Assembly: GCA_017991375.1 (NCBI GenBank)
Contig: JAGOQP010000005.1
Location: forward strand, 8,348 to 72,347
From: Minisyncoccota bacterium
GTDB lineage: Bacteria > Patescibacteriota > Minisyncoccia > UBA6257 > JAGOQP01
Length of the DNA: 64,000 bases
Reading direction: 5' to 3'
Shown: positions 1 through 64,000 of the stretch, piece after piece
How the letters are laid out: every line of letters starts with the position of its first letter
How positions within the stretch are numbered: the stretch's first letter is position 1
The notes under the pieces: model-generated
What the model was told of the DNA's origin: nothing
The model's database searches: none
What the model saw: the letters and a program-made list of their open reading frames with translations, nothing else
Made by a program: the position numbers and the translations under genes

Positions 1-450
1 AGTGCGCTCGACGCTATAACTAAAAAGAATCCATTTGCTCCTATTGAAGCGGTGCCACTTCCTCAACTTAGTGGAGCGGTGGCGGGTTCGATTGCTAACT
101 TCGTTTCGTATATGGGTCTTGCTGTTTCCAAGCAGTCGTCATATCCGTATGTCGCGTGGCATTTTGCGAGTTATCTTACCATGAGCGATGCTGTCTCTGA
201 TACATATCTTCAACAAACAGGGAAACTTCCCGCGCTTAAAACACTCATTAACAAAGGTATTCAAGCAGGGGATCGCAAAAGCGTTTTTCTTAAGTCGTTT
301 TTAACCGCTAAAACATGGGGGCAAGCTGACGCTACCGCTATTGCCTCTATATTTCGTTCAATGATATTTAATATTATTTCCGGGAAACTTGATCAGGGTA
401 AGGCGATCGGGGCGGCTCAAGAACAAATAAATCAATTGGGTGCTTACTGA
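1..450 (+). CDS. C-terminal fragment of a putative ABC-transporter solute-binding protein; the gene starts upstream of the window
   Basis: ORF is open to the window edge and stops at TGA 448-450. The 132-aa tail is hydrophilic and loosely resembles family-1 solute-binding proteins. Weak. Confidence 0.3.
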   Translation, partial: SALDAITKKNPFAPIEAVPLPQLSGAVAGSIANFVSYMGLAVSKQSSYPYVAWHFASYLTMSDAVSDTYLQQTGKLPALKTLINKGIQAGDRKSVFLKSFLTAKTWGQADATAIASIFRSMIFNIISGKLDQGKAIGAAQEQINQLGAY

Positions 451-471
451 TGATGTGGTATACTTTTTATT

Positions 472-837
472 ATGACAAAGCGTCTGTTGGTTCTATGTGC
501 TAGTGGTTTTTTGGGGGCTACCTTTTTTGTTTTTTCCATGCCGGCACACGCGGCTTTGGTGACCTGCGGGAACACTGACCAGAATCCATGCACGTTTACT
601 GATCTTCTTAATCTAGCTAATGTTGTTATACGTTTTGCGCTCTTTAACATCGCGCTTCCCCTTGTAACCGCGCTTGTTGTTTTTTTGGGGATTAAACTAG
701 TTATCTCCCGGGGAAAACCGGGGGAGTTTGCTCAAGCCAGAAAACAGCTTACCAATACACTCATTGGACTCGCGATTGCGTTTGGGGCGTGGATTATTGT
801 TGGTACTCTTTTGCGGTTTATCGCGATGCTTAAGTAG
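472..837 (+). CDS. VirB2/TrbC-like T4SS-pilin-family small membrane protein (paralog 1 of 5)
   Basis: 121 aa with a signal peptide (MTKRLLVLCASGFLGATFFVFSMPAHA) and a Cys pair (CGNTDQNPC). Two C-terminal hydrophobic helices are separated by the loop SRGKPGEFAQARKQL. The same architecture repeats in the next 4 genes. Confidence 0.5.
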   Translation: MTKRLLVLCASGFLGATFFVFSMPAHAALVTCGNTDQNPCTFTDLLNLANVVIRFALFNIALPLVTALVVFLGIKLVISRGKPGEFAQARKQLTNTLIGLAIAFGAWIIVGTLLRFIAMLK

Positions 838-853
838 GATATACTTACGATAT

Positions 854-1195
854 ATGAAACATTTTCTCTTCTCACTTCTTGCTTATGGTCTTGCTCTTAA
901 CGCTCGAGCTCAATCGGGGGGTGAGAGTGTAATATTAGAAAACCCCATCCCTGGAACAACCAGTTTGGAAGGGCTTATTGATAAGGTCATTAACTACTTG
1001 TTCATTATCGCGACTCCTATCGCTACTATTATGGCGCTTTACGCCGGGTTTGTTATATTAACCGGGAAGGGAAACCCGGCTAAATTGAAAGAGGGATATT
1101 CTATACTAAAGAATATCGCGATTGGTTATGGTGTTATTATATGCGCCAAGGGTGTCTCACTTTTAGTTATGGAGTTTTTAGGGGTTAACCAATAA
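854..1195 (+). CDS. VirB2/TrbC-like pilin-family protein (paralog 2)
   Basis: ATG at 854 is in frame with ORF 728..1195. Signal peptide MKHFLFSLLAYGLALNARA, then TM, loop TGKGNPAKLKEGYSILKN, then TM. Confidence 0.5.
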   Translation: MKHFLFSLLAYGLALNARAQSGGESVILENPIPGTTSLEGLIDKVINYLFIIATPIATIMALYAGFVILTGKGNPAKLKEGYSILKNIAIGYGVIICAKGVSLLVMEFLGVNQ

Positions 1196-1210
1196 TTATT
1201 TATTATTTTT

Positions 1211-1564
1211 ATGAAAAAACTAGCATATACATTGTTTGCGATAGTTCTTGGGGTCACTATTTTTACTCCAATCGCCCTGGGGGTGACCACGACCCCTCTT
1301 CCTGAATCGCCTATACAGAATTTTGAAGGGGAAAAAAGTGTTATGGGATTGCTGGAGAAGGCCGTTGTGTGGATGTACCGTATATTTTTTGTGATAGCTG
1401 TTTTATATATTCTTATCGCGGCATTCACTATCTTGACCGAAAAAGATAAGGCAAAAGCGTGGGAAAAAGGAAAGGCGCAACTTACTAACGCGGCAATCGC
1501 TATTGTGGTTGCCTTGGTCGCAAGCGGATTTGCGGCAGTCGTTAAATCGTTTCTTACCTCTTAA
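1211..1564 (+). CDS. VirB2/TrbC-like pilin-family protein (paralog 3)
   Basis: 117 aa with a signal peptide. TM, loop TEKDKAKAWEKGKAQLTN, then TM. Confidence 0.5.
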   Translation: MKKLAYTLFAIVLGVTIFTPIALGVTTTPLPESPIQNFEGEKSVMGLLEKAVVWMYRIFFVIAVLYILIAAFTILTEKDKAKAWEKGKAQLTNAAIAIVVALVASGFAAVVKSFLTS

Positions 1565-1567
1565 ATT

Positions 1568-2065
1568 ATGCGACTATTTTTTATTTCGCTTTTTTTGCTC
1601 ATTACTCTTCTTTTTACTGTTTCGGTTGCGTTGGCAGCAAACACGAGTGATTATGTTTCACCACTTCAGGATACGCTCAAATCCCCCATTACCGACTACA
1701 AACAGATTGCTGACGTGAGTACGTCGCGCGGGCTTATCTTTACCGTCATTACGTTCGCGTACTATCTTCTCTTTGCCGTCGCGACGCTTTTTATTATTAT
1801 CGCGGCGTACAATTTTGTTCTTGGTGGCGCTGATAAAAGTGGCAAGAAAGTTCAACTTGCTCAAGCGCAACTTAAGTATGCTATTATCGCGCTTATTGTT
1901 GGGCTTCTTGTTTTAGTGATTCCTAAATTGGTTACTAACACCGTGGAAAATGCCGGCACTGGCGCTAATACAACCGTGCCCCCTCAGAGCACCGCACGGG
2001 GGAATGATACGGATTATTGCACGCTTTATCCACTTGATCCGTATTGTCGCGTGGGGCCATATTAA
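1568..2065 (+). CDS. VirB2/TrbC-like pilin-family protein (paralog 4) with a C-terminal Cys-containing extension
   Basis: 165 aa with a signal peptide. TM, loop GGADKSGKKVQLAQAQLKY, then TM. C-terminal tail ends ...DYCTLYPLDPYCRVGPY. Confidence 0.5.
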   Translation: MRLFFISLFLLITLLFTVSVALAANTSDYVSPLQDTLKSPITDYKQIADVSTSRGLIFTVITFAYYLLFAVATLFIIIAAYNFVLGGADKSGKKVQLAQAQLKYAIIALIVGLLVLVIPKLVTNTVENAGTGANTTVPPQSTARGNDTDYCTLYPLDPYCRVGPY

Positions 2066-2158
2066 TTCGTGCTATGTACATAGAGCCATCGCTGTTTGTA
2101 CTTTTTATTTCTTTGTGCTATCATAGTATCAATAAGTAATTTATTATTAATATTTATT

Positions 2159-2539
2159 ATGAATAAAAAGACGTTGTTAGCGACAGGTATTACCGTGTTG
2201 ATTCTCGGTGTGTCTTTGGTTACCGCATTTGCTCAACCAAGCGGGCCGATCAACATTCCTGGTGTTGGGGTGCAGAATGCAAATCTGACCAGCGTTGGTG
2301 GGTGGGTCGGTGTTTTAATCACTGTTATTCGTTGGTTGTACCATATTCTATTTGTTGTTGCTGTTTTGATGATTATATGGGCGGCGTTCTTGTTCGTTAC
2401 GAGCAAGGGAGATCCAAAAAAGACAGATGTGGCAAAGAATATGATCAAATACGCGATCATTGGTATGATTGTCGCCCTTCTTTCTTACGTGATTGTGCAG
2501 TTCATTCAGAACGCTGTTACTAACACACTTACTTCGTAG
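2159..2539 (+). CDS. VirB2/TrbC-like pilin-family protein (paralog 5)
   Basis: ATG at 2159 (MNKKTLLATG...) within ORF 2096..2539. Signal peptide, then TM, loop TSKGDPKKTDVAKNMIKY, then TM. Confidence 0.5.
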   Translation: MNKKTLLATGITVLILGVSLVTAFAQPSGPINIPGVGVQNANLTSVGGWVGVLITVIRWLYHILFVVAVLMIIWAAFLFVTSKGDPKKTDVAKNMIKYAIIGMIVALLSYVIVQFIQNAVTNTLTS

Positions 2540-2552
2540 TAAACAAAATAAA

Positions 2553-2590
2553 AAACCGCCCCCTGATCGGGGTGGTTTTTTATTTTGCTT
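2553..2590 (+). terminator. Rho-independent terminator after the pilin array
   Basis: Hairpin ccgccccctgatcggggtgg followed by the T-run ttttttatttt. Confidence 0.6.
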
Positions 2591-2627
2591 ACACGGTGTT
2601 GGCGGAAACTCCTAACCTTTGGTCTTG

Positions 2628-2711
2628 TGTCGGAGGGGAGATTTGAACTCCCAAGACATTTCTGTCACTAGCTCCTAAGGCTAGCGCGTCTGCCAATTTC
2701 GCCACTCCGAC
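2628..2711 (-). tRNA. tRNA-Leu (anticodon UAG), type II with a long variable arm
   Basis: Reverse complement is GTCGGAG...CTAGC-CTTAGGA-GCTAG, with variable arm TGACAGAAATGTC, T-arm GGGAGTTCAAATCTCCC, and acceptor CTCCGAC+A. The acceptor stem pairs perfectly. Confidence 0.8.
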
Positions 2712-2789
2712 GTTGTCATGCAGAGATTATATTGTTTCTGTTTTGCCATTCTGATACAGAGCGTACATTGTTATGTATGTGATTGCAAA

Positions 2790-3698
2790 TTACGCGCGAC
2801 GTTTTCCGTGGAATGCTTGGTGGACATTTTTGAGCTCTTTGTTGGTAATATGTGTGTATACTTGTGTCGTGGCGATATTAGCATGTCCCAAAAGCGCTTG
2901 TACTGAGCGAATATCGGCTCCGTTCATAAGTAGATCGGTTGCAAATTGGTGTCTCAATTGGTGCGGGGTTATTTTTTTTACGATCCCTGCTTTTTTTGCG
3001 TAGTGTTGAACAAGACGTTGTATAGTGCGAGGGAGTATTTTTCCAAGAACTTTTGGATTTTTTGCTTTCGACATACTCACAAAAAGCGCTTCTTCCGCGT
3101 CGGGTCTTTTTTCTAGGTATTCTTTTATTGCTTTTTGAGCGCGCGGAGAAAGAAATACCACACGTAACTTTTGTCCTTTGCCTCTTACTGTTATTTCCCC
3201 GCGAGATATATCAAGATATCGAGAAAGCGAACAGAGCTCGCTGATACGCAGACCCGTTGAGAAAAGAGTTTCTAATAGCGCTCGATCACGCAGAGCTTTT
3301 AAGGAGGTGCCCTGAGGGCCCTTGAGAAATCGCTCCAGGTCCGCGTAGTCCACTACTTCTATCTGGCGTTGCTCTATTTTAGGAAGCTCTATTTGTTCGG
3401 GGAGTATGTTGAGAGGAACCTCGTTCTTTACGCAGTATTTTAGAAAATTTCGCAGAGCGATTGCGTAATAACTTTGTGTTTTGCGTTTTAGATATTCTAA
3501 TTCCTTTCCTTTTTTTCGAGATAGAGAGAGTCGAAACTGTTTGACTGCGTACTGCGTGACTTCTTTTATTGTTTTAGCACTGCTTTCTTTTACAAACGTG
3601 TTTAGGTAGCGGCGATAATTTTCCACCGTTTTTGGTGAACGATTTTTTTCTATTTCAAGATAGTCCAGGTAGTCATTTATAAGTTGTTGGAGAGACAT
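2790..3698 (-). CDS. XerC/XerD-family tyrosine site-specific recombinase
   Basis: 302 aa. C-terminal catalytic motif HQLRHQFATDLLMNGADIRSVQALLGHANIATTQVYTH and N-terminal core-binding helices (LDYLEIEKNRSPKTVENY). Confidence 0.8.
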   Translation of the reverse strand: MSLQQLINDYLDYLEIEKNRSPKTVENYRRYLNTFVKESSAKTIKEVTQYAVKQFRLSLSRKKGKELEYLKRKTQSYYAIALRNFLKYCVKNEVPLNILPEQIELPKIEQRQIEVVDYADLERFLKGPQGTSLKALRDRALLETLFSTGLRISELCSLSRYLDISRGEITVRGKGQKLRVVFLSPRAQKAIKEYLEKRPDAEEALFVSMSKAKNPKVLGKILPRTIQRLVQHYAKKAGIVKKITPHQLRHQFATDLLMNGADIRSVQALLGHANIATTQVYTHITNKELKNVHQAFHGKRRA

Positions 3699-3700
3699 AA

Positions 3701-3761
3701 CATGATGCTAATACTAACTAACGACTAACCACCTACAACTAACAACAAGAGAAATCGTTAA
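3701..3761. repeat. 61-nt interspersed repeat, copy A, identical to 34696..34756
   Basis: catgatgctaatactaactaacgactaaccacctacaactaacaacaagagaaatcgttaa occurs identically at both loci. A degenerate copy is at 18171..18218. Confidence 0.9.
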
Positions 3762-4057
3762 TCTTTGACCAGGACCGGGAAGACGATCTTTCATCTTTAG
3801 TCATTAATCCTTGACTGGGAGCGGGGAGGGAATCATTAATCTTTTATCGTTAATTGTTGACCGAGAGCGGGTAGCTATTAACCTTTGGTTTTTGATCGCC
3901 GGTCGTTAATTGCCGAATCTTATTATACACTTTTTAATATTGTGCGACAGATGGGTATATTGATTGTGGCTAATGGCCTTCCTATCTCGTCGCGGCGGGT
4001 TTGGAATGGTGCTCATGCATATGATTGACTTTTGGGGCTAAATGGCATATACTATAG

Positions 4058-4327
4058 ATGATGCTTACTACACGAAAAAAGCAAAACATTATTAAGGATG
4101 TTCGGGTTCATGACCAAGATACCGGTTCTGCACAGGTTCAGATAGGGCTTTTGAGTCGCCAGATCGACGAACTTGCAAAGCATCTTAAGACAAACCCCAA
4201 AGATAATTCCTCACGACGGGGGCTTTTGAAGATGGTCTCTAAGCGTCGCAAGCTCTTGGATTTTCTTGCGCGCACCGACGAAAAAGAATACGGGAGAGTG
4301 GTTAAGAAGCTTGGATTGAAGAAATAA
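4058..4327 (+). CDS. rpsO: 30S ribosomal protein S15
   Basis: 89 aa with ...GSAQVQIGLLSRQIDELAKHLKTNPKDNSSRRGLLKMVSKRRKLLDFL, the canonical S15 motifs. Confidence 0.9.
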   Translation: MMLTTRKKQNIIKDVRVHDQDTGSAQVQIGLLSRQIDELAKHLKTNPKDNSSRRGLLKMVSKRRKLLDFLARTDEKEYGRVVKKLGLKK

Positions 4328-4959
4328 TGAGCACCACACACAATCGAGATCAGCGCGTTGGGGTTTTTGTTGATGTACAAAATCTCTACCATTCGGCGAA
4401 GCATTTATATAATGCGCGGGTTAACTTTGCGCAACTTCTTACTTCGCTTGTGGGGCCACGCAAGCTGATTCGTGCGGTTGCGTATGTGGTAAAAAGCGAT
4501 CAGATGCTTGAGGGAGTTCGGTTGGAAAATAATAACGCGCCTACGCGTGTCGGGCGAGGCGCATCTGTCGCAAGCGGAACCGCAGAGGGACGTCATCTTT
4601 CACCCGAGGCGGCTTTTTTTGATGCGCTGGAGAAAAGTGGTATGGAACTTCGCGTGAAGGACCTACAGATTTTTCCTGGCGGGGCAAAAAAGGCTGATTG
4701 GGATGTTGGTTTGGCGGTCGATGCAATTCGCATGGCGTCGTTTTTAGATGTGATTATCCTCGTTACGGGAGATGGAGATTTCGTCCCATTAGTTGAATAT
4801 CTCAAATGGGGACTTGGGAGGCAGGTTGAAGTCGCGTCCTTTTCGCGCAGTACTTCATCTCGGCTCAGAGAATCTGCCGATGTATACATCAATCTTGAAG
4901 ACGATCCTTCGTTTTTGCTTCGCTCTCGGCCTTCGCGCGCGCGGGCACATAAACGTTAA
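4327..4959 (+). CDS. NYN/LabA-like domain protein (putative RNase), inserted between rpsO and pnp
   Basis: VGVFVDVQNLYHSAK ... VIILVTGDGDFVPLVEYLKWGLGRQVEV is the NYN (PF01936-like) signature. Its ATG overlaps the rpsO stop (taATGa). Confidence 0.6.
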   Translation: MSTTHNRDQRVGVFVDVQNLYHSAKHLYNARVNFAQLLTSLVGPRKLIRAVAYVVKSDQMLEGVRLENNNAPTRVGRGASVASGTAEGRHLSPEAAFFDALEKSGMELRVKDLQIFPGGAKKADWDVGLAVDAIRMASFLDVIILVTGDGDFVPLVEYLKWGLGRQVEVASFSRSTSSRLRESADVYINLEDDPSFLLRSRPSRARAHKR

Positions 4960-4969
4960 TTAGTAACTT

Positions 4970-7105
4970 ATGCAGCTTCGTAACAAGAAAGAATTTACCC
5001 TTCCTTTCGCGGGGAGGGATTTGACGTTCACTGTTTCGGATGTTGCCGGGCAAGCGAATGCCTCGGTGATTGGGCAGTATGGCGATACTGCCGTATTAGT
5101 CACGGTCGTGATGGGGAAAGAAGATCGCGCCATTGATTTTTTTCCACTTACTGTTGATTATGAAGAGCGATTTTATGCCGCAGGAAAAATTTTAGGGAGT
5201 CGCTTTGTTCGTCGCGAAGGTCGCCCTACCGATTTTGCCGTTCTTTCAGGAAGATTAATTGATCGTACTATTAGACCTCTTTTTGATCCACGACTGAGAC
5301 GTGATGTTCAAGTGGTGGTTACTATTCTCTCGTACGACGACGAAAACGATCCTGATTTCATCGCTCTCGCGACTGCCTCACTCGCGCTTTCCATCTCTGA
5401 TATTCCGTGGGATGGTCCAGCGTTGGGGGTTCGTGTGTTGCGTACTGCTGATGGCGTGGTGCTTAATCCTCTCAATAGTGCCGTGGCGGAACATGGGCTT
5501 ACCGAAGGAAACTTTAGCGCGTTTTTCTCGGGGACTGAGCGTCGTATAAATATGATAGAGCTTTCTGGTCTTAACGCGCGCAGTGCCGATGTTGAACAGG
5601 CGTTTTCGAGCGCGTTTAGCGAAATACAAAAACTCATCGCGTTTGAAAAAGACATTTGCAACGAAATTGGGAAGCCAAAAGCAACAATTGCGTTGGCTAC
5701 GATAGATGCTGATTTTGAAAAGATGGTGCGTGATCTTGCGTATGAGAAATTGCGTGACGCGCTCTTTCTTTCAAATAAAACAGAGCGGGCCACAGCTGTT
5801 TCCGCGTTGCGCAAAGATGTTGCCGAGCGTTTAACGCGTGATGGTGTTATCTACACCGAGGGAGATCTTGGGTCTATTTGGGAAGACCTTATAAACGAAA
5901 TTGTCCATCAGGAAGCGCTTGATGGAAAACGACGTGTCGATGGCAGGGCGTTTGATGAAGTTCGACCCCTTTATGCCGAGATTGGACTTTTTAAGCGACT
6001 TCATGGATCCGCTCTTTTTATGCGTGGCGAGACACAATCATTGGCGGTGACCACGCTGGCGGCTCCTGGATCGGAACAACTCGTTGAAAGCATGGAAGGA
6101 TCGGCAAAGCGTCGATTTATGTTGCACTACAACTTTCCCCCATTTTCCACGGGCGAGATTGGTCGCATGGGAATGCCGGGGAGGCGTGAGATTGGACATG
6201 GGGCTCTTGCTGAAAAAGCGCTCAGACCTGTTATTCCTTCTCAAGAAATTTTTCCTTATACGGTTCGCGTAGTGTCGGAAATTCTCTCGTCCAATGGGTC
6301 GTCTTCCATGGCGTCAGTGTGCGCTGGCACCATGGCTCTCATGGATGCCGGGGTTCCCATCTCTCATCCAGTCGCAGGTATCGCGATGGGGCTCATGACT
6401 CGTCAGGGATATGACCTTTCTTCTTCAAGTGATGAGTTTGTCGTGTTAACCGATATTCAAGGACCCGAGGATCACTACGGGGATATGGATCTTAAGATTG
6501 CGGGGACTCGCGAGGGAATTACCGCGATTCAAATGGATGTGAAAGTCGAAGGGATTACTCAAGCTATTTTTTCTCGCGCTATTTCGGATGGACAAAAAGC
6601 GCGGGAGCATATTCTCGAGGTTATTGAAAAAACTATTGCTGCTCCGAAAAAAGAACTTTCACCTTTTGCGCCTGTTATTATGTCCTTGACTATAAAGCCG
6701 TATCAAATTGGAGGCGTTATTGGCCCTGGGGGCAAGATTATCAATGGCATGATTGAGGACTTTGGGCTTCAGTCCATTGATATTGATGAATCTGGGCGCG
6801 TGTATGTAGCTGCCGATTCCGCCGAAAAAGCCGCCAAAGCCGTTGATCACATTCGTGGTATGACAAAAGAGTACGAAGTCGGAGATGTTGTTGAAGGTCC
6901 TATTGTTCGTCTTTTGGAGTTTGGTGGCATTGTTGACCTTGGTGGAGGCAAAGATGGCATGGTGCATATTTCAGAGGTGAAAAATGGATTTGTAAATAAA
7001 ATTACCGACGTGCTCAAAGAAGGGCAGGTTGTTAAGGCGAAAGTTATCAAGGTAGACGAGAGCGGAAAAATAGGGCTTTCGATCAAAGCACTTGGGACTA
7101 ATTAA
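4970..7105 (+). CDS. pnp: Polyribonucleotide nucleotidyltransferase (PNPase)
   Basis: 711 aa with two RNase PH domains plus KH/S1. Motifs: FFPLTVDYEERFYAAGKI, RP..R.IRPL, and the C-terminal S1 (GDVVEGPIVRLLEFGGIV). Confidence 0.9.
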   Translation: MQLRNKKEFTLPFAGRDLTFTVSDVAGQANASVIGQYGDTAVLVTVVMGKEDRAIDFFPLTVDYEERFYAAGKILGSRFVRREGRPTDFAVLSGRLIDRTIRPLFDPRLRRDVQVVVTILSYDDENDPDFIALATASLALSISDIPWDGPALGVRVLRTADGVVLNPLNSAVAEHGLTEGNFSAFFSGTERRINMIELSGLNARSADVEQAFSSAFSEIQKLIAFEKDICNEIGKPKATIALATIDADFEKMVRDLAYEKLRDALFLSNKTERATAVSALRKDVAERLTRDGVIYTEGDLGSIWEDLINEIVHQEALDGKRRVDGRAFDEVRPLYAEIGLFKRLHGSALFMRGETQSLAVTTLAAPGSEQLVESMEGSAKRRFMLHYNFPPFSTGEIGRMGMPGRREIGHGALAEKALRPVIPSQEIFPYTVRVVSEILSSNGSSSMASVCAGTMALMDAGVPISHPVAGIAMGLMTRQGYDLSSSSDEFVVLTDIQGPEDHYGDMDLKIAGTREGITAIQMDVKVEGITQAIFSRAISDGQKAREHILEVIEKTIAAPKKELSPFAPVIMSLTIKPYQIGGVIGPGGKIINGMIEDFGLQSIDIDESGRVYVAADSAEKAAKAVDHIRGMTKEYEVGDVVEGPIVRLLEFGGIVDLGGGKDGMVHISEVKNGFVNKITDVLKEGQVVKAKVIKVDESGKIGLSIKALGTN

Positions 7106-7124
7106 TTGATTATGATATCAAAAT

Positions 7125-7163
7125 CCCCCTCGTAACAAACGTTACGAGGGGGATTTTGTTTTT
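7125..7163. terminator. Bidirectional intrinsic terminator between pnp (+) and the 3D-domain gene (-)
   Basis: Perfect hairpin ccccctcgtaac-aaac-gttacgaggggg followed by attttgttttt. Confidence 0.7.
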
Positions 7164-7164
7164 C

Positions 7165-7674
7165 TTATAAGACGTTGATAGTTACTATCTTCTTTCCGAA
7201 CGAATGAGCCGTGTCATTATTAGCAAACCAAATATCTATAATATTCTGGTTATTGTATCGTTGGTTCATGCGATCCTCAACAGTAAATACCTTATCTCCA
7301 AATACGTCTGGAATGGTCACCTTAGTTCCCAAAGGCAAAAAGTTTGCAGCGATTACGCCATCATATACAAACGCTCCCGAAGCAGTAATGAATGGCGTGT
7401 CGTCTGTCTGGCTTTCTTGACTTGCGTATGCTGTTGCCCACACGGTCATTTCTTTCTTTGTTACCGTGGCAGCTTTCTTTGTTTTAACCACTGCTCTTTC
7501 AATAATAGAGTCGGTGACTGGTTGCTGAGTGCTGGGTTTTAACGCTTCTGATTTGACCGTGTATAACGTGTCAAAACCAGCTGCGTTGTTTGTTTGGATG
7601 CTTGTTATTTGCCCAACGGTAGAGCTTATAAGGGTTGCGGCAAAGGCAAATGACAGCGCTAAACGTTTACCCAT
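7165..7674 (-). CDS. Secreted 3D (Asp-Asp-Asp) domain protein (MltA/YocH-like cell-wall-binding fold)
   Basis: Signal peptide, then a C-terminal 3D-domain pattern with conserved Asp residues: ...TASGAFVYDGVIAANFLPLGTKVTIPDVFGDKVFTVEDRMNQRYNNQNIIDIW. Confidence 0.55.
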   Translation of the reverse strand: MGKRLALSFAFAATLISSTVGQITSIQTNNAAGFDTLYTVKSEALKPSTQQPVTDSIIERAVVKTKKAATVTKKEMTVWATAYASQESQTDDTPFITASGAFVYDGVIAANFLPLGTKVTIPDVFGDKVFTVEDRMNQRYNNQNIIDIWFANNDTAHSFGKKIVTINVL

Positions 7675-8124
7675 ATAGTGTTATTTTATGCTTATAAATC
7701 CTTATTAATGGCTATTTTTCTTGCTTTTTAGAGCAACAAAAAAGTCCCTGGGAGACCCCTGGACTGTACCTCCATTATACACGAGTGGGGGAAAAAGTCA
7801 AGTGGGGGCACTGGGTAGTGGTAAGTGAAAAGAGAAAAGTGGAAAGTGGGAAGAGGGGTGAAACATTTAAAGTGGAAAGTCCCCCTTCGTCCACCGTAGG
7901 TGGACTACGGAAGGATGAATGAAAAGCGGAACACTGGGTGAAGAAGAGGGGGTAAATGACTGTTAGTTTATGACTCGTTCCGCGTTTATCGTTTCACATG
8001 TAACTCGTCTATCTTTAATCGTTAACCAGGGACGCGTTTAGTATTTCGTATGGCGTACTTTGTTGGGGTGGATTTGCAACGAAATTGCGTGTTCTTATAG
8101 CGGAGGAGAGTATATGCTGGTATT

Positions 8125-8712
8125 ATGTGTTGTATGAAAGAGATCCTTACGCGGGCATTGGTACTAGGGTGTTTTGATGTTGGAGAGATGGATGGATTGG
8201 TCCGCCTGTATACAAAAGAGCTTGGCAAGGTGACGGCTCGTGCTCGGAGTATTCGCAAGATAACGTCAAAATCTGGCGGACATTTACAGCCACTCCATTT
8301 TGTAGTCACTCGGCTTGTTCGGCGATCGGGTGGTGGTGACGGATATGGCATCGTTGATGCAAGTGTTGATCCTATGTTTATAGGAGCATCTCCTCAAAAG
8401 CGATTTGATCTCATTCCTTTGATCGGGCTTTTAGACCGACTCACTCTAGATTATATGGCTGATGGTCGACTTTGGCTTTTTGTCGAAAAACTTTTTTTAA
8501 AACGATATGATCACCTTGACGCGGTGCGCACGCTCATTTCATTGTTAGGGTTTGACCCACGCTCCGCGGCATGTGCTCACTGTCACGCATGGTCTGTTTC
8601 CGCTTTTGTTTCTGGGCATGATGTTTTTTTATGTGATTCGTGTGCTTTGTCTGTTGATTCAAATGCGGTAGAATGGATAGGAGAGGACAAACAACCAACG
8701 ACTCATAACTAA
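8125..8712 (+). CDS. recO: DNA repair protein RecO
   Basis: N-terminal OB-fold region (ALVLGCFDVGEMDGLVRLYTKELGKVTARAR) and C-terminal Cys4 zinc motif (CAHCHAW...FLCDSC). The 3' end runs into repeat-like sequence (..EDKQPTTHN*). Confidence 0.6.
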   Translation: MCCMKEILTRALVLGCFDVGEMDGLVRLYTKELGKVTARARSIRKITSKSGGHLQPLHFVVTRLVRRSGGGDGYGIVDASVDPMFIGASPQKRFDLIPLIGLLDRLTLDYMADGRLWLFVEKLFLKRYDHLDAVRTLISLLGFDPRSAACAHCHAWSVSAFVSGHDVFLCDSCALSVDSNAVEWIGEDKQPTTHN

Positions 8713-8744
8713 CGACGCGTATTTTTTTGAGAATAAAATTTTAT

Positions 8745-10634
8745 ATGTCACTTGAGGATTTAGAAAAAGAACTTTATAGTGGTCGTCCCATTCACCGAGA
8801 GGCGCCTAACCAATCGTCCTCTACGCCCTCATTAGAAAATCCATCGCCTTTGGGGAGTCCGTGGGGGGTTGCTTCTTTAGACGACAACTCTCGTCCTATT
8901 CAAGTTGGAAGGTACTGGAAATTTATTCTTGTTTTTCTTGTTGTGGTGCTTGTAGGACTTGCTGGACTTGCTGGTTTTTATTTGTATCAATACTTTACCA
9001 CTCGTGATGTTTCGCTTGTGGCCGATGCCCCCAGTGAAATTTCTGTCGGGGTTCCGTTTACTCTTTCTCTTACCGTTGAAAACCTTTCACAAAAAGTACT
9101 TCAAGATTCTCGTGTCGCACTCGCGCTTCCTGATGGAGCGGTTTATTTAGATGATCCATCAAAACGCATCGTATCCATTGATCTTGATCCATTGGCCTCT
9201 GGTGAAGCGTCTCGGCGTGAAATTTCACTTGTTATTACCGGCGCATCGCTTGCCACCTATCGTTTTGAAAGTGTTTTTTCGTATCGCTACGATTCGGGAA
9301 CGCTCTCTAGTCGATTTGATAAGAAAAAAACCGTCGAGCTTCTTGCTCGGGATCCCGTGCTCGCACTTGAGCTTTCTGCTCCGGAAAAAGTGCTTCCTGG
9401 GGAAGATTTTGAAGTCAATATATCATATCAAAACACCGGACAGGTGACGCTTTTGGGGGCGCGTATCGCTCTTACTCTCCCGGTCGGATTTTCTGTTAAG
9501 AACTCAGATTTTGTTGTTGGTAGTGACGGTGTTGTCATTCTTTCCGATATTGCTCCAGGAGGGCGTGGGGTGGTAACACTCTCTGCGACCATGAGTGGCA
9601 AAGCGTATACTTTTTTTTCCATTGACGCGATCGCGCGCATTCCCCTTGGGTCTGTGATGTACGATATTGCGAAAAAGAGTGTTTCTGTTTCGCTTTCTCC
9701 GTCACCGCTCTCGTTGGATATTGGTGTTTCTGGTGGTAGCACCACTACCTATCCTGGGGACCTTCTTTCTTACCAGCTTTCTTTTTCAAATAATTCCGAT
9801 ATTAATCTTTCTGATGTGATTGTTTCGGCAACACTTAGCGGGGACTCTTTTGATCTTTCTTCTGTTGAATCAAGCGGTCACTTTGATGATGTTAAGAAAA
9901 CGATTACATGGACCGCCGCTTCAGAGGGTATTTTAAAAGAACTTCGCGCGCATGATTCGGGGAACGTTTCCTTTCGTGTTCGTATCAAAAAGACATTACC
10001 CACTTCTCAATTAAGCGACAAGAATTTCTCTGTACGCGTTCATGGGGAGGTGACCTCTCCTACCGTCCCTTACTCTGTTGTTGCACAAAAAACAATTGGA
10101 AGCGCAGATCTTGAGGTATCTGTTGGTGGGTCATTGAGCGTTGAGCAGCATGCCTATTTTGCAGATTCATCTAGTGATATAGCAAATGATGGCATGATTC
10201 CTCCACGCGTCGGAATTCCGACGGAATACACTATTCATTGGGACGCGTATGCTTTTTCAACTGATTGGGATGGGGTGCGCGTATCGGCATTTTTGGGTCC
10301 TGGTGTGAAATGGACGGGGAAGGTGAAAACGAATGGAAAAACCGTTCCAACGTATAATGAACGCACGCAAGAGATTGTGTGGGATATTGGACGTGTTAAC
10401 GCTGGGCGAGGGACCGTTGACCCTCCTTTAAGCGCTGTTTTTCAGATTAGTATTATTCCATCATTGAACCAAGTCGGCCAAACTCCTACGCTTGTGGCAA
10501 GCCCTGTTATAACGGGAACTGATGTATTTGTTGGTAAATCAATAACGCGTTCATTGCAGTCGGTCTCCACGCGCGATATAAGCGATGCAGATCGTCCTCT
10601 TAATTACGATAGGGTGGCGGGCAGTGGGCAGTGA
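8745..10634 (+). CDS. Hypothetical membrane-anchored surface protein with repeated beta-sandwich (DUF11/CARDB-like) modules
   Basis: First ATG at 8745 within ORF 8727..10634. Cytoplasmic N-terminus and one TM (FILVFLVVVLVGLAGLAGFYLY). Then reiterated modules such as 'PFTLSLTVENLSQ...LALPDGAVYL' and 'GEDFEVNISYQNTGQVTLLGARIALTLPVGF'. Confidence 0.4.
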   Translation: MSLEDLEKELYSGRPIHREAPNQSSSTPSLENPSPLGSPWGVASLDDNSRPIQVGRYWKFILVFLVVVLVGLAGLAGFYLYQYFTTRDVSLVADAPSEISVGVPFTLSLTVENLSQKVLQDSRVALALPDGAVYLDDPSKRIVSIDLDPLASGEASRREISLVITGASLATYRFESVFSYRYDSGTLSSRFDKKKTVELLARDPVLALELSAPEKVLPGEDFEVNISYQNTGQVTLLGARIALTLPVGFSVKNSDFVVGSDGVVILSDIAPGGRGVVTLSATMSGKAYTFFSIDAIARIPLGSVMYDIAKKSVSVSLSPSPLSLDIGVSGGSTTTYPGDLLSYQLSFSNNSDINLSDVIVSATLSGDSFDLSSVESSGHFDDVKKTITWTAASEGILKELRAHDSGNVSFRVRIKKTLPTSQLSDKNFSVRVHGEVTSPTVPYSVVAQKTIGSADLEVSVGGSLSVEQHAYFADSSSDIANDGMIPPRVGIPTEYTIHWDAYAFSTDWDGVRVSAFLGPGVKWTGKVKTNGKTVPTYNERTQEIVWDIGRVNAGRGTVDPPLSAVFQISIIPSLNQVGQTPTLVASPVITGTDVFVGKSITRSLQSVSTRDISDADRPLNYDRVAGSGQ

Positions 10635-11039
10635 AAAGTTGAACGTTGAACGAAGGAAAGATGAATAAATAATCATTAATCTTTTATCTTTAATCATTGA
10701 CCGCGCAGTGTTTATCGTCCATCTTTGACCACACACAGGTCAGGGCAACCTCCCATGTCTACCCATAGTGGACTACGGAAGGGCACGCAAATGGCATATA
10801 GCTAATAGCTAGGGGCAAAGAGTGTATGGCGAACATGAAGAAAGTGGAATGTCGAACGTTAAACGAGGGAGAGAGAAAGCAGATAATATTCATCTTTAGT
10901 CGCAATTTATTGCTCGTTCCGCGGTTATCTTTTTACGTTTAACTCATCTATCTTTTATCTTTGATTGTTAATCCTTGATTTATGGAGCTTCTTTTTTGTG
11001 GGGTTGCGAAAGAGCTCAAATGTCTATAAGCTTATTTGT

Positions 11040-12374
11040 ATGAAAAAAGAAGATACACAAAAAGATGCCGATTTGATGGATAAAATTGTTTCGCTCTGTA
11101 AGCGGAGGGGGTTTGTGTTTCCCGGGTCTGAAATTTATGGGGGGCTTGCCAATTCATGGGATTATGGACCGCTAGGGGTTGAGCTGAAAAACAATATTAA
11201 GCAATCGTGGTGGAATTTTTTTGTTCATCGGCGATCGGATATGTATGGGCTTGATGCCGCGATTATCATGAATTCAAAAGTATGGGAGGCGAGCGGGCAT
11301 ACAGGAAGCGGATTTGCTGATCCGTTACGTGAATGTATCGCGTGTCATCATCGTTTTCGGAGCGATCAACTTACCATGCACGCGTGTCCTGACTGTGGAG
11401 GAGTGCTTGGTGATGAGCGGCGATTTAATATTTTAATGAAAACATTTATTGGGCCGATTGAGGATTCAACTGCGCAAACGTATTTGCGGGGAGAAACGGC
11501 GCAGGGGATGTTTGTTGATTTTAAAAATATCCTTGACTCCATGTCCCCAAAACTTCCTTTTGGCGTTGCTCAGATTGGGAAGGCGTTTCGTAACGAAATC
11601 ACTCCAGGCAACTTCATTTTTCGCACGCGTGAGTTTGAGCAGATGGAGATAGAGTATTTCATCAAACCGACCGACGATTGGAACGTGTATTTTGAAGAGT
11701 GGCTTTTAGCGATGAAAAAATGGATGGCGACTGTCGGTATTGCCATAGACTATGTGCATGATCTTGAAGTTCCCGAAACGGAGCGAGCGCATTATTCAAA
11801 GCGCACTGTTGATCTGGAGTTCGATTTTCCCTTTGGTCGCAAGGAGCTTTTTGGTATCGCGTATCGAGGAGATTTTGATCTTGCTAATCATCAGCGGGCG
11901 ACTGGTTATGCGTTAACCTATTTTGATGAGGAAACAAAAGAGCGATATCTTCCTCATGTTATTGAACCAACATTCGGCGTTGAGCGCGGGCTTTTAGCTG
12001 TCCTAGTGTCTTCATATCGCGAAGAGACGGTCGGCGATGATACTCGCGCGTACCTTTCTCTTCCCGCGTCGATCGCTCCGTATAAAGCCGCTGTTTTTCC
12101 ACTCATGGCTAATAAACCAGATCTTGTTGCTAAAGCTCAGGATATATACGCCACACTTAGTGGCGCGCGGCTGGGAGCTATCGCGTTTGATGGGGGAGGA
12201 AATGTTGGAAAACGATACCGGAAACAAGACGAAATTGGAACCCCGTATTGCTTTACCGTTGATTATCAGACGCTTGAGGATGATACCGTGACTGTGCGTG
12301 ATCGAGATACTATGACGCAAGAACGTATTGCGGTTGATGATTTGATCGCGTTCTTAAAAGAAAAATGTTCGTAA
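11040..12374 (+). CDS. glyQS: Glycine--tRNA ligase (class II, dimeric GlyQS type)
   Basis: MDKIVSLCKRRGFVFPGSEIYGGLANSWDYGPLGVELKNNIKQSWW is a classic GlyRS N-terminus, followed by class-II motifs and a C-terminal anticodon-binding domain. The true ATG is probably 11040 (MKKEDTQ...) rather than 10965. Confidence 0.9.
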   Translation: MKKEDTQKDADLMDKIVSLCKRRGFVFPGSEIYGGLANSWDYGPLGVELKNNIKQSWWNFFVHRRSDMYGLDAAIIMNSKVWEASGHTGSGFADPLRECIACHHRFRSDQLTMHACPDCGGVLGDERRFNILMKTFIGPIEDSTAQTYLRGETAQGMFVDFKNILDSMSPKLPFGVAQIGKAFRNEITPGNFIFRTREFEQMEIEYFIKPTDDWNVYFEEWLLAMKKWMATVGIAIDYVHDLEVPETERAHYSKRTVDLEFDFPFGRKELFGIAYRGDFDLANHQRATGYALTYFDEETKERYLPHVIEPTFGVERGLLAVLVSSYREETVGDDTRAYLSLPASIAPYKAAVFPLMANKPDLVAKAQDIYATLSGARLGAIAFDGGGNVGKRYRKQDEIGTPYCFTVDYQTLEDDTVTVRDRDTMTQERIAVDDLIAFLKEKCS

Positions 12375-12388
12375 TGTATGCACATAAA

Positions 12389-12419
12389 AAAAGAGAGGGT
12401 AAGTCCTCTCTTTTTTGTT
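12389..12419. terminator. Bidirectional terminator between glyQS (+) and rnj (-)
   Basis: aaaaaaagagagg-gtaagtc-ctctcttttttg: hairpin with A-run and T-run on either side. Confidence 0.7.
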
Positions 12420-12422
12420 TTT

Positions 12423-14306
12423 CTACACCTCTATAATTGATGGCAGAATCATTGGGCGCCGCTTGGTTTTGCTGAAAACATATTGTCCGATTTGATCTCT
12501 AATGAGATTTCTCAAATAGTCATCGTCGACTGATTGCACACGCGGTACGCGCGTGATGAGGGACTTTATTTTTTTGCGAATTTCTTCGATAAGGTCTTTG
12601 TTGTTGTTTAGGTAGATAAATCCACGGGAAATTATGTCTGGGTTTTTGAGTAATTTTCCCGTGCGACGATCTAGAGTAGTAATAATAACCAACATTCCTT
12701 CTTGGGCGAGCATCATTCGGTCACGCAGAACCACTTCTTCTACGTCTCCCACGCCCAATCCGTCGACCATAACGTAATACGCTGGCAATGATTCATTGGC
12801 AACAGTAACACCATCTTTGTAGATATTAAGTATTTGTCCGTTATCAATAAGAAATGTGTGATCTGACGGAATGCCAATACTTTCGGCTAGGCGTACATTT
12901 GCCGCTCGCATGAAGTACATTCCATGGATAGGGACAAAAAATCTGGGGCGCATAATTTCTTGAATAAGCTTGAGATCTTCCGAGGGTCCATGTCCGCTTG
13001 CGTGAATGTCCACGTGTTGTGTTTGATACACACGCGCTCCCTGGCGCGTGAGGTTGTCTTTGAGTGTCTGAATGGGGCGTTCGTTTCCCGGAATTGCCGA
13101 TGCCGAGAAAATAATCGTGTCACCTTTTTTAATCGTGACTGTTTTGTGTTCTCCGTTTACTATTTTCATTAATCCCGCGCGTGACTCGCCTTGCGCTCCC
13201 GTCGTGAGGATCAGGATCCGGTCATCTGGGTAGTTGTTCATTTCTTCCGCGGAAATAATCGCGCCCTTTTTTGATTTGAGATATCCGAGGTTTTGGGCTA
13301 TTTGAACGTTATTTTTGAGGGAGAGGCCGTTTAGGATTATTTTTCTGTTGTGTTGTTCCGCGATTCTGAAAATATCAACGACGCGCGTAATAAGCGATGC
13401 AAATAAGCCGATTATAATTCTCCCTTGCGCGTTTTTGAAAAACTCATCGAGATTGTTAATCACTGTTTCTTCCGACACCGACGCGCCCGGTTTCTCGGCG
13501 TTAGTGCTTTCAAGAAAAAGCGTGTGCACCCCCTGCTTGGCTATTTCTCTGTATACATTTACATCCTCTGGGTGTGGTGTTCCGTTGATGTCTCGTTCTA
13601 CTTTGAGATCTGAGCAGTACACCATGTTTCCTACTGGTGTCTTTAACATAAATGATATGGAATCGGGAATGGTGTGTGTCGCGTTGAAAAATTCAGCCTC
13701 GAGATTTTGAGAAAGACGCACTTTTTCTCCGTGTTGTACCACGTGGATGTTGAGCTTTGGAGCATTTGGGAAATCCTCTTGTCGTTTGGTGATAATCGCC
13801 TTTGAAAACGCGGCTGTGTAGACCGGGATGTTGGCGCCTAGTTTATCAACTAAATAGGGGATCGCTCCTATGTGGTCATAGTGTCCATGCGTGATGATGA
13901 TCGCCTTTACGTTGGCGCGTTTTTTTTGTAACCCCGTTATGTTGGGAATAATGTAGTCAATTCCTGGGGTGTCTTCTTCTGGGAATTGAAGTCCCATATC
14001 CGCGATAATAATCTCGTTTTTATACTCAAACACTGACATATTGCGCCCGATCTCTTCTAATCCTCCCAGGGCGCAAAAACGTACCGCTTCCAAGTTTGGT
14101 TGGCTTTGTACTGGTGTGTGTTGCACGCCTGACGCGTGTTTTTTTGGGGGCTTGATCACGTGATGGGGTGCTAATTTGCGGCCATGGTGAGCGCCTCTGC
14201 TTTTTTGGTGCTGACGGTCTTGCCCCTGGAGAGGAATACTAGAATATGTGCGTAGGCGTGGTTTTTGTTTTGCCTGTTGTTCTTTTGATTGATGATGCAT
14301 ACTCAT
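12423..14306 (-). CDS. rnj: Ribonuclease J (metallo-beta-lactamase/beta-CASP) with a ~75-aa basic N-terminal extension
   Basis: ALGGLEEIGRNMSVFEY...ADMGLQFPE...IITHGHYDHIGAIPYL (HxHxDH) ... beta-CASP. The N-terminus is Lys/Arg/His-rich with no internal Met before the core. Confidence 0.85.
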   Translation of the reverse strand: MSMHHQSKEQQAKQKPRLRTYSSIPLQGQDRQHQKSRGAHHGRKLAPHHVIKPPKKHASGVQHTPVQSQPNLEAVRFCALGGLEEIGRNMSVFEYKNEIIIADMGLQFPEEDTPGIDYIIPNITGLQKKRANVKAIIITHGHYDHIGAIPYLVDKLGANIPVYTAAFSKAIITKRQEDFPNAPKLNIHVVQHGEKVRLSQNLEAEFFNATHTIPDSISFMLKTPVGNMVYCSDLKVERDINGTPHPEDVNVYREIAKQGVHTLFLESTNAEKPGASVSEETVINNLDEFFKNAQGRIIIGLFASLITRVVDIFRIAEQHNRKIILNGLSLKNNVQIAQNLGYLKSKKGAIISAEEMNNYPDDRILILTTGAQGESRAGLMKIVNGEHKTVTIKKGDTIIFSASAIPGNERPIQTLKDNLTRQGARVYQTQHVDIHASGHGPSEDLKLIQEIMRPRFFVPIHGMYFMRAANVRLAESIGIPSDHTFLIDNGQILNIYKDGVTVANESLPAYYVMVDGLGVGDVEEVVLRDRMMLAQEGMLVIITTLDRRTGKLLKNPDIISRGFIYLNNNKDLIEEIRKKIKSLITRVPRVQSVDDDYLRNLIRDQIGQYVFSKTKRRPMILPSIIEV

Positions 14307-14385
14307 TGATTATCTTTGTTGCGCAATCGCCTAATGAAAGTTTGTTTAAGCGAATACGCGTGTGAATTAATAATTATTTTTTGTG

Positions 14386-14469
14386 TGGGGATGGGGAGAT
14401 TTGAACTCCCATAACCTTGCGGTTACAGCGCCCTGAACGCTGCGTGTCTGCCAGTTTCACCACATCCCC
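14386..14469 (-). tRNA. tRNA-Leu (anticodon CAG), type II
   Basis: Reverse complement is GGGGATG-TG-GTGAAACTGGCAGAC-...CAGCG-TTCAGGG-CGCTG, with a long variable arm and GGGAGTTCAAATCTCCC-CATCCCC-A. Confidence 0.8.
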
Positions 14470-14474
14470 GTTTT

Positions 14475-15251
14475 TTAATCCTTTCTTGAGTATAAGTTTT
14501 TGACCGCCAGCTGGGTTAGATAGTGCTCTGGGTGACCAAGAAATGCAAATGTTTTTGGATTGTTTACTAATGCCCTATATAGCGATTGCCCGCGCGCATT
14601 TTTCAGTTTTTTGCTTGTTCCGTGTATCGGTTTTGCTGTTTCTTTGTAGTTCCAGTTTCGTTCCCACGCGAGAGCGGCGTTTTTCCATACGGGGTACCAT
14701 AGTGGGCCATGTGTTTTTTTGAAAAAGTTGTATTGCTGCGCATTTTTTTTATCGATGAATATGTTAGCAACGATTAATGACTCCTTTGGTGACGCGTTTA
14801 CCGTGCTGTGCGCGCATCCTGGGGGAATTATTACCGTGTCGTCTTTTTTCGCGGATATGATAAAAAGGATATTTGTTTTTTGTTGCTGTATGAGAAACGC
14901 GCCCCTTCCTTTGAGTACTTGATATACTTCCGGGTAGCCAACCTTCTCTTTATTTTTGGTATGCGTATGGCCAATCGTACGCGTTGCTTCGTCGCCGATT
15001 CTCCGCGGGTATATCATTGTTATGTCGTAGCGAAAGCCGTTTTTTTTGAACAACGCGATATCTTTTTTAAGCGCGACGCCACGATACACGCGATATAATA
15101 GGATATCTTTTTTGAGAGACGCATTCTTGAAAAAAGCTTTTGCGTCGCGATATGTCTTTATTGTTGTGTTCTCTACGCGCGTTTGGTGGTCAAATACGAG
15201 GCCGTTTGCGGTTTCGCGAAATAATGGAACAGTTTGTGTTTGGCGCGTCAT
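14475..15251 (-). CDS. Cupin-fold protein, probably archaeal-type glucose-6-phosphate isomerase (cPGI)
   Basis: TIGHTHTKNKEKVGYPEVYQVLKGRGAFLIQ and VIIPPGCAHSTVN match the cPGI metal-site motifs (TKGHFH...EVY..LKG.G..L.Q; PP..AH.TVN), as recalled from Pyrococcus cPGI. Confidence 0.5.
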   Translation of the reverse strand: MTRQTQTVPLFRETANGLVFDHQTRVENTTIKTYRDAKAFFKNASLKKDILLYRVYRGVALKKDIALFKKNGFRYDITMIYPRRIGDEATRTIGHTHTKNKEKVGYPEVYQVLKGRGAFLIQQQKTNILFIISAKKDDTVIIPPGCAHSTVNASPKESLIVANIFIDKKNAQQYNFFKKTHGPLWYPVWKNAALAWERNWNYKETAKPIHGTSKKLKNARGQSLYRALVNNPKTFAFLGHPEHYLTQLAVKNLYSRKD

Positions 15252-15253
15252 AC

Positions 15254-16921
15254 TTATTTAAAGACCCGTTTTGTCTTGAGATACCAGTACGTACTACTGG
15301 CAAAACGATCTGAGGGAATAGCAATTGTTCCCATGACAATTCCGTCTATGCTTGAGCGGTGCGCGTATATGTAGAGCGGTGATGTAATGAATAACGCGGG
15401 TACATCGTGTGAAATAAGTTGTTGAATTTCGTTAAGGGTTTGTTTTCTCTGCGCGCTATCGGGTGGGGATTTTCTCAGGGCCGTGAGCCGCGTGTCAACC
15501 GCGCTGTTTTCGTATAAGGAAAGGTTGAGCCCAGGAGCAAATTTTTCTGATGAGTGCCAGAATGAGAAAAGCTCCGGTTGCGTTGCCACCGTGCTTCCAA
15601 ATAAGAGTAATTGATAATCACGTGTTTTTATAACATCTTCCGCTATATTTTGTGGATCTATGAGAACCACTGTTGTTTTTATTCCTACGCGTTCCCATTG
15701 CACTTTAATCGCGTTGGCTATTTCTTTGAGGCCCAAGATGTCCGGTGTCTTTATGGTTACTAGCAACTCTTGTGTTCCCGATTTGTCTTTTTTTTCAAAC
15801 CACCCATTCGCGTTTTTTGTCCACCCCATTTGTTCTATGACTGTTTGTGCTTGTTGTGGGTTGTGGGTATCATTTTCTTCTATCGCTTTGTTGTATGTAT
15901 CTAGCGTTGGAGGAATCGGACCATGAGCTTCGAGGGCGGCATCTCCATAGACCGTTTCTATAATCTCTTTTTTGTTCGTCGCATACGCCAACGCCTGTCT
16001 AAAGGCCGTTTGAGCTAGTGGCGCGTAGGCGTTTTGATTTATAAAGAGCACGTACTGTTTTGTTGTGGGAGTTTTAATAATGCCGGTGCTTATGGTTGTT
16101 TTTTCGGTCGTCTTTTTATCTACTCCCCCAAATCCATCAAGTAATCCTTTGTTGTACGCGCGGATAAGCTCATCCTCATTTTCAAAGAATTTGATGACTA
16201 TTGTCTTGATATAGGGAGTTTTTTCTATTTTTTCGAATGCTGGGTTGGATTGTAGTGTGTAGCTGGTCACGAACGCATCTTTGCGTTTTTCTAATGATAT
16301 AAATTTAAATGGGCCGCTCCCTATGGGTTCGCTGTTGTATTGCGATAGTCGTATGTTCGCGGGCGCTATGTCCGCAAACAATTTTTTTGGAATTGGTCGG
16401 AGATTGCTCAGTAAAAGTGATTGAAATGGGGCGTAACTGCTAGCGCTGTTGAATCGAACCTCTCGTTCGCTCACGCGCGTAGGCATAATACCTTGCCATT
16501 CGCTAAAAAGTGGAGAAAGGGTATCGGCGTTTTGTATAAGCGCTATCGTAAAGATAATATCGTCGCTTGTTATTGGGGTGCCGTCGTGCCACTGCGCGTT
16601 TTCTTTGATGCGTACTGTCCACGTTTTAAATTGGTCATCGTGCGTGACGCTCTCTGCTAGGTCGTTTATATTCGCAAATAAAAGCGTTACTAGGTCACTT
16701 TGGGGAGCTAGTATCGGGTTAATAAACGACGGTTGGCCGATCACCCCTTCGGTGTATGTTCCTCCGTATGTCGGTATGGTTTGCGTGTGAACACGTATTA
16801 CGCGCGCGCCTACAAATGTTCCCGAGACGCCAGCGCACAATATCATGCACGCGATTATAAATCGTTCACGCCGCGAAAACGATCGCGCGAGCGCTTTTGA
16901 CAATGCTATGAGTCGTTTCAT
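15254..16921 (-). CDS. ABC-transporter substrate-binding protein, family 5 (oligopeptide/nickel type), membrane-anchored
   Basis: 555 aa with an N-terminal signal/TM. Size and scattered motifs (YTEGVIGQPSFINPIL...) resemble SBP_bac_5. Confidence 0.45.
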   Translation of the reverse strand: MKRLIALSKALARSFSRRERFIIACMILCAGVSGTFVGARVIRVHTQTIPTYGGTYTEGVIGQPSFINPILAPQSDLVTLLFANINDLAESVTHDDQFKTWTVRIKENAQWHDGTPITSDDIIFTIALIQNADTLSPLFSEWQGIMPTRVSEREVRFNSASSYAPFQSLLLSNLRPIPKKLFADIAPANIRLSQYNSEPIGSGPFKFISLEKRKDAFVTSYTLQSNPAFEKIEKTPYIKTIVIKFFENEDELIRAYNKGLLDGFGGVDKKTTEKTTISTGIIKTPTTKQYVLFINQNAYAPLAQTAFRQALAYATNKKEIIETVYGDAALEAHGPIPPTLDTYNKAIEENDTHNPQQAQTVIEQMGWTKNANGWFEKKDKSGTQELLVTIKTPDILGLKEIANAIKVQWERVGIKTTVVLIDPQNIAEDVIKTRDYQLLLFGSTVATQPELFSFWHSSEKFAPGLNLSLYENSAVDTRLTALRKSPPDSAQRKQTLNEIQQLISHDVPALFITSPLYIYAHRSSIDGIVMGTIAIPSDRFASSTYWYLKTKRVFK

Positions 16922-16958
16922 AATGCGTACGCGTTTTTTGGCGCGTATGGTTCCGTTT

Positions 16959-17177
16959 TTACAGTAAGAGAATGACTAGCGATGTTATAGCAAAGAGAGC
17001 CACGCAGACCACCGTGATTACAAATAGTGTTTTTTCCCATCCACGACGCTGTTGGGTAAACCCTCCCTCAGATCCTCCCAACGCTTCTGACATACCACCT
17101 CCGCGCTCTTGCAGTAGCACTAGTACGATTAATACCACTGATACCACTAATTGAGCTATAGCAATAATGCTTTTCAT
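16959..17177 (-). CDS. secG: Preprotein translocase subunit SecG
   Basis: 72 aa with two TM helices and the characteristic LLQERGGGMSEALGGSEGGFTQQRRGWEK loop. Confidence 0.7.
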   Translation of the reverse strand: MKSIIAIAQLVVSVVLIVLVLLQERGGGMSEALGGSEGGFTQQRRGWEKTLFVITVVCVALFAITSLVILLL

Positions 17178-17188
17178 AGAAGAAAGAG

Positions 17189-17563
17189 TTAGTCGCTATT
17201 TTGTTTAGCGAGTGTGTTTATCGCGAACATACATGCAAAGTTGATAACGCTGATGATGAGGGTAGCATAGACCAATGGATAAAGTCCAGAGATACTCAAT
17301 TCTTGCACAAATGAATCAAGTCCCCATAAAAGGAGAGCGTTTATAATAAGTGATCCTAACCCCAATGTTATGATCATTATAGGGGTGAGTAATATCTTAA
17401 TAAGTGGTCGTATAAGAATATACGCGATAGTGAAAACGCCAGCGACTTTTATGTATGCTTGGAGTGTTTGTTGGAGCGTTAGTCCGTCCACATAATGACT
17501 CGCGATATAAAAGCCAATCACATTACCCAATAGCAATATAATAAACCGAGCGAGTGTTTTCAT
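17189..17563 (-). CDS. Small 4-TM membrane protein (YvlD/phage-holin-4-like family?)
   Basis: 124 aa, highly hydrophobic with 3-4 predicted TM helices. No catalytic motifs. Confidence 0.3.
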   Translation of the reverse strand: MKTLARFIILLLGNVIGFYIASHYVDGLTLQQTLQAYIKVAGVFTIAYILIRPLIKILLTPIMIITLGLGSLIINALLLWGLDSFVQELSISGLYPLVYATLIISVINFACMFAINTLAKQNSD

Positions 17564-17637
17564 ATATATTAGTATAGCATATTCTAGTAATTCATCTTTG
17601 TGGTATACTAACTGTATTATTAAATCCTTTAACTAAC

Positions 17638-18162
17638 GTGCTCAAGCGTACGCGTATGAAATATACTAATCTTTTTGTTTTCGTGGTTATAGCCGCTTGG
17701 TTGTGTGCTGCTGTTGGGGTCTTTGCTCAGGACGTGACAGCGCAACTTGACCGCATACAGAGCGTTCTTAATCAATTACAGGATCAAACGCGTGTTTTTC
17801 AGACATCGCAGGTCGAACCTATCGGGAATGTGTTTGAGGGTCCGTTACGGCTTGCTCTTTCTCGGGGAGATGCTCATATTGATATTGAAGAGCTTTTTGA
17901 TGGTACCTTTGATATATGGGTGAGACGAGCTATTGTTTCGGGGATTGATGTTGGAGAGGGTGTTTTAGATGTCGATGCGCTCGGGCTCTCTGCCTCAGTT
18001 GGCATTTCCTCGTCGACACGCATTGTTTCTGAGGGGTGGAATTCTACCTCCCTTTCTTCTTTCTCTGTTGGTGATCGTGTGAATGTGTGGGGAATGTATG
18101 TCGACGGTGTTGATAATACGCTCTCTGATTTAGTAGCAAGAACCGTGAGAAAGGTTCGGTAG
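17638..18162 (+). CDS. Hypothetical secreted protein
   Basis: 174 aa with a signal peptide (LFVFVVIAAWLCAAVGVFAQD) and an Asp/Gly-rich mature part. Confidence 0.35.
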   Translation: MLKRTRMKYTNLFVFVVIAAWLCAAVGVFAQDVTAQLDRIQSVLNQLQDQTRVFQTSQVEPIGNVFEGPLRLALSRGDAHIDIEELFDGTFDIWVRRAIVSGIDVGEGVLDVDALGLSASVGISSSTRIVSEGWNSTSLSSFSVGDRVNVWGMYVDGVDNTLSDLVARTVRKVR

Positions 18163-18421
18163 TTGGTAATATGATGCTCATCTACTCACTAACGACTAAT
18201 AACCAACAACTAACAACAGCGGTAAGGAAAACTATTAACTGTTGATCCTTGACAAAATGGTTGGCGTTGTTTATGCTTAGTTTATTGAAATCCGCCGAAC
18301 CGAGCGGATTTGTTCTTAAAAAGTAACTTATAATCGAGACCTTACCAGCATAAAAAAATAACTCAACTTCGTATTGGTTTTGATTAAGCATGTTTGAGTA
18401 CTACACACACAAAGAAAATAT

Positions 18422-19633
18422 ATGTTAGATATAAAAAATTTACACAAAGCGATCGAGCAATTAGCAAGCGAAAAGGACTTGCCTGCTCGATTGATTTTTG
18501 AAGCGGTCGAAGCGGCGCTTGCTTCTGCGTATAAAAAAGAATACGAAAAGAGAGGTGAAATTATTCGTTGTGTTTTAAATGACAAAGATGGAACCGCGCA
18601 ATTTTATCAGATAAAAACCGTCGTCGATGAATCGACGATTCGTTTTCCTGAGCCAGAGGTTGAGGGCGAGGACGTAGCGCCCACCCCTGTGTCTGTCGAT
18701 GAGTCCGGAGAACCACTACTCCCTCTATACAATGAGGATCGACATATCCTATTGGAGGATGCTCAGCGTATAAAAAAAGACACGTTTGTCGGTGATGAAA
18801 TTCTTTTTGAGTTGGAAGCTCCCTCGAGTGATTTTGGACGTATTGCCGCACAAACCGCGAAGCAGGTGGTGCTTCAAAAATTACGTGAGATAGAAAAAGA
18901 TTCGGTCAAGCACGAATTTGAAGGACGTGTGGGAAATTTGGTGACGGGGTTGGTACAACGTGTTGAGCGAGGCACTGTTTTTGTTGATCTGGGGAAAACA
19001 GCTGGTGTTATGCCATTTTCAGAAAGCATACCAGGAGAGCACTACCGCACAGGAGAACGACTCAAGTTTTATTTGCTTTCGGTACAAGAAGGAGGAAAAT
19101 CTCCCAATCTTGTCCTTTCTCGATCACATCCCCAGTTTGTCGCAAAATTGTTTGAATTGGAGGTGCCCGAAATAAATGATGGCGTTATCGAAATTAAGGG
19201 TATTGTTCGTGAAGCTGGCAGTCGAACTAAAATCGCGGTTACCTCTTTTACAGAAGGAGTTGATCCCGTTGGCGCGTGCGTGGGACAGCGTGGCGCGCGC
19301 GTGATGGCTGTTAATAACGAACTTGGCAATGAACGTATCGATATTATTGAATGGTCAGACGATCCCGAGGCATTTGTCGCGGCGGCGCTTTCTCCCGCGG
19401 AGGTTGCTTCTGTTGAGCTTGTTTCCCAGCGCGAAGCACTCGTGCTCGTTCCCGAGGATCAGCTTAGCTTGGCTATTGGTCGCGGTGGGCAAAATGTGCG
19501 GCTAGCAGCAAAACTTACCGGGTGGAAAATTGATGTGCGTTCTGAATCAAGCCCCGATAAAGTTCAAGAGGGCGGCGTTGGTACCGATGAGATTGTGTCT
19601 GAGGAGCTCTCCAACGAAGAAGAAAAGGAATAG
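18422..19633 (+). CDS. nusA: Transcription termination/antitermination factor NusA
   Basis: N-terminal domain, S1 (GNLVTGLVQRVERGTVFVDLG) and tandem KH (GACVGQRGARVMAV...; LAIGRGGQNVRLAAKLTGWKIDV), followed by an acidic tail. Stop is TAG. Confidence 0.9.
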   Translation: MLDIKNLHKAIEQLASEKDLPARLIFEAVEAALASAYKKEYEKRGEIIRCVLNDKDGTAQFYQIKTVVDESTIRFPEPEVEGEDVAPTPVSVDESGEPLLPLYNEDRHILLEDAQRIKKDTFVGDEILFELEAPSSDFGRIAAQTAKQVVLQKLREIEKDSVKHEFEGRVGNLVTGLVQRVERGTVFVDLGKTAGVMPFSESIPGEHYRTGERLKFYLLSVQEGGKSPNLVLSRSHPQFVAKLFELEVPEINDGVIEIKGIVREAGSRTKIAVTSFTEGVDPVGACVGQRGARVMAVNNELGNERIDIIEWSDDPEAFVAAALSPAEVASVELVSQREALVLVPEDQLSLAIGRGGQNVRLAAKLTGWKIDVRSESSPDKVQEGGVGTDEIVSEELSNEEEKE

Positions 19634-19666
19634 AATTTTTATCAATTAATTTTTTTCATTTATCTT

Positions 19667-21667
19667 ATGAGTACATACGCATTTTATCTTATTTTCGCAC
19701 CTATCGCGGCGGCACTGGTCTATGGAGTGTATTTGGCACTTTGGCTCAAGAGCAAAAAAGTATCAGATGAAAAAATGGTTGCTATTTCTCGCGCGATTGA
19801 GGAGGGATCTATGGCGTACCTTAAGAGACAATACAAGACCGTTGCTATTGTTGCCGCTGTTCTATTTGTTGTTATTGCTGCTCTTCCTGAGCACTATGGT
19901 TTTGGTTTGTGGACCGCAATTGGGTTTTTGGTTGGAGGGGCCGCGTCTGCGCTCACTGGATTTATTGGGATGAAGGTGTCGGTTCGCTCAAATGCAAAGA
20001 CAGCACAAGAGGCTCATCGCGGGTTGGGGAGCGCTCTTTCACTGGCGTTTAAAGCAGGATCGGTTACTGGACTTATGGTATCTGGGCTTGGGTTACTCGT
20101 CGTTGCTGCGTTCTATTTGTTTTCTGGGGGCGATTTTCAAGGTCTTATCGGGCTTTCTTTTGGTGCGAGTTTAATTTCGGTTTTTGCTCGTTTGGGAGGA
20201 GGTATATTTACTAAAGCAGCGGATGTGGGAACTGATTTAGTTGGAAAGGTTGAAGCCGGTATTCCCGAAGATGATCCTCGTAATCCTGGTGTTATCGCCG
20301 ATAATGTCGGTGATAATGTTGGTGATTGCGCGGGTATGGCGGCTGATCTTTTTGAAACATATGCGGTAACACTCACGGCCGCGATTTTGCTTGGTACTAC
20401 TGTCACTCAAACAGCTCCGTCTATTTTATTCCCCTTGGCGCTCAGCGGTGTCTCTATTATTGCCTCTATCTTAGGATCATTTTTTGTGCGACTAGGAAAG
20501 CGCAAAAATATTATGGGCGCTCTCTACAAAGGACTTATCGCGGCGCTTATATTGGCTGCGGTTGGTTTTTATTTTGTATCGCAGGCGTTTTTTGGCGCTG
20601 CGTACCTTCGTGTGTATTTGGCGGCGCTTATCGGGTTGGTGGTTACTGGGCTTATGGTTGTGGTTACCGATTACTATACGGCGAAAAAATATCGACCAGT
20701 TCAATCAATCGCGCGCGCTTCGGCTTCGGGGCATGGAACGAACATTATTATGGGCATGTCTGTTGGATTTGAATCAACCATTGTTCCGATTATTGTTATT
20801 TGTGCGGCTATTGTTGGTAGTTTCGCGGCGGCCGGGCTTTATGGTGTCGCTATCGCGTCTGTCGCGATGCTTTCGGTTGCTGGTATTATTGTGTCCATCG
20901 ATTCGTTTGGGCCAATAACTGATAATGCTGGAGGTATTGCCGAAATGAGCGGACAACCCGAGGACGTGCGAACTGTTACTGATGCATTGGACGCGGTTGG
21001 TAATACTACTAAAGCAGTTACCAAAGGATACGCTATCGCGTCCGCAGGACTCGCGGCCCTTGTTCTCTTTTCTAGTTACGTGAGCGAGATGCGCCAGTCC
21101 GTTTCTACTATTACTTTTGACCTTTCTGATCATTTTGTGCTCATTGGGCTTCTTATCGGGGCTGCTATTCCATACTTCTTTGGCGCGTTGACGCTCAAAT
21201 CAGTTGGACGCGCGGCTGGAGCGATTGTTGAGGAAATCCGCAGACAGTTTCGTGAGATTAAAGGTCTTTTGGAGGGTACTGCCCAACCTGAATATGGAAA
21301 AGCGGTTGATATTGTAACTAAGGCAGCGCTCAAGGAGATGATTATACCAGCCCTCGTGCCTATTGTGGTTGTTCTTGTTGTTGGGTTTGGACTTGGAGCG
21401 AAAGCGCTTGGAGGGCTTTTAATTGGAACGATTGTATCGGGACTTTTTATGGCTCTTTCTATGACTTCGGGTGGTGCCGCATGGGATAATGCGAAGAAAT
21501 ATATCGAGGGAGGAAATTTTGGTGGAAAAGGATCTGATGCTCACAAAGCTGCTGTGACTGGTGATACTGTTGGTGATCCATATAAAGACACAACCGGTCC
21601 TGCTATCAATCCACTTATTAAGGTTATCAACATTGTCGCGTTGCTTATCGTGAAGTTTATTAGGTAG
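19667..21667 (+). CDS. hppA: Membrane-bound H+-translocating pyrophosphatase (V-PPase)
   Basis: 666 aa, polytopic. Diagnostic motifs [25 protein letters not shown] and DNAGGIAEM. Stop is TAG. Confidence 0.9.
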
Positions 21668-21871
21668 TGGGTAGTGGTAAGTGACCTTCTTCAGAGGCGG
21701 GCCAACTCATAGCTGGAGTGAATAGTGATTAGTGGAAAACGTGGGGCGCACATCGTATGTGGTGTCGCGTCACGCTCGTTCGAAGTTTGTAGAGCAAAAA
21801 AATTTATTCGTCGGGGCGAATCAATTGAGGAGGGGATATACAACATATAAAAAACAGATATACTTATTATT

Positions 21872-22459
21872 ATGAATCTTGTACCAACAGTTATAGAAAA
21901 ATCTCAATATGGGGAGCGCGCGTACGATATTTACTCGCGTCTACTCAAAGAGCGCATTATCTTTTTAGGTGGACCGGTTACCGACGATGTTGCCAACGCG
22001 GTCATCGCGCAACTGCTCCTTTTGGATCATGAAGATCCCAAAAAAGATATTATTATGTACATCAACAGTCCGGGCGGTTCGGTAACGGCGGGACTCGCGA
22101 TTTACGACACTATGCAACACGTCAAGCCGGATGTTTCTACTATGTGCGTGGGCATGGCGGCGTCTATGGCGGCGGTTCTTTTAGGAGCGGGAGCAAAAGG
22201 AAAGCGATTTGCTCTTCCGAATGCTGAGATTCTACTTCACCAAGTTATGGGTGGAGCCGAAGGACAAGCGACCGAAATTGAAATCACCGCGCGGCAGATT
22301 CTTAAGATTAAAGCGAAGCTTAACGAGATCCTTTCAAAACATACTGGGCAGACACTCTCAAAAATAGAAAAAGATACCGATCGGGACTATTATCTTAGCG
22401 CGTCGGAAGCAAAGGAGTATGGACTTATAGACACGATTATCAAGCAGAAGGGCAAATAA
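21872..22459 (+). CDS. clpP: ATP-dependent Clp protease proteolytic subunit
   Basis: [34 protein letters not shown]...GGSVTAG...[11 protein letters not shown]...LLHQ: Ser-His-Asp triad context. Confidence 0.9.
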
Positions 22460-22728
22460 ACAGATAATCATTAACCATTAATCTTTAATCCTTGACCGAG
22501 GAATGTATGGCGGGATATGAAGAAAGTGGGATGTCACAAGTTAAACGTTCTTCGATTCCGGTCTCATTCGAGTCTGAGGGCCTATCCCTCAGAGTCGAAG
22601 ACAGGATAAATGGAAAAGAGGAAAGGGGTGGCTGTTTATTGTTAATCGCATAATGTTAGTTGCTAATTGAAAAGTGTTCCTTAAGTGGGGCGCTTTTTGG
22701 TTGGGTATTGTTTTGCTATACTCTGTGT

Positions 22729-23748
22729 ATGACTATTGCTTTATTTCAAGCGCAGGGGTGGGAGCGGGAATACATACAAAAAAAATTACATGAAGCTGGC
22801 ATTGCATGTGATTTTTATGATGAACCGCTTTCTTTTGAAACGCTCCCTGAAAAACGTGATTATGACGCGCTTTCGGTGTTTGTTGGGTCATCTGTTACCA
22901 AAGAGGTTATCGACGCGTTTCCTCACTTGAAACTTATTACCACCCGGTCAACCGGATTTGATCATATTGATTGTTCCTACGCGCGATCAAAAAATATCGC
23001 GCTTGGATATGTTCCTTTTTATGGCGAGCATACTGTTGCCGAATTCACGATGGGACTCATTCTAACACTATCTCGGAAATTGTATTGGGGTATTGATCGG
23101 ATTAAGCGAGATAACTCATTTTCATATGATGGGCTTACCGGGTTTGATTTGAAGGGTAAGACGCTTGGTGTTATTGGGGCTGGGCGTATTGGGAGACGTG
23201 TGATTCGTATGGCGCGCGGCTTTGATATGAATGTTATTGCATACGATCGTTCGCCACAACCCTCTTTTGAAAAAGAGCTTGAGTTTTCGTACGCGAGTAT
23301 TGACGATGTGCTCACGCAGGCGGACATTATTACTTTGCATGTGTTTTATTCTCCCGAAACGCATCATCTTATTAATATGGAGAACATACACAAGATTAAA
23401 CGGGGCGCGTATTTAATAAATACCGCTCGCGGTCCTGTGGTTGACACCAAAGCGCTCGTGCTCGCGTTGGAGAAGGGTATTTTGGCGGGAGTGGGGCTCG
23501 ACGTGCTCGAAGAGGAAGGGATTATGAAAGATGAAATGGGGTATTGGTGGAAAGAATCGCCGGGGAATGAATATGGAGCCTTAGAAACCATACTACTTAA
23601 CTCTGTGCTGGCGAATATGCCGAATGTGGTGATTACTCCCCATAACGCGTTTAACACGCACGAAGCGATTGGGCGTATCTTAGATGCTGATGTGGAAAAT
23701 ATTAAAGCGTTTTTGGAAAAGAGCGCGGTTGCTTACCCTATTTTGTAG
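22729..23748 (+). CDS. D-isomer-specific 2-hydroxyacid dehydrogenase (D-lactate dehydrogenase-like)
   Basis: NAD-binding GVIGAGRIGRRV, catalytic-region motifs NTARGPVVD and ITPHNAFNT. ATG at 22729 within the longer ORF. Confidence 0.75.
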   Translation: MTIALFQAQGWEREYIQKKLHEAGIACDFYDEPLSFETLPEKRDYDALSVFVGSSVTKEVIDAFPHLKLITTRSTGFDHIDCSYARSKNIALGYVPFYGEHTVAEFTMGLILTLSRKLYWGIDRIKRDNSFSYDGLTGFDLKGKTLGVIGAGRIGRRVIRMARGFDMNVIAYDRSPQPSFEKELEFSYASIDDVLTQADIITLHVFYSPETHHLINMENIHKIKRGAYLINTARGPVVDTKALVLALEKGILAGVGLDVLEEEGIMKDEMGYWWKESPGNEYGALETILLNSVLANMPNVVITPHNAFNTHEAIGRILDADVENIKAFLEKSAVAYPIL

Positions 23749-23759
23749 TGTATATAAAA

Positions 23760-23798
23760 CCCCGCTTTGAGGCGCTTTGCCTGGAGAGCGGGGTTTTT
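23760..23798. terminator. Bidirectional terminator between convergent genes
   Basis: aaaaccccgctttgagg...ctggagagcggggttttt. Confidence 0.6.
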
Positions 23799-24216
23799 AT
23801 GCGCGGGTGATTTTCGAAAAAAGGGTTAGGATTATTGAGAGCGCTTGTTTTTTGAGCTGTTGTACTTTCGGGTGGTTGGATATTCGTTCAAGATGTTTGT
23901 GAAAAAGCGTCGTCAATATTGTGTAGGCAATGAGCGCTTGGAACCCTCTTGATTTAAGTAGTGGATACAATTTTGCTGGATATTCAACCGTATCTTTTAT
24001 AGTTGACACCACTGGCAAGCAACAGAGCACTGATATTACATAGAACGATGCTACTCGTGCCCAAAATGGCCAGTGAATCTTTGTCGCGTGATTGAGGCGG
24101 TACGCGTAGAATGGATACATCACAAAAATCCAAATCGTTGGGATAACTGGCAATACAATAAGCAAGACAATTGGGCCAGCTACTATTTCAAGTAGCGTTA
24201 TGATTGCTTCTCTCAT
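23797..24216 (-). CDS. Hypothetical integral membrane protein
   Basis: 139 aa with 3-4 hydrophobic helices. Confidence 0.3.
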   Translation of the reverse strand: MREAIITLLEIVAGPIVLLIVLPVIPTIWIFVMYPFYAYRLNHATKIHWPFWARVASFYVISVLCCLPVVSTIKDTVEYPAKLYPLLKSRGFQALIAYTILTTLFHKHLERISNHPKVQQLKKQALSIILTLFSKITRA

Positions 24217-24280
24217 CCCTCCTCCTTCTTTTGTAGAGTGCTGTTTTTGGACAGTACCAGATGTGTTATGCGTTGTAAAG

Positions 24281-24781
24281 TTATTTTGTTATCGAAAAAG
24301 CGGCAATACCAAACGCAACCGCAACATTCAAAGATTCTTTTTTACCGCGCATTGGAATCTCTATAATACAGTCCGCTTTTTTTAGAATGGTTTTTGGAAG
24401 ACCTGTTGTTTCTGTTCCTAGTATAAGAGCTACTTTCTTGTTTTTTGTTTCTTTTATTTTTGTGTATTTAATGGAGTGGGGTGATTGTTCAAGGGCGACC
24501 ATACTATATCCTTCTTTCTTTGCCTTCGCGATGACACGCGTCACTGACTTTTTGTATTCCCAGGGTACAAAAAATTCAGCGCCGAGCGCTGCTTTGTGTA
24601 TATCTGGTCTCGCGCGTCCAAATTTGTCGTGCGGTGTTGGCGTGATACCGCACAGGTATATTTTTTCAACTCCTACCGCGTCCGCTGTTCTTAAGATAGA
24701 GCCGACATTGTGCGCGCTTCGTATATTGTGCGCAATTACTACCATGTGTGGCACTATACCTTTTTGGGGCATCGCGCGCAA
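24281..24781 (-). CDS. SpoU/TrmH-family RNA 2'-O-methyltransferase
   Basis: HNIRSAHNVGSILRTADAVGVEKIYL ... LILGTETTGLP ... IPMRGKKESLNVAVAFGIAAF: SPOUT-knot motifs. Alternative start at Met-13 (24745). Confidence 0.7.
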   Translation of the reverse strand: MRAMPQKGIVPHMVVIAHNIRSAHNVGSILRTADAVGVEKIYLCGITPTPHDKFGRARPDIHKAALGAEFFVPWEYKKSVTRVIAKAKKEGYSMVALEQSPHSIKYTKIKETKNKKVALILGTETTGLPKTILKKADCIIEIPMRGKKESLNVAVAFGIAAFSITK

Positions 24782-24824
24782 CAGTATTTGTTTTCCTACT
24801 CTTTTTTGGTGTACACTAGCTTAT

Positions 24825-26075
24825 ATGTTTTCCTATCTCAAAAAAACCGATTCTGCGTTGTGGCACCTGGTGCATCGAGAGGCGCGGCGGCAAAAGGATT
24901 CTATCGATCTCATTGCCTCTGAGAATGAAGCTCCCGAAGGGGTTCTTGAATTACTCGGGAGTGTGTTGACTAATAAGTATTCCGAAGGGTATCCAGCCAA
25001 ACGTTATTATCCCGGGAACGAGATAATAGATTCCATTGAATTACTGGCGCATAAACGCGCACGGGCTCTTTTTGGTCTTTCTGAGCGATGGCACGTGAAT
25101 GCGCAGGCGTACTCTGGTGCTATTGCAAACTTGGCGGTATATCTTGGGCTTCTTGAGAAAGGGGATACTATCTTAAGTTTATCTCTTGATGCTGGAGGGC
25201 ATCTTTCGCATGGCGCAAAGGCTAGTTTTGTAAGTACATTTTTTACTATCGTTCACTACGGCGTTGACGCGCGTTATGTTATTGATTACGGCGGCCTTGA
25301 GCGCGCTATACAGAAACACAAACCAAAACTTGTTATCGCGGGGGCTTCCGCGTATCCGCGTGCTATAGATTTTGCTCGTATCGCTCGTTACGCACACGCG
25401 CGCGGAGCTTTTGTGCTTGCTGACATCTCTCACTACGCGGGACTTATAAGTGCTGGTGTGTATCCATCTCCATTTGATCATTCCGATGTGGTGATGACCA
25501 CTACACATAAATCTCTTTTTGGTCCACGCGCTGCTCTCATTTTTTGTGATACGCAGTCCGCGCTTGCGCGCAGGAAAAAAATTTCCATTGGCCACGCGAT
25601 AGATAAAGCAATTTTCCCCGGGCTTCAGGGGGGACCTCATAACAATACTATTGCGGCGATTGCTCATGGGTTGTTACTTTCGAAAAAATCAAAGGGGTAT
25701 TTTAAACGAGTACTTGCTAATGCTCTTTCTCTATGTGCCGCTTGTACACGCGAGGGGTTTACCGTTGTTGGCCGCACGACCGATTCACATCTTATGCTTT
25801 TGGATATGCGGCCGCTTGGTATAGATGGCGCCGCGGCCGAAAAACTTTTGGAGCGAGCGGGAATCTTAGCTAATCGTAATACTATTGCTGGTGATCTGAG
25901 GGCTCTTTTTCCTTCCGCTATACGCGTGGGAACGTACGCGGTTACCGCGCGCGGCATGCGAGAGCGTGATATGAATATAGTTGCACGATTTTTGGGAGAC
26001 ATACTTATCAAACGCTTATCTCCCGAGCGCGTGAGAAAGAACGTTTTGCGCTTCTTGAGTCGGTTTTCTGTCTAG
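24825..26075 (+). CDS. glyA: Serine hydroxymethyltransferase
   Basis: LIASENEAPEGVLELLGSVLTNKYSEGYPAKRYYPGNE ... GGHLSHG ... TTTHKSLFGPR (PLP-Lys). ATG at 24825. The longer ORF from 24387 overlaps the spoU-like gene on the other strand. Confidence 0.9.
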   Translation: MFSYLKKTDSALWHLVHREARRQKDSIDLIASENEAPEGVLELLGSVLTNKYSEGYPAKRYYPGNEIIDSIELLAHKRARALFGLSERWHVNAQAYSGAIANLAVYLGLLEKGDTILSLSLDAGGHLSHGAKASFVSTFFTIVHYGVDARYVIDYGGLERAIQKHKPKLVIAGASAYPRAIDFARIARYAHARGAFVLADISHYAGLISAGVYPSPFDHSDVVMTTTHKSLFGPRAALIFCDTQSALARRKKISIGHAIDKAIFPGLQGGPHNNTIAAIAHGLLLSKKSKGYFKRVLANALSLCAACTREGFTVVGRTTDSHLMLLDMRPLGIDGAAAEKLLERAGILANRNTIAGDLRALFPSAIRVGTYAVTARGMRERDMNIVARFLGDILIKRLSPERVRKNVLRFLSRFSV

Positions 26076-26117
26076 TTGAAACGCCATCCTTTTTATCTTA
26101 CTATAGACATACTTTCT

Positions 26118-26933
26118 ATGATCATCGTTGATGGAAAAGCTATTGCTCGCTCACTTATTGACGAGCTTAAAAAGAAGCCGACTCCCAATCGTTTTTTGGC
26201 CGTTTTTGTAGTGGGTGATCATATCGCGTCGCATACATTTATTTCTCGAAAAGAAAAAATTGCTCAAGAGCTTGGCGTTGATTTTAGAATTACTCATCTT
26301 GCTCAAGAAAGTTTAACGAGTCAGGTGTGTGATGCCGTATCTCGCGTCGCGAGTGACGATTTGTGTGGGGGTATTGTTGTTCAACTTCCGCTTCCCGCGC
26401 ACATTGACGCGCACGCGGTGCTCAATACCATTCCACCAGAGAAAGATATAGAGGTTCTTTCGGAAAAATCGCTTGGTGCTTTTTATACGCGTCGTTCTTT
26501 AGTGCTTCCTCCTGCTGTTTCTGTTGTTGATATTGTGTTAAATCGTGTCGGTATTCCGCGCGAAAATCTTTTTTCAGTTGCGGTGGTTGGGCAGGGCTTA
26601 CTGGTGGGGCGGCCGGTTACCGCGTGGTTTGCGGGGGCTGTTCCAGTGGTGTACGCTCTTAACAAAGGAAGTGATCTTGGGCTTTTGTCTCATGCTGATA
26701 TTGTTATCTGTGGCGCTGGGCACTCTCATCTTATTAAATCATCCATGCTCAAAACTGGGGCGGGGGTTATCGATTTTGGATGTGATTTTGATGAACAAAC
26801 GCGTATGGTGTGCGGAGATTTTGACGCGTCATCGGTTGAGGGACTTTCTTTTTATACCCCCACTCCGGGAGGCACCGGACCAATCTTGATCGCGTGTCTT
26901 TTTTCTAATTTTTTCATGTGCGCGCACGCGTAA
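26118..26933 (+). CDS. folD: Bifunctional methylene-THF dehydrogenase / methenyl-THF cyclohydrolase
   Basis: MIIVDGKAIARSLIDELKK... and downstream NAD(P)-binding VAVVGQGLLVGRPV, both FolD-like. Directly follows glyA, giving a one-carbon metabolism pair. Confidence 0.8.
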   Translation: MIIVDGKAIARSLIDELKKKPTPNRFLAVFVVGDHIASHTFISRKEKIAQELGVDFRITHLAQESLTSQVCDAVSRVASDDLCGGIVVQLPLPAHIDAHAVLNTIPPEKDIEVLSEKSLGAFYTRRSLVLPPAVSVVDIVLNRVGIPRENLFSVAVVGQGLLVGRPVTAWFAGAVPVVYALNKGSDLGLLSHADIVICGAGHSHLIKSSMLKTGAGVIDFGCDFDEQTRMVCGDFDASSVEGLSFYTPTPGGTGPILIACLFSNFFMCAHA

Positions 26934-26964
26934 TGTAGCTTTATCCCATTCGTTTTATTTTAGT

Positions 26965-27915
26965 ATGCGCCCTCTTTTTCGGTATGGTCTTGTGGTTGCC
27001 GCCTGTGTTATCGTTGGCGTTTTTTTATACGCGCTCATTATGTATCTTCCTGGTCGAAGCGTCGAGCTTGCAACATCGGTTGTTGCCGATGGAGCGGGGA
27101 CATTTACTACCTTGCTCAAAAACATATTTGCTCCACGTGACGTCTCTCTGGTTGTATTTGGAAAGCCCGGAGGATCACATCAGGGCGCCGATCTTGCTGA
27201 TGCGATTATTGTTGTTCACTACTCCCCAGATCGTAACGCGCTCACGCTCATTTCTATTCCACGAGATTTGTGGATCGCAGACGACCGTCGTCAATTTAAA
27301 ATTAACGAAGTGTTTCGTTTGAGCACTCCATCGGCGGTTATTAATACTATTGAACAAATCACTGGATTGAGTATTCGGGGGTATGTGACCGTTGACTTGT
27401 CTGTGGTTGAGCGTTTTATTGATGATCTTGGCGGTGTTGATGTTACTTTGCGTGCTCCCGCCGTCGATTGGGTGAGTGGATATACTATGCTTCCTGGTTT
27501 ACACCATCTTTCTGGGGAAGATGCCGTGTGGTTGATGCGTAATAGATTTAGTTCCGAGGGTGATTTTTTTCGTGAAAAAAACCAACACGCCATCGCGCGC
27601 GATGTCCTTTTGAAATTCAGAGCACTTGATCGAGACGCGCAACTCGCGCTTATGAATGCCTATATCTTTGACACATCGCTTCTTTCGGACGCGCACATTG
27701 ATGCTGATACCATTTTCTCTTATCTTCTTAACGCGCATCTTGAAACGCTTTCTGTGCGTAGTGTTGTGTTGGATTTTTCTACCAAACTACTAGTCAATTC
27801 TTCGGTGCTACTTCCTGGTGTGGGGACTACTACTCGCGTTTCGGTTCTTTTACCTACGCAGGGATTTGAGCGTTACGATGCCATGCGAGCATATATTCAA
27901 CAGATGCTCAAATAG
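26965..27915 (+). CDS. LytR-CpsA-Psr (LCP) family cell-envelope phosphotransferase
   Basis: N-terminal TM, then ADAIIVVHYSPDRNALTLISIPRDLWI...GYVTVDL, the LCP core. Confidence 0.65.
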   Translation: MRPLFRYGLVVAACVIVGVFLYALIMYLPGRSVELATSVVADGAGTFTTLLKNIFAPRDVSLVVFGKPGGSHQGADLADAIIVVHYSPDRNALTLISIPRDLWIADDRRQFKINEVFRLSTPSAVINTIEQITGLSIRGYVTVDLSVVERFIDDLGGVDVTLRAPAVDWVSGYTMLPGLHHLSGEDAVWLMRNRFSSEGDFFREKNQHAIARDVLLKFRALDRDAQLALMNAYIFDTSLLSDAHIDADTIFSYLLNAHLETLSVRSVVLDFSTKLLVNSSVLLPGVGTTTRVSVLLPTQGFERYDAMRAYIQQMLK

Positions 27916-27968
27916 CCACTCTTTTGAAGGTAAGAGGGTTTATAGAGCGGCATTGGTGGCGTTACTTT

Positions 27969-29033
27969 TTACTCAGATTCTGTTTCTGACGCCGTGCCAC
28001 TATCTGGTTTTTCTTTAAGGACTTCGCGAATGCGATGTTCTATGTCTTTGAGGAGTTTTTTATCCTCTTCTAATCTCTGTCTGGCGGCGTCTTGGCCAAC
28101 TCCTAACTTTTCTCCGCTGAACGACAATGTGTTTCCTGATTTCGTTACCACGCCCACTTTGAGACCACTATTTATGATGTCATTTTCGTACGAGATTCCC
28201 TTGCCGTAGAGAATATCAAATTCCGCGATTTTAAACGGCGCGGCTACTTTGTTTTTTACTACCTTTACTTTAACGCGGTTTCCAACAACTTCTTCTCCTT
28301 TTTTGATTTGGGCAATACGGCGAATATCCAAACGAACCGACGCGTAAAACTTAAGTGCTCGCCCGCCGGGGGTTGTTTCCGGGTTTCCCCACATAACTGT
28401 TCCGATTTGAGATCTAATTTGGTTGATGAAAATGATAATCGTGTCTGATTTTGACGCGATTGAGGTTATTTTTCGCAATGCTTGCGACATGAGGCGCGCT
28501 TGCAATCCAATCTGTTGATCTCCGATCTCTCCTTCTATTTCCGCACGGGGCGTTAGCGCCGCAACGGAGTCAACAACAACCATACTAATAATTCCCGATC
28601 GTGTTAGATTTTCTAAAATTTGAAGCGCTTCTTCTCCACTGTCTGGCTGAGATATTAGGAGCTCTGATGTTTTTACACCAATTCGCTTTGCGTAATCGGG
28701 GTCAAGCGCGTGTTCGGCATCTATGAACGCGCATTTTCCACCTTTTTTCTGTGCTTGCGCAATGACCGAAAGCGCGAGTGTTGTTTTCCCCGACATTTCT
28801 GGTCCAAATATTTCTATAATTCTTCCTTTAGGGAGCCCTTGTACACCAAGCGCGGCATCTAACGAAAATGATCCAGTGGGGATTGTTTCCACCTTCATCG
28901 TTGCTCGGTGGTCATCTAGCTTCATAATAGACCCTTCTCCGAACTTGCTCTGGAGGGATTCTATGAGGTCCTGGAGATCTTTTTGGTCTTCTGTTTGTTT
29001 CTGTGCTGGTTTTTTATCTTCTTTTTTTGGCAT
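27969..29033 (-). CDS. recA: Recombinase A
   Basis: [19 protein letters not shown] (Walker A), ...[11 protein letters not shown]..., L1/L2 loops, and an acidic C-terminus. Confidence 0.95.
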
Positions 29034-29246
29034 ACGATTGTTGTTAATGAGGGAAGTATATCAAAAAAACGAATCACTCACAAATTATCTTTTTGCGTAT
29101 GTTTTGACGCTTGCTGTTGAGGCGATAACCAATATACGCAGGTCCCCCGACCCCTTTTTTCACGATCGTGAAAAAAGGGGGTTGGGGAGGACAAGGGGCG
29201 AGCCAGAGTGCTTGTTGGATTGATTGGTGACTTATTATAAACGTAA

Positions 29247-29278
29247 AAAACACCGCGAGGGCGGTGTTTTGCATATTG
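29247..29278 (-). terminator. Terminator downstream of the small membrane-protein gene (also faces recA upstream region)
   Basis: aaaaacaccgcgagggcggtgttttgc hairpin. Confidence 0.55.
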
Positions 29279-29291
29279 GATGAATGTACTG

Positions 29292-29495
29292 TTATTTCTG
29301 ATCTGTACCCTGCGTGTTAGAAGATGGTTTCACAAACAAACTTATTATCGAGAAGACAATGAAAATTACTCCAACAATGACTAGCAATGCTACCCTATTT
29401 TTTTCTGAGCCAAGAAACGCAGTCCAGAAAAACAAAACTGCAAAAACAAAAAACATAATCGTTATCCCGAGATTATCCACCACATTCTTGGTCAT
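29292..29495 (-). CDS. Small 2-TM membrane protein, hypothetical
   Basis: 67 aa with two hydrophobic helices. Confidence 0.3.
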   Translation of the reverse strand: MTKNVVDNLGITIMFFVFAVLFFWTAFLGSEKNRVALLVIVGVIFIVFSIISLFVKPSSNTQGTDQK

Positions 29496-29578
29496 TTCCG
29501 GTCTCCTTTCGCGTACTTCGGATGCTAATTGTATGATATATTAGAAATACAATTCTGTCAAGATAAGTATACAACTAT

Positions 29579-29604
29579 AAGTATCTCACGTTCGTGAGAT
29601 ACTT
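29579..29604. promoter_or_regulatory. Perfect 11-bp inverted repeat upstream of clpB (candidate heat-shock operator)
   Basis: aaGTATCTCACG-ttc-GTGAGATACtt lies 80 bp upstream of the clpB ATG. A TGTATAAT-like -10 is at about 29659-29666. Confidence 0.4.
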
Positions 29605-29682
29605 GACGTGAGAGGAGTGAATTTGATACTCTGTTCAAACAACGATGCTTCATATTAGTGTATAATAGAACTGATTGTTACT

Positions 29683-32331
29683 ATGAATAATTTCAATCGT
29701 TTCACTATCAAAGCCCAAGAGGCACTGCAAGGAGCGCAAGAAACCGCGCTTGAACATGGACATACGGAGCTACGCGCGGTGCATCTTCTTGCTTCCCTTC
29801 TTGAGGACGCTCAGACATTGGTAACGCCCATGCTTCAACATGCGGGAGTTTCTGTTGACTCGTTTAAACAAGAAGTTGCTAAAGAATTACAGCGCCAACC
29901 CAAAGTGTTTTCATCTCAACCGCTTTCGCCACACCAACTCTTTTTATCATCGGAGTTGTTGCAGATACTTGATCGAGCCACAAAAATTGCTGGAGAAAAA
30001 AAAGATGAATATATCTCGTGTGAACATTTGCTTGTCGCGCTTGCTCAAACGCCATCTTCGGCTGGAATGTTATTACAACAGGTTGGATTTCACCCAGAAA
30101 TTGCCCTAAAAGCACTTGATGTGATACGAGGGAGTTCTCATGTGACGGACGAAATGCCAGAGACGAAATTTAACGTTCTTGAGAAATATTCCATCAATCT
30201 CACCACGCGCGCACGCGAAGGAAAGTTGGATCCAGTGATTGGGCGCGATGAGGAGCTTCGGCGTGTTATTCAGATTCTCTCTCGTCGTACCAAAAATAAT
30301 CCCGTGCTTATTGGAGAGCCGGGCGTTGGAAAAACTGCCGTTGTTGAAGGGCTTGCCCAACGTATCGTGTCGGGAAATGTTCCAGAAAGTTTGAAAGGAA
30401 AAGAGCTCCTCATGCTTGATTTAGCGTCGTTAGTCGCCGGAACAAAATTTCGCGGTGACTTTGAGGATCGTCTCAAGGCGTTTATGAAAGAGGTCCAGCA
30501 ATCCGAGGGCAAAATCATTTTGTTTATAGATGAAATTCATACTATTGTCGGCGCGGGAGCTGCTGAAGGAGCCATAGATGCTTCAAATATGCTCAAACCC
30601 GCACTCGCGCGCGGAGAGTTGCGCGCCATTGGGGCCACTACTATTCGCGAGTACCAGCGGTATATCGAAAAAGACGCGGCGCTTGAGCGCAGATTCCAAC
30701 CTATTATGGTTGACGAGCCGTCTATCGATGATAGCGTGGCTATTTTACGCGGACTCAAAGAAAAGTATGAGGTACATCATGGCATCCGCATATCGGATCA
30801 GGCTATTATCGCGGCGGTAAATCTTTCCGCGCGGTATCTTGCCGATCGTTTCTTGCCTGACAAGGCAATCGATTTAGTGGACGAAGCGGCCGCGGCGCTG
30901 CGACTTGAGTTTGATAGTGTGCCGCACCATATTGAAAAAGTAAGGCGCGAACTCACTCGGCTTGAAATTGAAAAACGCGCCCTCTCGAGCGAAAAAGGAT
31001 CAAAACGATCGGCGCGTTTAAGCGAGGTGGAAAAAAAGATCGCGCAACTTAAGAAGGAAGACGAGGCGTTTTCATCTCAGTGGCAAGGAGAAAAAGAAGT
31101 TTTTACCAAAGGACACGAGCTTCAACGTTCCATTGAGGATCTGAAACATAAAGCCGAACTTGAGGAGCGCGCTGGTAATCTTGAGCGTGTGGCTCAAATT
31201 ACTTATGGAGAACTTCCCGTTCTGGAAAAAGAACTCAAGCAATTTGAGAAAAAGCGCGTGCTTCAAACAAAACAAAAAACAGCTGGCACGGTACGCGAAG
31301 TAGTTGATGAGCAGGACATTGCGGCAGTCGTTTCTCGCTGGACCGGCATTCCTGTTTCTAAGATGCTTCAATCAGAAGAGGAAAAACTGCTTCACATCGA
31401 AGATATATTACGCGCGCGCGTTATCGGGCAGGAGCAGGCGCTTGGTGCTGTCTCTAACGCTCTCCGTCGCGCGCGCGCAGGACTTTCTGATGAGCACCGC
31501 CCTTTAGGCGCGTTTGCGTTTTTGGGGCCTACAGGTGTTGGGAAAACAGAGCTTGCGCGGGCACTCGCCGAATTTATGTTCAACGACGAGAAGGCGCTTA
31601 TTCGTGTTGATATGTCGGAGTTTATGGAGAAACACTCGGTTTCAAAACTCATCGGATCCCCGCCGGGATATGTGGGTTATGAAGAGGGGGGACACCTTAC
31701 GGAACTTATTCGTCATCGTCCTTATAGTCTTGTTCTCTTTGACGAGATAGAAAAAGCGCATCCAGAGGTGTTTAATATTTTACTTCAGGTAATGGACAAT
31801 GGGCGACTCACAGACGCAAAAGGAAAGAGCGTCAATTTTCGCAATACGATTATTATTTTAACCTCAAATATTGGAAGTGAATTTTTCAAAGAATCTTCGT
31901 CATCGGTTGGTTTTGAGCGTGAGCAGAGCGAACAAGCAAAACAAAAAGAAGCACTTAAAGAGACGCACGAGAAGATTCGTCAGGAACTCAGAGAATATTT
32001 CCGTCCTGAGTTTCTTAACCGTCTGGATGAAGTTATTATCTTTAATCCACTAAGCGAAAAAGATATCAGTGCTATTGTTGATATCCAACTTGAGCAGATG
32101 GTCGTTAAACGCATGGCGGCCCGGGGATTTAGCGTTTCTATTGATACCGCGGTGCGTACGTTTGTGGCGCGCCAGGGATACGATCCATTGTATGGAGCGC
32201 GTCCAATAAAACGCGTTATCCAACGATCGATTTTAGACGTGCTTGCTGATAAGATAATCAAACATGAAGTTACCGATGGTAAAAAAATTAGGATTGGTTT
32301 TAAAGCGCCCGCTACTATTACTGTCTCTTGA
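29683..32331 (+). CDS. clpB: Chaperone ClpB (AAA+ disaggregase)
   Basis: 882 aa with N-domain, two AAA modules (GEPGVGKT; GPTGVGKT), a long coiled-coil M-domain, and the sensor motifs. Confidence 0.95.
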
Positions 32332-33019
32332 GGCGTTAGTGGGGGTGGCGCTTGTTCAGTGGACGAACATATCTCGCTCATGGTTCGTGGCGTTTTTGTT
32401 TATTGGTTATGCGTTATGGCTTTACACGGCGCGCGCTGTCGAGGGAGCGGTGCCTCTGGGGGTTTTGTATGTTGTTTTTATTGGGATTACTATATGTGTC
32501 GCGTTCGTGCTTCCCGCTGGGCTTTCGAATGCGGTCATATTTCTTTTCCTTGGTTTTTTGTTGTGGGTTGTTGTAGCTGTTCGAAGATTGTTATTCGCCA
32601 CGCATGCTCGGCAAATGCTCGGTATCTTCTTTTATTTTGTGGTGTTTCTTGTTTCGGCATACGCAAGCGCGGCAAGTCCTTCGGGCGCATGGTGGGCGAC
32701 CTTTCTATTTCTATTTCTCTTTTTCTTTTTAACGGTGCGCGAATATGTACGCATGGTTCTTGCCGATCATTCGTCTCGTATCACTCTTTTCTCGCTAGTT
32801 ATTGGACTTTTGTGCGCTCAGCTTTTGTGGGTACTTTCGTTGTTATCGGTCGGGTTTTTAAACGTTGCTTCACTCGTGTTGGTGTTTTTGATTGTCGCGC
32901 TTGATTTAAGTGGACATTTCTTTGCTGGAACACTCAGTCGGCGGACGCTTTTGAACAGTGTTGGTTTTCTGAGTTTTTTTGTGTTGCTTATTGTGGTTCT
33001 TCCTCTTTTATTTTCCTAA
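32264..33019 (+). CDS. Hypothetical polytopic membrane protein (start uncertain; 5' part of ORF overlaps the clpB end)
   Basis: Very hydrophobic 6-7 helix protein. The real start is likely a GTG/TTG after 32331. Confidence 0.3.
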
Positions 33020-33022
33020 CGT

Positions 33023-33520
33023 ATGAATCACATTCGTTTTTGTAGTGATAGCGCTACTGTTACGCAACAACTGGGAGCTACCGTGGCGCGCCATCTTTTT
33101 CGCTCTCGCCATCGAGGGGCCTATACTCTTTTACTTAAAGGTGATTTAGGAGCGGGGAAGACGACATTTACTCTTGGTTTTTTGAAGGCGCTGGGGGTTC
33201 GTCCTTTGGCCGCGAGTCCTACGTTTGTGATTATGAAGAGATACGGGGTTAACAAACAACAGACAACAAACAACAGACAACAAAGAAAAAAAACAAACAG
33301 ACCTAAAAAACAATTGACTATTTATCATTTGGATGCATATCGGTTGCGGGGAAAAAAAGACCTGAGAGCTTTAGATTTTGATTCAATTATGAATGATTCA
33401 TACGCGATTGTTCTTATTGAATGGCCAGAGAATATAAAAGGAATACTGTTTCCCAACAAACTCACCATCCGATTTTCTTATGGGAAAAAAGAGAATGAGC
33501 GGGTGATATCTGTTGGATAA
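33023..33520 (+). CDS. tsaE: tRNA threonylcarbamoyladenosine biosynthesis protein TsaE, with an in-frame low-complexity insertion
   Basis: TLLLKGDLGAGKTTFTLGFLKALG (P-loop) ... SPTFVIMKRY[GVNKQQTTNNRQQRKKTNRPKKQLT]IYHLDAYRL. The bracketed segment is extra relative to the usual TsaE spacing. Confidence 0.75.
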   Translation: MNHIRFCSDSATVTQQLGATVARHLFRSRHRGAYTLLLKGDLGAGKTTFTLGFLKALGVRPLAASPTFVIMKRYGVNKQQTTNNRQQRKKTNRPKKQLTIYHLDAYRLRGKKDLRALDFDSIMNDSYAIVLIEWPENIKGILFPNKLTIRFSYGKKENERVISVG

Positions 33521-33530
33521 TTTACATAAA

Positions 33531-33552
33531 ACAAAAAGCCCCCTCGGGGGGC
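33531..33552 (-). terminator. Terminator for the minus-strand gene 33586..34053
   Basis: On the minus strand: cccgccccccgagggggc + tttttgtttt. Confidence 0.5.
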
Positions 33553-33585
33553 GGGAAGAAGGTGTTGATTTAACACCGCTGTTGG

Positions 33586-34053
33586 TTAGGGGATGCTTGC
33601 GAGCGCTGTTTGGGCTAAATCGTTACAGACGTCTCTCATGCGAGCAATAGATTCTCTTGGTATGTTATTGGAGCTTTGGATAAACAGTTTCAGCAGGTCA
33701 ATGAAAGATACAACCATAGATACCAACTCTTTTATTTTAATCGTGCCGATATTTGGCGAAACGAGCAACATGTTCACTACTGACGACAGTATCGATATGT
33801 CTGAAATATCGCCCATCTCAACTCTTTCAATCGCGCTGAACAAATCCGCTATGAGTTGTTCCGTGATAAAATGGAGATTAGGAGCTCGTTTTCCTGTTAG
33901 ATACATCTCAAAAATCGTCGCCATATCTGAGGCATGAGTCGCAAACACACGTGAACTCAATGTACTAGTAAACATAACTCCTTGTTGGCTTCGCATAAGC
34001 CCTCCTTCTGAGTTATGTCTGCATAGTACTCTTTTTTTGATGTGAGTCAACAA
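33586..34053 (-). CDS. Hypothetical protein
   Basis: 155-aa ORF, AT-rich, with no recognisable motifs. The internal Met at MRSQQGVMF may be the start. Confidence 0.3.
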   Translation of the reverse strand: MLTHIKKRVLCRHNSEGGLMRSQQGVMFTSTLSSRVFATHASDMATIFEMYLTGKRAPNLHFITEQLIADLFSAIERVEMGDISDISILSSVVNMLLVSPNIGTIKIKELVSMVVSFIDLLKLFIQSSNNIPRESIARMRDVCNDLAQTALASIP

Positions 34054-34111
34054 AAACCGCCCTGGGGCATTGCCGTTTGGGCGGTGGTGTTCGAAACGAT
34101 CCTCTTGGTGA

Positions 34112-34567
34112 CTAGTATAGCCACTCGTCTGTCTTCTGGTTTAGATGCTCTGGGAGCACCTTCCAGTGTCTCTCCCTTCCTGGTCCGCATACTTCAACTT
34201 GGATTTTCCTCCAGGCGGACGCTCCGGTTGTTTTCGGCAGAGGGTACACCGAAACAACTTTCTGGAATGAGTAGAAGTTGTTACAGAGACCCCTTCTCGT
34301 GAGGGGGATGGACACGACTTTCCATGGTTCCAGTTTCTCCCACACGATCTTTCTGTCCAGGACGACAAAGAGTGTCGTGCCGGTGGCGTTCTCGATGGTG
34401 ATCGAATCGCCAGTCGAGATGACAAGGCCGGTCCTGACCTGGACTCCGGCGACTGTTTCCCCGCCGAGTCCGGGAACCTCGATGAGATACGCCTGGCTGG
34501 CGCATCCCACCAAGATGATGACGGAGACAACAACGAAGAGGACGCTCAACATTCTTGTGGCTTTCAT
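34112..34567 (-). CDS. Putative lipoprotein encoded in a GC-rich compositional island
   Basis: MKATRMLSVLFVVVSVIILVGC is a lipobox (LVGC). The coding region is visibly GC-richer (GC3-rich codons such as ctg, gcg, ccg) than flanking DNA. Confidence 0.45.
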   Translation of the reverse strand: MKATRMLSVLFVVVSVIILVGCASQAYLIEVPGLGGETVAGVQVRTGLVISTGDSITIENATGTTLFVVLDRKIVWEKLEPWKVVSIPLTRRGLCNNFYSFQKVVSVYPLPKTTGASAWRKIQVEVCGPGRERHWKVLPEHLNQKTDEWLY

Positions 34568-34695
34568 GGCGCCACCTCCTTTTGGGTTCTGGTACAAATC
34601 ATATCATATTATCAATATATTGTCAATTCTCTTTGAAAAAGTAAGCATGAAAGCTCTTTTTATTCGTTTTTAAATACAAAAGGGGTATAATAAAG

Positions 34696-34756
34696 CATGA
34701 TGCTAATACTAACTAACGACTAACCACCTACAACTAACAACAAGAGAAATCGTTAA
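34696..34756. repeat. 61-nt interspersed repeat, copy B (identical to 3701..3761)
   Basis: Exact 61/61 match to copy A. It ends 17 nt before the PilB-like ATG. Confidence 0.9.
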
Positions 34757-34772
34757 CCTTTTATCACTATTC

Positions 34773-36491
34773 ATGTCTGACATCCAAGATCAACTATCAC
34801 GAATGCGTAGAGACGCGGAAGAACGTGACGCGCAACGCAGGGCATCGTCATATGGACTCTCGTACCTTGCTCCCGAAAAGGTTTCGGTCTCTTTAGACGC
34901 GCTTGGGCTTATCCCAGAAGAAAAAGCAAAACAAAGCCAGTGCGCAACTATTGCCATCAAAGGAAAGCGTATCGCGGTCATCGCCTGTGACTCTAAATTC
35001 TCTCAGACCGTCGCTCAGCTCAAAGAGCTTGAGACACAAGGATACTCAGTTAATCTTTTTATCGTTTCTCTTAGTTCGTTACTGTACGCCTTTTCTTTTT
35101 ATAAATTTGTTCAAAAAGAACGCGGGGCGATTTCTGGGAAAGTCCGCGTTGGATCTCAAATAAATGAGTCATCGGACACTTCTTCCGAAAAAACCGTTTC
35201 TCAAAAAGGACTTGATACTATAGCGGCGGTGCATGCCGCGCTTGAGAATCGTATCGCTGGGGGACAAATTTCCGATATGGTTGATACGTTACTCGCGGGC
35301 GCTTTGGGAACGCGCGCATCCGATATTCATTTGGAACCAGGGGACTCGGTTTCCAAATTACGTTATCGCATTGATGGTAATTTAAATGATGTGCATGGCT
35401 CTCTAAGCAACAATATATATCACTCAATTGTTTCTCGGATAAAACTTCTTTCAAATCTTAAACTTAACGTAAAAGATGAACCGCAAGACGGACGTTTCAC
35501 TATTAATTTTCCCAACAAAGATGTGCAGGTGCGTGTTGCACTAGCGCCATCAGAATTTGGCGAAGTGGTGGTGATGCGTCTTTTGGACCCGGACGCGATT
35601 AACCTTTCGCTTTCTGACTTAGGTCTTCGTGACGATGATCGTGTAATCGTGGAGGAGCAACTTGCAAAGCCGTATGGAATGGCGCTCAATACCGGTCCTA
35701 CTGGGTCGGGTAAAACAACTACTTTGTACGCGTTCCTGCGACACAAAATTACTTCTGAGGTGAAAATTATTACTATTGAAGATCCTATTGAATACCATCT
35801 TGATGGTATCCAACAAACGCAAGTTGACAATGAAGCAGGATACACGTTTGCCTCTGGTTTGCGATCGCTCATGAGGCAGGACCCTGATGTTATTCTAGTT
35901 GGTGAAATCAGAGACAAAGAAACCGCCGAAATCGGGGTGCAAGCGGCGCTTACTGGGCATTTGGTGTTCTCAACTGTTCACGCCAATGAGGCCGCGGGAG
36001 CGATCCCTCGTCTTTTTGATTTAGGAGTAAAAGCAGCAAGTCTCGCGCCAGCTCTCAATTTACTTATTGCTCAACGCTTAGTTCGTCGATTGTGTTCGTC
36101 GTGCAAGGAGAAAGATGAAGCAATAAATGCAGACATAAAGGAAAAAATAAAAGCTCACGCGCTTGCGCTTCCTGCTCGCGTGGACGGGAAAAAATTTGTT
36201 GATGCGTGTGAGTTTTATAAACCGGCTGGGTGTGAAAAATGCAATAATACCGGATTTAAGGGGCGCGTGGGTATTTATGAGCTACTAGTGGTGACTGATT
36301 CATTGCGTGCGCTCATTCAAAAAGAAGTTGGACAAATAGAATTTCAACAAGCGATCGCGCATACCGATTTTGTTTCAATGCAAAGCGACGGCGTGTTAAA
36401 AGTTATGTCGGGCCTTACGACACTTGAAGAAGTTGAGAGTGTGACGGGGAAGATAGCATGGGGGAATCTAGGCGTTAAAAGTAAAGAGTAG
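34773..36491 (+). CDS. Type II/IV secretion-system ATPase, GspE/PilB family
   Basis: GspE N-terminal domain, Walker A NTGPTGSGKTTTLYAF, Asp/His boxes, and a C-terminal tetracysteine (CSSC...CEKC). Confidence 0.85.
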   Translation: MSDIQDQLSRMRRDAEERDAQRRASSYGLSYLAPEKVSVSLDALGLIPEEKAKQSQCATIAIKGKRIAVIACDSKFSQTVAQLKELETQGYSVNLFIVSLSSLLYAFSFYKFVQKERGAISGKVRVGSQINESSDTSSEKTVSQKGLDTIAAVHAALENRIAGGQISDMVDTLLAGALGTRASDIHLEPGDSVSKLRYRIDGNLNDVHGSLSNNIYHSIVSRIKLLSNLKLNVKDEPQDGRFTINFPNKDVQVRVALAPSEFGEVVVMRLLDPDAINLSLSDLGLRDDDRVIVEEQLAKPYGMALNTGPTGSGKTTTLYAFLRHKITSEVKIITIEDPIEYHLDGIQQTQVDNEAGYTFASGLRSLMRQDPDVILVGEIRDKETAEIGVQAALTGHLVFSTVHANEAAGAIPRLFDLGVKAASLAPALNLLIAQRLVRRLCSSCKEKDEAINADIKEKIKAHALALPARVDGKKFVDACEFYKPAGCEKCNNTGFKGRVGIYELLVVTDSLRALIQKEVGQIEFQQAIAHTDFVSMQSDGVLKVMSGLTTLEEVESVTGKIAWGNLGVKSKE

Positions 36492-36625
36492 AATAATCCA
36501 GGATTGCGAATACATTCGAATACCTTACGGATTCAAAAAATAAATAAGCACATAACTAGAAACGAGATGCTAAACACCAATAAGGTTAAGCAAATAAGAT
36601 AACAAATAAAGCAGAATTCACACAA

Positions 36626-36657
36626 AAACACCCTCGATGTTATATCAAGGGTGTTTT
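36626..36657. terminator. Bidirectional terminator between the PilB-like gene and the rplT operon
   Basis: aaacaccctcgatgttatatcaagggtgtttt. Confidence 0.6.
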
Positions 36658-36667
36658 GAATATAAAA

Positions 36668-37015
36668 TTATTTTTTGACTACTTTTACGATTTCGGTAAA
36701 TACAGTAGGGTATTTTTCCGCGATTTCAGCAAGGACTTTGCGATCGAGTTCAATGTTATTCTTCTTAAGACCAGCGATGAATTTACTATAGGACAATTCA
36801 TGAGTTCGTACGGCAGCGTTTAATTTCACTAGCCATAACGCGCGCGCGGTTCGTTTTCTCTCTTTACGTCCGCGGAACATTCTGCTTTGAGCATGAAGGA
36901 GCGCTTCTTTCGCGGCGCGTTCTTTTGATTTTCTTCCCCAACGGAACCCCTTTACTTTTTTAAGTAGTCGCTCTCGTTTTTTGTGGGCAATAGTACCTCG
37001 TTTTACTCGTGTCAT
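36668..37015 (-). CDS. rplT: 50S ribosomal protein L20
   Basis: MTRVKRGTIAHKKRERLLKKVKGFRWGRKSKERAAKEALLHA is canonical L20. Confidence 0.9.
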   Translation of the reverse strand: MTRVKRGTIAHKKRERLLKKVKGFRWGRKSKERAAKEALLHAQSRMFRGRKERKRTARALWLVKLNAAVRTHELSYSKFIAGLKKNNIELDRKVLAEIAEKYPTVFTEIVKVVKK

Positions 37016-37041
37016 ATGTTATATAGTTGAACGTGATGTTT

Positions 37042-37221
37042 TTATAGTGAACCTGGACGTTTAATTATTTTTTTAGTAAAGACCGATTCAGTAATGAGCC
37101 GCTTTTTTCTTCGAATCTGATTCCCGGTCTTTTTAGCGCGAAAATGGCACTGCGCTATCGTGCGGGTGATTCCTTTTTTGTTTTTGGTTATTTTGACTCG
37201 TGTCGTGATTGATTTTTTCAT
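37042..37221 (-). CDS. rpmI: 50S ribosomal protein L35
   Basis: MKKSITTRVKITKNKKGITRTIAQCHFRAKKTGNQIRRKKR is basic and L35-like. It sits in the infC-rpmI-rplT operon position. Confidence 0.75.
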   Translation of the reverse strand: MKKSITTRVKITKNKKGITRTIAQCHFRAKKTGNQIRRKKRLITESVFTKKIIKRPGSL

Positions 37222-37225
37222 AACA

Positions 37226-37750
37226 TTATTTACCACTCTTTTTTATTATCTGCATAATAATTCCTTTACCGCCTAAACGATGAGGCATAGTGACGGTGTA
37301 AGGGACCTGAATCATAGCAAGAAATGCTTTAAGACGTTCCTCGGCCCATTCTCTTTTCCCCTTTTCTCTTCCGCGGAGCACTAAACAAATTTCTATCTTG
37401 TTATTTTCCTCTAGAAACTCTTCTGTTTTCTTTGCTCTGATGCGTAGATCATTTTCTGCCGCGCGAGCGGTAATGCGTACCTGCTTGAAATCTCCAGCGC
37501 TTTTGTGAGCTTGTGCCGCTTGCTTTTTTGCCTCTTTCTCCTGTTGATAGCGGAATTTGTCAAAGCTCATTATTTTAGCAATCGGTGGTTGAGCAGTTGG
37601 GGAAACCTCAATCAGGTCAAGATTTTGTTCGAGCGCGCGCTTTAGCGCCTCGTCTTTTTGCATGACGCCGAGGTTTTTACCTTCCTCATCAATAACCCGC
37701 AACTCGGGCGTGGTAATTTGATGGTTGATTTTATACTGCTTGGTAACGAT
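37226..37750 (-). CDS. infC: Translation initiation factor IF-3 with a non-AUG start
   Basis: The ORF-track start 37702 is a TTG. The conserved IF3 N-terminus (IVTKQYKINHQITTPELRVIDEEGKNLGV) continues in frame upstream to an in-frame stop (cta at 37754-56). The most upstream possible start is ATC at 37750-37748. C-terminal domain is typical (ICLVLRGRE...). Confidence 0.8.
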   Translation of the reverse strand: MVTKQYKINHQITTPELRVIDEEGKNLGVMQKDEALKRALEQNLDLIEVSPTAQPPIAKIMSFDKFRYQQEKEAKKQAAQAHKSAGDFKQVRITARAAENDLRIRAKKTEEFLEENNKIEICLVLRGREKGKREWAEERLKAFLAMIQVPYTVTMPHRLGGKGIIMQIIKKSGK

Positions 37751-37840
37751 AAGCTAAAAAATTATTTTTTTTGATGCGAACGTGCATATAGGGCTTTCTT
37801 TATGCGTTCAAATCTCAATAACAGTAGCTGATTTAGGGGT

Positions 37841-37950
37841 GGATGTCAAATGATCGGATATCAGATGTCAGAGGTCGGAGATCAGATATCGGATGGCAGA
37901 GATCAGATGGCGGATATCGGACGTCAGATGTCAGGGGTCAGATATCGGAG
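37841..37950. repeat. Degenerate tandem 9-12-nt repeats (GATATCGGA / GATGTCAGA / GATCAGAT units)
   Basis: ...gatgtcaaatgatcggatatcagatgtcagaggtcggagatcagatatcggatggcagagatcagatggcggatatcggacgtcagatgtcaggggtcagatatcggag... A related short array is at 49427..49485. Confidence 0.7.
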
Positions 37951-38016
37951 GGCCGGAAGCAAATGGCGGGAGTTTTTCTTCCCCATCCTCTTTCGTTAAA
38001 ACTACGGATGACACTC

Positions 38017-38050
38017 CTAAAACAAAATAAGCCGTCTGGCTTATTTTGTT
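38017..38050 (-). terminator. Terminator downstream of ssrA
   Basis: Minus strand: aaaataagccagacggcttatttt + gtttt. Confidence 0.55.
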
Positions 38051-38094
38051 TACGAAGCGCTGCGCACTTCGTAGTCCACTGTAGTGGACGAAGG

Positions 38095-38419
38095 AGTGGA
38101 GATGGCGGGAGTTGAACCCGCATCCAGGATAGACCACTATAAACGTCTACATGTTTAGTTTCAGAAAGAAACGATTTTCGCTCTCTTGATGTCCGTGCGT
38201 GTACGAGAGCGCTCTACGCACGTAAGTTCCATATATAACACCGGTTAACTCCCTATGAAACATCAGGAACCGATGGCCTGCGGCTAAGATACCTTAAGGT
38301 TCTTATGCGTAGGCAAGAGCTAATTTTTGGTTAGCATCTATTTTGTGTGTCGGATTAATGAGGCGACGGCTCAACATGCAATTTGTAGCGCGCGTATCCT
38401 GTCGAGGCCTGGCATCCCC
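38095..38419 (-). ncRNA. ssrA: tmRNA (SsrA)
   Basis: Minus strand: 5' GGGGATGCCAGGCCTCGACAGG..., internal tag ORF GCTAACCAAAAATTAGCTCTTGCCTACGCATAA encoding ANQKLALAYA*, and a 3' tRNA-like end GGATGCGGGTTCAACTCCCGCCATCTCCA. The ~10-nt ends are approximate. Confidence 0.85.
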
Positions 38420-38472
38420 GGTAGTGACTAATAACCTATAACTAACAGCTAACGACGAGACAGAAGAATGAA

Positions 38473-38910
38473 TTACTCAATTCCTCTGCTGGCAGAACGT
38501 TGGGTGTCGCGTTTTTTTATCGTTTCACGCTTGTCTCCCTTGGTTTTGCTTTTAGCAAGCCCTAATTCCAACTTTATTTTGCCATGATTATTATACAATT
38601 TTAGTGGCACTAGCGTCAAGCCCTTCTGTTGCGTGGCACCTAGGAGCTCTTTTATTTCTTTTTTATTGAGCAATAATGCGCGTGCCCGCGTGGGGTCATA
38701 CCCCGGAGCCGTGTTTTTTTGTTGGTAGGGGCCGATAGTGGCGCCTACAAGCCATGCGGTATTATTGTATATTTTTGCGAACGAGCCGATAATACTTGCT
38801 TTGCCAACCGTTACCGCTTTTGCTTCGTGTCCGAGTAATGAAAGCCCCGCCTCGTAGGTTGAGAGGATTTCATAATCGAATCGTGCTTTTTTATTTACAA
38901 TCGGTTCCAT
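38473..38910 (-). CDS. smpB: SsrA-binding protein SmpB
   Basis: KKARFDYEILSTYEAGLSLLGHEAKAV...GKIKLELGLAKSK. Adjacent to ssrA. Confidence 0.9.
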   Translation of the reverse strand: MEPIVNKKARFDYEILSTYEAGLSLLGHEAKAVTVGKASIIGSFAKIYNNTAWLVGATIGPYQQKNTAPGYDPTRARALLLNKKEIKELLGATQQKGLTLVPLKLYNNHGKIKLELGLAKSKTKGDKRETIKKRDTQRSASRGIE

Positions 38911-39001
38911 GCTCTTTTGTAGTATACATAAAAACGACGCATTGTTATATGCGTTACCGTATTAGTTGAAGAAAGGGCGCATATTTGCTATAGTTTTTTG
39001 T

Positions 39002-42000
39002 ATGCTACGAAATCTTAAATCGTTTACCCCTCCCGAACTAGAAGAAAAAGTGCTGGCACTCTGGAAAGAAAAGAATGTATTCAAAAAATCTATTACTCCC
39101 AAGAAAGGCGCGCGTGTTCGCCGATTTAATTTTTGGGAAGGACCGCCAACTGCCAACGGACGCCCCGGGATTCATCATGTGCTCGCGCGAGCGTTTAAAG
39201 ACGTGGTGTTGCGATTTAAAACGATGCAGGGCTTTATTGTTCCTCGAAAAGGGGGGTGGGATACGCACGGATTACCAGTTGAACTACAAGTAGAAAAGCA
39301 ACTAGGATTTACATCAAAAAAAGACATTGAAGCATTTGGTGTCGCTTCGTTTAACCAAAAGTGTAAAGAGTCGGTGTGGCTGTATAAGAGTGAGTGGGAG
39401 AAGCTCACTGAACGTATGGGGTATTGGTTGGATCTTGAACACCCATATGTGACGTATCACAAGAGCTATATGGAGTCGCTGTGGTGGATTATCAAACAGA
39501 TTTGGGACAAGGGGTTGTTGTATAAAGGACACAAAGTTGTTCCCTGGTGCACGCGTTGTGGCACGGCTCTTTCGTCTCACGAATTGGCACAAGGGTACAA
39601 AGAAGTAACTGATACATCGGTGTATGTAAAGTTTAAATTATTACCAAAACAAAAAATCGGTTCTTTTGTTACTGATGATAATACATTCATTCTTTCGTGG
39701 ACGACAACGCCGTGGACATTGCCAGGAAATGTTGCGCTCGCGGTTGGAGAAAAGATTCAATACAAAGCAGTGAAAGACCAAGAGAGTAAAGAAGTGTACA
39801 TCTTAGCATATGAATTAATAGAGAATGTGTTAAAGAAGGATGGATTGGAACCTATATCCGATATAAAAGGAAAGGATCTTGTCGGACTTTCGTACGAACC
39901 TCTTTTTAACGTGCCGTCACTCCATTCGGGCACATCATACCGCGTATATCCTGCTGATTTTGTGACGACAACCGATGGAACCGGTGTTGTGCACACCGCG
40001 GTTATGTACGGTGAAGATGATTACGTCTTAGGAAAAGAAGTTGAATTGCCACAAAAACACACCGTTGATGAGCAAGGATTTTTTACTAAGGAGGTAGTCG
40101 ATCTTGCGGGTCTCTACGCCAAAGATAAAAAAACAGAAGAAACTATTGTGCGTATTCTTTCGCAAAAAAATCTAATTCTTTCCACAGTTCCTCACACACA
40201 TGACTATCCTCATTGCTGGAGATGTGGCACGCCTCTTTTGTACTACGCTCGCTCATCGTGGTTTGTCGCGATGTCGAAATTACGCGCCCAACTTATTGAA
40301 TCAAACAAGGACACCATTTGGGTCCCCTCACATATTAAAGAAGGACGATTTGGTGAATGGCTTTCTGAAGTTAAGGATTGGAATTTTTCCCGTGAGCGGT
40401 ATTGGGGAACACCGCTTCCTATATGGGAATGTTCGTGCGGTCATCAAGAGGCGATAGGGAGTTATATGGAATTAAGTGCGCGTCTGCCACACTCTACTAA
40501 CCGCTACATTTTCGTGCGGCACGGAGAAGCGGGCCATAATATAAAACATATCATTAACTCAGATCCTAAAAATAAAGACGAATTTTCTCTCACTAAAAAA
40601 GGAGAACAACAGGTTGCAAAAACAGCGGCACAACTTAAAAAAACATTTAAGCGAGTAGACGCGCTCTATTCATCCGATTTTATTCGTGCCAGAGAAACGG
40701 CGAGTATTATCGCTCGCGCAGTGGGGGCATCTCACGTTCATTATGACCCGAGATTAAGAGAAATTTTTGTCGGTTCATTTGAAGGAGAGCATATGGATCG
40801 ATACCATCACTACTACGCATCACTCGAAGAAAAATTTATAAAACCAGCTCCCGAGGGAGAAAGTTTACAAGATGTTGCCGCTCGCGTGTGGGATTTTATC
40901 TCCGCGTGTGAAAAGAAGCATACAAATGAAACCATTGTGGTGGTAAGTCACGAGTATCCTATATGGATGCTTGAAGCAGTGCTTTCCGGTTGGAGTCAAG
41001 AGGAGGCGGTAGCCAAAAAAGAAAGCCGTGGCGATGATTTTATTGCTCTTGCCGAGTCGCGCGCGGTAGAGTGCGTCGCCGCGTCACGTGACGAGAAGGG
41101 TTTTGCTGATTATCACAAACCATACATTGACGCGGTTACTATTCCCTGTAAGAAATGCGGTGCTCATATGACGCGCGTGAAGGAGGTTGTAGATGTGTGG
41201 TTTGATTCTGGCGCAATGCCGTTTGCGCAATCGCATTATCCATTTGGGGCAACCAACAACCAACCCTTCGATCCCTCAGGATCTGCCATAAGCAGACAAC
41301 CAACAACCAACGAAAAAAAATAGGGAACGAAAGATAAAAAACAAAACATCGATGAGCTTGTCTATCCGGCGGAGTATATTTCCGAAGCCATTGATCAAAC
41401 ACGTGGGTGGTTCTACACCCTATTAGCGGTGGCAACGCTTTTGGGAAAGCCCACCCCGTATAAAAACATTATTTGTCTTGGACACATCAACGACAAAAAT
41501 GGACAAAAAATGTCCAAGTCAAAAGGAAATATTGTTGATCCATGGGGAGTGGCCAACAAATATGGCATGGATGCTATTCGGTGGTATTTGTACTCCGTCA
41601 ACAGCCCGGGAGATCCAAAGAACTTTGATGAGGACGAGGTGGCAAAAATTGTACGTAGCGTACTACTCACACTCTATAACTCGTTTGTATTTTTAAACGT
41701 GTATGGAAAAGACAAGTTGTTGCTTACCAGACAGCCGGCGGCAGTGGGGGCGCTTGATACATGGATCTACGCGCGCGTTGCCCAGGTAAGTGCCGCGGTA
41801 CGTGAACGTATGGACGCATACGACATTACCAAATCCACTCAACTCATAGAAGAATTTATCGACGATTTGTCGCGGTGGTATATTCGTCGTTCTCGCAAGC
41901 GATTTCAGCGCCCTCAAAACGCGGCCGAACATCAACGCGTGTCCGCGGTTCTTGCATTTGTGCTTTTTGAAACAAGTAAAATAATCGCTCCATTTCTTCC

Positions 42001-42676
42001 TTTTTTTGCCGAGGAGCTTTATCAGTCGCTTGTTCATATGTATCGATGCGATGCTAAGGACTCTGTTCATCTGGCGTCATGGCCGCAAAGTTCAAAATCA
42101 ACATTTAATAATGCTTTGTGCGAGCATATGACGCGAGTGCGTTCCATTGCTTCACTCGCATTAGCGTTGCGCGCTGAGCTTGGTATAAAAGTTCGTCAAC
42201 CGCTTGCCACTCTGACGGTTAAGGGAGATGTTTTTTCGGGAGTATTTGCACAAGAACTTCTGGATATTCTTAAAGAGGAGGTGAACGTAAAAAACGTGGT
42301 GTTCGATAAAAATCTTGATACCGATGTTATATTAGATACTGTTATTACGCCAGAACTTAGAGCAGAAGGATTGCTTCGCGAAATGACTCGTGTGGTACAA
42401 GATCTTCGTCAAGAGGCGGGGTATGTGCCGCAAGATACTATCGCGCTGTGGATCGACACCAATGGTTCGCTCGCGCCGCTTCTTCGTACGCATCAGGAAC
42501 GGTTTGCAAAAGACGTTGGAGCATACGTAGTTAATTTTGAAAAAAGCGCACTCTTTGACGCAGAAATAGAGACCAAGGTTGATGATCAGCGGGTGTGGGT
42601 GGGGGTCAAAAAAGAGACAAACAACTCACGACATACAACCAACAACAAGAAAGAAAAGAAGAATAAGAGGCATTAA
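39002..42676 (+). CDS. ileS: Isoleucine--tRNA ligase (type 2, Cys-knuckle type). One frame throughout, interrupted by a single in-frame TAG at 41321-41323, with an embedded histidine-phosphatase domain
   Basis: HIGH = PGIHHVLARAFKD. KMSKS = KMSKSKGN (41507-41530). The editing/CP1 and anticodon-binding regions are present. Across the TAG the frame reads ...[44 protein letters not shown]..., which is the conserved IleRS '..DQ.RGWF' block. A PGAM-like domain (RYIFVRHGEAGHN ... IVVVSHEYPIWMLEAVL) sits between WECSCG and PCKKCGAH. Confidence 0.85.
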
Positions 42677-42717
42677 ATTCAACACTGTTTCTGGCGGTTT
42701 TAAATTGTGCTGTATCA

Positions 42718-42750
42718 AAAAAAGAAGGGATATCCTTCTCTTTTTGAATT
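42718..42750 (+). terminator. Terminator after ileS
   Basis: aaaaaaagaagggatatccttctcttttt. Confidence 0.65.
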
Positions 42751-42786
42751 CACCAACCTCCACGATCGTGGAGGTTAACGGGAGAG

Positions 42787-43698
42787 TTATTTGAGGTATG
42801 CTTTTACGTTCGTGCTCATTTTCATAAAGATGTCATAAGTCCCCCGTATTTGAGAAAGGGCCTTGGTAACCAGCTCTTCTATGTGCTGGTTGATAAGAAC
42901 TTCCTCTGGTGGTCTTTTTTCAGTTGAGCTCGCGTCCAATTCTTTTTCATACGCAATAGCAAGGTCGGTAGAGAGTTTTTCTATGAATAACTTTGTCGAC
43001 GTACCTTGATGGGGAGTGTAAAGATTAAACACAATAGTAGTTGCCTGATCGTTATATTGGTGCGCGTTTTTTGCTGACACACTTGCTTGGTCGAACATTT
43101 TACGAAGCGACTGATTTTTAGTGAGCTTTTTTTCGTAGATGTTATTAATATCCACGCCAATTTTTTCTAGTCGTTGATCGGTGAGTTTTAAAATTGAATC
43201 GATTGACGCCGTGACAGCAATATTATTTGCTTGAGTAAGAAGAGGGTCTATAACAGTGGTTTTTATCGTCTCGATTTCCTTTGCGACGTTTTTTAGTTCA
43301 TCAAGGGTTGTGCTCTGCGTAAGCGTGTCTTGACTTTTTTCTAACGTGTCGGTGGCGTTTTCTAACGACTTCGTAAGCGTCTCTTTTATGGCGTCCCACT
43401 CATCCGAATCGGGAAGTATCGCGTCAGACACTCTCTTTTTCATTTCTAATACCTGTGTTTTTGATACATCGATAACGTCCGCGATGATACTTTTTTTCAA
43501 TTTCAACTCAAGCTCTGCTTTTTGCTCGGCAGAGAGCGTGGTGTCATCCTTGATAGTGGCAAGTTTTTGAAGATCGTCTTTGGTTGTTGAAAGTTTTTGT
43601 TCAATATCAGGTGACTGCGCCCACACCGGAACCGCGCTTGTAAGGAGCGCGATTGATATCATGCTTATAGCAAAATAATAAAATAATCTTTTTCTCAT
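42787..43698 (-). CDS. Secreted coiled-coil protein (third gene of sigma module 1; DUF5667-like?)
   Basis: Signal peptide + Ala-X-Ala site (VPVWAQS), then ~270 aa with a K/E/L/T-rich coiled-coil prediction. Confidence 0.35.
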   Translation of the reverse strand: MRKRLFYYFAISMISIALLTSAVPVWAQSPDIEQKLSTTKDDLQKLATIKDDTTLSAEQKAELELKLKKSIIADVIDVSKTQVLEMKKRVSDAILPDSDEWDAIKETLTKSLENATDTLEKSQDTLTQSTTLDELKNVAKEIETIKTTVIDPLLTQANNIAVTASIDSILKLTDQRLEKIGVDINNIYEKKLTKNQSLRKMFDQASVSAKNAHQYNDQATTIVFNLYTPHQGTSTKLFIEKLSTDLAIAYEKELDASSTEKRPPEEVLINQHIEELVTKALSQIRGTYDIFMKMSTNVKAYLK

Positions 43699-43702
43699 AC
43701 TA

Positions 43703-44227
43703 TTATTTACTTATCGTGTCTAAGATATTATTTATTTCTGTATTTATATCGTGTATTGCGCTGGGATCTTCTACTTGCGTTATTTTCTGCGCCTCAGTTC
43801 CAATAACTGTTTCGTTAAGATGATTGAGTTGTTGTGTTGATACATTATTAAGAGCGCTTGTTGTTTCACGCGCTGTTTTCTTAAAATGTTCGATTTGTGC
43901 CAATTGTATTGAAATCGTTTGATTAATCATATCTGCTTCGGCGACAATTTTCTTTTCGTTTAATCCTGGCAAGAGCAAAGGAGAGAGTTGTATGGTGGCA
44001 ACATATACACCCATTGCCAAAAGTCCAACCACCATAACCAAAGAGGCGGTATTTACCAAAGAGAGTACAAATGGCCGGCGCGCGATTCCGATAGGCAACG
44101 ATTCCACGGTTTCTCTTGTTGATTGTTTTGGCGCCGCGAGAATCAACCGTTTTGCCATACGGGAATAATCCGCGTCCGGGCGGATTGTTTTTAATTGGTT
44201 AAATACATTGCGTAAACGGTTATTCAT
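43703..44227 (-). CDS. Putative single-pass anti-sigma factor
   Basis: 174 aa with a cytoplasmic N-terminus, central TM (FVLSLVNTASLVMVVGLLAMGVYV) and an extracytoplasmic C-terminus. Immediately follows the ECF sigma gene with a 1-nt gap. Confidence 0.45.
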   Translation of the reverse strand: MNNRLRNVFNQLKTIRPDADYSRMAKRLILAAPKQSTRETVESLPIGIARRPFVLSLVNTASLVMVVGLLAMGVYVATIQLSPLLLPGLNEKKIVAEADMINQTISIQLAQIEHFKKTARETTSALNNVSTQQLNHLNETVIGTEAQKITQVEDPSAIHDINTEINNILDTISK

Positions 44228-44228
44228 A

Positions 44229-44777
44229 CTACTGTTCTATTGCTTTTTTTATCTTTTTTAGCGCCCTCATCTGTATAATGCGGACGGCTCCTTGTGTTTT
44301 TCCTATGGCTCGGGCTATTTCTTTATGTGATAACTCCTGTACGAATCGCATGAGGATAATATCCTGCTGTTCATGGGAGAGCATCTTAAGCGCTTCCATA
44401 ACGCGTTGCATATCTAATCGTGTCGCTGTTTCTTTTTCGATCCCCTCTGTCGCGCCAAGCGCTTCTTCGGCGATTGCCTCTATGTGTATTGGCGTGTGTT
44501 GTGTTCGGTAGTGATCGATAACTTTATTTCGCGCGATCCGGTAGAGCCAACTCGCAAAAGGGAGTCCATGGTCTATAAAATGTTCTATGGTTTGCCACGC
44601 GCTCAAAAATACTTGGTGGGTGAGATCCTCGGCGTCCTCACGACGGCTTACTTTGAGATAAATAAACCGATAGATGGCTGGCTGATACCGGTCATAGAGC
44701 AAGCCAAAAGCCGAGGACTCACCCTCCGTGGCTCTTTGTATCAGCTCTTTTTCATTATCGGTGTGTCCATCTACCAT
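44229..44777 (-). CDS. ECF-type RNA polymerase sigma-70 factor
   Basis: Region 2 (LLYDRYQPAIYRFIYLKVSRREDAEDLTHQVFLSAW) and region 4 HTH (LSHKEIARAIGKTQGAVRIIQMRALKKI). Confidence 0.8.
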   Translation of the reverse strand: MVDGHTDNEKELIQRATEGESSAFGLLYDRYQPAIYRFIYLKVSRREDAEDLTHQVFLSAWQTIEHFIDHGLPFASWLYRIARNKVIDHYRTQHTPIHIEAIAEEALGATEGIEKETATRLDMQRVMEALKMLSHEQQDIILMRFVQELSHKEIARAIGKTQGAVRIIQMRALKKIKKAIEQ

Positions 44778-44921
44778 ACTTTATAACGAATTATATTCCC
44801 TTTAGTTTCACTAACTCTCTTAAAAAAGGCCTTTTTTGGCCCGATACTCCTTATTTTAGCACATATTTTTCTATTAACCACCTTTTTGCCTTTTGAGATT
44901 GGCTCATCTATTATATGAGCA

Positions 44922-46175
44922 ATGAACAAGTGGGTAATCGGCTTTTGTGCTATCCTTCTCTTTTTTGTTGGAGGCGCTTTTTTGCTTTGGGTACATCGAA
45001 CGTCGTCTCTGTCGTTAGTAGACAATAAAGAAGCCCACACATCTCCCTCTCTGGATTCGACTTCAACCCCATTGGTAGTAGACGACTTTCAAAAAAATGT
45101 AACCGCATATTGCGGGCCAGATACGGTTCTTTTTGATCAAGTTGATACATATTACTGTCAGTCATCTCCCAAGTTGGATCGGTTTAGACTTTTTGAAATA
45201 AATTTAACCGACAATCGTATTCTTTTTTATGAAAATGGTATGTTGGGGCGCACATTCCCAGTTGCGTATCAGGCGCCCTATGGGGCGTGGTTTCAAACTC
45301 CAACGGGATATTTTACCGTGGGCGTCAAAAAACAGAAATTCCTATCGTCGATCGTCCCGGTTTTTATGGAAAACGCCGTTCAGATGTACGAAGATTTTTT
45401 TATCCATAATATTCCCTATTATCGGGATGGAACAAAAGTGACCAGTCAGTTTTCTGGGGGGTGTCTTCGTCTCGAGGACGATATTGCCAGGGATTTTTTT
45501 GACTTGGTACAGTCAGGAGATTCTGTGGTGTCGTACACCACACTTACTAACCTCACGGTACGTTCCGGTTTTGCTAGTCCGGTACAACAAAATATGTTTT
45601 GGATTCGCCAGCGGTTTAATTCTCCGCTCAAAGTGCAGTGGAAATGGTCTGCCGATAAGCGCGATGATTACATTCAACACGCGGGCCTTGATCTTGCTCC
45701 CATTCCTCACTCATTAGATCGGGGAGTATACAGCATCGGGTCGGGCGTTGTCGATCGTATTATTTATAATGGTCAGGATGACGCAGGATTGGGTAATACG
45801 ATTATTATTAAGCATTTGTTTGACGGCACGGCTGTTTATTCACTTTATGGGCACCTAGCTTCGATTTCCGAATCGCTTTCTGTTGGTCAGAGTATCGCGA
45901 CGGGAACATCTATTGGTATTGTCGGTAATACTGGGTACGGGTGTTCGTATTGGCATGTTGGTGCTGATGGGTGTGAGGTAATCGATGATCCAGATGTCCA
46001 TCTTCATTTTGAGTTAAAAAAATCACCAACACTTGAACCCCCAATAGATGCATCGTGCCCGATCGCTAACCATAAAGGAGATCGATGTATCGGATACACA
46101 CCAGAAAATCCAATGCAATTTGGTTATTATGATCCGTTCACCTTTCTGTTTGAAGATCAATCGTTTGGACTATGA
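44922..46175 (+). CDS. Membrane-anchored L,D-transpeptidase (YkuD) fused to an M23/LytM peptidase domain
   Basis: YkuD core: FYENGMLGRTFPVAYQAPYGAWFQTPTGYF...IHNIPYYRDGTKVTSQFSGGCLRL (catalytic His/Cys). C-terminal M23: HAGLDLA...GNTIIIKH...YGHLASI...GNTGYGCSYWHVGADGCEVIDDPDVHLHFEL. Confidence 0.7.
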   Translation: MNKWVIGFCAILLFFVGGAFLLWVHRTSSLSLVDNKEAHTSPSLDSTSTPLVVDDFQKNVTAYCGPDTVLFDQVDTYYCQSSPKLDRFRLFEINLTDNRILFYENGMLGRTFPVAYQAPYGAWFQTPTGYFTVGVKKQKFLSSIVPVFMENAVQMYEDFFIHNIPYYRDGTKVTSQFSGGCLRLEDDIARDFFDLVQSGDSVVSYTTLTNLTVRSGFASPVQQNMFWIRQRFNSPLKVQWKWSADKRDDYIQHAGLDLAPIPHSLDRGVYSIGSGVVDRIIYNGQDDAGLGNTIIIKHLFDGTAVYSLYGHLASISESLSVGQSIATGTSIGIVGNTGYGCSYWHVGADGCEVIDDPDVHLHFELKKSPTLEPPIDASCPIANHKGDRCIGYTPENPMQFGYYDPFTFLFEDQSFGL

Positions 46176-47086
46176 GGCGCATATTAATCAATGGCGTGCT
46201 TTTTATAGCGGTGTTTGTCATCGTCGGTTTTTTCTTTATTCATCACAATTCATTTTTCCCTCTCGTTAATAGAGAGCCTTTTTCTGACTATAGTTCATTC
46301 CCAAAACTGCGCGTTGCCACGCCGTACCCTTTTTTGGGTAATCTTATTTCTACTGTTGGGGGAGATCGCGTTGATATTATCTATATGCGTTGTGAAATTG
46401 ATGACGCTGATTGTGTAGGTACTTTTAAAAATACTATTGATCGGGACGATATTAAAGCTCTTTTTGTGCTTGGGCTCGCGGTGGATTCATGGGCGACGTC
46501 GCTTGACGACAAAATTGCAGTCGTCTCTTTTTTTGACGCGCTCAATTCGTCAACGGTTCACTCCGATTCTCAGAATGAACGCGTATTTCCAAAACGGGAT
46601 TCATATTTTTGGCTCGCTCCCTCTCGTGTACGGAAAATGACGGACTATATAGCTCGAACTTTGGCACAATTAGACGCGCTTCATCGGGAGCTTTATATCA
46701 GCAATGCGTATGACTATGGCGCTATGCTTGATATCGCGCGTCGCCAAGCGCGCGATGGAATCGCTCATAACAATCGCAAACCTCTTTTTGTGTACGGTGA
46801 TACCTGGGGCGATTTTCTAAGCGATATAGAAATTACTCCACGAGAAAATATTATTCCCGCTTCGTCTTCCAATGTATTTTTTGACAAAGTAGCCAAACAA
46901 ATCAGAGCGCATAATGGAGTCCTTTTAGTTGACACGACATTTCCCCTTTCTGATTTTGCTCTGCGTACGCGAGAGCATCCTATCGCCACGGCTCTTATCG
47001 ATCCTTTGGGGGATCTTTTTAATACTGATTATATTGATGTGTTCCGTTACAACGTTGCTCAGATTGCTCGTGTTGTGTTGCCATAA
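46172..47086 (+). CDS. Hypothetical membrane-anchored protein, possibly a degenerate TroA/ZnuA-like periplasmic binding fold
   Basis: N-terminal TM. Spacing of hydrophobic blocks resembles the ZnuA family, but the metal-binding His are not evident (DDADCVGTF where HEYEP would be). Confidence 0.25.
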   Translation: MRRILINGVLFIAVFVIVGFFFIHHNSFFPLVNREPFSDYSSFPKLRVATPYPFLGNLISTVGGDRVDIIYMRCEIDDADCVGTFKNTIDRDDIKALFVLGLAVDSWATSLDDKIAVVSFFDALNSSTVHSDSQNERVFPKRDSYFWLAPSRVRKMTDYIARTLAQLDALHRELYISNAYDYGAMLDIARRQARDGIAHNNRKPLFVYGDTWGDFLSDIEITPRENIIPASSSNVFFDKVAKQIRAHNGVLLVDTTFPLSDFALRTREHPIATALIDPLGDLFNTDYIDVFRYNVAQIARVVLP

Positions 47087-47184
47087 TACACAGACATTTT
47101 ATTGTTTGTGGGTAGGAGATTGGTGCGGTATACTCAATAGGTGTCTTGAGCGCGACACATTTTGTGTATGAGAACGTCTTTTCT

Positions 47185-47736
47185 ATGGAACGATTGAATC
47201 TCAAAAAACTTGTTACTCAATCGCGCGAGCTTGATCAGGAAGCATTTTCTATTTTGTATAAAGAATATATCACTCCGGTGTATCGGTTTTTATATATTCG
47301 CACGGGCAACCGAGATCTCGCGCAGGATCTTACCCACACTACTTTCGTTAAAGCATGGGAGGCGCGAAGTACCCTTATTCAATCTCATCGGGCATGGCTT
47401 ATCTCCATCGCGCGCAACACGCTCATCGATTATTGGCGGAAAAAAAAGGAGATTCCGCTTGATGACACGCATACACAATCGCTTTTGGATGAGAGTAGCT
47501 CATTAGAATATCAGCTTGATAAAGATAGACAACGCAAGGGTGTTTATGCCGCGTTATCGCAATTGAGTGATGAGCAACAAGAAATTATTATACTAAAGTT
47601 TATTTCGGAGCTTGATAACAAAACCATTGCTCGTGTTACTAAAAAATCACAAACAGCTATTCGCTCGTTGCAGTATCGCGCGCTTACTCAACTTCGTCGT
47701 GTGTTAAGAAAAGAAAATAATCAGGGTTACCAATAA
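47185..47736 (+). CDS. ECF-type RNA polymerase sigma-70 factor (paralog of 44229..44777)
   Basis: Region 2 ILYKEYITPVYRFLYIRTGNRDLAQDLTHTTFVKAW and region 4 LSDEQQEIIILKFISELDNKTIARVTKKSQTAIRSLQYRAL. Start at Met-14 of ORF 47146. Confidence 0.8.
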   Translation: MERLNLKKLVTQSRELDQEAFSILYKEYITPVYRFLYIRTGNRDLAQDLTHTTFVKAWEARSTLIQSHRAWLISIARNTLIDYWRKKKEIPLDDTHTQSLLDESSSLEYQLDKDRQRKGVYAALSQLSDEQQEIIILKFISELDNKTIARVTKKSQTAIRSLQYRALTQLRRVLRKENNQGYQ

Positions 47737-47737
47737 T

Positions 47738-48382
47738 ATGCGCCAAACAGTCACACGCCATACTAGCATAGAGCAGGCAGTGCAGGCCGCTGATCCACAT
47801 CAAGCACTAACGTTTTTAAAAGAGCTTTCCGATACTGAGCTGGCGGATGCGTTATCGGCGCTCAGCGCGCATGCCGATACCATAGAGCCCGATAAGGCGT
47901 TTGTACTCTCTTTGATTAGCGAACTGTCAAATCGGGGAGCGTCAACTAAATCTTCACTGAAACAATCAATAATACCCATGGGGAACACGCGTTTTCGGAT
48001 GCGGGTTAGACTTTTGTCTATGGTACGTTTTGTCGCGCCAGCTGTTTTAGTGATGCTTGTTGGCGTAGTGGTCCTTCTCCATCCATTTTCGAGAGAGCAG
48101 CAGCAGGTAGCCGAATTAAAAACGATTGGTAGTAGTGAAAAAACATTTTCTGAATCATCGTCTCACATTGCGCCCTATTTTACCGAAGAGAAAGCGCTTT
48201 CTGGTGTTGATCAGTCCATTGCTGATATTGCTCAACTTTCGGCACCAGTGGAACAGAATTCATTTGATGTTACAGCAGTCGATAAGGAGGCAGCGCAAGC
48301 TATGGCGAGTGCCGATCTTAACATATTGTGGGCAAGCGATTCTGCAATCAAGGAAATTGACATTGCCTTGAGTAATTTTTAA
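47738..48382 (+). CDS. Putative single-pass anti-sigma factor (module 2)
   Basis: Starts 2 nt after the sigma stop. Central TM VAPAVLVMLVGVVVLL. Confidence 0.45.
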   Translation: MRQTVTRHTSIEQAVQAADPHQALTFLKELSDTELADALSALSAHADTIEPDKAFVLSLISELSNRGASTKSSLKQSIIPMGNTRFRMRVRLLSMVRFVAPAVLVMLVGVVVLLHPFSREQQQVAELKTIGSSEKTFSESSSHIAPYFTEEKALSGVDQSIADIAQLSAPVEQNSFDVTAVDKEAAQAMASADLNILWASDSAIKEIDIALSNF

Positions 48383-48391
48383 AAGTGGTGT

Positions 48392-49252
48392 ATGTATACA
48401 TATATGGAAAAAGTTCGTTATGCTCGGGTGGTAGTGGCTCTATGCGCAGGTATTATTTGTGTCTTTTGCATTGTGCGCACTGCGGGGGCTCAAGAAAACG
48501 ATGATGATTTTGATCGTTCACTTAATCGTTTCCGTGTAGAGCAAGAAGAGTTACAGAAAATACGCGTGGAAAGCCAGAAAGAAAATCAATCAAAAGCACG
48601 CCAAAATCAAAATGATCGCGTTGTTGAAAAAAGTAGGGCCGTTTTAGAGCGAAGTATTGATGTATTGTTGGCACGCACCACCCAACTAAAAAAACGCGTT
48701 GACACACAAAAATCACTCTATGGGGATTTATTATCGCGTATTAATCAACTACTTCTTGCCGAACGTGAGACGCTTAATGATTTTCTGGAGCGCATCCGTG
48801 GGGCGTCAAACGCATCTGAATTACGCATGATTGCCCAAGACATCAAATCGTACCGTGACGAGCATGGCGATGATGTGGGGGAGGTTATGATCTTAGCTCA
48901 TCTGGCTCAGCTCAAAAATACGGTGCTCGCGCAGGCAACTGCCCGCGCCGATGCTCTGGGAGAACGCTTGGGCGATTTAAAAAATGACGGTCGTGATACA
49001 AAAGAATTAGAAGTGCTTTTGGGAACGGTTCAAGAAAAAATAACCGAAGTTCAAAAAAGAGTATCTGAAGTGGAAAGAAAAATAGCTATTGAAACCTTGA
49101 GTCGTCTTGATAAAACAGAAATTCAAAAAACACTTTCTGAGGCACAGAGTCTTATCAAAGATATATATGGGCTGTTTAGAACAATCGCGCTGCGAGGGTC
49201 GGTGTTGTTTGGGTCATCTACAACCGACGGAGTTTCCACATCTACTCAGTAG
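48392..49252 (+). CDS. Secreted coiled-coil protein (third gene of sigma module 2)
   Basis: Signal peptide (VVVALCAGIICVFCIVRTAGAQE) followed by E/K/Q/R-rich heptad-like sequence. Confidence 0.35.
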   Translation: MYTYMEKVRYARVVVALCAGIICVFCIVRTAGAQENDDDFDRSLNRFRVEQEELQKIRVESQKENQSKARQNQNDRVVEKSRAVLERSIDVLLARTTQLKKRVDTQKSLYGDLLSRINQLLLAERETLNDFLERIRGASNASELRMIAQDIKSYRDEHGDDVGEVMILAHLAQLKNTVLAQATARADALGERLGDLKNDGRDTKELEVLLGTVQEKITEVQKRVSEVERKIAIETLSRLDKTEIQKTLSEAQSLIKDIYGLFRTIALRGSVLFGSSTTDGVSTSTQ

Positions 49253-49318
49253 TAATTAAGTAATCTTGAAAAAAGTCAGATACAATGGCACAATAACAAG
49301 CGCCGGCGTTTTTTATCT

Positions 49319-49391
49319 CCCCTCATAGCTCAATTGGTAGAGCTGCTCCCTCTTAAGGAGAAGGTTCTAGGTTCGAGTCCTAGTGGGGGGA
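49319..49391 (+). tRNA. tRNA-Lys (anticodon CUU)
   Basis: CCCCTCA-TA-GCTC-AATTGGTA-GAGC-T-GCTCC-CTCTTAA-GGAGA-AGGTT-CTAGG-TTCGAGT-CCTAG-TGGGGGG-A. Confidence 0.85.
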
Positions 49392-49495
49392 CTCTTCCTG
49401 TGTTTGTTTACAAAAATGTGGGAGGATGAGATCGGAGAGTGAATATCGGAAGGATATCAGATATCTGAAATCTGGCGTCTGACCTTTGAATAATT

Positions 49496-49568
49496 GCGGG
49501 TGTCGTATAGTGGCTTATTATACTTCCTTGCCAAGGAAGAGATGGGAGTTCGATTCTCCTCACCCGCT
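49496..49568 (+). tRNA. tRNA-Gly (anticodon GCC)
   Basis: GCGGGTG...CTTCC-TTGCCAA-GGAAG...GGGAG-TTCGATT-CTCCT-CACCCGC-T. Confidence 0.85.
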
Positions 49569-49656
49569 CGTTGAAATAACTCACAACCTACAACCTACAA
49601 CTTACAACAGGGACTTGTGTAGTTAGTCGTCAGTCGTCAGTTGTTAGTCATCTCTG

Positions 49657-49728
49657 TACCTCCGGAGGGATTTGAACCCCCAATAACAGGTTCGAAGCCT
49701 GTGGTGATATCCGTTTCACTACGGAGGC
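49657..49728 (-). tRNA. tRNA-Arg (anticodon UCG)
   Basis: Reverse complement: GCCTCCG-TA-GTGA-AACGGATA-TCAC-C-ACAGG-CTTCGAA-CCTGT-TATTG-GGGGG-TTCAAAT-CCCTC-CGGAGGT-A. Confidence 0.8.
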
Positions 49729-49773
49729 GACTTTTAACGCGTAGACGCGCTTGGTGTATAATAAAACGATTAT

Positions 49774-51243
49774 ATGGTTTCCGTCAAAGTTCCACATGAA
49801 ATTATTGCCCTCATGACCACGTTAAAAAACGCGGGTTTTGAGGCATATGTGGTTGGAGGATGTGTGCGCGATGCTCTATTGGGAATCGTTCCACATGATT
49901 GGGATGTTACTACAAATGCCACCCCAGATCGTGTCCAAGAGTTATTCCCAGAACATGTCTATGAAAATGCATTTGGAACAGTGGGTGTCAAAACTGGAAG
50001 TGATGATCCCACCTGCGCGATTGTTGAAGTAACCACCTATCGCGTTGAGCAAGGATATTCTGACGCGCGCCATCCCGACTCTGTTTCTTTTGCGCGCACT
50101 GTTTCAGAAGATCTTGCTCGCCGTGATTTTACGGTTAATGCTATCGCGCTTGCTGTTGACGATAATGGTTCGGTGATTGAAATAATAGACCCGTTTGGGG
50201 GACAAGATGATAATACAAAAAAGATTATTCGCGCTGTTGGTGATGCTCGAACACGATTTGGAGAAGACGCACTTCGTATGATGCGCGCGGTGCGATTATC
50301 TGCACAACTAGATTTTACTATTGACATAGACACGCAGCGCGCCATTTCTGATCAGGCACACCTTCTTAAGCGTATTTCAAAAGAACGTGTGCGGGATGAA
50401 TTTATTAAAATAATTATGACTCCGCGTGCCGCGTGGGGAGTTCAACTATTAGAATCATTTGGGTTACTCACTTTTATCGCCCCCGGTCTTCGAGAAGGAA
50501 TTGGTGTTACTCAAAATTTGCATCACATTTATACCGTGTGGGAACACAATTTGCGAACGCTTGATTATGCGGCGACAAAAGGGTTCTCTCTCCCCATTCG
50601 ATTGGCCGCGCTTTTTCATGATGTGGGTAAGCCTCGTTCAAAACGTGGAGAAGGGGAATATTCAACATTCTATTCGCACGAAATGGTAAGTACGCGCATT
50701 ATTCGTGATACTCTGCGCGATTTGAAATTTTCTTCCGATGTTGAACGGGATGCGACACATTTGGTGCGATATCATATGTTTAACTATGCCGTGGGTGACG
50801 TATCCCCTGCGGGAGTTAGACGCTTGGTTGCTCGCGTGGGAGAACACTATATTGATGATCTTATCAAGCTGCGTGAGGCGGATCGTATCGGATCAGGAGT
50901 CCCTAAAGCAATGCCGTATAAGTTGCGGCATCTTCTGTTTATGATCGAGAAGGTAAAAAACGACCCCATTTCTCCAAAAAAATTAGTTATTAACGGTACG
51001 CAGATTATGGACATGCTCACTCTTTATCCCAGTCCACGAGTGGGGCATATTCTTAATGCGTTGTTGGAGGAAGTTATTGATGATCCTACGCGTAATGAGT
51101 ATGGCTATCTTTCGACGCGCGCGCGGGAACTTAATATGTTATCTGACCAGGAGCTTGAGAAACTTCACATAAAAGCACAGCAAGCAAAAGAAGCATTTGA
51201 CGCGGTCGCCGAAGAAGAAATAAAGAAAAAACACAAGGTATAA
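49774..51243 (+). CDS. cca: CCA-adding tRNA nucleotidyltransferase with a C-terminal HD domain
   Basis: Pol-beta head GGCVRDALLG..DWDV (DxD), RDFTVNAIAL, and HD motifs (LAALFHDVGKP ... HMFNY). Confidence 0.85.
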   Translation: MVSVKVPHEIIALMTTLKNAGFEAYVVGGCVRDALLGIVPHDWDVTTNATPDRVQELFPEHVYENAFGTVGVKTGSDDPTCAIVEVTTYRVEQGYSDARHPDSVSFARTVSEDLARRDFTVNAIALAVDDNGSVIEIIDPFGGQDDNTKKIIRAVGDARTRFGEDALRMMRAVRLSAQLDFTIDIDTQRAISDQAHLLKRISKERVRDEFIKIIMTPRAAWGVQLLESFGLLTFIAPGLREGIGVTQNLHHIYTVWEHNLRTLDYAATKGFSLPIRLAALFHDVGKPRSKRGEGEYSTFYSHEMVSTRIIRDTLRDLKFSSDVERDATHLVRYHMFNYAVGDVSPAGVRRLVARVGEHYIDDLIKLREADRIGSGVPKAMPYKLRHLLFMIEKVKNDPISPKKLVINGTQIMDMLTLYPSPRVGHILNALLEEVIDDPTRNEYGYLSTRARELNMLSDQELEKLHIKAQQAKEAFDAVAEEEIKKKHKV

Positions 51244-51370
51244 ATAGTAAATAACTTTATCTTAGGTTTGAGTGAGAGTTTATCGAAGAGAGTTTGTGCG
51301 CAGAAGAATGGCAATGAATCAAGTATCTGTTGTCGGTCGTTGGTTATTAGTCGTAGGTTATACTAGTATT

Positions 51371-52183
51371 ATGCTTGGATTTTTTGATTCGGGGCTTGGG
51401 GGGCTTACGGTGTTGCGTGAAGTAGCAAAAGAACTTCCGCAGTATTCGTATATCTATTTAGGAGATAATGCGCGCACTCCTTATGGATCGCACAGTCACG
51501 AAGTTATCTATCGCTTTACTAAGCAGGGAGTGTTGGAACTTTTTAAACGTGGGGCGCGGGTGGTTATTCTTGCGTGCAACACCGCTTCTTCTGTCGCGTT
51601 GCGTAGAATCCAGCAAGAATTTTTACCACAGCGCTATCCTGATAGGCGCGTGCTAGGGATTATTATCCCTACCGCCGAAGAAATTGTTTTACGCACCACC
51701 TCAAAAGAAGTGGGAATTTTTGGAACCGAAGCGACGATTCATTCATTCGCCTACGCGAAAGAAATCACAAAACTTAATGATTCTATCAAAGTTCACCAAC
51801 AAGCATGTCCGATGCTTGTTCCTATCATTGAAGCGGGAGAGATTGAATGGGAGGGGCTTTCTCTTGCGGTAAAAAAATACACAAACGAACTTTTTTCTCA
51901 AAGTAAAAAAATTGATTCGGTTGTGTTGGGGTGTACGCACTACGCGCTTATAGAAGATATTTTTACTCGTCACATTCCTGATGATGTTGCGGTTATTTCT
52001 CAAGGAACGCTTGTCGCGCGCAAACTTGCTGACTACTTAACTCGGCACCCAGAGATTGAAATCACCCTTGATCGTTCGCGAGAGCGAACCTTTCTTTCGA
52101 CCGAGGATTCATTTCGAGTGCGAAACCTTTTCTCTCTTTTTTGGGGTGAATCCGTCGAGATGAAAAAAATAGCCTTTACCTAA
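51371..52183 (+). CDS. murI: Glutamate racemase
   Basis: FFDSGLGGLTVLREV ... VILACNTAS ... VLGCTHY (the two catalytic Cys contexts). ATG at 51371 within the longer ORF. Confidence 0.85.
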   Translation: MLGFFDSGLGGLTVLREVAKELPQYSYIYLGDNARTPYGSHSHEVIYRFTKQGVLELFKRGARVVILACNTASSVALRRIQQEFLPQRYPDRRVLGIIIPTAEEIVLRTTSKEVGIFGTEATIHSFAYAKEITKLNDSIKVHQQACPMLVPIIEAGEIEWEGLSLAVKKYTNELFSQSKKIDSVVLGCTHYALIEDIFTRHIPDDVAVISQGTLVARKLADYLTRHPEIEITLDRSRERTFLSTEDSFRVRNLFSLFWGESVEMKKIAFT

Positions 52184-52339
52184 CACTCGAGCATTAAAAC
52201 GAAATAGCAATACACGCGCTTTTTCTTTGGGGCGCGCATTATAGCAAGTAGTCGCGTGTTGCGCCTAGTCATTGATATATGTTTTTTGCTATACTTACCA
52301 TAATCATTAGCAAAAGATACTTGGGTAGATTATTATCTC

Positions 52340-52849
52340 ATGCTGCCGCCTTTTTATTCGTTTAAACTTCTTTCTCGAGATGAAGCGCGTCGTGTCCGTA
52401 CGCCGTCTTCATTGTCTTCTGGCGACGCTCGTCGCGTTGATAATAATAAACGCGCTTTTATAAAACTACTAGGTGTTGTTGGGCTCGGTTTTATTGTGAC
52501 AGCTCTTTTTCCTAAAAAAGCCGACGCGCTCGTTTTTGGCAGCGCTCCAGCGTCAAATGTTGTGGGGGTAAAAAATGCTTCAAATACTAGAATTAATCCG
52601 GCAACTGACGAGAAGCTAGACGCGATTGTGACGGCGCTTAATGCGTCGGGCGGATACAAGATTTCCGATTTAGACGATTCGGGAACAATAAATTATTTTG
52701 GATATGTCGCGTCTACTGGCGCATGGTACATTTTGGCGTATAACACGTCTACAAACACATTCCGGTATATCAAAGGAGATTCAAGTTATTCAACAAACTG
52801 GACCAATAGATCTTCTCTCTCATACGATTACTACGATGTTGTGTTTTAA
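52340..52849 (+). CDS. Hypothetical secreted protein with a Tat-like (KR) signal motif
   Basis: ...RRVDNNKRAFIKLLGVVGLGFIVTALFPKKADA resembles an S/T-R-R-x-F-L-K signal, then an S/T/N/Y-rich C-terminus. Confidence 0.35.
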   Translation: MLPPFYSFKLLSRDEARRVRTPSSLSSGDARRVDNNKRAFIKLLGVVGLGFIVTALFPKKADALVFGSAPASNVVGVKNASNTRINPATDEKLDAIVTALNASGGYKISDLDDSGTINYFGYVASTGAWYILAYNTSTNTFRYIKGDSSYSTNWTNRSSLSYDYYDVVF

Positions 52850-52889
52850 ATAATTTTTATTATCAAATAATGTTTGCGATGATATACAT

Positions 52890-53315
52890 ATGAAGGCGAT
52901 ATTAAAACAAGTTACCGATTTTGATTCGACATCTTCTGACGAATCTCTGATCAAAAAAAATACTATAGTCAAAGAAGAAAAAATAACTTCTAACGATGGT
53001 GGCCAAGAGCGTGTTGAACTGATAAAAAAAGAAATTGAGGTTATCGAGCCGATATTTATTGAAGTGGATGATCGGACATATATCAAGTTCGATAAAAGTT
53101 CGCATCGTTCTGAAACTATTAATGTTGGCGAATTACGGGATCGCAAACAAGAAATTGAAACACGGCTTGCTCTTTTAAACGACTACTCCGATGAAAACTT
53201 ACTAGCATGGGCAAAGAGTAATTACCCAGGAGAAACGGGTGTCAAAGAAAGAGAGCAGTTAATAAGCGAGCTTAATACTATTAACGGTAATTTAAACGAA
53301 ATCGATGGCGATTAA
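52890..53315 (+). CDS. Small acidic hypothetical protein; overlaps the downstream giant ORF, suggesting translational coupling
   Basis: 141 aa, E/D/K-rich with no TM. Its stop overlaps the start of the 854-aa ORF by 11 nt. Confidence 0.35.
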   Translation: MKAILKQVTDFDSTSSDESLIKKNTIVKEEKITSNDGGQERVELIKKEIEVIEPIFIEVDDRTYIKFDKSSHRSETINVGELRDRKQEIETRLALLNDYSDENLLAWAKSNYPGETGVKEREQLISELNTINGNLNEIDGD

Positions 53316-55869
53316 GGTTGCTACATCATCGGGGAACTTCAACACCGCAGGTACGTGGTACACGGGAACAGAAACCAATACTGGAAGCACGGGCGGTACA
53401 ACTATGTCGACTACCCGTTACACGGCTGCTTTTACCGCCCCAAACACGACGAACACTTGTCAAGGGATAGTCGTATTAATGTATAGTTTGCCAACGTCGT
53501 CTCTTTCAAGTGTTACTGCGCAACTGCAAGAGTATAATGGGAGTACGTGGAATGATTGCGCCGGGGCGTCGATGACTCTTAACGAAAGCGACATTGACGC
53601 GTTCCGTTACTACACCGCTTCAACCACTGTTGCGTTGTTCTTGTATTTCAAGTTCGGAACGCCTTACACGTACACGACGACCTCTGCGGGTTATTATCGC
53701 GTAAAGCTTTCTCGCGCAGTGGCGAGCGCGTCAACCGCCGTGTATGCAAGCACGGTGACGAGTGAGGTGTGGGGGGTTATTGTTGATGACCGCACAGGCG
53801 CACCAGCTTCTTCAGATACGTGTTATGTGGTTGGCGTAACGGGGACGAAGACGACGGTGACGCTTGATGGTGCTTGCGCTTGCGGCCCAACGGTTGCGAC
53901 TGATGGTACTGATTATAGTACGATAACACCCTCTAACTCTGCTAACTGGGGGTTGTGCATAGGTTATCAAGGACAAGTCATTCCCGATTCAACGCAAAAC
54001 ACAACTCTGACAATGAATGGTTCTGCTCCGATTGTCGTTGCTGGAGGTCAGCTTAACTTCGGAACAGCTTCCGCGCCTTACACCGCTTCGTATACCGCGC
54101 AGATTGTTTATAACCCAAAAACGGCTTATTCGTGTGGTATTAGGGTTTATGGGTACAATGCTTCGTTAGAGCATTTCAGTATGGTTGGTCAGAGTAAGAC
54201 ATACAAGACCACCTATACTTCTGGCGCTGGAACGACCGCGAGTCCTTTAGTGGTCGCTGACGCGACTGGCTGGGCGGTTGGAGACCTCATCGGAGTGTCG
54301 GGCGATGCTTACAACAAACACGAGTTTAAGTACATAAAGACACTTGCGGGAACGTCTATCACCACTGCCGATAGTGTTGGTGGCGCAGAAAGCGGTTTTT
54401 CAAACACTCATTACGCGGCTGATTGGGTGCTGAACCTTTCTCGTAACGTGAAAATGGTTTCTTCGGGCGCGAACAAGTTTTGGTTCGGTTTTTTGAACAA
54501 TGTTTCTACGACTGCGGGGATTATGAAGTACGCAGAGTTTTCAGACATCGGAGGAAACGCGAGTTCACGGTTTACTTTTTTCATCGCGAACACTGCTCGC
54601 CACGCAATCAATATTGAAGGGTGCGCCATTTATGACATTCGCAACACGACTAATCTTACACAACCGTTGATTTACGGCTACGACACCTCTAACGCAAGCA
54701 ACACATACAAGAACAACGTGCATTTCGTGGCGGTGCTCGCAACAGTTCCTTATGTGAGTACGATGGCGCGGTTGTCGTTGAAGAACAACTCTGCCACGAA
54801 CGTTACAAACAATTATTTCGTCGGCGGTAGATACATTGGGTGTGACTTGTATGGCTATGGAGCGACGTACGATAATTTTCACGTCAGAAACGCGAGCGCA
54901 GGATATTCAAGCTCAACTTCTTACGCGGGAATAATCGCCAATAGTGGCGCTAACGTCACGCTACAAAACTGCACAGTCAATGCTTCGCGGAGTCACGCAC
55001 TAACCATAAACGCCAATGACAACAATCTTCTCGTGAAAAACTGTTCTTTTGGGACGGTGTATGCGAACAGCGCGCTTGGCGATGTTTCGCTCAATTCATT
55101 TGGTTCGTACAGCACGGCAGTTTTTGACTCGTGCGACTTCAGTAGCGCTGGCGGGTGGTATTTCTATGTAGCAGGATCCAATGGGTATATGTATAACTCT
55201 GCGGGTTCTCAGTATGCTTTCCAAAACTATGATAATTCAAGTGGCGACCACAGGGTGTATAAACCTGAGGGTGATATACAAAGAACTGCAGCGGGACTTA
55301 CCGATACAACGGTCAGAACGACTGGCGGGAGTTGTTTAAGATTTACTCCGATAGATACGACAAACAGATTAGAATGGTCGCAGGATGTTCCTGTCGGCGA
55401 CGTTACCGCGCAAACAATGACTGTCGGCGTGTGGTGCAAGATTAACAGCGCGACATATTACGCGGGAACGAATCAGATGCCTCGCCTTACAGTAGATTAT
55501 GATAACGGCACGACGGCTTACGCGGAGGCGGCAGAATCAACTGATTGGCAATTTCTATCTATCCCCGTTACCGCCACAACTTCATATCCTAAATGGGAAC
55601 TAACCGTCTCTGCATTGACTGATGCTACAAGCACAGATGCTTATGTTTACTTCACCGACTTCTCGGTGCTCTACCCTGCGGGTTATCAGCTGAAACTCGG
55701 AGAACTGGCTTACTTTGCAGATGGAGAGCCGTTAAAGCCGACGATAGCGACCAATTTGTCACCTGCTGATGTATGGGCGGTGAGCACGAGCGGGCTTACT
55801 GGTGATGGGACAATAGGAAGGTTTGTTACAAAGTTATTAACGGTGGCGAAGTTTTTGGGGCTAAAGTAA
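53305..55869 (+). CDS. Large S/T/N/G/Y-rich protein with a predicted right-handed beta-helix (tailspike / pectin-lyase-fold-like), no signal peptide
   Basis: 854 aa. Repetitive N-x-T/S and 'NVTLQNCTV / NLLVKNCSF' rungs typical of parallel beta-helices. N-terminus MAIKVATSSGNFNTAGTWYTG has no hydrophobic leader. Confidence 0.4.
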   Translation: MAIKVATSSGNFNTAGTWYTGTETNTGSTGGTTMSTTRYTAAFTAPNTTNTCQGIVVLMYSLPTSSLSSVTAQLQEYNGSTWNDCAGASMTLNESDIDAFRYYTASTTVALFLYFKFGTPYTYTTTSAGYYRVKLSRAVASASTAVYASTVTSEVWGVIVDDRTGAPASSDTCYVVGVTGTKTTVTLDGACACGPTVATDGTDYSTITPSNSANWGLCIGYQGQVIPDSTQNTTLTMNGSAPIVVAGGQLNFGTASAPYTASYTAQIVYNPKTAYSCGIRVYGYNASLEHFSMVGQSKTYKTTYTSGAGTTASPLVVADATGWAVGDLIGVSGDAYNKHEFKYIKTLAGTSITTADSVGGAESGFSNTHYAADWVLNLSRNVKMVSSGANKFWFGFLNNVSTTAGIMKYAEFSDIGGNASSRFTFFIANTARHAINIEGCAIYDIRNTTNLTQPLIYGYDTSNASNTYKNNVHFVAVLATVPYVSTMARLSLKNNSATNVTNNYFVGGRYIGCDLYGYGATYDNFHVRNASAGYSSSTSYAGIIANSGANVTLQNCTVNASRSHALTINANDNNLLVKNCSFGTVYANSALGDVSLNSFGSYSTAVFDSCDFSSAGGWYFYVAGSNGYMYNSAGSQYAFQNYDNSSGDHRVYKPEGDIQRTAAGLTDTTVRTTGGSCLRFTPIDTTNRLEWSQDVPVGDVTAQTMTVGVWCKINSATYYAGTNQMPRLTVDYDNGTTAYAEAAESTDWQFLSIPVTATTSYPKWELTVSALTDATSTDAYVYFTDFSVLYPAGYQLKLGELAYFADGEPLKPTIATNLSPADVWAVSTSGLTGDGTIGRFVTKLLTVAKFLGLK

Positions 55870-55875
55870 TATCAT

Positions 55876-56613
55876 ATGCGCGCGAGGCAATCTTCTGGAA
55901 AAAAAATTTCTACTTTTTATCCATACCTTGATGATATTCGTCAGCGTGTGTATGGATTAGCGGTTATCTTTCTCGCGCTCTTTACTATTGGATTTTTAAG
56001 TTCGGGGGTGTTATTGCGTGCCGTTGTATTATTCTTTACAATTCCTGGCGTTTCGATCGTGACTACATCTCCGTTTCAATTTGTTGATCTCGCGATGACC
56101 ATTGGCATTTTAATGGCGCTTATCGGATGTATTCCACTTTGTGTTTATCACCTATACGCTTTTTTAAAAGATTGTCTCCATACTCGTGAGCGATTCTTAT
56201 TCTTTTTGCTTCTTCCTGCAAGCGCGTTACTTTTTGCGCTTGGCTTTGCCTATGGATTTGGCGTTTTATACTACGCGTTGAGCGCTATAGCCGCTCTTAA
56301 TATTTCCCTAGGGACTCCTAACTTATGGGACATAGGACGATTTCTCTCTCAAATTGGGGTGAGCGCTGCCTTACTTGGACTTTTATTTCAATTTCCAATC
56401 ATACTCATTTTTTTGCTTCGCGGAGGCATTATGAGTCCTGATTTTCTTAAATCAAAATGGCGTCACGCGATTATGATTATTCTCATTTTTACCGCGCTCC
56501 TTCCTCCTACTGATGGACTCTCTCTTGTTATTATGGTTGTTCCGCTTATCGTATTATATGTATGTGTCTCTTTTATGGCGCCGTTTATTGTTCGTCGCCG
56601 GACGGCGGCGTAA
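55876..56613 (+). CDS. tatC: Twin-arginine translocase subunit TatC
   Basis: YLDDIRQRV..., TTSPFQFVDLAM...YHLYAFLKDCLHTRERFLFFLLLP, and GIMSPDFLKSKWRHAIMIILIFTALLPPTD parallel E. coli TatC blocks (HLIELRKRL; SPFFTP..ERR; GITSPEDLRKKRPY...LTPPD). Confidence 0.75.
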   Translation: MRARQSSGKKISTFYPYLDDIRQRVYGLAVIFLALFTIGFLSSGVLLRAVVLFFTIPGVSIVTTSPFQFVDLAMTIGILMALIGCIPLCVYHLYAFLKDCLHTRERFLFFLLLPASALLFALGFAYGFGVLYYALSAIAALNISLGTPNLWDIGRFLSQIGVSAALLGLLFQFPIILIFLLRGGIMSPDFLKSKWRHAIMIILIFTALLPPTDGLSLVIMVVPLIVLYVCVSFMAPFIVRRRTAA

Positions 56614-56629
56614 TACTCTGGTGGTGATT

Positions 56630-58213
56630 ATGTGTATAAAGTATACTATTACTATGCGCGCACGTTTTGGAATTTTTCTTTTTGTATGTTGTGGGGCGTT
56701 TTGGTGTATTGGAACGTCCTCGTATGCGTATGAAACCGTTCTTCCAGGAGGCGCTATTACCATAGGCGAGTTTGTCTACGATGATGATTTTCAAGCAACC
56801 ACAACCCCTTGCACGGTGTCAGTATATAATCCTTCGGGTGGGTTGGCAGTAAATACAGCAATGACTGCCGAAAGTAATGGGTGGCACTATTATGTGTTTA
56901 CCGGCACAACGGCAGAGGGTACATGGCCGACATTAATTCAATGTGGATCAACAACGACGGGGGATCTTATTAAAATGGATAAAACATTCTATGTGGGGTA
57001 CGCTCCTGTTGTGACGTCAACTATTCCTGATCTTGTAGCGCAAACGGTGTGGGGGTATGCCACGCGCACGCTTTCATCCGGAGCATCTATTGTAAGTGAT
57101 ATTTGGGGAGGAGCTGGACGATCGCTCACGACGTTTGGAACGCTTGTGTCTGACGTATGGAGCGATGTTTCTGTTCCCATCAGGCGACTAAGCGACAACT
57201 TATTTAGCGGTGGCGGATCTATTGCGACAGAACAACAACTTCAAACCGCAACTAGTACATTGCAACAGGGAATCACCTCAATCGGAGCGACACTCAACGC
57301 TCGTTGGGATGTTTCTTTGTCAAACGTTGAGCGGGTTCTTGTTGGAAAAACATATCGCGCAAAAGTGAGCGTGCTTATGGCGTCCTCTACGCCGGCTGAC
57401 TCATACGCGCTTCCTCTGGTAACATTGTACGATGCTGACCGAAATGCCGTGGTATCAGCAGTTGCAATGACGAAACTTTCGGCGGGCGTGTATGAATACA
57501 CCTATAGCGTTCCAGGATCAGCCGCCGAGGGCCTGTGGGAAACAGTAGTAACAACGGAAGTGGAAGCGGGAAAAACATTAACAACAAACGACTATTGGAG
57601 TGTTGAGGGTTCTCCCGCGCAAGTTATTATTAATGGAGTGACCGATACCACTATTCCCGATATTGTTGCCAATGTGACCATTACCAATGAAGGACTGACC
57701 GGATATGAGTATCACTATGAATGGTGTGTTGTGGCAGAAAGTTCAAATACTTGTGGTGATGGAGATGATATGTATTACGCGTCCGCGTCAAAATACATAA
57801 ATGCGGGAGAAGATTGGAACACTAATTTAACCGCTGTCGTTTCTTCAGTCGGATCGTATCTATTTAAATTAGTTGTGTATTATGGCACTGAACAATCGGG
57901 CTCGTCTAGAACATTTACTGCTCAAACAGCATCCGCGCCTCCTGGAGGGGGTGGAGGAGCCGGGGGTGGGGGTGGCACGCAACAAACAACTGCACCAACT
58001 CCGTCGGGGACACCACTGGTTAACACTCAATGTCGTGGCGCGGATTTTAATTTGGATTCAAAGGTAAACTCAATTGATTTTTCAATTTTACTCGCGTTTT
58101 GGAAGACAGCGTCGCCATTCAAAAACCCTTGCGTGGATATTAATACGGATTTGAGAGTTGATTCAGTCGATTTTTCTATACTTATGTATCAGTGGGGTAA
58201 AAAGGGAATATAA
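56630..58213 (+). CDS. Secreted protein with a Gly-rich linker and a C-terminal type-I dockerin domain
   Basis: Signal peptide (RFGIFLFVCCGAFWCIGTSSYA). Linker APPGGGGGAGGGGGTQQTTAPTPSG. Duplicated Ca-binding segments ADFNLDSKVNSIDFSILLAFW and DINTDLRVDSVDFSILMYQW. Confidence 0.6.
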   Translation: MCIKYTITMRARFGIFLFVCCGAFWCIGTSSYAYETVLPGGAITIGEFVYDDDFQATTTPCTVSVYNPSGGLAVNTAMTAESNGWHYYVFTGTTAEGTWPTLIQCGSTTTGDLIKMDKTFYVGYAPVVTSTIPDLVAQTVWGYATRTLSSGASIVSDIWGGAGRSLTTFGTLVSDVWSDVSVPIRRLSDNLFSGGGSIATEQQLQTATSTLQQGITSIGATLNARWDVSLSNVERVLVGKTYRAKVSVLMASSTPADSYALPLVTLYDADRNAVVSAVAMTKLSAGVYEYTYSVPGSAAEGLWETVVTTEVEAGKTLTTNDYWSVEGSPAQVIINGVTDTTIPDIVANVTITNEGLTGYEYHYEWCVVAESSNTCGDGDDMYYASASKYINAGEDWNTNLTAVVSSVGSYLFKLVVYYGTEQSGSSRTFTAQTASAPPGGGGGAGGGGGTQQTTAPTPSGTPLVNTQCRGADFNLDSKVNSIDFSILLAFWKTASPFKNPCVDINTDLRVDSVDFSILMYQWGKKGI

Positions 58214-58224
58214 TATTCATAACT

Positions 58225-59118
58225 ATGAAGCGCTATTACGTTGTATATCTGTTCGTGTTGGTTATTGCAGTGTTTCTTATGCGTGGCGGCGAGGTTTTTG
58301 CCGCGACTGTTTATCCAGTTATTGATTCTTCGTCCGTGCGCGTTGGTGATACGGCGGTCATTACTCTTTTTCTGGATACCGAAGGAGAGACCATAAACAC
58401 CGTTGATGGGTCGTTTTCTCTTGGGGCCAATACGCAACTACTCGCGGTAAAAGATTTTTCTTTCGCGGGAAGCGGATTTTCATATTGGGTTCATCATCCT
58501 TCTCTCTCGTTAGAGAGCGGAATCATTTCTTTTGTTGGGGGCGCCCCAGGAGGAGTATCTGGCTCGTCCGTCGTGCTTTTTAAAACGATTGTGTTAGCCA
58601 AAAAGACGGGGACCATATCCATTACTCCAGGAGCTATTAACGCCTATCTTAATGATGGGAAAGGGACGTTGATTTCTGTTCGCACAAAAACACTTTCAGT
58701 TACGGCGGAAAAACAAACGGGAGAACCAAATGATTCATGGGCGCGAGTGCTTGCGTCCGACACGCGTCCTCCTTCTGATCTGCGTGTTGAATTTGGAAAA
58801 AGTACTGAACTTTTTGAAGGAAGATGGTTTGCATCAATACGCGCGGCCGATAGCGAATCGGGGATAGACCGATATGAGGTCATGGAAAACGGTCGTTCCG
58901 TTGTCCTGGCAACTCCTTTATATGAACTCTCCAACCAATCAGGAAATGCTCGTCTTAACGTCGTTGTCTACGATAAAGCTGGTAATAAAAGCGAGATAAC
59001 AATCAGTCAAGACAAGGGATGGCCATGGTGGTATGTTGTTGTCATCGTCGTTGTTATCGTTTGTGCGTTATATATTATTCGTAGATTTATACGAAGAAAA
59101 AAAATTATTCAATGGTAA
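58225..59118 (+). CDS. Membrane-anchored cohesin-domain protein 1
   Basis: Signal peptide, then a ~140-aa segment with cohesin-like beta-sandwich pattern (VGDTAVITLFLDT...INTVDGSFSL...ISFVGGAPGGVSGSSVVLFKTIVLAKKTGTISI...NAYLNDGKGTLI). C-terminal TM WPWWYVVVIVVVIVCALYII + RRFIRRKK. Confidence 0.5.
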   Translation: MKRYYVVYLFVLVIAVFLMRGGEVFAATVYPVIDSSSVRVGDTAVITLFLDTEGETINTVDGSFSLGANTQLLAVKDFSFAGSGFSYWVHHPSLSLESGIISFVGGAPGGVSGSSVVLFKTIVLAKKTGTISITPGAINAYLNDGKGTLISVRTKTLSVTAEKQTGEPNDSWARVLASDTRPPSDLRVEFGKSTELFEGRWFASIRAADSESGIDRYEVMENGRSVVLATPLYELSNQSGNARLNVVVYDKAGNKSEITISQDKGWPWWYVVVIVVVIVCALYIIRRFIRRKKIIQW

Positions 59119-60842
59119 CAGCACATGTTCGTCGAGCTCTACTTTTTTTCGCGTGTGGAAGCGCGTTTGTTTTAGGACACCTTTTTTTGCCTCAGAGTGT
59201 TTACGCGGCGACATTGTCGTTGAGTCCGTCTGTTGCGGTTTCTCACGTTGGTGATGTTTTTACCGCGCGCGCGCTGATAAATACCGAGGGAAAATTCATT
59301 AACAATGCCGAAGCGATCATCACATTTCCTACTGATATTGTTGAGGTTGTTTCTGTAAGCGCAAAAAACTCCATCTTTTCTCTCTGGGTAGAACAGCCCA
59401 GTTTCTCAAACGCGTCTGGTCAAATTTCATTTAACGGTGGTGTTGTTAATCCGGGTTACTCTGGGGTTGGCGGAGAAGCGATTAGTATTGTTTTTCGTTC
59501 CAAAAAAGAAGGAGTTGCTCATCTGCTGTTGAGTAATGTAGCCATTCGTGAAAATGATGGATTGGGCACCAATGTGCTTAGTTCGTTCTATTCAACACAG
59601 GTTGTTATCCAAGGCGCGATAAAGCCGACTCCGTCTCTTGGTCCAGCGGTTGATGCTGATGAACAAGCGGCCCGAGCTGATGAATCGCTTGGTAATGGTG
59701 AAGCTCCTGTTGTATCTTCTCCGACGTGCCCCGATCAAAGCGCGTGGTGCTCAGATTCCTCTCTCACGTTCAATTGGGAGCTTCCTTCACATGCGTTTGC
59801 GGTGCAGACATTACTCGGAGCAAAACCGGACTCTGTGCCGTCGGTATATTATAGTTCTGGCATCAATACAAAAAAGGTAGATACTATAGAAGATGGAACA
59901 TGGTATTTTCACGTTCGTTACCGTGACGCGAGCGGATGGTCAAAGACAGCGCACTATCGAGTGAATATAGATACAACAGCACCCACACTTTCGCTTTCAG
60001 TAAAGCGACAAGGACAAACAAATGGGTTGCATATTGTTTCACAGGACACTTTATCGGGAATTTCTCGATACGAAGTAGTCATTGACGGTCGTAAGCAATT
60101 TGGTATTGCGGCGCATGAAGCTCAACAAATGATTTTACTCCCAGGCGTTTCTACTGGAGAACATACTGTTGCCGTAAGCGCGTTTGATAACGCGGGGAAT
60201 AGAGCGAGTAAGGAGGTTGTATTTATCGCGCCCGATCCGATTGCTCCGACCATCTCTCTTGAATCAGAGCGCGTGAACGCTCGAGAGCCATTTGTTCTCT
60301 TGGGGTCATCGTTATATCCTCGATCGGCGGTACGGGTTGCCGTTATGCCCGAAATAGGAGAAGCGATTGTTTATGATGTTAGCACCGATGCCGCGGGGCG
60401 GTTTGAGGTGACTGGGAAATCGCTTATGTCTTCTGGTGTTTATTCTATTTCAGCACGAATTGTTTTACTGGATGGATCTCTCGGCCCAGAATCAAACAAA
60501 GTGTTTTTGATTGTTGATACCTCTTTTGAATTTTCAATTGGATCATTGAGTATCGCGCTCTCTTTGTGGATGATAGTTATCATTATTATAGGCGTCATCA
60601 TAGTAGTAGGAGGTGGGGTTTACCTAGCGCACAGAACACGGAGACACAAAAAAACACACCGCACTGCTCAACAGCGAACCCATGAAATGTTCGATCTTCT
60701 TATTGAGCGCGCGCGGCATCAGATGAAACTACTCGAGCAGATTAGACGCCAAGATGGATCGGCAAGCGAATATACAACGGCAATGCGCGAGCTTGATAAA
60801 ACACTTGATAAACTTTCGGAACTTTTTAAATCAAAAATTTAA
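59112..60842 (+). CDS. Membrane-anchored cohesin-domain protein 2 with Ig/FN3-like modules and a cytoplasmic coiled-coil tail
   Basis: Paralogous cohesin-like N-domain (HVGDVFTARALINTEGKFINNAEAIITF...ISFNGGVVNPGYSGVGGEAISIVFRSKKEGVAHLLL). Middle has beta-rich Ig-like modules. C-terminal TM (LSLWMIVIIIIGVIIVVGGGVYLA) + HRTRRHKK + coiled coil. Confidence 0.5.
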   Translation: MVTAHVRRALLFFACGSAFVLGHLFLPQSVYAATLSLSPSVAVSHVGDVFTARALINTEGKFINNAEAIITFPTDIVEVVSVSAKNSIFSLWVEQPSFSNASGQISFNGGVVNPGYSGVGGEAISIVFRSKKEGVAHLLLSNVAIRENDGLGTNVLSSFYSTQVVIQGAIKPTPSLGPAVDADEQAARADESLGNGEAPVVSSPTCPDQSAWCSDSSLTFNWELPSHAFAVQTLLGAKPDSVPSVYYSSGINTKKVDTIEDGTWYFHVRYRDASGWSKTAHYRVNIDTTAPTLSLSVKRQGQTNGLHIVSQDTLSGISRYEVVIDGRKQFGIAAHEAQQMILLPGVSTGEHTVAVSAFDNAGNRASKEVVFIAPDPIAPTISLESERVNAREPFVLLGSSLYPRSAVRVAVMPEIGEAIVYDVSTDAAGRFEVTGKSLMSSGVYSISARIVLLDGSLGPESNKVFLIVDTSFEFSIGSLSIALSLWMIVIIIIGVIIVVGGGVYLAHRTRRHKKTHRTAQQRTHEMFDLLIERARHQMKLLEQIRRQDGSASEYTTAMRELDKTLDKLSELFKSKI

Positions 60843-60856
60843 AAAGACGTAATATA

Positions 60857-60884
60857 TAAAACCCCGCCACTGGCGGGGTTTTAT
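60857..60884. terminator. Bidirectional terminator between cohesin gene 2 (+) and tatA (-)
   Basis: aaaaccccgccactggcggggtttt. Confidence 0.7.
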
Positions 60885-60887
60885 ATA

Positions 60888-61043
60888 TTACTTTTTCTTT
60901 TGATCGTCATCCTTAAACGCTCCTCGTAAATGTTTTACGGACTCTACGATACTTTTGGTTAATTCTGGTATTTTCTTTGCGCCAAACAAGAGGACGAGGA
61001 CGATTGCGATGATTATTATCTCTTTTGTTCCAAGACCGAACAT
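60888..61043 (-). CDS. tatA: Twin-arginine translocase subunit TatA/E (51 aa; below the ORF-track size cutoff)
   Basis: Reverse-strand translation MFGLGTKEIIIIAIVLVLLFGAKKIPELTKSIVESVKHLRGAFKDDDQKKK* parallels E. coli TatA (..LLIIAVIVVLLFGTKKL....FK..). Confidence 0.7.
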   Translation of the reverse strand: MFGLGTKEIIIIAIVLVLLFGAKKIPELTKSIVESVKHLRGAFKDDDQKKK

Positions 61044-61202
61044 ATTATGTTATGGCTTAATACTAATATAAGAAGTATAGCATACCATACAAAAAAGTCA
61101 CTACGGGCTTATTATGAAGATCATTACTATCTAAATATACGCAACGAGTTTTTCTTGCGCGGGAGCGCTTTTTGCTGTAGAGTTTAAGCACTCGAAATGA
61201 AT

Positions 61203-61273
61203 CGGGATATCGTATAGTGGTAGTATACACGTTTCGGGTGCGTGAGGCTTGGGTTCGATTCCCAATATCCCGA
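61203..61273 (+). tRNA. tRNA-Pro (anticodon CGG)
   Basis: CGGGATA...CACGT-TTCGGGT-GCGTG...TTGGG-TTCGATT-CCCAA-TATCCCG-A. G37 is present. D-arm slightly atypical. Confidence 0.75.
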
Positions 61274-61412
61274 CAAAGAATAGTGACCAGTGATTAGTGA
61301 ATAGTGGATAGTGAACAGTTCTCCTAACGAAAACAAAGATCTTCCGTTAAGAGGGTTTTTGTTGTGGTTGGGTGGTTTGTTTTAGCGGTTCAGTGCTCTA
61401 TAATATATATGT

Positions 61413-62453
61413 ATGAATTCATCAAAAAACCAACCAGTGCTTATTACTATTCTTTTGGTCGGAATGCTTATTTTGGCATTCTTTATTATGTTGCCATATC
61501 TTACCGCCATCATTTTGGCGATGGTGTTGGCGATTGTGTGCGAGCCGTTATATCTGCGGATAAAGAAAGTTGTTCGTATCAACTGGATTGCGTCGTTAGC
61601 GATGACGCTCTGCGTGTTAATCATCTTTCTACTGCCGCTTTCATTTTTTGGAACACTGGTATTTAACGAAGCCCGGGATATGTATATAGGGTCAATAGAG
61701 GGAGCGGATCTTGATACTGTTGGTGGGCTTCCCTCTCTTGTCCAACAATATGTCGCGCGGCACATTCCTACGCTTGCGGGAACGCTTGACGTAGCACAAT
61801 ATACTCAGGATGTATTGGCGTGGGTGGTGCAAAACGTAGGGGGAGTGTTTTCTAGCATTGTTCAAGGAGTGGTGACATTCGCGCTCAGTTTATTTATATT
61901 CTTTTACTTTCTTAAGGACCAAAAACTATTTGAACAATTTCTCTCGCGGTTTAGCCCGCTTACCGAAGAAAACACCAATAAGATTGTTGATAAAATTAAA
62001 CGGAGCGTGAACTCGGTTGTGGGGGGATCCTTAGTAGTCGCGGTCTTGCAGGGTATTGTAACTGGTTGTGGGTTTGCGCTTTTTGGCATCCCCAATCCAG
62101 CACTCTGGGGAGGCATCGCGGTTGTTGCCGCCTTGGTGCCCACATTTGGAACATCGTTGGTTGTCGTTCCCGCGATCGTCTATCTTTTTGCAAACCATCA
62201 TATTGGAGCGGCGATTGGGTTGTTGGCGTGGGGGTTTCTCGCGGTTGGCATGCTAGACAACTTTTTGGGGCCACAGCTCGTCAAACGAGGTACAAAAGTA
62301 CATCCGCTCATCGTGCTTTTGAGCGTGCTCGGCGGCGTAGGAATATTCGGGCCGATTGGATTTATTATGGGACCGTTGGTGTTTAGTTTATTATTTGCCC
62401 TGTTGGAAATGTATCGAGAAACATGGCATGAGGAAGCTCGTCACACGATATGA
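61413..62453 (+). CDS. AI-2E family (PerM/UPF0118) membrane transporter
   Basis: 8-TM protein with an LVVAVLQGIVTGCGFALFGIPNPALWGGIAVVAALVPTFGTSLVVVPAIVYLF core typical of the family. Confidence 0.5.
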   Translation: MNSSKNQPVLITILLVGMLILAFFIMLPYLTAIILAMVLAIVCEPLYLRIKKVVRINWIASLAMTLCVLIIFLLPLSFFGTLVFNEARDMYIGSIEGADLDTVGGLPSLVQQYVARHIPTLAGTLDVAQYTQDVLAWVVQNVGGVFSSIVQGVVTFALSLFIFFYFLKDQKLFEQFLSRFSPLTEENTNKIVDKIKRSVNSVVGGSLVVAVLQGIVTGCGFALFGIPNPALWGGIAVVAALVPTFGTSLVVVPAIVYLFANHHIGAAIGLLAWGFLAVGMLDNFLGPQLVKRGTKVHPLIVLLSVLGGVGIFGPIGFIMGPLVFSLLFALLEMYRETWHEEARHTI

Positions 62454-63406
62454 TTATTGTTTACGTTGTTGTTATTTGCGCGCTTTTTTACGCGCTTGGT
62501 ATGGTTGCCGACCGAGTTATCGCCCACATTCGTGAAGTTGCGCGACGGTTGGGGGTGAGTGTTTTTTTTCTTGGTTTGTTTTTGGGAATATTCACATCTC
62601 TTGCTGAGTTGAGTATTGGTATTGGAGCTCTGATGCGCAACACCCAAGCGCTTACGGTTGGAAATTTGCTCGGCGGTATTGTGGTGTTGATGGGATTTAT
62701 ATTGGGACTTGGATTGGTATTTAATCGAACGATCAATACCGATGGACATATTAAAACCATCGTTCCGTATCTTGTCTTTATTCTCTTGCTGTTTATTTTG
62801 GGTTCCGATAAAACACTTTCACGCACTGATGGAGTTATTATGCTTGTCGCGTATGTGGCGCTGTTGGGGATGATGTATTATCACCATCGTGTAGCGCGGG
62901 CGCGCGATCGCGCAGACGAAAAAGATACCTTCAAACCAGAGACACGTTATAAAACTATATTAGTGGTTACTCGCTTGCTCGGATGGCTCGTGCTCGCGTT
63001 TATGATTGCTCAAGGTATTGTGGAGCTTGCGATGCGCATATTACCGCAGTTGGGACTTTCGGCATTTGTTGTTGGTATTGTGGTTTTTTCGATAGGAACA
63101 AACCTTCCAGAGCTGATGGTTACCATTCGTTCGTGGCGGCGGCATATCACCTCGCTCTCATTGAGTACCATTTTGGGGTCGGCGATGGCAAACGTTATGA
63201 TTGCGGGACTTTTTGCTTTGGCGCGTCCGATTGATATTATCACCGACGATTCTTTTGTTCTTCTGGCTATTGTGGCGAGCATATTGGGGCTGTTCTTTTT
63301 GGTTTTCTATAAAACAGGGCGCGTGCTCACGCGGCGCGAGGGAGTTGTGCTACTAATCATCTACGCGCTTTTTTTGGCGGTACAAATAACTCTCATACAA
63401 CAATGA
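62450..63406 (+). CDS. CaCA-family cation/Ca2+ antiporter (YrbG-like)
   Basis: Two alpha-repeats: ...SLAELSIGIGAL...GNLLGG... and ...FSIGTNLPELMVTIRSW... (GTSLPEL-type). Start overlaps the upstream stop (ATGA). Confidence 0.55.
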   Translation: MIIVYVVVICALFYALGMVADRVIAHIREVARRLGVSVFFLGLFLGIFTSLAELSIGIGALMRNTQALTVGNLLGGIVVLMGFILGLGLVFNRTINTDGHIKTIVPYLVFILLLFILGSDKTLSRTDGVIMLVAYVALLGMMYYHHRVARARDRADEKDTFKPETRYKTILVVTRLLGWLVLAFMIAQGIVELAMRILPQLGLSAFVVGIVVFSIGTNLPELMVTIRSWRRHITSLSLSTILGSAMANVMIAGLFALARPIDIITDDSFVLLAIVASILGLFFLVFYKTGRVLTRREGVVLLIIYALFLAVQITLIQQ

Positions 63407-63771
63407 TTTCATACGATGATTTTTCGCGCGTTGAGCTTAGAACAGCGCGTGTGATGCACGCGGAGCGTGTAACGGGATCCGATAAGTTACTTCGGCTTGA
63501 TATTTCAGTCGGTGATGTTGATGACGCGGGGAGTTTGATAACACGCCAGCTTGTTGCGGGTATTGGAAAAAACCATGAGCCGGAACAGTTGATTGGAAAA
63601 ATGATTATTATTGTTGCAAACTTGGAGCCAAAAATGTTTCGCATAAAGACAGAAGAAGGGGTGGTTGAGTTGGAGAGCAGGGGCATGTTACTCGCGGCGT
63701 CGAATGATACACAAGGACCAGTTCTTTTGACGACGATGGAAGATATTGAGGGAGGGAGTGGGGTGAGGTAG
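63403..63771 (+). CDS. tRNA-binding domain protein (CsaA/Trbp111 / MetRS-C-terminal 'Myf' fold)
   Basis: FSRVELRTARVMHAERVTGSDKLLRLDISVGD....RQLVAGIGKNHEPEQLIGKMIIIVANLEP is the OB-fold tRNA-binding signature. Confidence 0.5.
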   Translation: MISYDDFSRVELRTARVMHAERVTGSDKLLRLDISVGDVDDAGSLITRQLVAGIGKNHEPEQLIGKMIIIVANLEPKMFRIKTEEGVVELESRGMLLAASNDTQGPVLLTTMEDIEGGSGVR

Positions 63772-63982
63772 GAAAATGTGGAAAGCCCTCCTTCGCTCAT
63801 CTAATGAGCTTCGGAAGGGCACGCACGTGGCAAGTGGAATGTTAAATGTCAAAAGTGAATAGTGAGTAGCGAATAGTGTGGTGGGCGAGGAATAATGGGT
63901 AAATAACTTTTTTGCAAACAAGTAATTGGAAATAGAAAAAACTTGCGGAAAATAAATAAATAAGTACACTAGTATACACAAT

Positions 63983-64000
63983 GGGCCTATGGTCTAGTGG
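63983..64000 (+). tRNA. 5' end of a tRNA gene truncated by the window edge (identity not determinable)
   Basis: GGGCCTATGGTCTAGTGG reads as acceptor stem + D-arm (...TCTAGTGG). Confidence 0.35.

Follow-up and report, generated by a model that had tools for sequence, protein, structure and literature searches.

Layout of the locus

Near the start of the window (the whole 64-kb stretch of DNA that we analysed) lie five small co-oriented genes, all on the plus strand and all with ATG starts, preceded by the 3' end of a gene for a solute-binding protein (SBP) and followed by a hairpin, a tRNA-Leu gene and a gene for a tyrosine recombinase. With stop codons included in the gene coordinates, the features are:

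52-450, plus strand: 3' end of the gene for an SBP_bac_1-type solute-binding protein, membrane-anchored and orphan, 437 aa in full, its start being upstream of the window
472-837, plus strand: pilin paralogue 1 (p1), 121 aa; predicted signal peptide (...AHA/A), followed at the mature N-terminus by a Cys-x7-Cys loop and further on by a two-helix hairpin
854-1195, plus strand: pilin paralogue 2 (p2), 113 aa; loop GKGNPAKLK
1211-1564, plus strand: pilin paralogue 3 (p3), 117 aa; N-terminal third hypervariable between strains
1568-2065, plus strand: pilin paralogue 4 (p4), 165 aa; 40-aa C-terminal tail made of a Thr/Pro-rich linker and a Cys pair
2159-2539, plus strand: pilin paralogue 5 (p5), 126 aa; preceded by a 93-nt AT-rich spacer and followed by the terminator
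2539-2592, no strand assigned: terminator hairpin at the end of the operon, flanked by an A-run and a T-run
2627-2711, minus strand: tRNA-Leu, anticodon UAG (ARAGORN; Rfam tRNA 56.5 bits), a neighbour at the downstream border, outside the system
2790-3698, minus strand: XerC/XerD-like tyrosine recombinase (Phage_integrase 138 bits, plus a SAM-like N-domain)
34773-36491: PilB/GspE-type ATPase (T2SSE 402 bits)

An earlier note on this DNA had described five tandem plus-strand genes of 114-165 aa, a strong terminator at their end, tRNA-Leu(UAG) and a XerC/D-like recombinase after it, and a lone PilB/GspE ATPase at 34773. All of these were found, the tRNA and recombinase genes being convergent with the array and the ATPase having no adjoining pilus genes; the upper end of the size range is right, the lower end is not (the shortest gene encodes 113 aa). 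End coordinates and starts are now fixed: in the mechanical list of open reading frames genes 2 and 5 begin at upstream TTG codons, and the ATG starts adopted here agree with the gene calls on a public contig (L001) that is identical to the window over an overlap of 3730 nt. The gaps within the array are of 3-16 nt, except for the 93 nt before p5. The p5 protein is 100% identical to P0001 (KBC26_02175) of a Candidatus Pacebacteria bacterium (phylum Minisyncoccota in the NCBI taxonomy), and an exact-sequence look-up of p1 returned no record.

The hairpin has inverted-repeat arms of 24 nt that are 92% complementary and folds at -31.4 kcal/mol (z = -6.63, with none of 200 shuffled sequences equally stable); it was overlooked by a simple terminator scan and revealed by folding, and the same hairpin follows the array in a related locus (L007). 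Since it has an A-run before and a T-run after it, it could terminate transcription both ways, and so might also end the convergent transcription of the tRNA and recombinase genes. A match to the Rfam model Thr_leader at 2527-2585 (31 bits; gathering score 55) corresponds to this hairpin alone and was discarded.

The order gyrA, orphan SBP, pilin array, Xer is constant in about 20-30 species. The search for related loci used p5 orthologues only, so that the 29 loci retrieved are biased toward the orthologous locus; the nearest ones come from Paceibacterota, Wolfebacteria and Parcubacteria MAGs. Some 25 related loci (with gyrA identities of 50-100%) have the SBP gene ahead of the pilin genes on the same strand, mostly at less than 100 nt. 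Here it ends 21 nt before p1 and is probably the first gene of the pilin operon. The full SBP gene lies at 6979-8292 of contig L001; its product carries an N-terminal TM anchor and matches SBP_bac_1 and SBP_bac_8 in Pfam, with weak matches to GanS and MalE as the only ones in NCBIfam. The called genes upstream and the ORFs annotated in the window include no ABC permease or ATPase.

A tRNA gene and a tyrosine recombinase directly after an array invite the idea that the array is the cargo of an integrative mobile element, put in at tRNA-Leu by the adjoining enzyme. The interval between terminator and tRNA is indeed variable, with an indel of about 150 nt in one related locus (L006) and, in L007, a 2.2-kb islet of three genes with direct repeats of roughly 60 nt, which indicates that this spot does accept insertions. 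However, the terminator separates this spot from the array, no repeats were found flanking the array, and the GC content of the array (0.42-0.44) is that of the window, which holds neither a relaxase nor T4SS genes. The recombinase itself best fits the XerC (238 bits) and XerD (234 bits) models of NCBIfam, both below the equivalog cut-offs, and a Xer-like gene with 55-89% identity lies downstream of the array in more than 20 related loci, the gyrA-SBP-array-Xer order being constant in more than 20 species. Judged by this distribution, the Xer-like gene belongs to the conserved chromosomal surroundings and is not an island integrase. We consider the mobile-element reading extremely improbable and, on synteny and composition, ruled out: as far as these two signals tell, the locus is not mobile, and the terminator, tRNA and recombinase at the array end carry no such meaning.

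Family membership and predicted architecture

All five proteins score above the gathering score of the Pfam family PF18895, T4SS_pilin (26.6 bits), with 37.1, 42.6, 28.0, 26.8 and 39.4 bits for p1 to p5, although p3 and p4 clear it narrowly. That five paralogues all pass a single Pfam gathering score means that their common architecture reflects homology and not chance. Their pairwise identities are low (13.5-32.8%, mean about 24%), and by these profile and identity values the five genes are members of the VirB2-like T4SS_pilin family that have diverged anciently. Ultrasmall Patescibacteria usually have genes of this family in tandem arrays. With about 92,000 clusters (at 50% identity) matching its profile, the family is a very large one, and rules for the organisation of such arrays will accordingly concern many genomes.

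The relation to the TrbC/VirB2 family proper (PF04956, gathering score 27.9 bits) is looser. This model is the second-best match of p1 (19.4 bits, E = 0.0013) and of p2, the best of the five (22.3 bits, E = 1.5e-4); p4 has E = 0.052, p3 and p5 have no match to it, and none of the five window proteins reaches its gathering score. Among the 30 family members that we collected, PF18895 is matched by all and PF04956 by 13 (at E <= 0.01, the best at 1.3e-9); this, together with the sub-threshold scores of the window proteins, places the link to TrbC/VirB2 at the superfamily level. The NCBIfam model NF045849 (Mbov_0395) gives weak matches to p2 (19.8 bits) and p5 (27.7 bits), to be read against its cut-off of 40 bits.

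Hydropathy gives each protein an N-terminal segment resembling a signal peptide and two further hydrophobic segments, with a short Lys/Arg-rich loop between these two in all five. Signal-peptide cleavage is predicted from AxA-like sites. In an AlphaFold2 model of p5, a disordered N-terminal segment precedes a helical hairpin (helices 46-81 and 86-125, loop KGDP, pLDDT of about 80 over the hairpin). Comparison with the PDB found no significant structural or sequence match to solved conjugative pilins (best E of 1.7 with Foldseek and 0.07 in a profile search), a two-helix hairpin being too simple to be diagnostic. Two proteins have additional cysteines: the pair CGNTDQNPC in p1, which is kept in the orthologues of loci L009, L013, L016 and L020, and the pair DYC...PYC at the C-terminus of p4, whose tail varies between species and whose Cys pair is restricted to close relatives. 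Classical VirB2/TraA pilins are membrane hairpins whose two ends lie outside the cell while the basic loop is in the cytoplasm. The same topology, with both ends outside, would suit the present proteins; relatives in locus L003 carry Cys-rich extensions at the N-terminus (in a 412-aa protein) or at the C-terminus (in a 242-aa protein), which is consistent with both termini being outside.

The earlier note had read the genes as VirB2/TrbC-type T4SS pilins and not type IV pilins, with a signal peptide, two TM segments and a basic loop, Cys pairs in paralogues 1 and 4 and no G/FTLIE prepilin motif, and had proposed a Pfam search for T4SS_pilin and TrbC. The search bears out the assignment for T4SS_pilin, TrbC staying below threshold; both Cys pairs and the common plan are there, and the G/FTLIE motif is absent from all five sequences. 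The opposite view, that the PilB ATPase at 34773 assembles these proteins as type IV pilins or pseudopilins, can call on the presence of that ATPase in the window and on the use of type IV pili by Patescibacteria (PMC10633639). We think that it has hardly any chance of being correct: the N-termini are of the Sec type with AxA-like sites and show no class III signal peptide, the p5 model is a two-TM hairpin and not a single N-terminal helix with a globular head, and Pfam gives PF18895 and no type IV pilin family for any of the five proteins. Moreover, the ATPase gene is 32 kb away, between a lipoprotein-like ORF and rplT/rpmI/infC, with no pilus genes beside it.

Positional orthogroups, strain variation and fused chains

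The order p1-p2-p3-(p3/p4)-p5 recurs in related loci (L013-L021 and L024), the first gene of related arrays best matching p1 and the second position being conserved too. Across the five genes dN/dS ranges from 0.05 to 0.35 (about 0.05 for p2). These comparisons show the five paralogues to be old orthogroups that have kept their positions and are under purifying selection. Even strains with p5 identities of 87% and 74% have the same number of genes, of the same lengths.

Variation between near-identical strains is concentrated in genes 3-5, in mosaic patches with 15-24% nucleotide divergence against a background of 0-5% (binomial p from about 1e-8 to 1e-35). One such patch, in p3 at about 1160-1400, has a divergence of 16-18%; in p5 the divergence amounts to 17.7%, against 2.5% in the flanks (p of about 1e-35). 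Between these strains p3 and p5 show a 5-10 fold increase in dS, and p4 one of about 2-3 fold. The p3 proteins are 86-90% identical between strains, with dS of 0.36-0.44 where gyrA has 0.06, and those of p1 are 98% identical; the signal-peptide region of p4 also varies. Of the five, p5 varies most between strains, although as an orthogroup it is the best conserved across species.

In the family at large, single chains exist in which 2-17 pilin units are fused, and this suggests that the copies assemble together. In a comparison of unit order with array order, unit 1 of one such chain (P0149) scores nearly alike against p1 (48.9) and p5 (47.4).

Two readings of the multiplicity of these genes may be opposed. 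The five genes could encode exchangeable versions of a single major pilin, kept as a stock from which one or a few are drawn at once, to vary antigens or host range or to escape phages. The strong divergence of the paralogues (13-33% identity) and the hypervariability of genes 3-5 between otherwise near-identical strains speak for this, and an analogy with Bartonella and Anaplasma has been invoked for Patescibacteria arrays (PMC12102498). Nevertheless, each position is a conserved orthogroup with its own signature (the Cys pair of p1, for instance), all five are under purifying selection, and related strains do not differ in gene copy number or order. The genes form a tight single operon without repeats able to drive switching or gene conversion, for which we looked: there are no inverted or long direct repeats within the array beyond short chance matches, and this mechanism was set aside. 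Finally, covalent fusions of several units exist. We are thus inclined to doubt the variant-repertoire hypothesis, while giving it a real minority share of our belief. The view in the earlier note, that sequence divergence reflects diversification of a surface-exposed filament subunit, has to be divided in the same way. Strain-level mosaic variation does occur, confined to genes 3-5, as the strain comparison that it called for reveals (with copy number fixed), but the paralogues themselves are old, fixed in position and under purifying selection.

A proposed assembly and its place among known systems

No gene for VirB4, VirD4, VirB6, PrgI or TrsD was found in the 64-kb window or in the 8 kb upstream of it (contigs L001 and L006), the lack of VirB4 and VirD4 in the window having been stated in the earlier note, nor was any found in 42 related loci at up to 10 kb from the array. 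The same family is linked to VirB4 clusters in other Patescibacteria: in a Saccharimonadales locus (L045), seven pilin genes of the PF18895 family adjoin VirB4 (P-loop_TraG/AAA_10), a TraC-like/TrsD protein and PrgI, with no SBP, and the matches listed in a search with this VirB4 are Saccharimonadales VirB4 proteins with about 90% identity. In a recent survey (PMC12102498, Quinonero-Coronel et al. 2025) VirB2-like pilins were found in 1,948 VirB4-containing assemblies, with 441 arrays of 2-11 genes whose mean identity is 25%; of the 1,948, only 1,135 have them close to virB4, so that pilins unlinked to virB4 are not exceptional. There is no KBC26 entry in the supplement of this survey; three genomes with the orthologous gyrA-linked locus (L023, L027 and L030) are given there as 'VirB4: Yes' (Table S1). 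In Southlakia epibionticum the pilin array within the T4SS locus SEML1_0006-0019 is essential (Wang et al. 2023, PMC10633639; PMC12857230). According to PMC12857230 a pilus has been demonstrated for no Patescibacterium, the wording in the literature being 'potential to elaborate conjugative pili'. According to one report (bioRxiv 10.1101/2025.04.23.650224), protein clusters specific to freshwater are dominated by the PF18895 family.

We think it probable, if by no means certain, that the locus is a chromosomal operon of an orphan membrane-anchored SBP and five VirB2-like subunits from which a T4SS encoded elsewhere builds a surface filament or conduit, the subunits being non-redundant and co-assembled, and parts of p3-p5 being recombined. 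Each subunit would enter the membrane via Sec, lose its signal peptide and sit there as an alpha-helical hairpin with both ends outside and the Lys/Arg loop in the cytoplasm. A T4SS of the monoderm type (VirB4, TrsD, PrgI/VirB3, VirB6-like) encoded elsewhere in the genome would then draw on this membrane pool and build the filament or conduit toward the host cell on which the bacterium lives. The five subunits would be distinct types that pack next to one another. Specialised roles are suggested for p1 by its putative disulfide loop and for p4 by the knob at its C-terminus, the strongest candidate for major subunit is p5, and the exposed parts of p3-p5 may be exchanged between strains via homologous recombination.

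Several observations run counter to this proposal. Fusions of up to 17 units are hard to square with a pilus extruded one subunit at a time, no T4SS gene lies near the array, there is no significant match in the PDB, and PF04956 is sub-threshold in all five proteins.

Could the module, then, work without any T4SS? The hairpins might oligomerise as a channel or scaffold together with the SBP, for instance in the capture of host carbohydrates, with no pilus extrusion. The close co-oriented adjacency of SBP and array in some 25 loci, the missing ABC partners of the SBP, the lack of T4SS genes within 10 kb in related loci and the polytopic fusions of 6-17 units, which resemble integral membrane proteins, all go in this direction. 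Against it, the family occurs inside Saccharimonadales VirB4 clusters without SBP, where it is essential in a T4SS locus; VirB4 is encoded in genomes that carry the orthologous locus; no experiment hints at a module of this kind; and the adjacency of the SBP may be mere inherited synteny without functional coupling. On balance this hypothesis seems to us unlikely. We would put only a small stake on a related and more radical one, in which the subunits form, in place of a classical pilus, an obligate hetero-oligomer (five fixed types, in some lineages fused to chains of up to 17 hairpins) that serves as a trans-envelope conduit and, together with the co-transcribed SBP, takes up molecules derived from the host, possibly with no VirB4 machinery of its own nearby, exposed parts of subunits 3-5 being swapped between strains to match hosts.

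A large part of the bacterial diversity that is still uncultivated belongs to the Patescibacteria, which live attached to other microbes. The general picture drawn from Southlakia epibionticum, one member studied genetically, with an essential T4SS and pilin array, is unchanged by the present locus. What the locus adds is a well-defined and widely conserved variant, a five-type pilin operon fixed beside gyrA and an orphan SBP and unlinked to the ATPase genes, with evidence for distinct subunits over spare variants and for the reshuffling of only some copies between strains.

Compared with the TrbC/VirB2 pilins (Agrobacterium VirB2, RP4 TrbC, F TraA), small size, leader, two helices and basic loop are alike; PF04956 matches range from sub-threshold to significant across the family, and the five window proteins stay under the gathering score. 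The Gram-negative TrbC/VirB2 systems have one major pilin, whereas here there are several distinct paralogues in a monoderm host, and none of the genes for VirB5, cyclase or TraF-type maturation was seen here. Mbov_0395/MMCAP2_0565 of mycoplasma ICEs is also a small hairpin protein, of a monoderm T4SS of the MPF-FATA type; its gene, however, is single-copy, on a mobile ICE and beside VirB4, whereas the present five copies are chromosomal and away from VirB4. The VirB2 paralogues of Bartonella and Anaplasma are likewise tandem and divergent, with variation of the surface part proposed for them (cited in PMC12102498), but they belong to Gram-negative effector-translocating systems and lie inside the virB locus, whereas the copies here are ancient, conserved in position and probably used together.

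The closest likeness is with the VirB2-like arrays described in Patescibacteria: family (PF18895), phylum, tandem co-orientation (five genes here, 2-11 in the published arrays), Sec-type signal peptides and low identity between copies (about 24% here, 25% there) all agree. By its profile matches the locus has at least two tandem PF18895 genes of low mutual identity in a Patescibacteria genome, which is what defines such an array. It differs in lying away from a T4SS cluster, in a gyrA-SBP-array-Xer setting not mentioned in PMC12102498, and positional orthogroups, strain mosaics and fused poly-pilins are not described in the texts that we compared. These differences notwithstanding, the locus is a further example of a recently described type and not a new one.

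Gene content and border of the array

Five consecutive plus-strand genes, p1 to p5, occupy 472-2539, and both the ORFs and the hydrophobic segments bear out the common architecture (signal peptide, two helices, basic loop) that an earlier note had ascribed to them. Its size range of 114-165 aa stands at the upper end, the shortest product having 113 aa; the terminator, tRNA-Leu(UAG) and XerC/D-like recombinase (Xer) that it placed at the end of the array are all present, but the tRNA and the recombinase lie on the minus strand.

Features of the array and its downstream border
472-837, plus strand: p1, 121 aa, ATG start
854-1195, plus strand: p2, 113 aa, ATG start
1211-1564, plus strand: p3, 117 aa, ATG start
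1568-2065, plus strand: p4, 165 aa, ATG start
2159-2539, plus strand: p5, 126 aa, ATG start
2539-2592: terminator hairpin closing the array, 24-bp arms, A-run 5' and T-run 3'
2627-2711, minus strand: tRNA-Leu(UAG)
2790-3698, minus strand: XerC/D-like recombinase

The genes are separated by 16, 15, 3 and 93 nt, in this order, and the hairpin folds with an energy of -31.4 kcal/mol (z = -6.6). Each product starts with a hydrophobic stretch that runs up to an AxA-like site, continues with 20-30 hydrophilic residues, and ends with two strongly hydrophobic segments around a short Lys/Arg-rich loop (p4 has a further C-terminal tail of 40 residues); any two of the five share 13.5-32.8% identity (mean about 24%). 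Both Cys pairs announced earlier were found, CGNTDQNPC immediately after the predicted cleavage site of p1 and the other at the end of the p4 tail. Extended -10-like motifs can be seen by eye before p1 (TGgTATACT, 455-463) and p5 (TGcTATCAT, 2113-2123), on which a consensus promoter scan is silent because of their poor -35 regions.

The interval between terminator and tRNA-Leu (about 2593-2626) is occupied in a sister strain (L007, 10400-12700) by a 2.2-kb islet that lies between direct repeats (about 60 nt) and has three genes, for DUF5320, DUF134 and a membrane protein of 365 aa whose N-terminus bears a CxxC motif; another related strain, L006, shows at this site an indel of about 150 nt, and more distant relatives carry an H+-PPase gene between array and Xer. 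A 29-nt unit, ATCGTTAATCTTTGACCAGGACCGGGAAG, occurs three times in the xer-rpsO intergenic region (3754-3874; copies 76-79% identical, 46-nt spacing), without Rfam match; a 23-nt stretch just past them (3870-3892) resembles 2604-2626 beside tRNA-Leu.

Family assignment

The proposal that these are T4SS-type pilins is well borne out by Pfam, since the scores of p1 to p5 for PF18895 ("Type IV secretion system pilin"), 37.1, 42.6, 28.0, 26.8 and 39.4 bits, all lie above the curated threshold of 26.6 bits, p3 and p4 narrowly. PF04956 (TrbC/VirB2) is the second-best family for p1 and p2, under its threshold; among collected family members PF18895 is matched by 30 of 30 and PF04956 also by 13 (best E = 1.3e-9), and NCBIfam gives weak matches to a pilin-like protein of mycoplasma ICEs. 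We consider the assignment of all five to PF18895 to be highly secure. An AlphaFold2 model of p5, from an alignment of 30 sequences (mean pLDDT 67), has a signal-peptide helix, disordered residues 25-43 and a helical hairpin (46-81/86-125, pLDDT about 80). Solved structures gave no informative match, with a best E of 1.7 for Foldseek and of 0.07 for a sequence profile; such a bare hairpin is not diagnostic. As the earlier note stated, the window also encodes a solitary PilB-type ATPase; that p1-p5 are type IV pilins is nevertheless extremely improbable, the prepilin motif being absent from all five (0/5), again as claimed.

Chromosomal neighbourhood of the array and T4SS linkage of the family

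The p5 protein is 100% identical to KBC26_02175 of a Candidatus Pacebacteria bacterium MAG, by which the window belongs to the phylum Minisyncoccota (Patescibacteria or CPR). Pfam searches on essentially all larger ORFs of the window show ordinary chromosomal gene content (PNPase, RNase J, H+-PPase, ClpP, ClpB, RecA, SHMT, FolD, NusA, IF3, SmpB, tmRNA, aminoacyl-tRNA synthetases, TatC) and, in agreement with the earlier claim for VirB4 and VirD4, none of VirB4, VirD4, VirB6 or a relaxase; p1-p5 are the only ORFs in the 64 kb that match a profile built from the pilins.

An identical public contig, L001, reaches 7.8 kb upstream and gives the order gyrA, SBP, five pilins. The SBP gene (L001 6979-8292; window 52-450) encodes a 437-aa SBP_bac_1-type solute-binding protein with an N-terminal membrane anchor and ends 21 nt before p1; no ABC permease or ATPase partner is found nearby. 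It is co-oriented with the array, and is kept directly upstream of arrays in many Patescibacteria loci. A second SBP without adjacent ABC permease/ATPase genes (SBP_bac_5) lies at 15254-16921, minus strand. Elsewhere, a class I aminoacyl-tRNA synthetase (Ile/Val/Leu type) is apparently split into two ORFs, 38966-41323, with an additional C-terminal histidine-phosphatase (His_Phos_1) domain, and 41429-42676, in which the catalytic domain ends and the anticodon-binding domain follows. At 52340-60842 (plus strand), a series of genes for large proteins with few Pfam matches or none, which may form a surface or adhesin cluster, encodes 169-, 141-, 854- (Thr/Ser/Asn/Gly-rich) and 297-aa products without Pfam match, a 566-aa product with dockerin-like and MG2-like matches and a 576-aa product with a Big_13 match, with TatC at 55876-56613 inside it.

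A scan of relatives with p5 orthologues as query, one genome per species, gave 29 loci, nearly all with 2-7 pilin genes, and the majority with gyrA, SBP, array, then Xer on the opposite strand (identity 50-74% for gyrA, 55-81% for Xer). Since this order is kept across species, Xer belongs to the conserved chromosomal surroundings of an array that is inherited vertically, which leaves very little room for the idea, suggested by a recombinase at its border, that the array is cargo of a mobile element.

Large-ORF clustering, Pfam on unexplained ORFs and tblastn (window and 42 loci searched with Patescibacterial VirB4, TrsD, PrgI and two more proteins of T4SS clusters) revealed no T4SS genes within 10 kb at any of the related loci. 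However, the PF18895 family is linked to T4SS elsewhere: at L045, a Saccharimonadales locus, seven pilin genes adjoin genes for 980-aa and 593-aa proteins, PrgI, a TraC-like/TrsD protein and VirB4, and three genomes with the orthologous gyrA-linked locus (L023, L027, L030; class Paceibacteria) are VirB4-positive in a published Table S1. We therefore regard a T4SS-independent envelope module acting with the SBP, which the conserved adjacency of the two would suit, as rather improbable. Saccharimonadales VirB4 proteins (P0027-P0146) are remarkably uniform: over 400 residues the query shares about 88-92% identity with each of more than 100 distinct clusters (formed at 90% identity). By contrast, pilins encoded beside them rank among the most divergent proteins in those genomes.

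Divergence, fusion and possible function of the paralogues

In related arrays (L013-L021, L024) the first gene is closest to p1, the second to p2, the third to p3 and the last to p5, and the p1 Cys pair is conserved between species; p1-p5 are therefore old positional orthogroups. As to copy number and strain variation, a point raised earlier, strains with p5 at 87% and 74% identity keep five genes of unchanged length and order, and the sequence variation is patchy, in p3-p5.

Window strain versus two close strains
gyrA: aa identity 99.6-99.8%, dS 0.06
p1, p2: aa identity 98-99%, dS 0.02-0.15
p3: aa identity 86-90%, dS 0.36-0.44
p4: aa identity 91%, dS 0.15-0.18
p5: aa identity 84%, dS 0.62

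All five have dN/dS of 0.05-0.35. A sliding comparison places 15-24% nt divergence in separate patches (about 1160-1400, 1460-1700 and 2160-2560) against a background of 0-5%; for p5 it is 17.7% versus 2.5% (binomial p ~1e-35). Because dS is raised in sharply bounded patches, the pattern points beyond mere faster protein evolution to probable allele exchange between strains by homologous recombination.

An exhaustive pilin profile search matched about 92,000 cluster representatives at E <= 1e-3, with, as best-scoring proteins, single chains of one signal peptide and 2-17 PF18895-like hairpin units, for example P0147 (606 aa, 7 units), P0149 (552 aa, 6) and P0153 (1775 aa, 17); a two-unit fusion at L028 9130-9840 reads through as one continuous ORF in genetic code 11. 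With two membrane spans per unit, fusion leaves the topology consistent. These poly-pilins suggest, indirectly, that separate paralogues of one array may act side by side; that p1-p5 form instead a repertoire of alternative variants seems to us unlikely, if less so than the other alternatives. Other hairpins carry large extra domains, many Cys-rich (L003 4225-5463 and 6271-6999, L034 9108-9779, L035 9554-10273), N-terminal of up to about 320 aa or C-terminal of about 130 aa, which could be surface-displayed adhesin-like modules; at L003 the Cys-rich extension is N-terminal in a 412-aa protein and C-terminal in a 242-aa one.

We favour, with moderate confidence in the scheme as a whole, a model in which Sec would insert the hairpin subunits, which would then be processed and adopt a VirB2-like topology; a putative T4SS with its genes elsewhere in the genome would draw on them for a heteromeric surface structure serving an epibiotic lifestyle, and p3-p5 would have their exposed parts swapped between strains.

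The possible pilus of Patescibacteria monoderms was called an open question in a 2025 review (PMC12857230). VirB2-like pilins have been reported in 1,948 Patescibacteria assemblies that contain VirB4, 1,135 of which have them near virB4, with 441 arrays of 2-11 pilin genes and a mean identity of 25% (Quinonero-Coronel et al., PMC12102498), and Southlakia epibionticum has an essential pilin series inside its T4SS cluster (Wang et al., PMC10633639). The gyrA-SBP linkage, positional orthogroups, mosaic strain variation and poly-pilin fusions, of which the literature texts searched make no mention, are incremental additions; the array itself falls inside this recently published picture of Patescibacteria pilin arrays.

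Follow-up and report, generated by a model that had tools for sequence, protein, structure and literature searches.

Why one bacterium should carry the same 61 non-coding nucleotides beside both a tyrosine recombinase gene and a type IV pilus ATPase gene, and how the two copies came to be identical, is the question raised by this locus. The window (the whole 64-kb stretch of DNA that was analysed) encodes a XerC that matches a protein of a 'Candidatus Pacebacteria bacterium' MAG at 100% identity, and homologues of its PilB, XerC and NusA come from Paceibacterota (Parcubacteria; CPR/Patescibacteria). The two copies and the genes that adjoin them are:

2790..3698, minus strand: xerC/xerD-like tyrosine recombinase gene (Pfam Phage_integrase and SAM-like domain)
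3701..3761, plus strand: first copy of the 61-mer (exact match), in the divergent spacer between xerC and rpsO, 2 nt from the xerC start codon
34696..34756, plus strand: second copy of the 61-mer (exact match), ending 16 nt before the pilB ATG at 34773
34773..36491, plus strand: pilB-like type IV pilus/type II secretion ATPase gene (Pfam T2SSE, E=1.7e-120)

Occurrence and authenticity of the repeated sequence

The 61-mer CATGATGCTAATACTAACTAACGACTAACCACCTACAACTAACAACAAGAGAAATCGTTAA has the composition A28 C15 G6 T12 and contains stop codons in all six frames. An initial sequence-only reading had reported the two identical copies, their opposite orientation relative to the adjoining genes and, from this, that the repeat is not a simple promoter; exact matching bears out the identity, the opposite orientation at xerC and pilB is confirmed, and the conclusion about the promoter is upheld. 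Both copies lie on the plus strand. A third copy was not found in the 64-kb window with up to three mismatches allowed, and 100 shuffles gave 0 matches, so that the 64 kb together with about 7 kb of flank hold two identical copies and one diverged copy. Past the 61 nt, seven of the next ten positions still agree (71 nt at 96% identity), after which the flanks are unrelated (repeat family D10). Since the identity is confined to 61 nt between unrelated flanks, there is no segmental duplication, and the concern of the sequence-only reading that the copies might merely lie within a larger duplicated segment falls away.

Logan contigs, which derive from a k=31 graph, served as independent data on whether both copies are real. 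On the xerC side, three contigs (L012, L013 and L014, from SRR11088371 and ERR3438381/ERR3438382) all stop at position 3730; L012 represents the same strain, being 100% identical to positions 1–3730 of the window, and L013 and L014 represent a strain with 99% XerC protein identity. On the pilB side, two contigs (L040 and L041, from SRR11088371 and SRR11235434) stop at 34725. Both breakpoints are situated exactly 30 nt inside a copy, where a k=31 de Bruijn graph must branch, and both copies are therefore genuine. Synteny furthermore holds on both sides of both copies in relatives, which, in combination with the contig ends inside the copies, excludes an assembly artefact. A trivial origin of the pair by chance, as part of a larger segmental duplication or through MAG assembly is thus refuted in all three forms and scarcely conceivable: the low complexity of the tract is its sole support, against which stand the empty shuffles, the abrupt end of the identity, the equally identical non-periodic head and tail, the syntenic flanks, and the assemblies from three or four independent samples that break within both copies.

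A three-copy element among generic heptamer tracts

A long-copy profile of about 80 positions, searched with nhmmer, matches over its full length only at three loci of the window (3701–3779, 18171–18253 and 34696–34765, the last at pilB) and at the xerC–rpsO locus of a sister lineage (contigs L015 and L016), with the remaining matches covering the central tract only. Outside the pilB locus, the full-length elements of the window are:

3701..3779, plus strand: full-length element at the xerC–rpsO locus (profile positions 1–81, E=1.7e-20)
18171..18253, plus strand: diverged full-length copy 3 (profile positions 2–78, E=1e-17), with head ATGATGCT, CA-rich tract and T-rich tail

The element at the xerC–rpsO locus comprises a head CATGATGCTAATA, a CA-rich heptamer tract at 3714–3747, a linker AGAGA, and a T-rich part reading AATCGTT AATCTTT GACC. 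Its body has a 7-nt period of degenerate units (AACTAAC GACTAAC CACCTAC AACTAAC); in the tract core, 12 of 34 nt are C and one is G. Within the core, copies 1 and 3 agree at 89% over 36 nt (family D2), and copy 3 terminates in the -35 box TTGACA upstream of nusA. Two layers can accordingly be distinguished: a three-copy element of 60–85 nt, in which a head CATGATGCT is followed by a CA-rich A tract, a linker and the onset of a T-rich B tract, and generic degenerate heptamer tracts (RACNNAY, 'CTAACRA') at seven further loci. The pattern of three RACNNAY units followed by RAC gave 20 overlapping matches at 10 loci of the window and 0 in 100 shuffles.

The generic tracts are distributed as follows:

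8686..8716, plus strand: CA-rich heptamer tract at the 3' end of the recO-like gene, overlapping the gene and providing its stop codon
33251..33281, plus strand: AACAAAC/AACAGAC tract within tsaE (RACNNAY pattern match), encoding a variable TsaE loop
38426..38456, plus strand: CA-rich tract separating ssrA from smpB, which reads GU-rich in the direction of these genes and is absent from relative L009
42616..42660, plus strand: CA-rich tract forming the 3' end of ileS, absent from L009
49578..49649, no single strand: inverted tract pair between the convergent tRNA-Gly and tRNA-Arg genes
51329..51359, minus strand: generic tract in the 5' part of the CDS at 51272–52183, 89% complementary to 18192–18219 (inverted pair I5)

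All divergent copies named by the sequence-only reading are present, at 18171–18218, 38424–38458, 49583–49650 (the inverted pair), 8686–8716 and 42618–42664, and the tracts in tsaE and in the CDS at 51329–51359 extend its list by two. Its treatment of them as one repeat family holds insofar as the family is dispersed, but not as regards homogeneity, as only three loci carry the head, the CA-rich tract and the T-rich tail. For several tracts (those of recO, ileS, the gene preceding nusA, tRNA-Gly and tRNA-Arg), the start coincides with a stop codon or tRNA 3' end or lies no more than 20 nt away from one. Some tracts, such as that in tsaE, show a 14-nt sub-period, and the sister lineage (contig L007) carries a GTTGAAC/GTGGAAC tract at the TsaE loop with the reading frame retained. 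On the minus strand, which corresponds to the tRNA-Arg transcript, the inverted pair in the tRNA spacer is predicted to form a long hairpin (MFE -33.8 kcal/mol, z -4.6), compared with -15.2 kcal/mol and z -0.3 on the plus strand, because the G-U pairs of the minus strand turn into C-A mismatches on the other. Eight of the 10 tracts are CA-rich on the plus strand, which is G-rich and probably the leading strand; most genes are encoded on the plus strand as well.

The non-periodic head ATGATGCT recurs at all three full-length loci. Slippage does not account for this recurrence, and a specific recognition sequence is conceivable. The head motif occurs five times compared with 2.2 expected, which is not significant, and one of these occurrences is the rpsO start codon. 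At the pilB copy, the A of the ATGs in the ATGATG of the head would lie 6–9 nt after a TATAAT box, which invites speculation about a mini-ORF. The corresponding readings are MMLILTND* in the 61-mer, MMLI* in L015 and 24 codons with a different downstream part in copy 3; a leader peptide or leaderless mini-ORF starting from ATGATG was rejected, as the frame is not conserved among the copies. T-rich tracts ending in TTGACC were also considered as UP-element plus -35 promoters in general and rejected, since most lack a -10 box at 16–18 nt; by eye, only nusA (TTGACA-17-TATGCT) and rpsO (TTGACT-17-TATACT) fit a promoter, and the latter was also called by the promoter scan.

Relationship to known heptanucleotide repeats

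The period of seven is a property of the intergenic DNA of the window at large. Counting 28-nt windows with at least 18 self-matches at lag 7 gave 303, compared with at most 61 for any other lag between 3 and 13; the harmonic lag, 14, reached 142. Such lag-7 tracts occupy 14.4% of the intergenic and 0.37% of the genic bases of the 64-kb window. Four families of units occur side by side: the CA-rich A (RACNNAY, 'CTAACRA'), the T-rich B (AATCNTT, in many cases closed by TTGACC), C (YAGTGNN) and D (CRGATRT).

A 29-nt core with three two-fold degenerate positions was found exactly in six unrelated genomes (Scytonema, Coleofasciculaceae, Pleurocapsales, Lachnoclostridium, Lacipirellulaceae and Thermoanaerobaculia), at an estimated chance expectation of about 0.002. 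In four of the six it lies within longer heptamer runs of the same type, some of them with an inverted partner, and in the other two it forms a short isolated tract. Its position inside the heptamer arrays of other genomes indicates that the tracts belong to a known class, the bacterial heptanucleotide simple-sequence repeats (STRR, long SSR and TAACTGA-like). The sequence-only reading had been unable to match the 61-mer to any described element, which no longer stands. Paceibacterota relatives carry such tracts only sporadically: L021 is packed with them, one being the complement of the A tract just upstream of its pilB -10 box, L029 carries an A tract immediately after the pilB stop codon, and L022, L027 and L028 contain essentially none. 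In viral contigs the 29-mer was not found; a search of these contigs for the head-plus-tract pattern gave five matches that all represent one AT-rich coding sequence and were dismissed as a chance match.

Heptanucleotide repeats are cited as the commonest class of long SSRs in prokaryotes, with a phylogenetically scattered occurrence (Mrazek et al. 2007, as referred to in PMC4679880). TAACTGA direct repeats have been described from marine Beggiatoaceae, Cyanobacteria and some Bacteroidetes, where they are located in leaders without Shine-Dalgarno (SD) sequences (MacGregor 2015, PMC4679880). Like the tracts described here, they have a 7-nt unit and are overwhelmingly intergenic (PMC4679880). 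Rotated, TAACTGA reads CTGATAA, which is one to two bases away from the local units CTGACAA, CTAACAA and CTAACGA, and both share stop codons in all forward frames, the absence of intrinsic RNA structure, leaders without SD sequences and a sporadic phylogeny. The local units are, in contrast, degenerate and not perfect copies, and the tracts are not concentrated upstream of start codons, occurring in both orientations and also at the 3' ends of genes. The present genome also differs in containing several other unit families, in belonging to a CPR bacterium, and in having the tract dispersed together with its non-periodic flanks as an element of 60–85 nt.

With STRR and long SSRs the tracts share tandem heptamers scattered in intergenic DNA, several unit families per genome, and inverted tracts that give hairpins; the exact 29-nt matches in cyanobacteria lie within the heptamer arrays of Scytonema, Coleofasciculaceae and Pleurocapsales. 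Classic STRR have the units CCCCAGT, TTGGTCA and CAACAGT, unlike those found here, and form longer arrays of perfect units, whereas the local units are degenerate. A search of a paper library found no papers on such repeats in Patescibacteria/CPR, and the element is a heptanucleotide-tract element of the STRR/TAACTGA kind newly seen in a CPR genome.

The heptamer tracts of this genome probably turn over very fast, via unit slippage and wholesale replacement. The unit TTATCAC is present three times in L007 compared with once in the window, a local expansion, and strain differences in the CA-rich tract consist of replacement and indels of 8 and 17 nt, without clean 7-nt steps.

The resident copy at xerC

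The sister lineage is represented by contigs from samples DRR4384xx, which cover both loci and whose PilB and XerC proteins share 98% identity with those of the window. At the xerC–rpsO locus this lineage (L015 and L016) shares the head, ACATGATGCTAATA, but its A tract differs and further B units are added. The shared head identifies copy 1 as an orthologous, resident copy that has since diverged. One promoter-like feature faces xerC across the element:

3922..3929, minus strand: extended -10-like box TGTATAAT toward xerC (read directly from the sequence; putative promoter)

The block CTTATTATACAC is conserved in L015, and a consensus scan requiring a -35 box did not call the box at 3922..3929. 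If this box is used, copy 1 would be transcribed as GU-rich RNA within a xerC leader of about 220 nt. Two candidate roles for such RNA were rejected: a structured xerC leader (about 236 nt, containing the GU-rich tract) has a non-significant z of -0.9, and a HutP-like (U/C)AG-N4 protein-binding register on the GU-rich strand does not fit the irregular UAG spacing of the 61-mer (6, 8, 7, 4, 6).

Replacement of the pilB leader

At pilB, the comparison with relatives delimits a conserved promoter region and a segment that is not shared:

34686..34691, plus strand: TATAAT, -10-like box of the candidate pilB promoter GGGGTATAAT (invariant columns in the alignment)
34695..34762, plus strand: replacement footprint, non-homologous to the sister lineage (BLAST homology with L007 ends at 34694 and restarts at 34763; alignment)

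The TATAAT box is kept in relatives whose PilB proteins are 98% and 81% identical, and the promoter region through GGGGTATAATAA as well as the final bases before the ATG are conserved with the sister lineage. Between these, the window has 68 nt (the 61-mer and a few further bases) where the sister lineage (L007 and L008) has 72 unrelated nucleotides built from C-type and complementary heptamers. Copy 2 makes up nearly the whole 5' leader of pilB, from about the predicted transcription start (34697–34700). L009 (81% PilB protein identity) has yet another leader, whose left part has short stretches in common with L007 and whose right part has some in common with the window.

The break in homology to the sister lineage at pilB, together with the resident copy at xerC, marks the pilB copy as the derived one, and the simplest direction of copying is from xerC towards pilB; a third locus beyond the sequence covered could also have been the donor of both identical copies. 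After the split from the 98%-identical sister lineage, the xerC copy would have been copied non-reciprocally into the pilB leader, overwriting the 68 nt that separate the -10 box from the final few bases ahead of the ATG. The most probable route is template switching or gene conversion that started from short stretches of homology shared by heptamer tracts. Homology at the junctions is weak, with ATAA on the left and CTTT on the right. We consider it rather likely, taken as a whole, that the repeat is a non-coding element of the heptamer class which was copied from xerC into the pilB leader by template switching or gene conversion, probably changing expression.

The sequence-only reading had proposed recent transposition or gene conversion. 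The recent non-reciprocal copying is borne out by the 68-nt replacement at pilB relative to the sister lineage, and strict transposition is not, as inverted repeats and target-site duplications are lacking. Elements suited to comparison include the SDR of Nostoc (21–27 nt) and MITE-like or mosaic elements such as BOX, BIME and Correia, which are shorter than 100 nt, dispersed in intergenic DNA, polymorphic in presence between strains, and modular. A small non-autonomous mobile element of the MITE or Nostoc-SDR kind, mobilised by an enzyme acting in trans that recognises the head CATGATGCT and the tail ATCGTTAA, would fit with the non-periodic head and tail that the three loci have in common besides the tract, with a left repeat edge that is sharp and the same at both identical copies, and with the fact that lineages with 98–99% identical flanking proteins differ in what occupies two of the three loci. 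The second of these variable loci is nusA, where a relative with a 99% identical NusA protein (L032) has an unrelated 195-nt cassette in place of the 80 nt that lead from the upstream stop codon to the conserved -35 box TTGACA. This cassette is related to positions 10630–10681 of the window, and such dispersal of other composite intergenic blocks (also families D13 and D14) is likewise compatible with mobility. Head and tail are, however, not complementary, terminal inverted repeats are absent, and the predicted fold is negligible (MFE -2.1 kcal/mol, z -0.6). Target-site duplications, which the sequence-only reading had suggested looking for, do not flank the element. The variable loci are replacements by sequence of similar or greater length, with no empty site in the relatives, the third copy is strongly diverged, and no transposase is encoded nearby, the adjoining XerC-like protein being a housekeeping orthologue conserved in syntenic relatives. 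Compared with SDR, MITE, BOX, BIME and Correia elements, the local element thus lacks terminal inverted repeats, a target-site duplication and a stable hairpin, is seen in three copies, and varies by replacement. A mobile element of this kind is accordingly unlikely, as is a dedicated transposase as the mechanism; the lack of inverted repeats, target-site duplications and empty sites favours templated replacement over transposition, and template switching or gene conversion between tracts most likely accounts for the copy at pilB.

The strains are mosaic in coding sequence too, for instance in an insertion segment of GlyRS. This mosaicism indicates that recombination is active in the population.

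Predicted consequences for pilB expression

The three pilB leaders differ in their predicted RNA structure. The leader in the window, like the 61-mer RNA itself, is predicted to have virtually no structure: values for the two range from -2.1 to -4.9 kcal/mol (z -0.6 to +0.3), and one summary of the leader gives -2 to -4 kcal/mol with z about -0.6. The sequence-only reading had also suggested examining RNA secondary structure, and these plus-strand values reveal no stable fold. In L007, complementary heptamer tracts are predicted to form a long hairpin (-33 to -35 kcal/mol, z -5.5 to -6.9) whose end lies immediately ahead of the AUG. The L009 leader, which has neither hairpin nor 61-mer, folds weakly (-10.4 kcal/mol, z +0.5); the hairpin is thus specific to the L007 lineage, and its candidacy as the ancestral pilB leader was rejected on the same ground. 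An SD-like motif precedes only three of the 55 genes of the window, many of which carry a TATAAT-like box 5–25 nt before the start codon, and in several relatives pilB appears to be leaderless. Given this near-absence of SD sites, accessibility of the leader probably sets the rate of initiation, and the swap would probably alter the expression or translation of pilB, most likely upwards.

An RNA function could alternatively be the reason for the presence of the sequence at pilB. The CA-rich tract would then be a selected cis-acting RNA, either an unstructured, SD-independent translational enhancer or a multivalent array of binding sites for a single-strand RNA-binding protein such as ribosomal protein S1 or a cold-shock protein, fixed at pilB for its function; a role of this kind has been proposed for TAACTGA repeats. 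The sense orientation in the pilB leader, the lack of structure in the tract, the nearly SD-free genome, and an S1-domain protein and PNPase encoded nearby are consistent with this, and the unit is one to two bases away from the TAACTGA found in SD-less leaders of Beggiatoaceae (PMC4679880). Neither orientation nor position is constant, however: the tracts run antisense at xerC and between ssrA and smpB, others mark the ends of recO and ileS, one lies within the tsaE coding sequence, and some follow tRNAs; the orthologous sites in L009 lack tracts. In relatives, moreover, A-type tracts are located upstream of a -10 box (L021) or after a stop codon (L029). Selection for an RNA function is improbable. 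A known structured regulatory RNA is not indicated either, as the element shows no stable fold and lies in opposite orientation at xerC and pilB. In Rfam, a scan of the window at gathering thresholds returned tRNAs and tmRNA only, and E-value scans of the three full-length loci returned no family. One weak match, to caiA at 20 bits compared with a cutoff of 55.5 bits, covers the promoter region and reaches 4 nt into the element.

More doubtful still is the notion that the tracts, rich in C, poor in G and lacking structure, load Rho in the manner of rut sites or insulate transcription where they follow genes or occupy leaders. The composition of the unstructured tract core and the start of several tracts at or at most 20 nt from gene ends would suit such a role, and by eye the gene ending at 18162 is followed by no intrinsic terminator. 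The tracts measure only 30–45 nt, however, and typical rut sites are longer; two tracts are antisense to local transcription; and the same tracts are abundant in cyanobacteria, which to our knowledge lack Rho. Templated copying of a heptamer-class element from xerC into the pilB leader remains our preferred explanation.

Implications for CPR bacteria

If this explanation is right, heptanucleotide-repeat biology, hitherto associated with cyanobacteria, Beggiatoaceae, Bacteroidetes and a few other groups, would extend to the Candidate Phyla Radiation. A practical corollary is that heptamer tracts fragment short-k assemblies of CPR genomes at predictable places.

A further idea, of low probability, is that heptamer cassettes constitute a modular, exchangeable UTR toolkit in SD-poor CPR bacteria, in which templated copying swaps entire leaders or spacers, such as a hairpin against an unstructured leader, and retunes surface and attachment genes, with the head CATGATGCT as a possible recognition or priming site. 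If true, strains could tune functions such as the type IV pilus ATPase in a manner resembling phase variation, through the replacement of cassettes and not through the number of units.

The pilB locus itself amounts to a natural experiment, in which each of three closely related lineages joins a common -10 box to a common start codon through a leader of its own. One leader is the CA-rich 61-mer without structure, one is a hairpin at -35 kcal/mol, and the last resembles neither. As the genome is nearly free of SD sites, these variants would directly test the control of translation by leader accessibility, and they would equally test whether heptamer tracts are functional or a mutational by-product.

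Start regions and the pilin gene cluster

Of the 55 genes whose start regions were scanned across the whole window, only 3 carry an SD-like motif no more than 20 nt from the start codon, and many have a TATAAT-like box 5-25 nt 5' of it, for example rpsO (4048-4053) and the genes with boxes at 49774, 52890 and 61413. The scarcity of SD motifs together with these start-proximal boxes suggests that initiation is mostly leaderless or short-leader and SD-independent. Strong SD sites are present in a few genes:

34567, minus strand: AAGGAGGTG 5' of the ATG
24216, minus strand: GAAGGAGGAGGG 5' of the start

The window opens with a tandem array of small paralogous genes, five or six in number (52-2539), encoding T4SS_pilin (TrbC-like) domains. 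This tandem cluster is kept in all relatives, namely the contig of the same strain (L012), a strain with 99% XerC protein identity (L013), the sister lineage (L015) and a lineage with 89% XerC protein identity (L017). Strain L013 has three additional genes (DUF134, DUF5320 and one unknown) between xerC and the cluster.

The xerC-rpsO spacer and the site upstream of xerC

The xerC-rpsO spacer contains three copies of an 18-nt motif, TTGACYNRGRSCGGGNAG, spaced 44-48 nt apart:

3765-3782: first copy
3809-3826: second copy
3857-3874: third copy

Every copy (3/3) follows a T-rich heptamer tract, a run with a 7-nt period, and for most of them no -10 box lies at the spacing expected of a promoter. 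Sister lineage L015 lacks the third unit and the sequence after it (~56 nt in total); in the window, copies of the direct repeat TCGTTAATTG at 3847-3856 and 3903-3912 bracket this segment. Four independent Logan contigs (L017-L020, k=31 assemblies from the lineage whose XerC is 89% identical in protein) start exactly 60 nt upstream of xerC (contig positions 1-60) and open with TGAGTCAACCGAAGGACTTGTCCTGAGTCA. This lineage, too, probably carries a repeated sequence at the xerC-upstream site, albeit a different one.

Heptamer tracts at other sites

Within the tsaE coding sequence (33244-33302), a heptamer/14-mer tract (AACAAACAACAGAC x2.5) encodes a variable TsaE loop of ~25 residues. The sister-lineage contig L007 (98% PilB protein identity) carries another tract, GTTGAACGTGGAAC x2, at the same position, and the more divergent L009 (81% PilB protein identity) a third sequence, with the reading frame intact in all three. 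The occurrence of three different, frame-keeping loop sequences shows that turnover of heptamer tracts also takes place in coding DNA.

The spacer from infC to the tmRNA gene contains a ~100-nt D-type tract of CGGATAT/CAGATGT units (37848-37951), and an ORF spanning it (37843-38115) is probably spurious. The position of this tract, immediately behind the conserved GGGTGATGTCAAATGAT, is conserved in L009 (12978-13091), where the tract forms an inverted pair; the window and L009 tract sequences are not alignable. The spacer of the convergent tRNA-Gly and tRNA-Arg genes (49570-49655) likewise consists of an inverted heptamer-tract pair, which folds into a strong hairpin in the minus-strand transcript, that of tRNA-Arg, but not in the plus-strand one (-33.8 vs -15.2 kcal/mol), and may act as an orientation-specific terminator or processing stem.

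Mosaic intergenic regions and gene-level differences

The large intergenic regions of the window are mosaics built from common blocks, and a recurrent motif, GTGGACTACGGAAGG, or its hairpin form appears near 7890-7915, 10765-10785 and 38068-38095. One relative's Logan contig (L032, 99% NusA protein identity) terminates within one of the mosaic blocks.

Mosaic intergenic regions and examples of their common blocks
7675-8124; 10635-10964; 22460-22659; 37703-38095: mosaic regions
7967-8023 vs 10906-10962: 57-nt block, 82%
10652-10711 vs 22447-22506: 60-nt block, 78%
10835-10865 vs 22517-22547: 31-nt block, 87%

A 474-nt segment (29100-29572) downstream of recA and upstream of clpB has no counterpart in sister lineage L007, against which the BLAST alignment breaks off cleanly. 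Two small ORFs overlap this segment:

29074-29274, minus strand: small ORF
29314-29544, plus strand: small ORF

The ileS gene occupies two ORFs in the window, 38966-41323 (785 aa) and 41429-42676 (415 aa), and in relatives L009-L011 encodes one 1207-aa protein with an inserted His_Phos_1 domain. The stretch at ~41245-41351 does not align to L009. The two-ORF arrangement could reflect a frameshift or pseudogene, a sequencing error or a genuine split.

A ~140-nt segment (11301-11438) of a gene for a class II aminoacyl-tRNA synthetase, probably glyS, encodes a CxxC...CxxC insertion. L032 has 183 nt of non-homologous sequence in this position, whereas the remainder of the gene shares 95-96% nucleotide identity. 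Such a segment within an otherwise closely similar gene indicates mosaic allelic recombination in the population to which the window belongs.

Follow-up and report, generated by a model that had tools for sequence, protein, structure and literature searches.

A histidine phosphatase nested in, or encoded beside, the isoleucyl-tRNA synthetase of Patescibacteria

The window analyzed here, 64,000 nucleotides of contig JAGOQP010000005.1 from a Minisyncoccota bacterium, carries ileS on the forward strand at 39002..42676, a gene of 1224 codons encoding a type-2 isoleucyl-tRNA synthetase (IleRS) with a phosphatase domain nested inside it. In near-identical assemblies ileS is a single open reading frame; the window copy is broken by an in-frame TAG at codon 774 (41321-41323), about 80 codons past the insert. 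The true start is the ATG at 39002, which replaces a listed TTG. Pfam finds tRNA-synt_1 at aa 29-502 and His_Phos_1 at aa 515-680 of the ORF that ends at the TAG (38966..41323, +), and tRNA-synt_1 (323-406), Anticodon_1, and DUF5915 in the 3′ part. An earlier note on this DNA had proposed a phosphatase domain within ileS; the peptides it quoted do lie in the frame of this ORF, where the His_Phos_1 match has an E-value of 8.2e-34.

As judged from its sequence, the host protein is an IleRS of type 2. P0121, the intact version that differs from the window at codon 774 alone, scores 846.3 bits on TIGR00392 against a cut-off of 621.4; the two pieces of the window gene, split by the TAG, score 603.9 and 246.8 separately. 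Among solved structures, those most closely related to the host protein are T. thermophilus IleRS (E 2e-232) and P. megaterium IleRS2 (E 8e-231), and the C-terminus, with Anticodon_1 and DUF5915 and without a zinc-binding domain, has the type-2 organization. The editing motifs TTTPWT (at 39701) and GTGVVH are present. The segment at 41360..42676 (+) completes the Rossmann fold (DQTRGWFY, and KMSKS at 41507-41521) and contains the anticodon-binding domain and the DUF5915-type C-terminus. The class I signature (39167..39178, +), which aligns with HVGH of 1ILE, reads GIHH, a non-canonical form of HxGH; in relatives it is conserved as G[ILVF]HH or HYGH. The G/AXHH form is the mupirocin hyper-resistance variant of IleRS2 and is known only in IleRS2 (PMC10485003). 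P0121 stays below the cut-offs of the MupA/MupB models NF000257/NF000258 (761-789 bits, cut-off 1900) and of the GNAT-containing IleRS model NF040702 (303 bits, cut-off 1999), its matches to these models reflecting only general IleRS2 similarity.

The phosphatase lies in the zinc knuckle, a subdomain named CP3 that binds zinc in the Thermus enzyme (PMC7191050). The N-terminal flank (40412..40492, +) contains the first Cys pair, C477 (40430-40432) and C479 (40436-40438), and the helix IGSYMELSA; the C-terminal flank (41081..41245, +) contains DYHKPYID, the second Cys pair, C716 (41147-41149) and C719 (41156-41158), and then a further 15-residue stretch. When the protein is aligned to 1ILE, residues 10-495 correspond to 10-480 and residues 703-749 to 489-534, so that about 207 residues stand in for a loop of about 8 residues between the CxC (C477/C479) and the CxxC (C716/C719). 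This alignment confirms the proposed insertion into the knuckle of a type-2 IleRS; the coordinates originally given for it, 40470-41160, are off by no more than one codon of frame and take in the insert together with the second Cys pair. The same stretch of CP3 is 209-220 residues long in nested relatives and 12-24 in un-nested ones, and the knuckle cysteines are kept in 50-52 of 56 nested and in all 46 un-nested relatives. CP3 topology differs among the Thermus, Candida, and S. aureus enzymes (PMC7191050), and thus the subdomain is structurally plastic.

Thermus IleRS (1ILE/1JZQ) and P. megaterium IleRS2 (8C8U-8C9D) share with the window enzyme the order of domains, a CP3 with the same Cys pairs (PMC7191050), and the type-2 C-terminus. 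They differ from it in three places: they have roughly 8 residues where the window has a histidine phosphatase domain (HP) of roughly 195 residues with short linkers, they lack its disordered linker of about 37 residues after HYPF, and in their wild-type form they carry the canonical HXGH (HVGH in Thermus) rather than GIHH. There are precedents for a catalytic domain inside IleRS in the CP1 editing domain of class Ia synthetases and in NF040702 (ileS_w_GNAT, by its model name). The IleRS parts of the window match the flanks of NF040702, but the inserted enzyme is different, an N-acetyltransferase in one case and HP in the other.

HP covers residues 498-693 (40493..41080, +), with the Pfam match at nt 40508-41005. 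The score of PF00300 on the window ORF is 117 bits, against a gathering cut-off of 21.7 bits, and on the excised 230-aa segment the E-value is 6.4e-35, far past chance; with scores of 117-121 bits, profile positions 2-165 of 194 are covered. The Pfam check suggested earlier therefore gives His_Phos_1 nested with tRNA-synt_1, far above the cut-off. The RHG motif (40517..40525, +) contributes Arg506 and His507, the predicted phospho-accepting nucleophile, and the remaining catalytic set falls within 40685..40951 (+): Arg562 (40685, computed from the same residue numbering as the other catalytic positions), Glu587 of LRE (40760), Glu620 of GES (40859), Arg628 (40883), and His650 of VSH (40949). 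Among 113 aligned HP domains, R562, E620, and H650 are conserved in all, R506 and H507 in 112 (the lone exception is an alignment gap), and R628 in 111, and position 587 is always E or D. Across 118 full-length homologues, too, R, H, R, the E of GES, and H never vary and the LRE acid is either E or D; the RHG Arg and His are likewise invariant in alignments A1, A4, and A5. The suggestion that the insert bears every hallmark of the family thus stands, with catalytic residues invariant or nearly so across the 113 domains. HP has a mean pairwise identity of 0.37; the IleRS core is higher, at 0.47-0.52, and the linker that follows the knuckle much lower, at 0.12, so that HP evolves in the manner of a constrained domain.

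Structure prediction is consistent with this assignment. AF2 models the insert alone with a pLDDT of 94.3 and a pTM of 0.90, and in a full-length homologue HP and both of its junctions have pLDDT values of 91-97 (pTM 0.83). Foldseek returned 295 PDB matches for the insert model at E <= 0.001, and among the best 50 listed all are members of the histidine phosphatase family, with 6S2Q, 3DCY, 4QIH, 4IJ6, and 1H2E at the top. With all hallmark residues there, the insert belongs to branch 1 of the histidine phosphatase superfamily. We rejected the alternative of an intein, self-splicing element, or mobile insertion, given that Pfam finds only His_Phos_1 in the 230-aa segment and that the segment also aligns end to end with free-standing phosphatases, proteins of 190 aa. 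The segment strongly matches phosphatase models and ordinary IleRS is without it, so the two ways in which the original proposal might have failed did not materialize.

The model is nearest to short phosphatases (PhoE, PspA, GpgP) and not to curated mutases. The short branch-1 enzymes PhoE/YhfR (1EBB, 1H2E), PspA (4IJ5/4IJ6), and Rv2419c (4PZ9/4QIH) have a fold and catalytic set like those of HP, and the mycobacterial hydrolases 6S2Q/6S2R, TIGAR (3DCY), and CobC (6NRU) share its fold and catalytic residues as well. PspA is a metal-independent phosphoserine phosphatase and Rv2419c a glucosyl-3-phosphoglycerate phosphatase. HP matches PhoE at E 6e-10 by sequence, and the short phosphatases by Foldseek at E 1e-13 to 1e-11 with query-normalized TM-scores of 0.62-0.70. 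They are about 200 aa long, as HP is, and free-standing, as its stand-alone orthologues are; in contrast, their identity to HP is just 20-28%, and none is nested in, or genetically tied to, an aminoacyl-tRNA synthetase. The bifunctional RNase H/acid phosphatase (NF005567, PRK07238) offers a case of a PGAM-like phosphatase fused to a nucleic-acid enzyme; this model is among the better NCBIfam relatives of HP at 71-90 bits, far under its cut-off of 326, but there the fusion is C-terminal and to another partner enzyme, whereas HP is nested.

HP falls short of every curated mutase or phosphatase equivalog cut-off. The best NCBIfam match, dPGM_arch (NF038349), gives 98-102 bits against 225, and TIGR01258 (pgm_1) gives 28-34 against 81.7. 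For the alpha-ribazole phosphatase CobC (TIGR03162, cut-off 162.9) the window HP scores 73-78 bits and its stand-alone orthologues 84-91; the values are 67-75 bits for the phosphoserine phosphatase PspA (NF045917, cut-off 350) and 31-38, over the N-terminal part only, for the phosphohistidine phosphatase SixA (TIGR00249, cut-off 74.5). The earlier label of 'PGAM-family' is therefore apt for the superfamily and not for any of these curated families.

The TAG raises the question of whether the window gene is sound. It falls in a hypervariable, low-complexity linker (aa 749-786; 41246..41359, +) that is extra relative to Thermus IleRS and whose homologue is disordered in the AF2 model of P0133 (residues 751-768, pLDDT 32-39). 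Codon 774 is TGG (Trp) in three independent assemblies (L004, L005, and L006) that are 99.86-99.99% identical to the window and hold an uninterrupted gene, and over 9583 nt the sole difference between one of them and the window is the TAG base; the TAG is, by this comparison, private to the window. TAG recoding was rejected because TAG terminates complete NusA, SHMT, 2-Hacid_dh, T2SSE, and LytR genes in the window, and a search for a tRNA with a CUA anticodon found none. A truly split IleRS was rejected because the near-identical strains read TGG and because the first ATG/GTG/TTG after the TAG is the GTG at 41429, a restart that would delete the conserved DQTRGWFY. That the insert is an assembly chimera or the gene a pseudogene, which would render the architecture biologically meaningless, could draw on the TAG itself, on this poor restart, and on frameshifts in some relatives. 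These fragmented calls (L001-L003) are due to low-coverage contigs (L002, L003) or contig ends, however, and more than 100 intact full-length homologues are known, on contigs of up to 775 kb; a reading of the IleRS-HP genes at large as decaying pseudogenes was rejected on these grounds. Database entries beginning 'MS.LR' proved, where checked, to be a contig-end fragment (L094), a scaffold-gap artifact (L095), and another in-frame TAG (L093). As regards the architecture, an artifact is largely refuted, and we consider it extremely improbable.

In the ortholog survey proposed earlier, PF00133 and PF00300 occur together, with the same insertion, in 120 of the 120 best full-length homologues, and all named sources are Patescibacteria; complete Paceibacteria genomes carrying HP include CP179887 and CP179888, the latter from the un-nested Ca. 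Nealsonbacteria ER9H13parc1 (locus L083). The architecture had been called unusual, which is true against textbook IleRS, but within a large group of Patescibacteria the nested design is the norm. Some relatives (P0324, P0327, P0334, and P0266) have two, three, or four copies of HP in one CP3 loop. The same HP subfamily is also fused to ArgRS (P0384) and to TsaC/Sua5 (P0343), in one protein cluster each; a search for further ArgRS-HP fusions yielded no fragment with both domains among the top 120 (proteins of <=542 aa only), and this fusion may be rare. Under automatic annotation the nested proteins are simply 'class I tRNA ligase family protein', and 'isoleucyl-tRNA synthetase' is the name given to one of the stand-alone phosphatases. 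Full-text literature searches and specialist papers on IleRS evolution turned up no mention of a phosphatase within IleRS, and the association seems to be undescribed.

Sequence comparison indicates that the nested HP is the same gene as a stand-alone ORF found upstream of ileS in sister Patescibacteria. These stand-alone proteins (e.g., P0269 in L007; L013-L092) are 33-40% identical to the window HP over its full length, from N-x-Y-x-x-x-RHG through the last strand, GE-x-RK. They are orthologous but separate polypeptides whose stop codon overlaps or abuts the ileS start, and the adjoining IleRS has its short zinc knuckle intact. We examined 80 GTDB loci of the closest stand-alone phosphatases, found with the narrower alignment A3, a set that is biased to stand-alone-type HP. 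The gene order there is smpB | argS-HP-ileS-recO; at 48 of the 80, HP is a gene of its own that immediately precedes ileS, and at 15 it is nested at the same CP3 site. The HP stop overlaps the ileS start at 36 of the 48 adjacent loci, 25 of them as ATGA, and at a further 11 the two genes are 1-11 nt apart. The pair is retained where argS or recO is not adjacent, as in the window, and it spans IleRS lineages that are just 40-46% identical. At about 10 of the 80 loci HP lies elsewhere, next to MazG, NTP_transferase, PD-(D/E)XK, NYN, Mrr, or M23 genes.

On the IleRS tree, sequences that contain HP are intermingled with those whose HP gene is adjacent, which implies more than one entry of HP into, or exit from, the CP3 loop. 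On the HP tree, too, nested and stand-alone forms interleave, and nested monophyly was recovered in 0 of 40 NJ bootstraps. In a clade of divergent IleRS subtype (40/40), the nested P0329 sits amid 14 un-nested members. The trees are midpoint-rooted NJ trees built from identity-based distances, and support falls below 50% at several internal nodes. A small frame-restoring indel would suffice to turn an ATGA overlap into an N-terminal HP-IleRS fusion; no such fusion was seen at the 80 loci or among the 150 best representatives.

We favor the reading that HP is an active phosphomonoesterase dedicated to IleRS, to which we assign a probability of about 0.55. His507 would accept the phosphoryl group, held by Arg506, Arg562, and His650, with Glu587 probably serving as the acid. 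HP would then join the synthetic and editing sites as a third catalytic module, outside the chemistry of aminoacylation, and nesting would be the covalent version of an association kept elsewhere by translational coupling. The roles suggested earlier, removal of phosphate from a nucleotide by-product or regulatory moonlighting, are speculative. Two substrate candidates are equally tentative: one is a phosphorylated compound of nucleotide type that binds or arises close to the synthetase, a class that takes in a tRNA whose 3′ end is blocked by phosphate; the other is an unrelated small metabolite, in which case co-expression is the only link. A sensed metabolite that tunes IleRS seems rather improbable, as does phosphoglycerate in a mutase role. 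We are doubtful of a broader version in which, throughout a whole class of Patescibacteria, IleRS (sometimes ArgRS) has an obligate HP partner, as a translationally coupled subunit or within CP3, that confers a new third activity, such as freeing a tRNA 3′ end or a nucleotide ligand of a phosphate that, left in place, would block or poison charging.

Several observations sit uneasily with a dedicated partner. The genes smpB, argS, ileS, and recO are syntenic though functionally unrelated housekeeping genes, and in streamlined CPR genomes a conserved order of genes is no proof of interaction. Two to four copies of HP in one loop are tolerated and are hard to square with a cis-acting site whose position must be exact; the structures nearest to HP all act on small metabolites; and some stand-alone HP genes, those at about 10 of the 80 loci, are away from ileS. 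The same points, together with the plasticity of CP3, are what would be expected if HP were an ordinary housekeeping phosphatase of small molecules, functionally unconnected with IleRS, an ancestral operon neighbor of ileS whose fusion or nesting, in genomes that are small and streamlined, came about by chance, CP3 being the sole place in IleRS that tolerates an insertion. We regard this as possible, and as the poorer account of the linkage: the HP-ileS pair is kept across the 40-46%-identical lineages while other neighbors come and go, stop and start overlap at most of the adjacent loci, two divergent IleRS subtypes used the same loop, the easy N-terminal fusion is never seen, and HP is also fused to ArgRS and TsaC.

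These fusions, repeatedly joining HP to enzymes that bind tRNA or make adenylates, could instead point to repair, with HP clearing a phosphate that blocks charging (a 2′/3′-phosphate, a cyclic-phosphate product, or a toxin-added phosphate on A76) or one on the synthetase itself. The nucleic-acid and nucleotide enzymes near HP at the outlying loci (PD-(D/E)XK, NYN, MazG, and NTP_transferase) and the relatively good score of NF005567, though far under its cut-off, are in keeping with this. We nevertheless think it unlikely, since no RNA-end enzyme is among the histidine-phosphatase structural neighbors of HP, no PADLOC-DB defense family matched the insert, P0269, or P0384 at E <= 0.01, a defect of tRNA ends in general should not single out Ile or Arg, and the multi-copy variants speak against exact positioning. 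HP might alternatively bind, or be phosphorylated by, a glycolytic or nucleotide phosphate and so tune IleRS to the energy state of the cell: the phospho-accepting His and its partners are invariant, and HP is modeled as a rigid, confidently predicted body in CP3 by the second half of the catalytic fold, where conformational coupling may be possible. We know of no regulator of an aminoacyl-tRNA synthetase that derives from the histidine phosphatase family, HP is a separate polypeptide in most species, which weakens an allosteric model, and the observations would fit turnover as well as binding; such a sensor is improbable. Equally improbable is that HP is the missing cofactor-dependent phosphoglycerate mutase of Parcubacteria-type cells, expressed with ileS. 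Its best NCBIfam match is dPGM_arch, and among the Foldseek matches listed the top query-normalized TM-score (0.71) goes to 1FZT, a small monomeric PGM from S. pombe, but HP scores under the dPGM_arch and TIGR01258 cut-offs and no glycolysis gene adjoins it at any locus examined. Its motifs, LRE-x3-G-x2-EG and SH-x, are presumably phosphatase-type, where a mutase would have ERHYG and HGN.

Aminoacyl-tRNA synthetases are among the best-studied enzymes; it is rare for a new catalytic module to turn up in one, and such modules have usually flagged new biology, such as editing or signaling. Here, in hundreds of uncultured species, IleRS comes with a catalytically intact-looking phosphatase, nested in it or joined gene to gene, with repeated switching between the two states; from comparative genomics this is a strong hint that phosphatase and synthetase are functional partners, in a relationship apparently not described before. 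HP is also a candidate for enzymes, phosphoglycerate mutase for instance, that reconstructions of CPR metabolism are thought to lack. If the link to IleRS were only co-expression, HP would still be a clean natural case of repeated domain nesting in one permissive loop.

The earlier note had proposed that a histidine phosphatase is inserted in the zinc knuckle of isoleucyl-tRNA synthetase (IleRS), and our searches confirmed this: the peptides that it quoted lie in a plus-strand open reading frame, 38966..41323. This ORF matches tRNA-synt_1 as far as residue 502 and, from residue 515 to 680 (nt 40508-41005), His_Phos_1 (PF00300; Pfam E 8.2e-34); the remainder of tRNA-synt_1, Anticodon_1, and DUF5915 follow downstream in the same frame. 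The excised segment of 230 residues matches His_Phos_1 with an E-value of 6.4e-35 (the Pfam cut-off is 21.7 bits). The database protein P0121 shares the true start of ileS, the ATG at 39002 (MLRNLKSF). Residues 10-495, 703-749, and 787-1062 align with residues 10-480, 489-534, and 542-821 of Thermus thermophilus IleRS (1ILE), so that about 207 residues stand in place of a loop of about 8 residues, between C477/C479 and C716/C719. This region is the CP3 subdomain, whose Thermus version has a zinc-binding motif and whose topology differs among all solved IleRS (PMC7191050). Over its full length, N-x-Y-x-x-x-RHG strand through final GE-x-RK strand, the insert (HP) aligns with free-standing proteins of about 190 residues; it is therefore a complete phosphatase rather than a fragment.

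What the earlier note overlooked is an in-frame TAG at 41321-41323 (codon 774) that breaks ileS. TAG is an ordinary stop in the window, where it terminates complete NusA, SHMT, 2-hydroxyacid dehydrogenase, T2SSE, and LytR genes. P0121 is the same product save for Trp at codon 774, and G at 41322 (TGG, Trp) also stands in 3/3 assemblies that derive from different sequencing runs and match the window at 99.86-99.99% identity; in one of these three, this base is the sole difference over 9583 nt. Codon 774 falls in a hypervariable, low-complexity linker of about 37 residues that Thermus IleRS lacks; relatives share on average 12% identity in it, and AF2 models it as disordered in a homologue (pLDDT 32-39). 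Normally, ileS is a single ORF of 1224 codons; the TAG, a base difference private to this copy, reflects a base error or else a nonsense allele.

Irregularities occur in other copies. An in-frame TAG also breaks another, unrelated copy of ileS-HP, found on a JGI contig (L093, 1791-1793), where it replaces the very Trp that is invariant in the CWRC zinc motif (YPFC*RCGTPLLY); the two TGG-to-TAG cases may be a coincidence of G-to-A changes at Trp codons. An inverted partial ileS-HP copy at a contig end (L001, 7548-8919, minus strand) is probably an assembly artefact, and two loci at about 3.7x coverage (L002 and L003) share an identical series of frameshifts through ileS.

The catalytic residues of HP are strongly conserved. 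Among 113 related domains, whether nested, stand-alone, or fused, Arg506 and His507 are present in 112 (the lone exception is an alignment gap), Arg562, Glu620, and His650 in all, and Arg628 in 111; the acidic residue of LRE, Glu587, is E or D in every one. The catalytic residues are also at least 98% conserved in 118 full-length homologues. Across 56 nested proteins, mean pairwise identity in HP is 0.37; the synthetase core is better conserved (0.47-0.52), the C-terminal domain (0.33) and above all the linker (0.12) less so. Judged from these alignments, the nested HP is evolving under constraint.

An AF2 model of the insert alone is confident (pLDDT 94.3, pTM 0.90). Its nearest solved structures are short phosphatase-type members of the superfamily, namely the mycobacterial hydrolases 6S2Q/6S2R, TIGAR, GpgP Rv2419c, PspA, PhoE, and CobC (E 1e-13 to 1e-11 at 20-28% identity); in sequence comparison, PhoE ranks first (E 6e-10). 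HP scores below all curated functional-family cut-offs, including dPGM_arch (98-102 vs 225), CobC (73-78 vs 163), PspA (67-72 vs 350), and SixA (33-37 vs 74.5). In the AF2 model of a full-length homologue that is 60% identical (P0133; overall pTM 0.83), HP and both junctions have pLDDT 91-97, and the model suggests a firmly embedded module rather than a loose tether.

The nested architecture is widespread. Searching with the N-terminal 765 residues, we found both PF00133 and PF00300 in all of the 120 best hits, at 54-100% identity. Their length is 1130-1260 residues in nearly every case, with two shorter proteins of 998 and 1044 aa; many sit on contigs of 50-775 kb, and among the named sources are Paceibacterota, Wolfebacteria, Jorgensenbacteria, Liptonbacteria, Minisyncoccia, and Parcubacteria; the Wolfebacteria homologue comes from a 2011 sample and is also in UniRef. 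A search with the junction region yielded more distant nested proteins (34-51% identity), whose insert occupies exactly the same site; three of them lack both Cys pairs together. In four IleRS relatives (P0324, P0327, P0334, and P0266), the CP3 loop holds two, three, or four tandem HP copies, each with its RHG motif (once RHA).

HP also exists as a separate gene. The closest stand-alone relative, P0269, is 40% identical to HP; 8 nt separate its gene from a downstream ileS that lacks the insert, and the pair is flanked by argS on the upstream side and recO on the other. Scanning GTDB with an alignment of stand-alone HP, we confirmed 406 loci and kept the best 80 for locus counts; those with names are overwhelmingly from Patescibacteria, and the two labelled otherwise (WOR-3 and Pacearchaeota) are probably mis-binned. 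Mapping IleRS, ArgRS, RecO, and SmpB onto the 80 loci revealed a conserved order: smpB on the opposite strand, then argS, HP, ileS, and recO. In 48 of these 80 loci, HP forms an ORF of its own immediately upstream of ileS; in 15 it is nested at the same CP3 site, the nested domain being orthologous to the upstream gene. Three loci have two tandem HP genes, upstream of ileS (L040 6001-7176; L086 6001-7177) or at a contig end (L051 5424-6591), and one has argS-HP-recO without ileS. In about 10, HP lies elsewhere, beside MazG, NTP_transferase, PD-(D/E)XK nuclease, NYN, Mrr, or M23 genes, and none of these has glycolysis neighbours.

The linkage of HP and ileS is tight. Of the 48 upstream loci, 36 have an HP stop codon that overlaps the start of ileS (25 as ATGA), 11 leave 1-11 nt between the two genes, and one leaves 41 nt; this pattern bears the signature of translational coupling. 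IleRS beside a stand-alone HP retains the four knuckle cysteines (46/46), spanning 12-24 residues vs 209-220 when nested. A small frame-restoring indel at ATGA would suffice for an N-terminal HP-IleRS fusion, and none occurs among the 80 loci or the 150 best representatives.

Nesting or un-nesting happened more than once. On an unrooted NJ tree of the IleRS core (851 columns, HP and linker masked; several inner nodes weak), nested and upstream states interleave, and nested forms are monophyletic in 0/40 bootstrap replicates. A divergent HP-linked IleRS subtype, whose core is only 40-46% identical to the window type and which has DVGNPWLDAG instead of DVWFDSG, is a clade in 40/40 replicates and includes both states (L007, L013, L016, L079, L083, and others): among 14 un-nested members lies P0329, with HP at the equivalent position. 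The HP tree interleaves likewise; thus there were at least two moves of the same orthologue into, or out of, this loop. In the window enzyme, the HIGH motif of class I synthetases (39167-39178) reads GIHH, an instance of the swapped G/AXHH form that is reported to confer mupirocin hyper-resistance on IleRS2 (PMC10485003); relatives have GIHH/GLHH/GVHH or HYGH.

The same HP subfamily has two further partners, each seen in one protein cluster. P0384 carries it on the C-terminus of ArgRS (L009/L010, 5001-7070), in the same neighbourhood as the window (rplT-rpmI-infC-smpB / argS-HP-recO), and in P0343 it is fused to the threonylcarbamoyl-AMP synthase TsaC/Sua5 (L008, 977-2140). A PD-(D/E)XK nuclease gene follows HP in L008, L023, and L035.

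In the window, smpB (38473-38910, minus strand) adjoins a tmRNA gene (38094-38419, minus strand; tag peptide ANQKLALAYA), immediately upstream of and divergent from ileS; a listed ORF at 37843-38115 (+) overlaps the tmRNA and is spurious. After a small tRNA cluster (Lys-CTT, Gly-GCC, Arg-TCG; 49319-49728) comes the gene for an HD-domain CCA-adding enzyme (49765-51243). The remainder is an ordinary CPR chromosome, encoding PNPase, RNase J, NusA, H+-pyrophosphatase, SHMT, FolD, RecA, ClpB, and a type II/IV secretion ATPase; large surface proteins, such as that at 53296-55869, have no Pfam matches.

In full-text searches of the literature we found no description of a phosphatase within IleRS, nor is there one in two recent papers on IleRS evolution (PMC10485003; bioRxiv 10.64898/2026.02.03.703510). 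Nesting of a catalytic domain in IleRS has precedents in the CP1 editing domain and in a GNAT-containing IleRS of NCBIfam. Public databases have for years included IleRS-HP proteins, which appear there simply as 'isoleucine-tRNA ligase' or 'class I tRNA ligase family protein' and are apparently undescribed; the operon-to-nested history was previously unremarked. One stand-alone histidine phosphatase (P0430, 194 aa) is named 'isoleucyl-tRNA synthetase' by one source, presumably through annotation transfer from nested proteins.

HP is predicted to be an active phosphomonoesterase, working through phospho-His507. Jaffe et al. (PMC7304191) did not find phosphoglycerate mutase in some Parcubacteria clades, a gap that HP might fill, but its scores and motifs look phosphatase-like rather than mutase-like, making this role very improbable. 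It is harder to dismiss the idea that HP merely hitch-hikes with ileS and has no functional tie to it: the cluster as a whole is made up of housekeeping genes with unrelated functions, some HP genes are found at other loci, multi-copy insertions are tolerated, and all structural relatives of HP act on small metabolites. We nevertheless consider hitch-hiking rather unlikely, because HP and ileS have stayed adjacent and, it appears, translationally coupled across deep divergence while other neighbours changed, and because HP has been fused repeatedly in a specific way.

These same observations argue that HP may be a dedicated partner of IleRS, and we put the probability of a real functional tie at about 0.55-0.6. 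If there is such a tie, our leading guess, a tentative one, is that the substrate may be of nucleotide type or a tRNA end, since neighbours of HP genes at those other loci include nucleotide or nucleic-acid enzymes and since adenylate formation is common to its partners IleRS, ArgRS, and TsaC.

Follow-up and report, generated by a model that had tools for sequence, protein, structure and literature searches.

The leucyl-tRNA synthetase (LeuRS) of Aquifex aeolicus is a known split class-I aminoacyl-tRNA synthetase (aaRS) of alpha/beta type, its break being placed in the catalytic domain a short way ahead of KMSKS and its two ORFs annotated side by side. In-frame UAG codons in otherwise intact essential genes are familiar from programmed amber readthrough or suppression, for example in pyrrolysine decoding or with suppressor tRNAs, and A_AAA_AAA is a classic slippery heptamer. 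Finally, local assembly errors occur in uncurated MAGs: 13 were reported in a 1.13-Mb CPR genome, and incorrect gene sequences spread from them (Chen et al. 2020, PMC7111523).

The ileS gene analysed here recalls all of these cases. It lies in a 64-kb window (the whole stretch of DNA that was analysed), is interrupted by a single in-frame TAG in the catalytic domain shortly before KMSKS, directly behind an A8 run, and is annotated as two adjacent ORFs. Comparison with independent assemblies shows that the TAG is a base difference specific to this one record in an otherwise intact ileS, most likely an assembly error and less likely a rare allele.

An in-frame TAG in a type-2 ileS

Re-reading the frame from the ATG at 39002 to the TAA at 42674-42676 revealed a sole break in the translation, the TAG, which is also the only ileS lesion in the window (Table 1). 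The sequence there reads ...CAACCAACGAAAAAAAATAGGGAACG.... The first-pass annotation had described a frame that is open apart from this codon, a run of eight A immediately before it and IleRS sequence on both flanks, and all three observations held. Pfam matched the N-terminal fragment to PF00133 and PF00300, and the C-terminal fragment to PF00133 (positions 323-406), the anticodon-binding domain (PF08264, Anticodon_1; E = 1.5e-29) and DUF5915. The product combines a class-I catalytic domain (HIGH-region, KMSKS) with an Anticodon_1 domain, as befits a type-2 IleRS, and its best solved relatives are IleRS2 8c8v and 1ile in the PDB. The N-terminal truncated product, by itself, has neither KMSKS nor the anticodon-binding domain.

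In NCBI, the gene is annotated as two CDSs of 773 and 415 aa (MBP6855793.1 and MBP6855794.1), both named 'MAG: class I tRNA ligase family protein [Candidatus Pacebacteria/Paceibacterota bacterium]'. The 90% protein cluster of ileS contains three fragment sequences (773, 415 and 388 aa), which come from NCBI only and from one 79,959-bp contig; the window is accordingly a section of a deposited Paceibacterota MAG. The start of the shorter annotated CDS had been read as an ATG at 41429; the codon there is GTG.

The His_Phos_1 domain embedded in the enzyme is context and no part of the defect; it was found in 120/120 best homologues. Literature searches on the run accessions, on IleRS-histidine phosphatase fusions and on heptamer repeats in CPR returned nothing relevant, and look-up of an 854-aa protein encoded elsewhere in the window (53305-55869) gave no record.

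Table 1. Positions of the features of ileS and tsaE discussed in the text, numbered from the first base of the window.
Feature	Position	Strand	Remarks
In-frame heptamer array AACAAAC, ~7 copies, in tsaE	33251..33299	+	TRF, translation
ileS, type-2 (eukaryote-like) isoleucyl-tRNA synthetase	39002..42676	+	1224 codons including the interrupting codon; translation, Pfam, P0001
His_Phos_1 (PF00300) inside IleRS, residues 503-668	40508..41005	+	E = 7.9e-34
Hypervariable low-complexity loop, residues 749-788 (40 aa)	41246..41365	+	between conserved HYPF and YPAEY motifs
Direct repeat copy 1, exact 15-nt CAACCAACAACCAAC (heptamer unit CAACCAA)	41250..41264	+	0.21 matches expected by chance at <=2 mismatches; TRF period 7
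Direct repeat copy 2 of 15-nt CAACCAACAACCAAC	41297..41311	+	47 nt downstream of copy 1; ends 2 nt before A8 run
A8 homopolymer directly 5' of TAG	41313..41320	+	codes for part of Glu-Lys-Lys
In-frame TAG, codon 774	41321..41323	+	base 41322: A in window, G (TGG, Trp) in L001, L002, L003, L009, L099/L101
GTG, first in-frame ATG/GTG/TTG 3' of TAG	41429..41431	+	start of annotated 415-aa fragment MBP6855794.1
KMSKS catalytic motif, residues 836-840	41507..41521	+	downstream of TAG; K836, M837, S838, K839 invariant, S840 nearly so
A/C-rich tail ETNNSRHTTNNKKEKKNKRH, 3' end of ileS	42612..42676	+	absent from ~60%-identical relatives

The TAG is private to one record

A comparison with sibling genomes, which the first-pass annotation had proposed, was run and returned TGG in five near-identical assemblies and no stop in a relative with 95% amino acid identity. 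The best database match, protein P0001, is 100% identical over 1224 aa, uninterrupted, and carries W at the stop position; it is encoded on contigs from four runs (ERR14964774, SRR11235434, ERR7015365 and SRR11088371). A 3-residue variant of it (P0123), from a fifth run (ERR3438381), also has TGG. Five independent short-read assemblies of near-identical strains therefore encode one unbroken 1224-aa IleRS with Trp at codon 774. The 95%-identical relative (P0125/L008) has an unbroken 1203-aa gene in which the aligned codon is AAC (Asn) and the loop is a different, shorter one. Every sibling ileS gene forms one ORF, of either 1224 or 1203 aa, and the TAG allele is absent from 6/6 other assemblies.

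At the DNA level, the SRR11235434 locus (L002) differs from the window at one of 9583 bases, namely 41322, where the window has A and the locus G; G was likewise found in L001, L003 and L009. Three contigs from SRR11088371 (L096, L005 and L099/L101) together span 44,341 nt of the window; 44,339 of these bases match, and there are no indels. They also carry the T at 35219 that is otherwise private to the window, indicating that they derive from the same strain. Their two mismatches to the window are 41322 and 44398. At the latter position, the window allele is the one common to other samples, and the change corresponds to Met127Thr in an ECF sigma factor; as the MAG and SRR11088371 disagree at this site, the population is polymorphic. 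Beyond 41322, the compared 44 kb contain no indels and no other private defect of the MAG, which is thus not generally error-prone.

Fragment proteins of 773, 785 and 415 aa had no match in the contig index, and those of 773, 415 and 388 aa occur in the NCBI record only and never in Logan assemblies. The TAG is private to this deposited MAG record. An exact-pattern scan with TRG at codon 774 found no match in genome contigs or metagenome contigs, collections that therefore do not include the MAG itself.

Apart from 41322, ileS has 14 variable sites among the siblings, 11 of which are synonymous. The other three, together with a synonymous one that also lies in codon 104, account for three replaced residues (I79V, T104K and A693V). 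This excess of synonymous changes over replacements indicates that ileS is under purifying selection in the lineage and is not decaying. A lineage-level pseudogene was rejected on these patterns, as the lesion is single, the siblings' genes show purifying selection, and same-strain contigs lack the lesion; the first-pass reading of a recent pseudogene fails at this level, with same-strain and sibling genes intact.

A hypervariable loop and 7-nt-periodic tracts

The TAG falls in a loop that we measured from the conserved F748 (HYPF) to P789 (YPAEY) in 119 Paceibacteria-type IleRS proteins. Its length ranges from 3 to 40 aa (median 12), this lineage having the longest, and its composition is lysine-rich and of low complexity. 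None of the 119 loops has a W other than this Trp at the stop position. Even in the 95%-identical relative, the loop, there 19 aa long, cannot be aligned at the DNA level, whereas its flanks are ~94% identical. It is a fast-evolving, lysine-rich surface loop, and its variation in length and sequence marks it as a mutational hot spot that accepts almost any sequence and length.

About 34 codons around the stop had been described as extra relative to typical IleRS, which is roughly right: 36 residues stand here where the solved IleRS2 structure 8c8v has 6, leaving ~30 extra, and the shortest loops among the 119 relatives measure 3-6 aa. The accompanying description as a repeat-like insertion survives in part. 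The segment is a hypervariable low-complexity loop, but not a recently inserted element copy; judged from the related lineages, in which loops are already long, much of its length is typical for the clade.

The same holds for the claim that the segment is clearly related to an insertion in tsaE and to a family of intergenic repeats. A/C-rich tracts with 7-nt periodicity occur in frame in tsaE (where 124 positions of the TsaE Pfam profile are stretched over 151 residues), at the 3' end of ileS and in numerous intergenic regions, and a self-match scan over periods 2 to 15 found arrays only at period 7 and its multiple 14. The local alignment score of the loop against the tsaE tract was reached by 3/500 dinucleotide shuffles, that against an intergenic tract (49570-49655) by 0/500 and that against the 3' end of an ORF (8670-8715) by 2/500. 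In contrast, alignment of the loop with the ileS 3' tail was not above shuffles (59/500). The shared A/C-rich 7-nt motif therefore stands, with the tsaE score beating 497/500 shuffles, but kinship through a discrete element does not: blastn-short of the loop against the window returned only low-complexity words of 12-16 nt (E>=0.33) and no extended copies. Origin of the loop from a MITE or another discrete interspersed repeat was rejected, as this search found no extended homology with defined ends in the window. Loop, tsaE and intergenic tracts would rather share a common repeat motif or mutational process than be copies of one element. The 7-nt-periodic tracts, the hypervariable loops and the His_Phos_1 domain that IleRS contains throughout Paceibacteria may each merit a look of their own.

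Origin of the stop and comparison with known systems

Several routes by which the cell could obtain a working enzyme from the interrupted gene were weighed. Under programmed recoding, readthrough of the UAG, or its decoding by a suppressor tRNA, would be a regular trait of the gene, and its position in a tolerant loop with both flanks in the same frame would suit this. The predicted RNA fold of 41236-41400 is also slightly more stable than shuffles (z = -2.06, 6/200), but this excess is marginal, we claim no stimulatory RNA structure around the TAG, and no Rfam family matched 40800-41900 at E<=1. The stop is not conserved at this site in related genomes, with TGG in the closest relatives and AAC in a different loop in the 95%-identical one. 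As a baseline only, we took 80 species-representative type-2 ileS genes, distant relatives among the matches listed; 79 of these 80 are unbroken between the WTTTPWT and DQTRGWF motifs that flank the loop, the exception (L022) being a gene without a match to the N-terminal motif. Moreover, TAG is a normal stop here. Stops of the 54 non-overlapping long ORFs in the window comprise 33 TAA, 13 TAG (the one in ileS included) and 8 TGA, so that TAG terminates 12 of the 53 others, including the nusA, H+-PPase, RNase J and SHMT genes, whose products end at or at most one position from the ends of their Pfam profiles; the first-pass annotation had rightly called TAG a genuine stop elsewhere, naming nusA, hppA and glyA. 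Neither a cognate CUA suppressor tRNA nor TAG reassignment was found within the window, as none of its 6 tRNAs and 1 tmRNA has a CUA anticodon. Readthrough, one of the options originally offered, loses its footing with a stop that is unconserved and an ordinary terminator, and programmed recoding is most improbable. Expression as two fragments, another such option, would make the two ORFs separate, assembling subunits. NCBI does annotate two CDSs, and the interruption sits in a surface loop immediately ahead of the KMSKS region, yet between 41324 and 41428 there is no in-frame ATG, GTG or TTG. A product starting at GTG 41429 would lack 12 residues that are invariant in the 119 homologues, all between P789 and L807 and including DQTRGWFY (P789, A790, I793, E795, D798, Q799, T800, R801, W803, F804, Y805 and L807). 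No start of its own thus yields a complete C-terminal catalytic subunit, and the split is neither conserved in the lineage nor present in same-strain assemblies, which makes a split IleRS appear extremely improbable. The A8 run would offer ribosomal frameshifting or transcriptional slippage a slippery heptamer directly before the TAG. However, the ileS halves are already in the same frame, and slippage is therefore no help: a shift to -1 meets a stop after 5 codons (IGNER*), and a shift to +1 loses register with the conserved downstream sequence and meets a stop after 34. Bypass at the A8 run is next to negligible, and frameshift rescue was ruled out by the reading frames.

A different explanation is that the TAG is a genuine nonsense allele of the strain or a subpopulation, either a recent loss of function or a leaky stop tolerated in a non-conserved loop, in which the enzyme would stay active whatever residue is inserted. 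One transition suffices to turn TGG into TAG, the Trp it replaces is unique among the 119 loops, so that residue identity is unconstrained, and the MAG bears no other error signature over 44 kb. Since the MAG and its same-strain Logan contig disagree at 44398, the TAG, too, could be a genuine minor haplotype. On the other hand, IleRS is essential, no second ileS copy was found in the 64-kb window, and truncation removes KMSKS together with the anticodon-binding domain; an allele that is lethal should not become frequent where an essential gene has only one copy. The allele is also absent from all six other assemblies, and ileS is under purifying selection in the siblings. On balance, we regard a genuine nonsense allele as rather unlikely. 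That the TAG is the real majority allele in one Paceibacterota population, whose cells live on near-cognate readthrough of a leaky UAG in a tolerant loop, is very unlikely; if true, an ultra-small symbiont would here provide a natural case of a nonsense codon that is tolerated in a single-copy aaRS.

The reading that we prefer is that of a single G-to-A difference at 41322, turning TGG (Trp) into TAG in this MAG record only, while the ileS of the organism itself would be a normal, uninterrupted gene under selection. Its most likely origin is a mistake in the consensus or in local assembly, made in sequence of low complexity that comprises the A8 run, a G run and the 15-nt direct repeats; less likely, the assembler may have fixed a rare nonsense allele from the population. 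Of these two, we infer an error, and not a real minor allele, as the source of the A at 41322. Mis-assembly had been among the options of the first-pass annotation, and it is this option, or else a private minor allele, that the TGG in five assemblies and the match at 44,339 of 44,341 bases favour. The stop would then have no role in recoding, split expression or pseudogenisation of the lineage.

The stop codon itself indicates nothing new, and its biological weight is small because the lineage has a normal ileS. Its relevance is one of data hygiene: MBP6855793.1 and MBP6855794.1 have been placed in public databases as fragment proteins, and the record would make the MAG look as if it were without a complete IleRS. 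The case also shows that, where reads are out of reach, questions of this kind can be settled from independent Logan assemblies of the same population. More interesting biology lies nearby, in the hypervariable loop, in 7-nt tracts that reach into coding regions and in the His_Phos_1 domain within IleRS, none of which depends on the stop.

Set against the known systems, the locus departs from programmed amber readthrough or suppression in that its stop is not conserved, TAG is a normal terminator and the window contains no CUA tRNA. Unlike Aquifex aeolicus LeuRS, it has no start for a complete C-terminal subunit, and its split is unconserved and absent from same-strain assemblies. With the MAG errors of Chen et al. 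2020 (PMC7111523) it has in common a protein-coding gene that is broken in repeat-rich sequence of low complexity from a CPR MAG, and here a single difference was passed on to the public protein database as two fragments. Those errors, however, were mostly multi-base local misassemblies seen by missing read support, whereas the present one is a single substitution, recognised by comparing assemblies. With Priestia megaterium IleRS2 (8c8v) and Thermus thermophilus IleRS (1ile), finally, the product shares the order HYPF...(Y/F)PA(D/E)...DQTRGWFY...KMSKS on both sides of the stop (E = 1.8e-48), and it differs from them in a HYPF-YPAEY loop that is ~30 aa longer and in a His_Phos_1 domain of ~170 aa inserted upstream.

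Heptamer arrays and other repeats in the window

The window carries many short tandem arrays with a period of 7 nt, mainly intergenic or upstream of genes, and a self-match scan over periods 2 to 15 returned arrays only at period 7 and its multiple 14. Their units vary (AACTAAC, AGTGGAA, TAATCTT, ATCAGAT x13, ACAACCT and GAATAGT), and a literature search on such heptamer arrays found nothing. At three sites, A/C-rich heptamer tracts enter coding sequence, yielding an in-frame loop rich in N, Q, T, K and R in TsaE and C-terminal tails at the other two sites; the Pfam match of TsaE has its 124 profile positions spread over 151 residues.

A 71-nt repeat occurs in two copies that are 96% identical (3701-3771 and 34696-34766), both located in divergent intergenic regions, and each copy begins exactly at, or close to, the 5' end of a gene on the minus strand. 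Logan contigs assembled from short reads break off within the second copy, at 34725-34732. Separately, three adjoining small ORFs at 472-1564 form a tandem paralogue cluster: each has a match to PF18895/TrbC, a family of type IV secretion system pilins.

Coordinates of arrays, tracts, unalignable stretches and the gene containing the polymorphic site
Feature	Position	Strand	Remarks
7-nt-period array	3716-3746
7-nt-period array	7817-7853
7-nt-period array	10619-10695
7-nt-period array	18188-18217
7-nt-period array	22465-22490
7-nt-period array	34711-34741
7-nt-period array	37853-37946
7-nt-period array	49583-49649
7-nt-period array	61278-61319
7-nt-period array	63854-63878
A/C-rich heptamer tract	8681-8706		3' end of ORF 8125-8712
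A/C-rich heptamer tract	33251-33299		in tsaE
A/C-rich heptamer tract	42612-42676		ileS 3' tail
Unalignable to L008	37916-38044		edge of intergenic heptamer array and adjoining spacer
Unalignable to L008	41239-41343		ileS loop
ECF sigma factor gene	44229-44777	minus	contains 44398

Divergence between genomes and within the population

When the window was compared with L008, the locus of a relative with about 94% DNA identity, two short stretches allowed no alignment at all. This suggests that both the ileS loop and the border between the intergenic heptamer array and its adjoining spacer are subject to one and the same rapid turnover process. Besides position 41322, the sole difference from the same-strain SRR11088371 contigs lies at 44398, where the window has ATG (Met127), common to other samples, whereas the SRR11088371 contig has ACG (Thr). 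The difference reflects a real polymorphism within the population.

Comparison of ileS across lineages

Among the 80 representative ileS loci listed, only L022, from the Peregrinibacteria MAG JACPMA010000018.1, failed to show WTTTPWT and DQTRGWF together in one ORF. Its N-terminal motif was unmatched and a stop was located within the tblastn match range; this exception could stem from a diverged motif, from a frameshift or from a further error in a deposited record.

In the window, Pfam places a complete His_Phos_1 domain (PF00300) at 40508-41005, corresponding to ileS residues 503-668, where it interrupts the IleRS catalytic domain and carries the RHGE motif as 'YIFVRHGEAGHN'. A literature search for His_Phos_1 within IleRS found no description of this arrangement. 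The insert is present in all 120 of the 120 best homologues, which come from Paceibacteria, Wolfebacteria, Jorgensenbacteria, Liptonbacteria and others.
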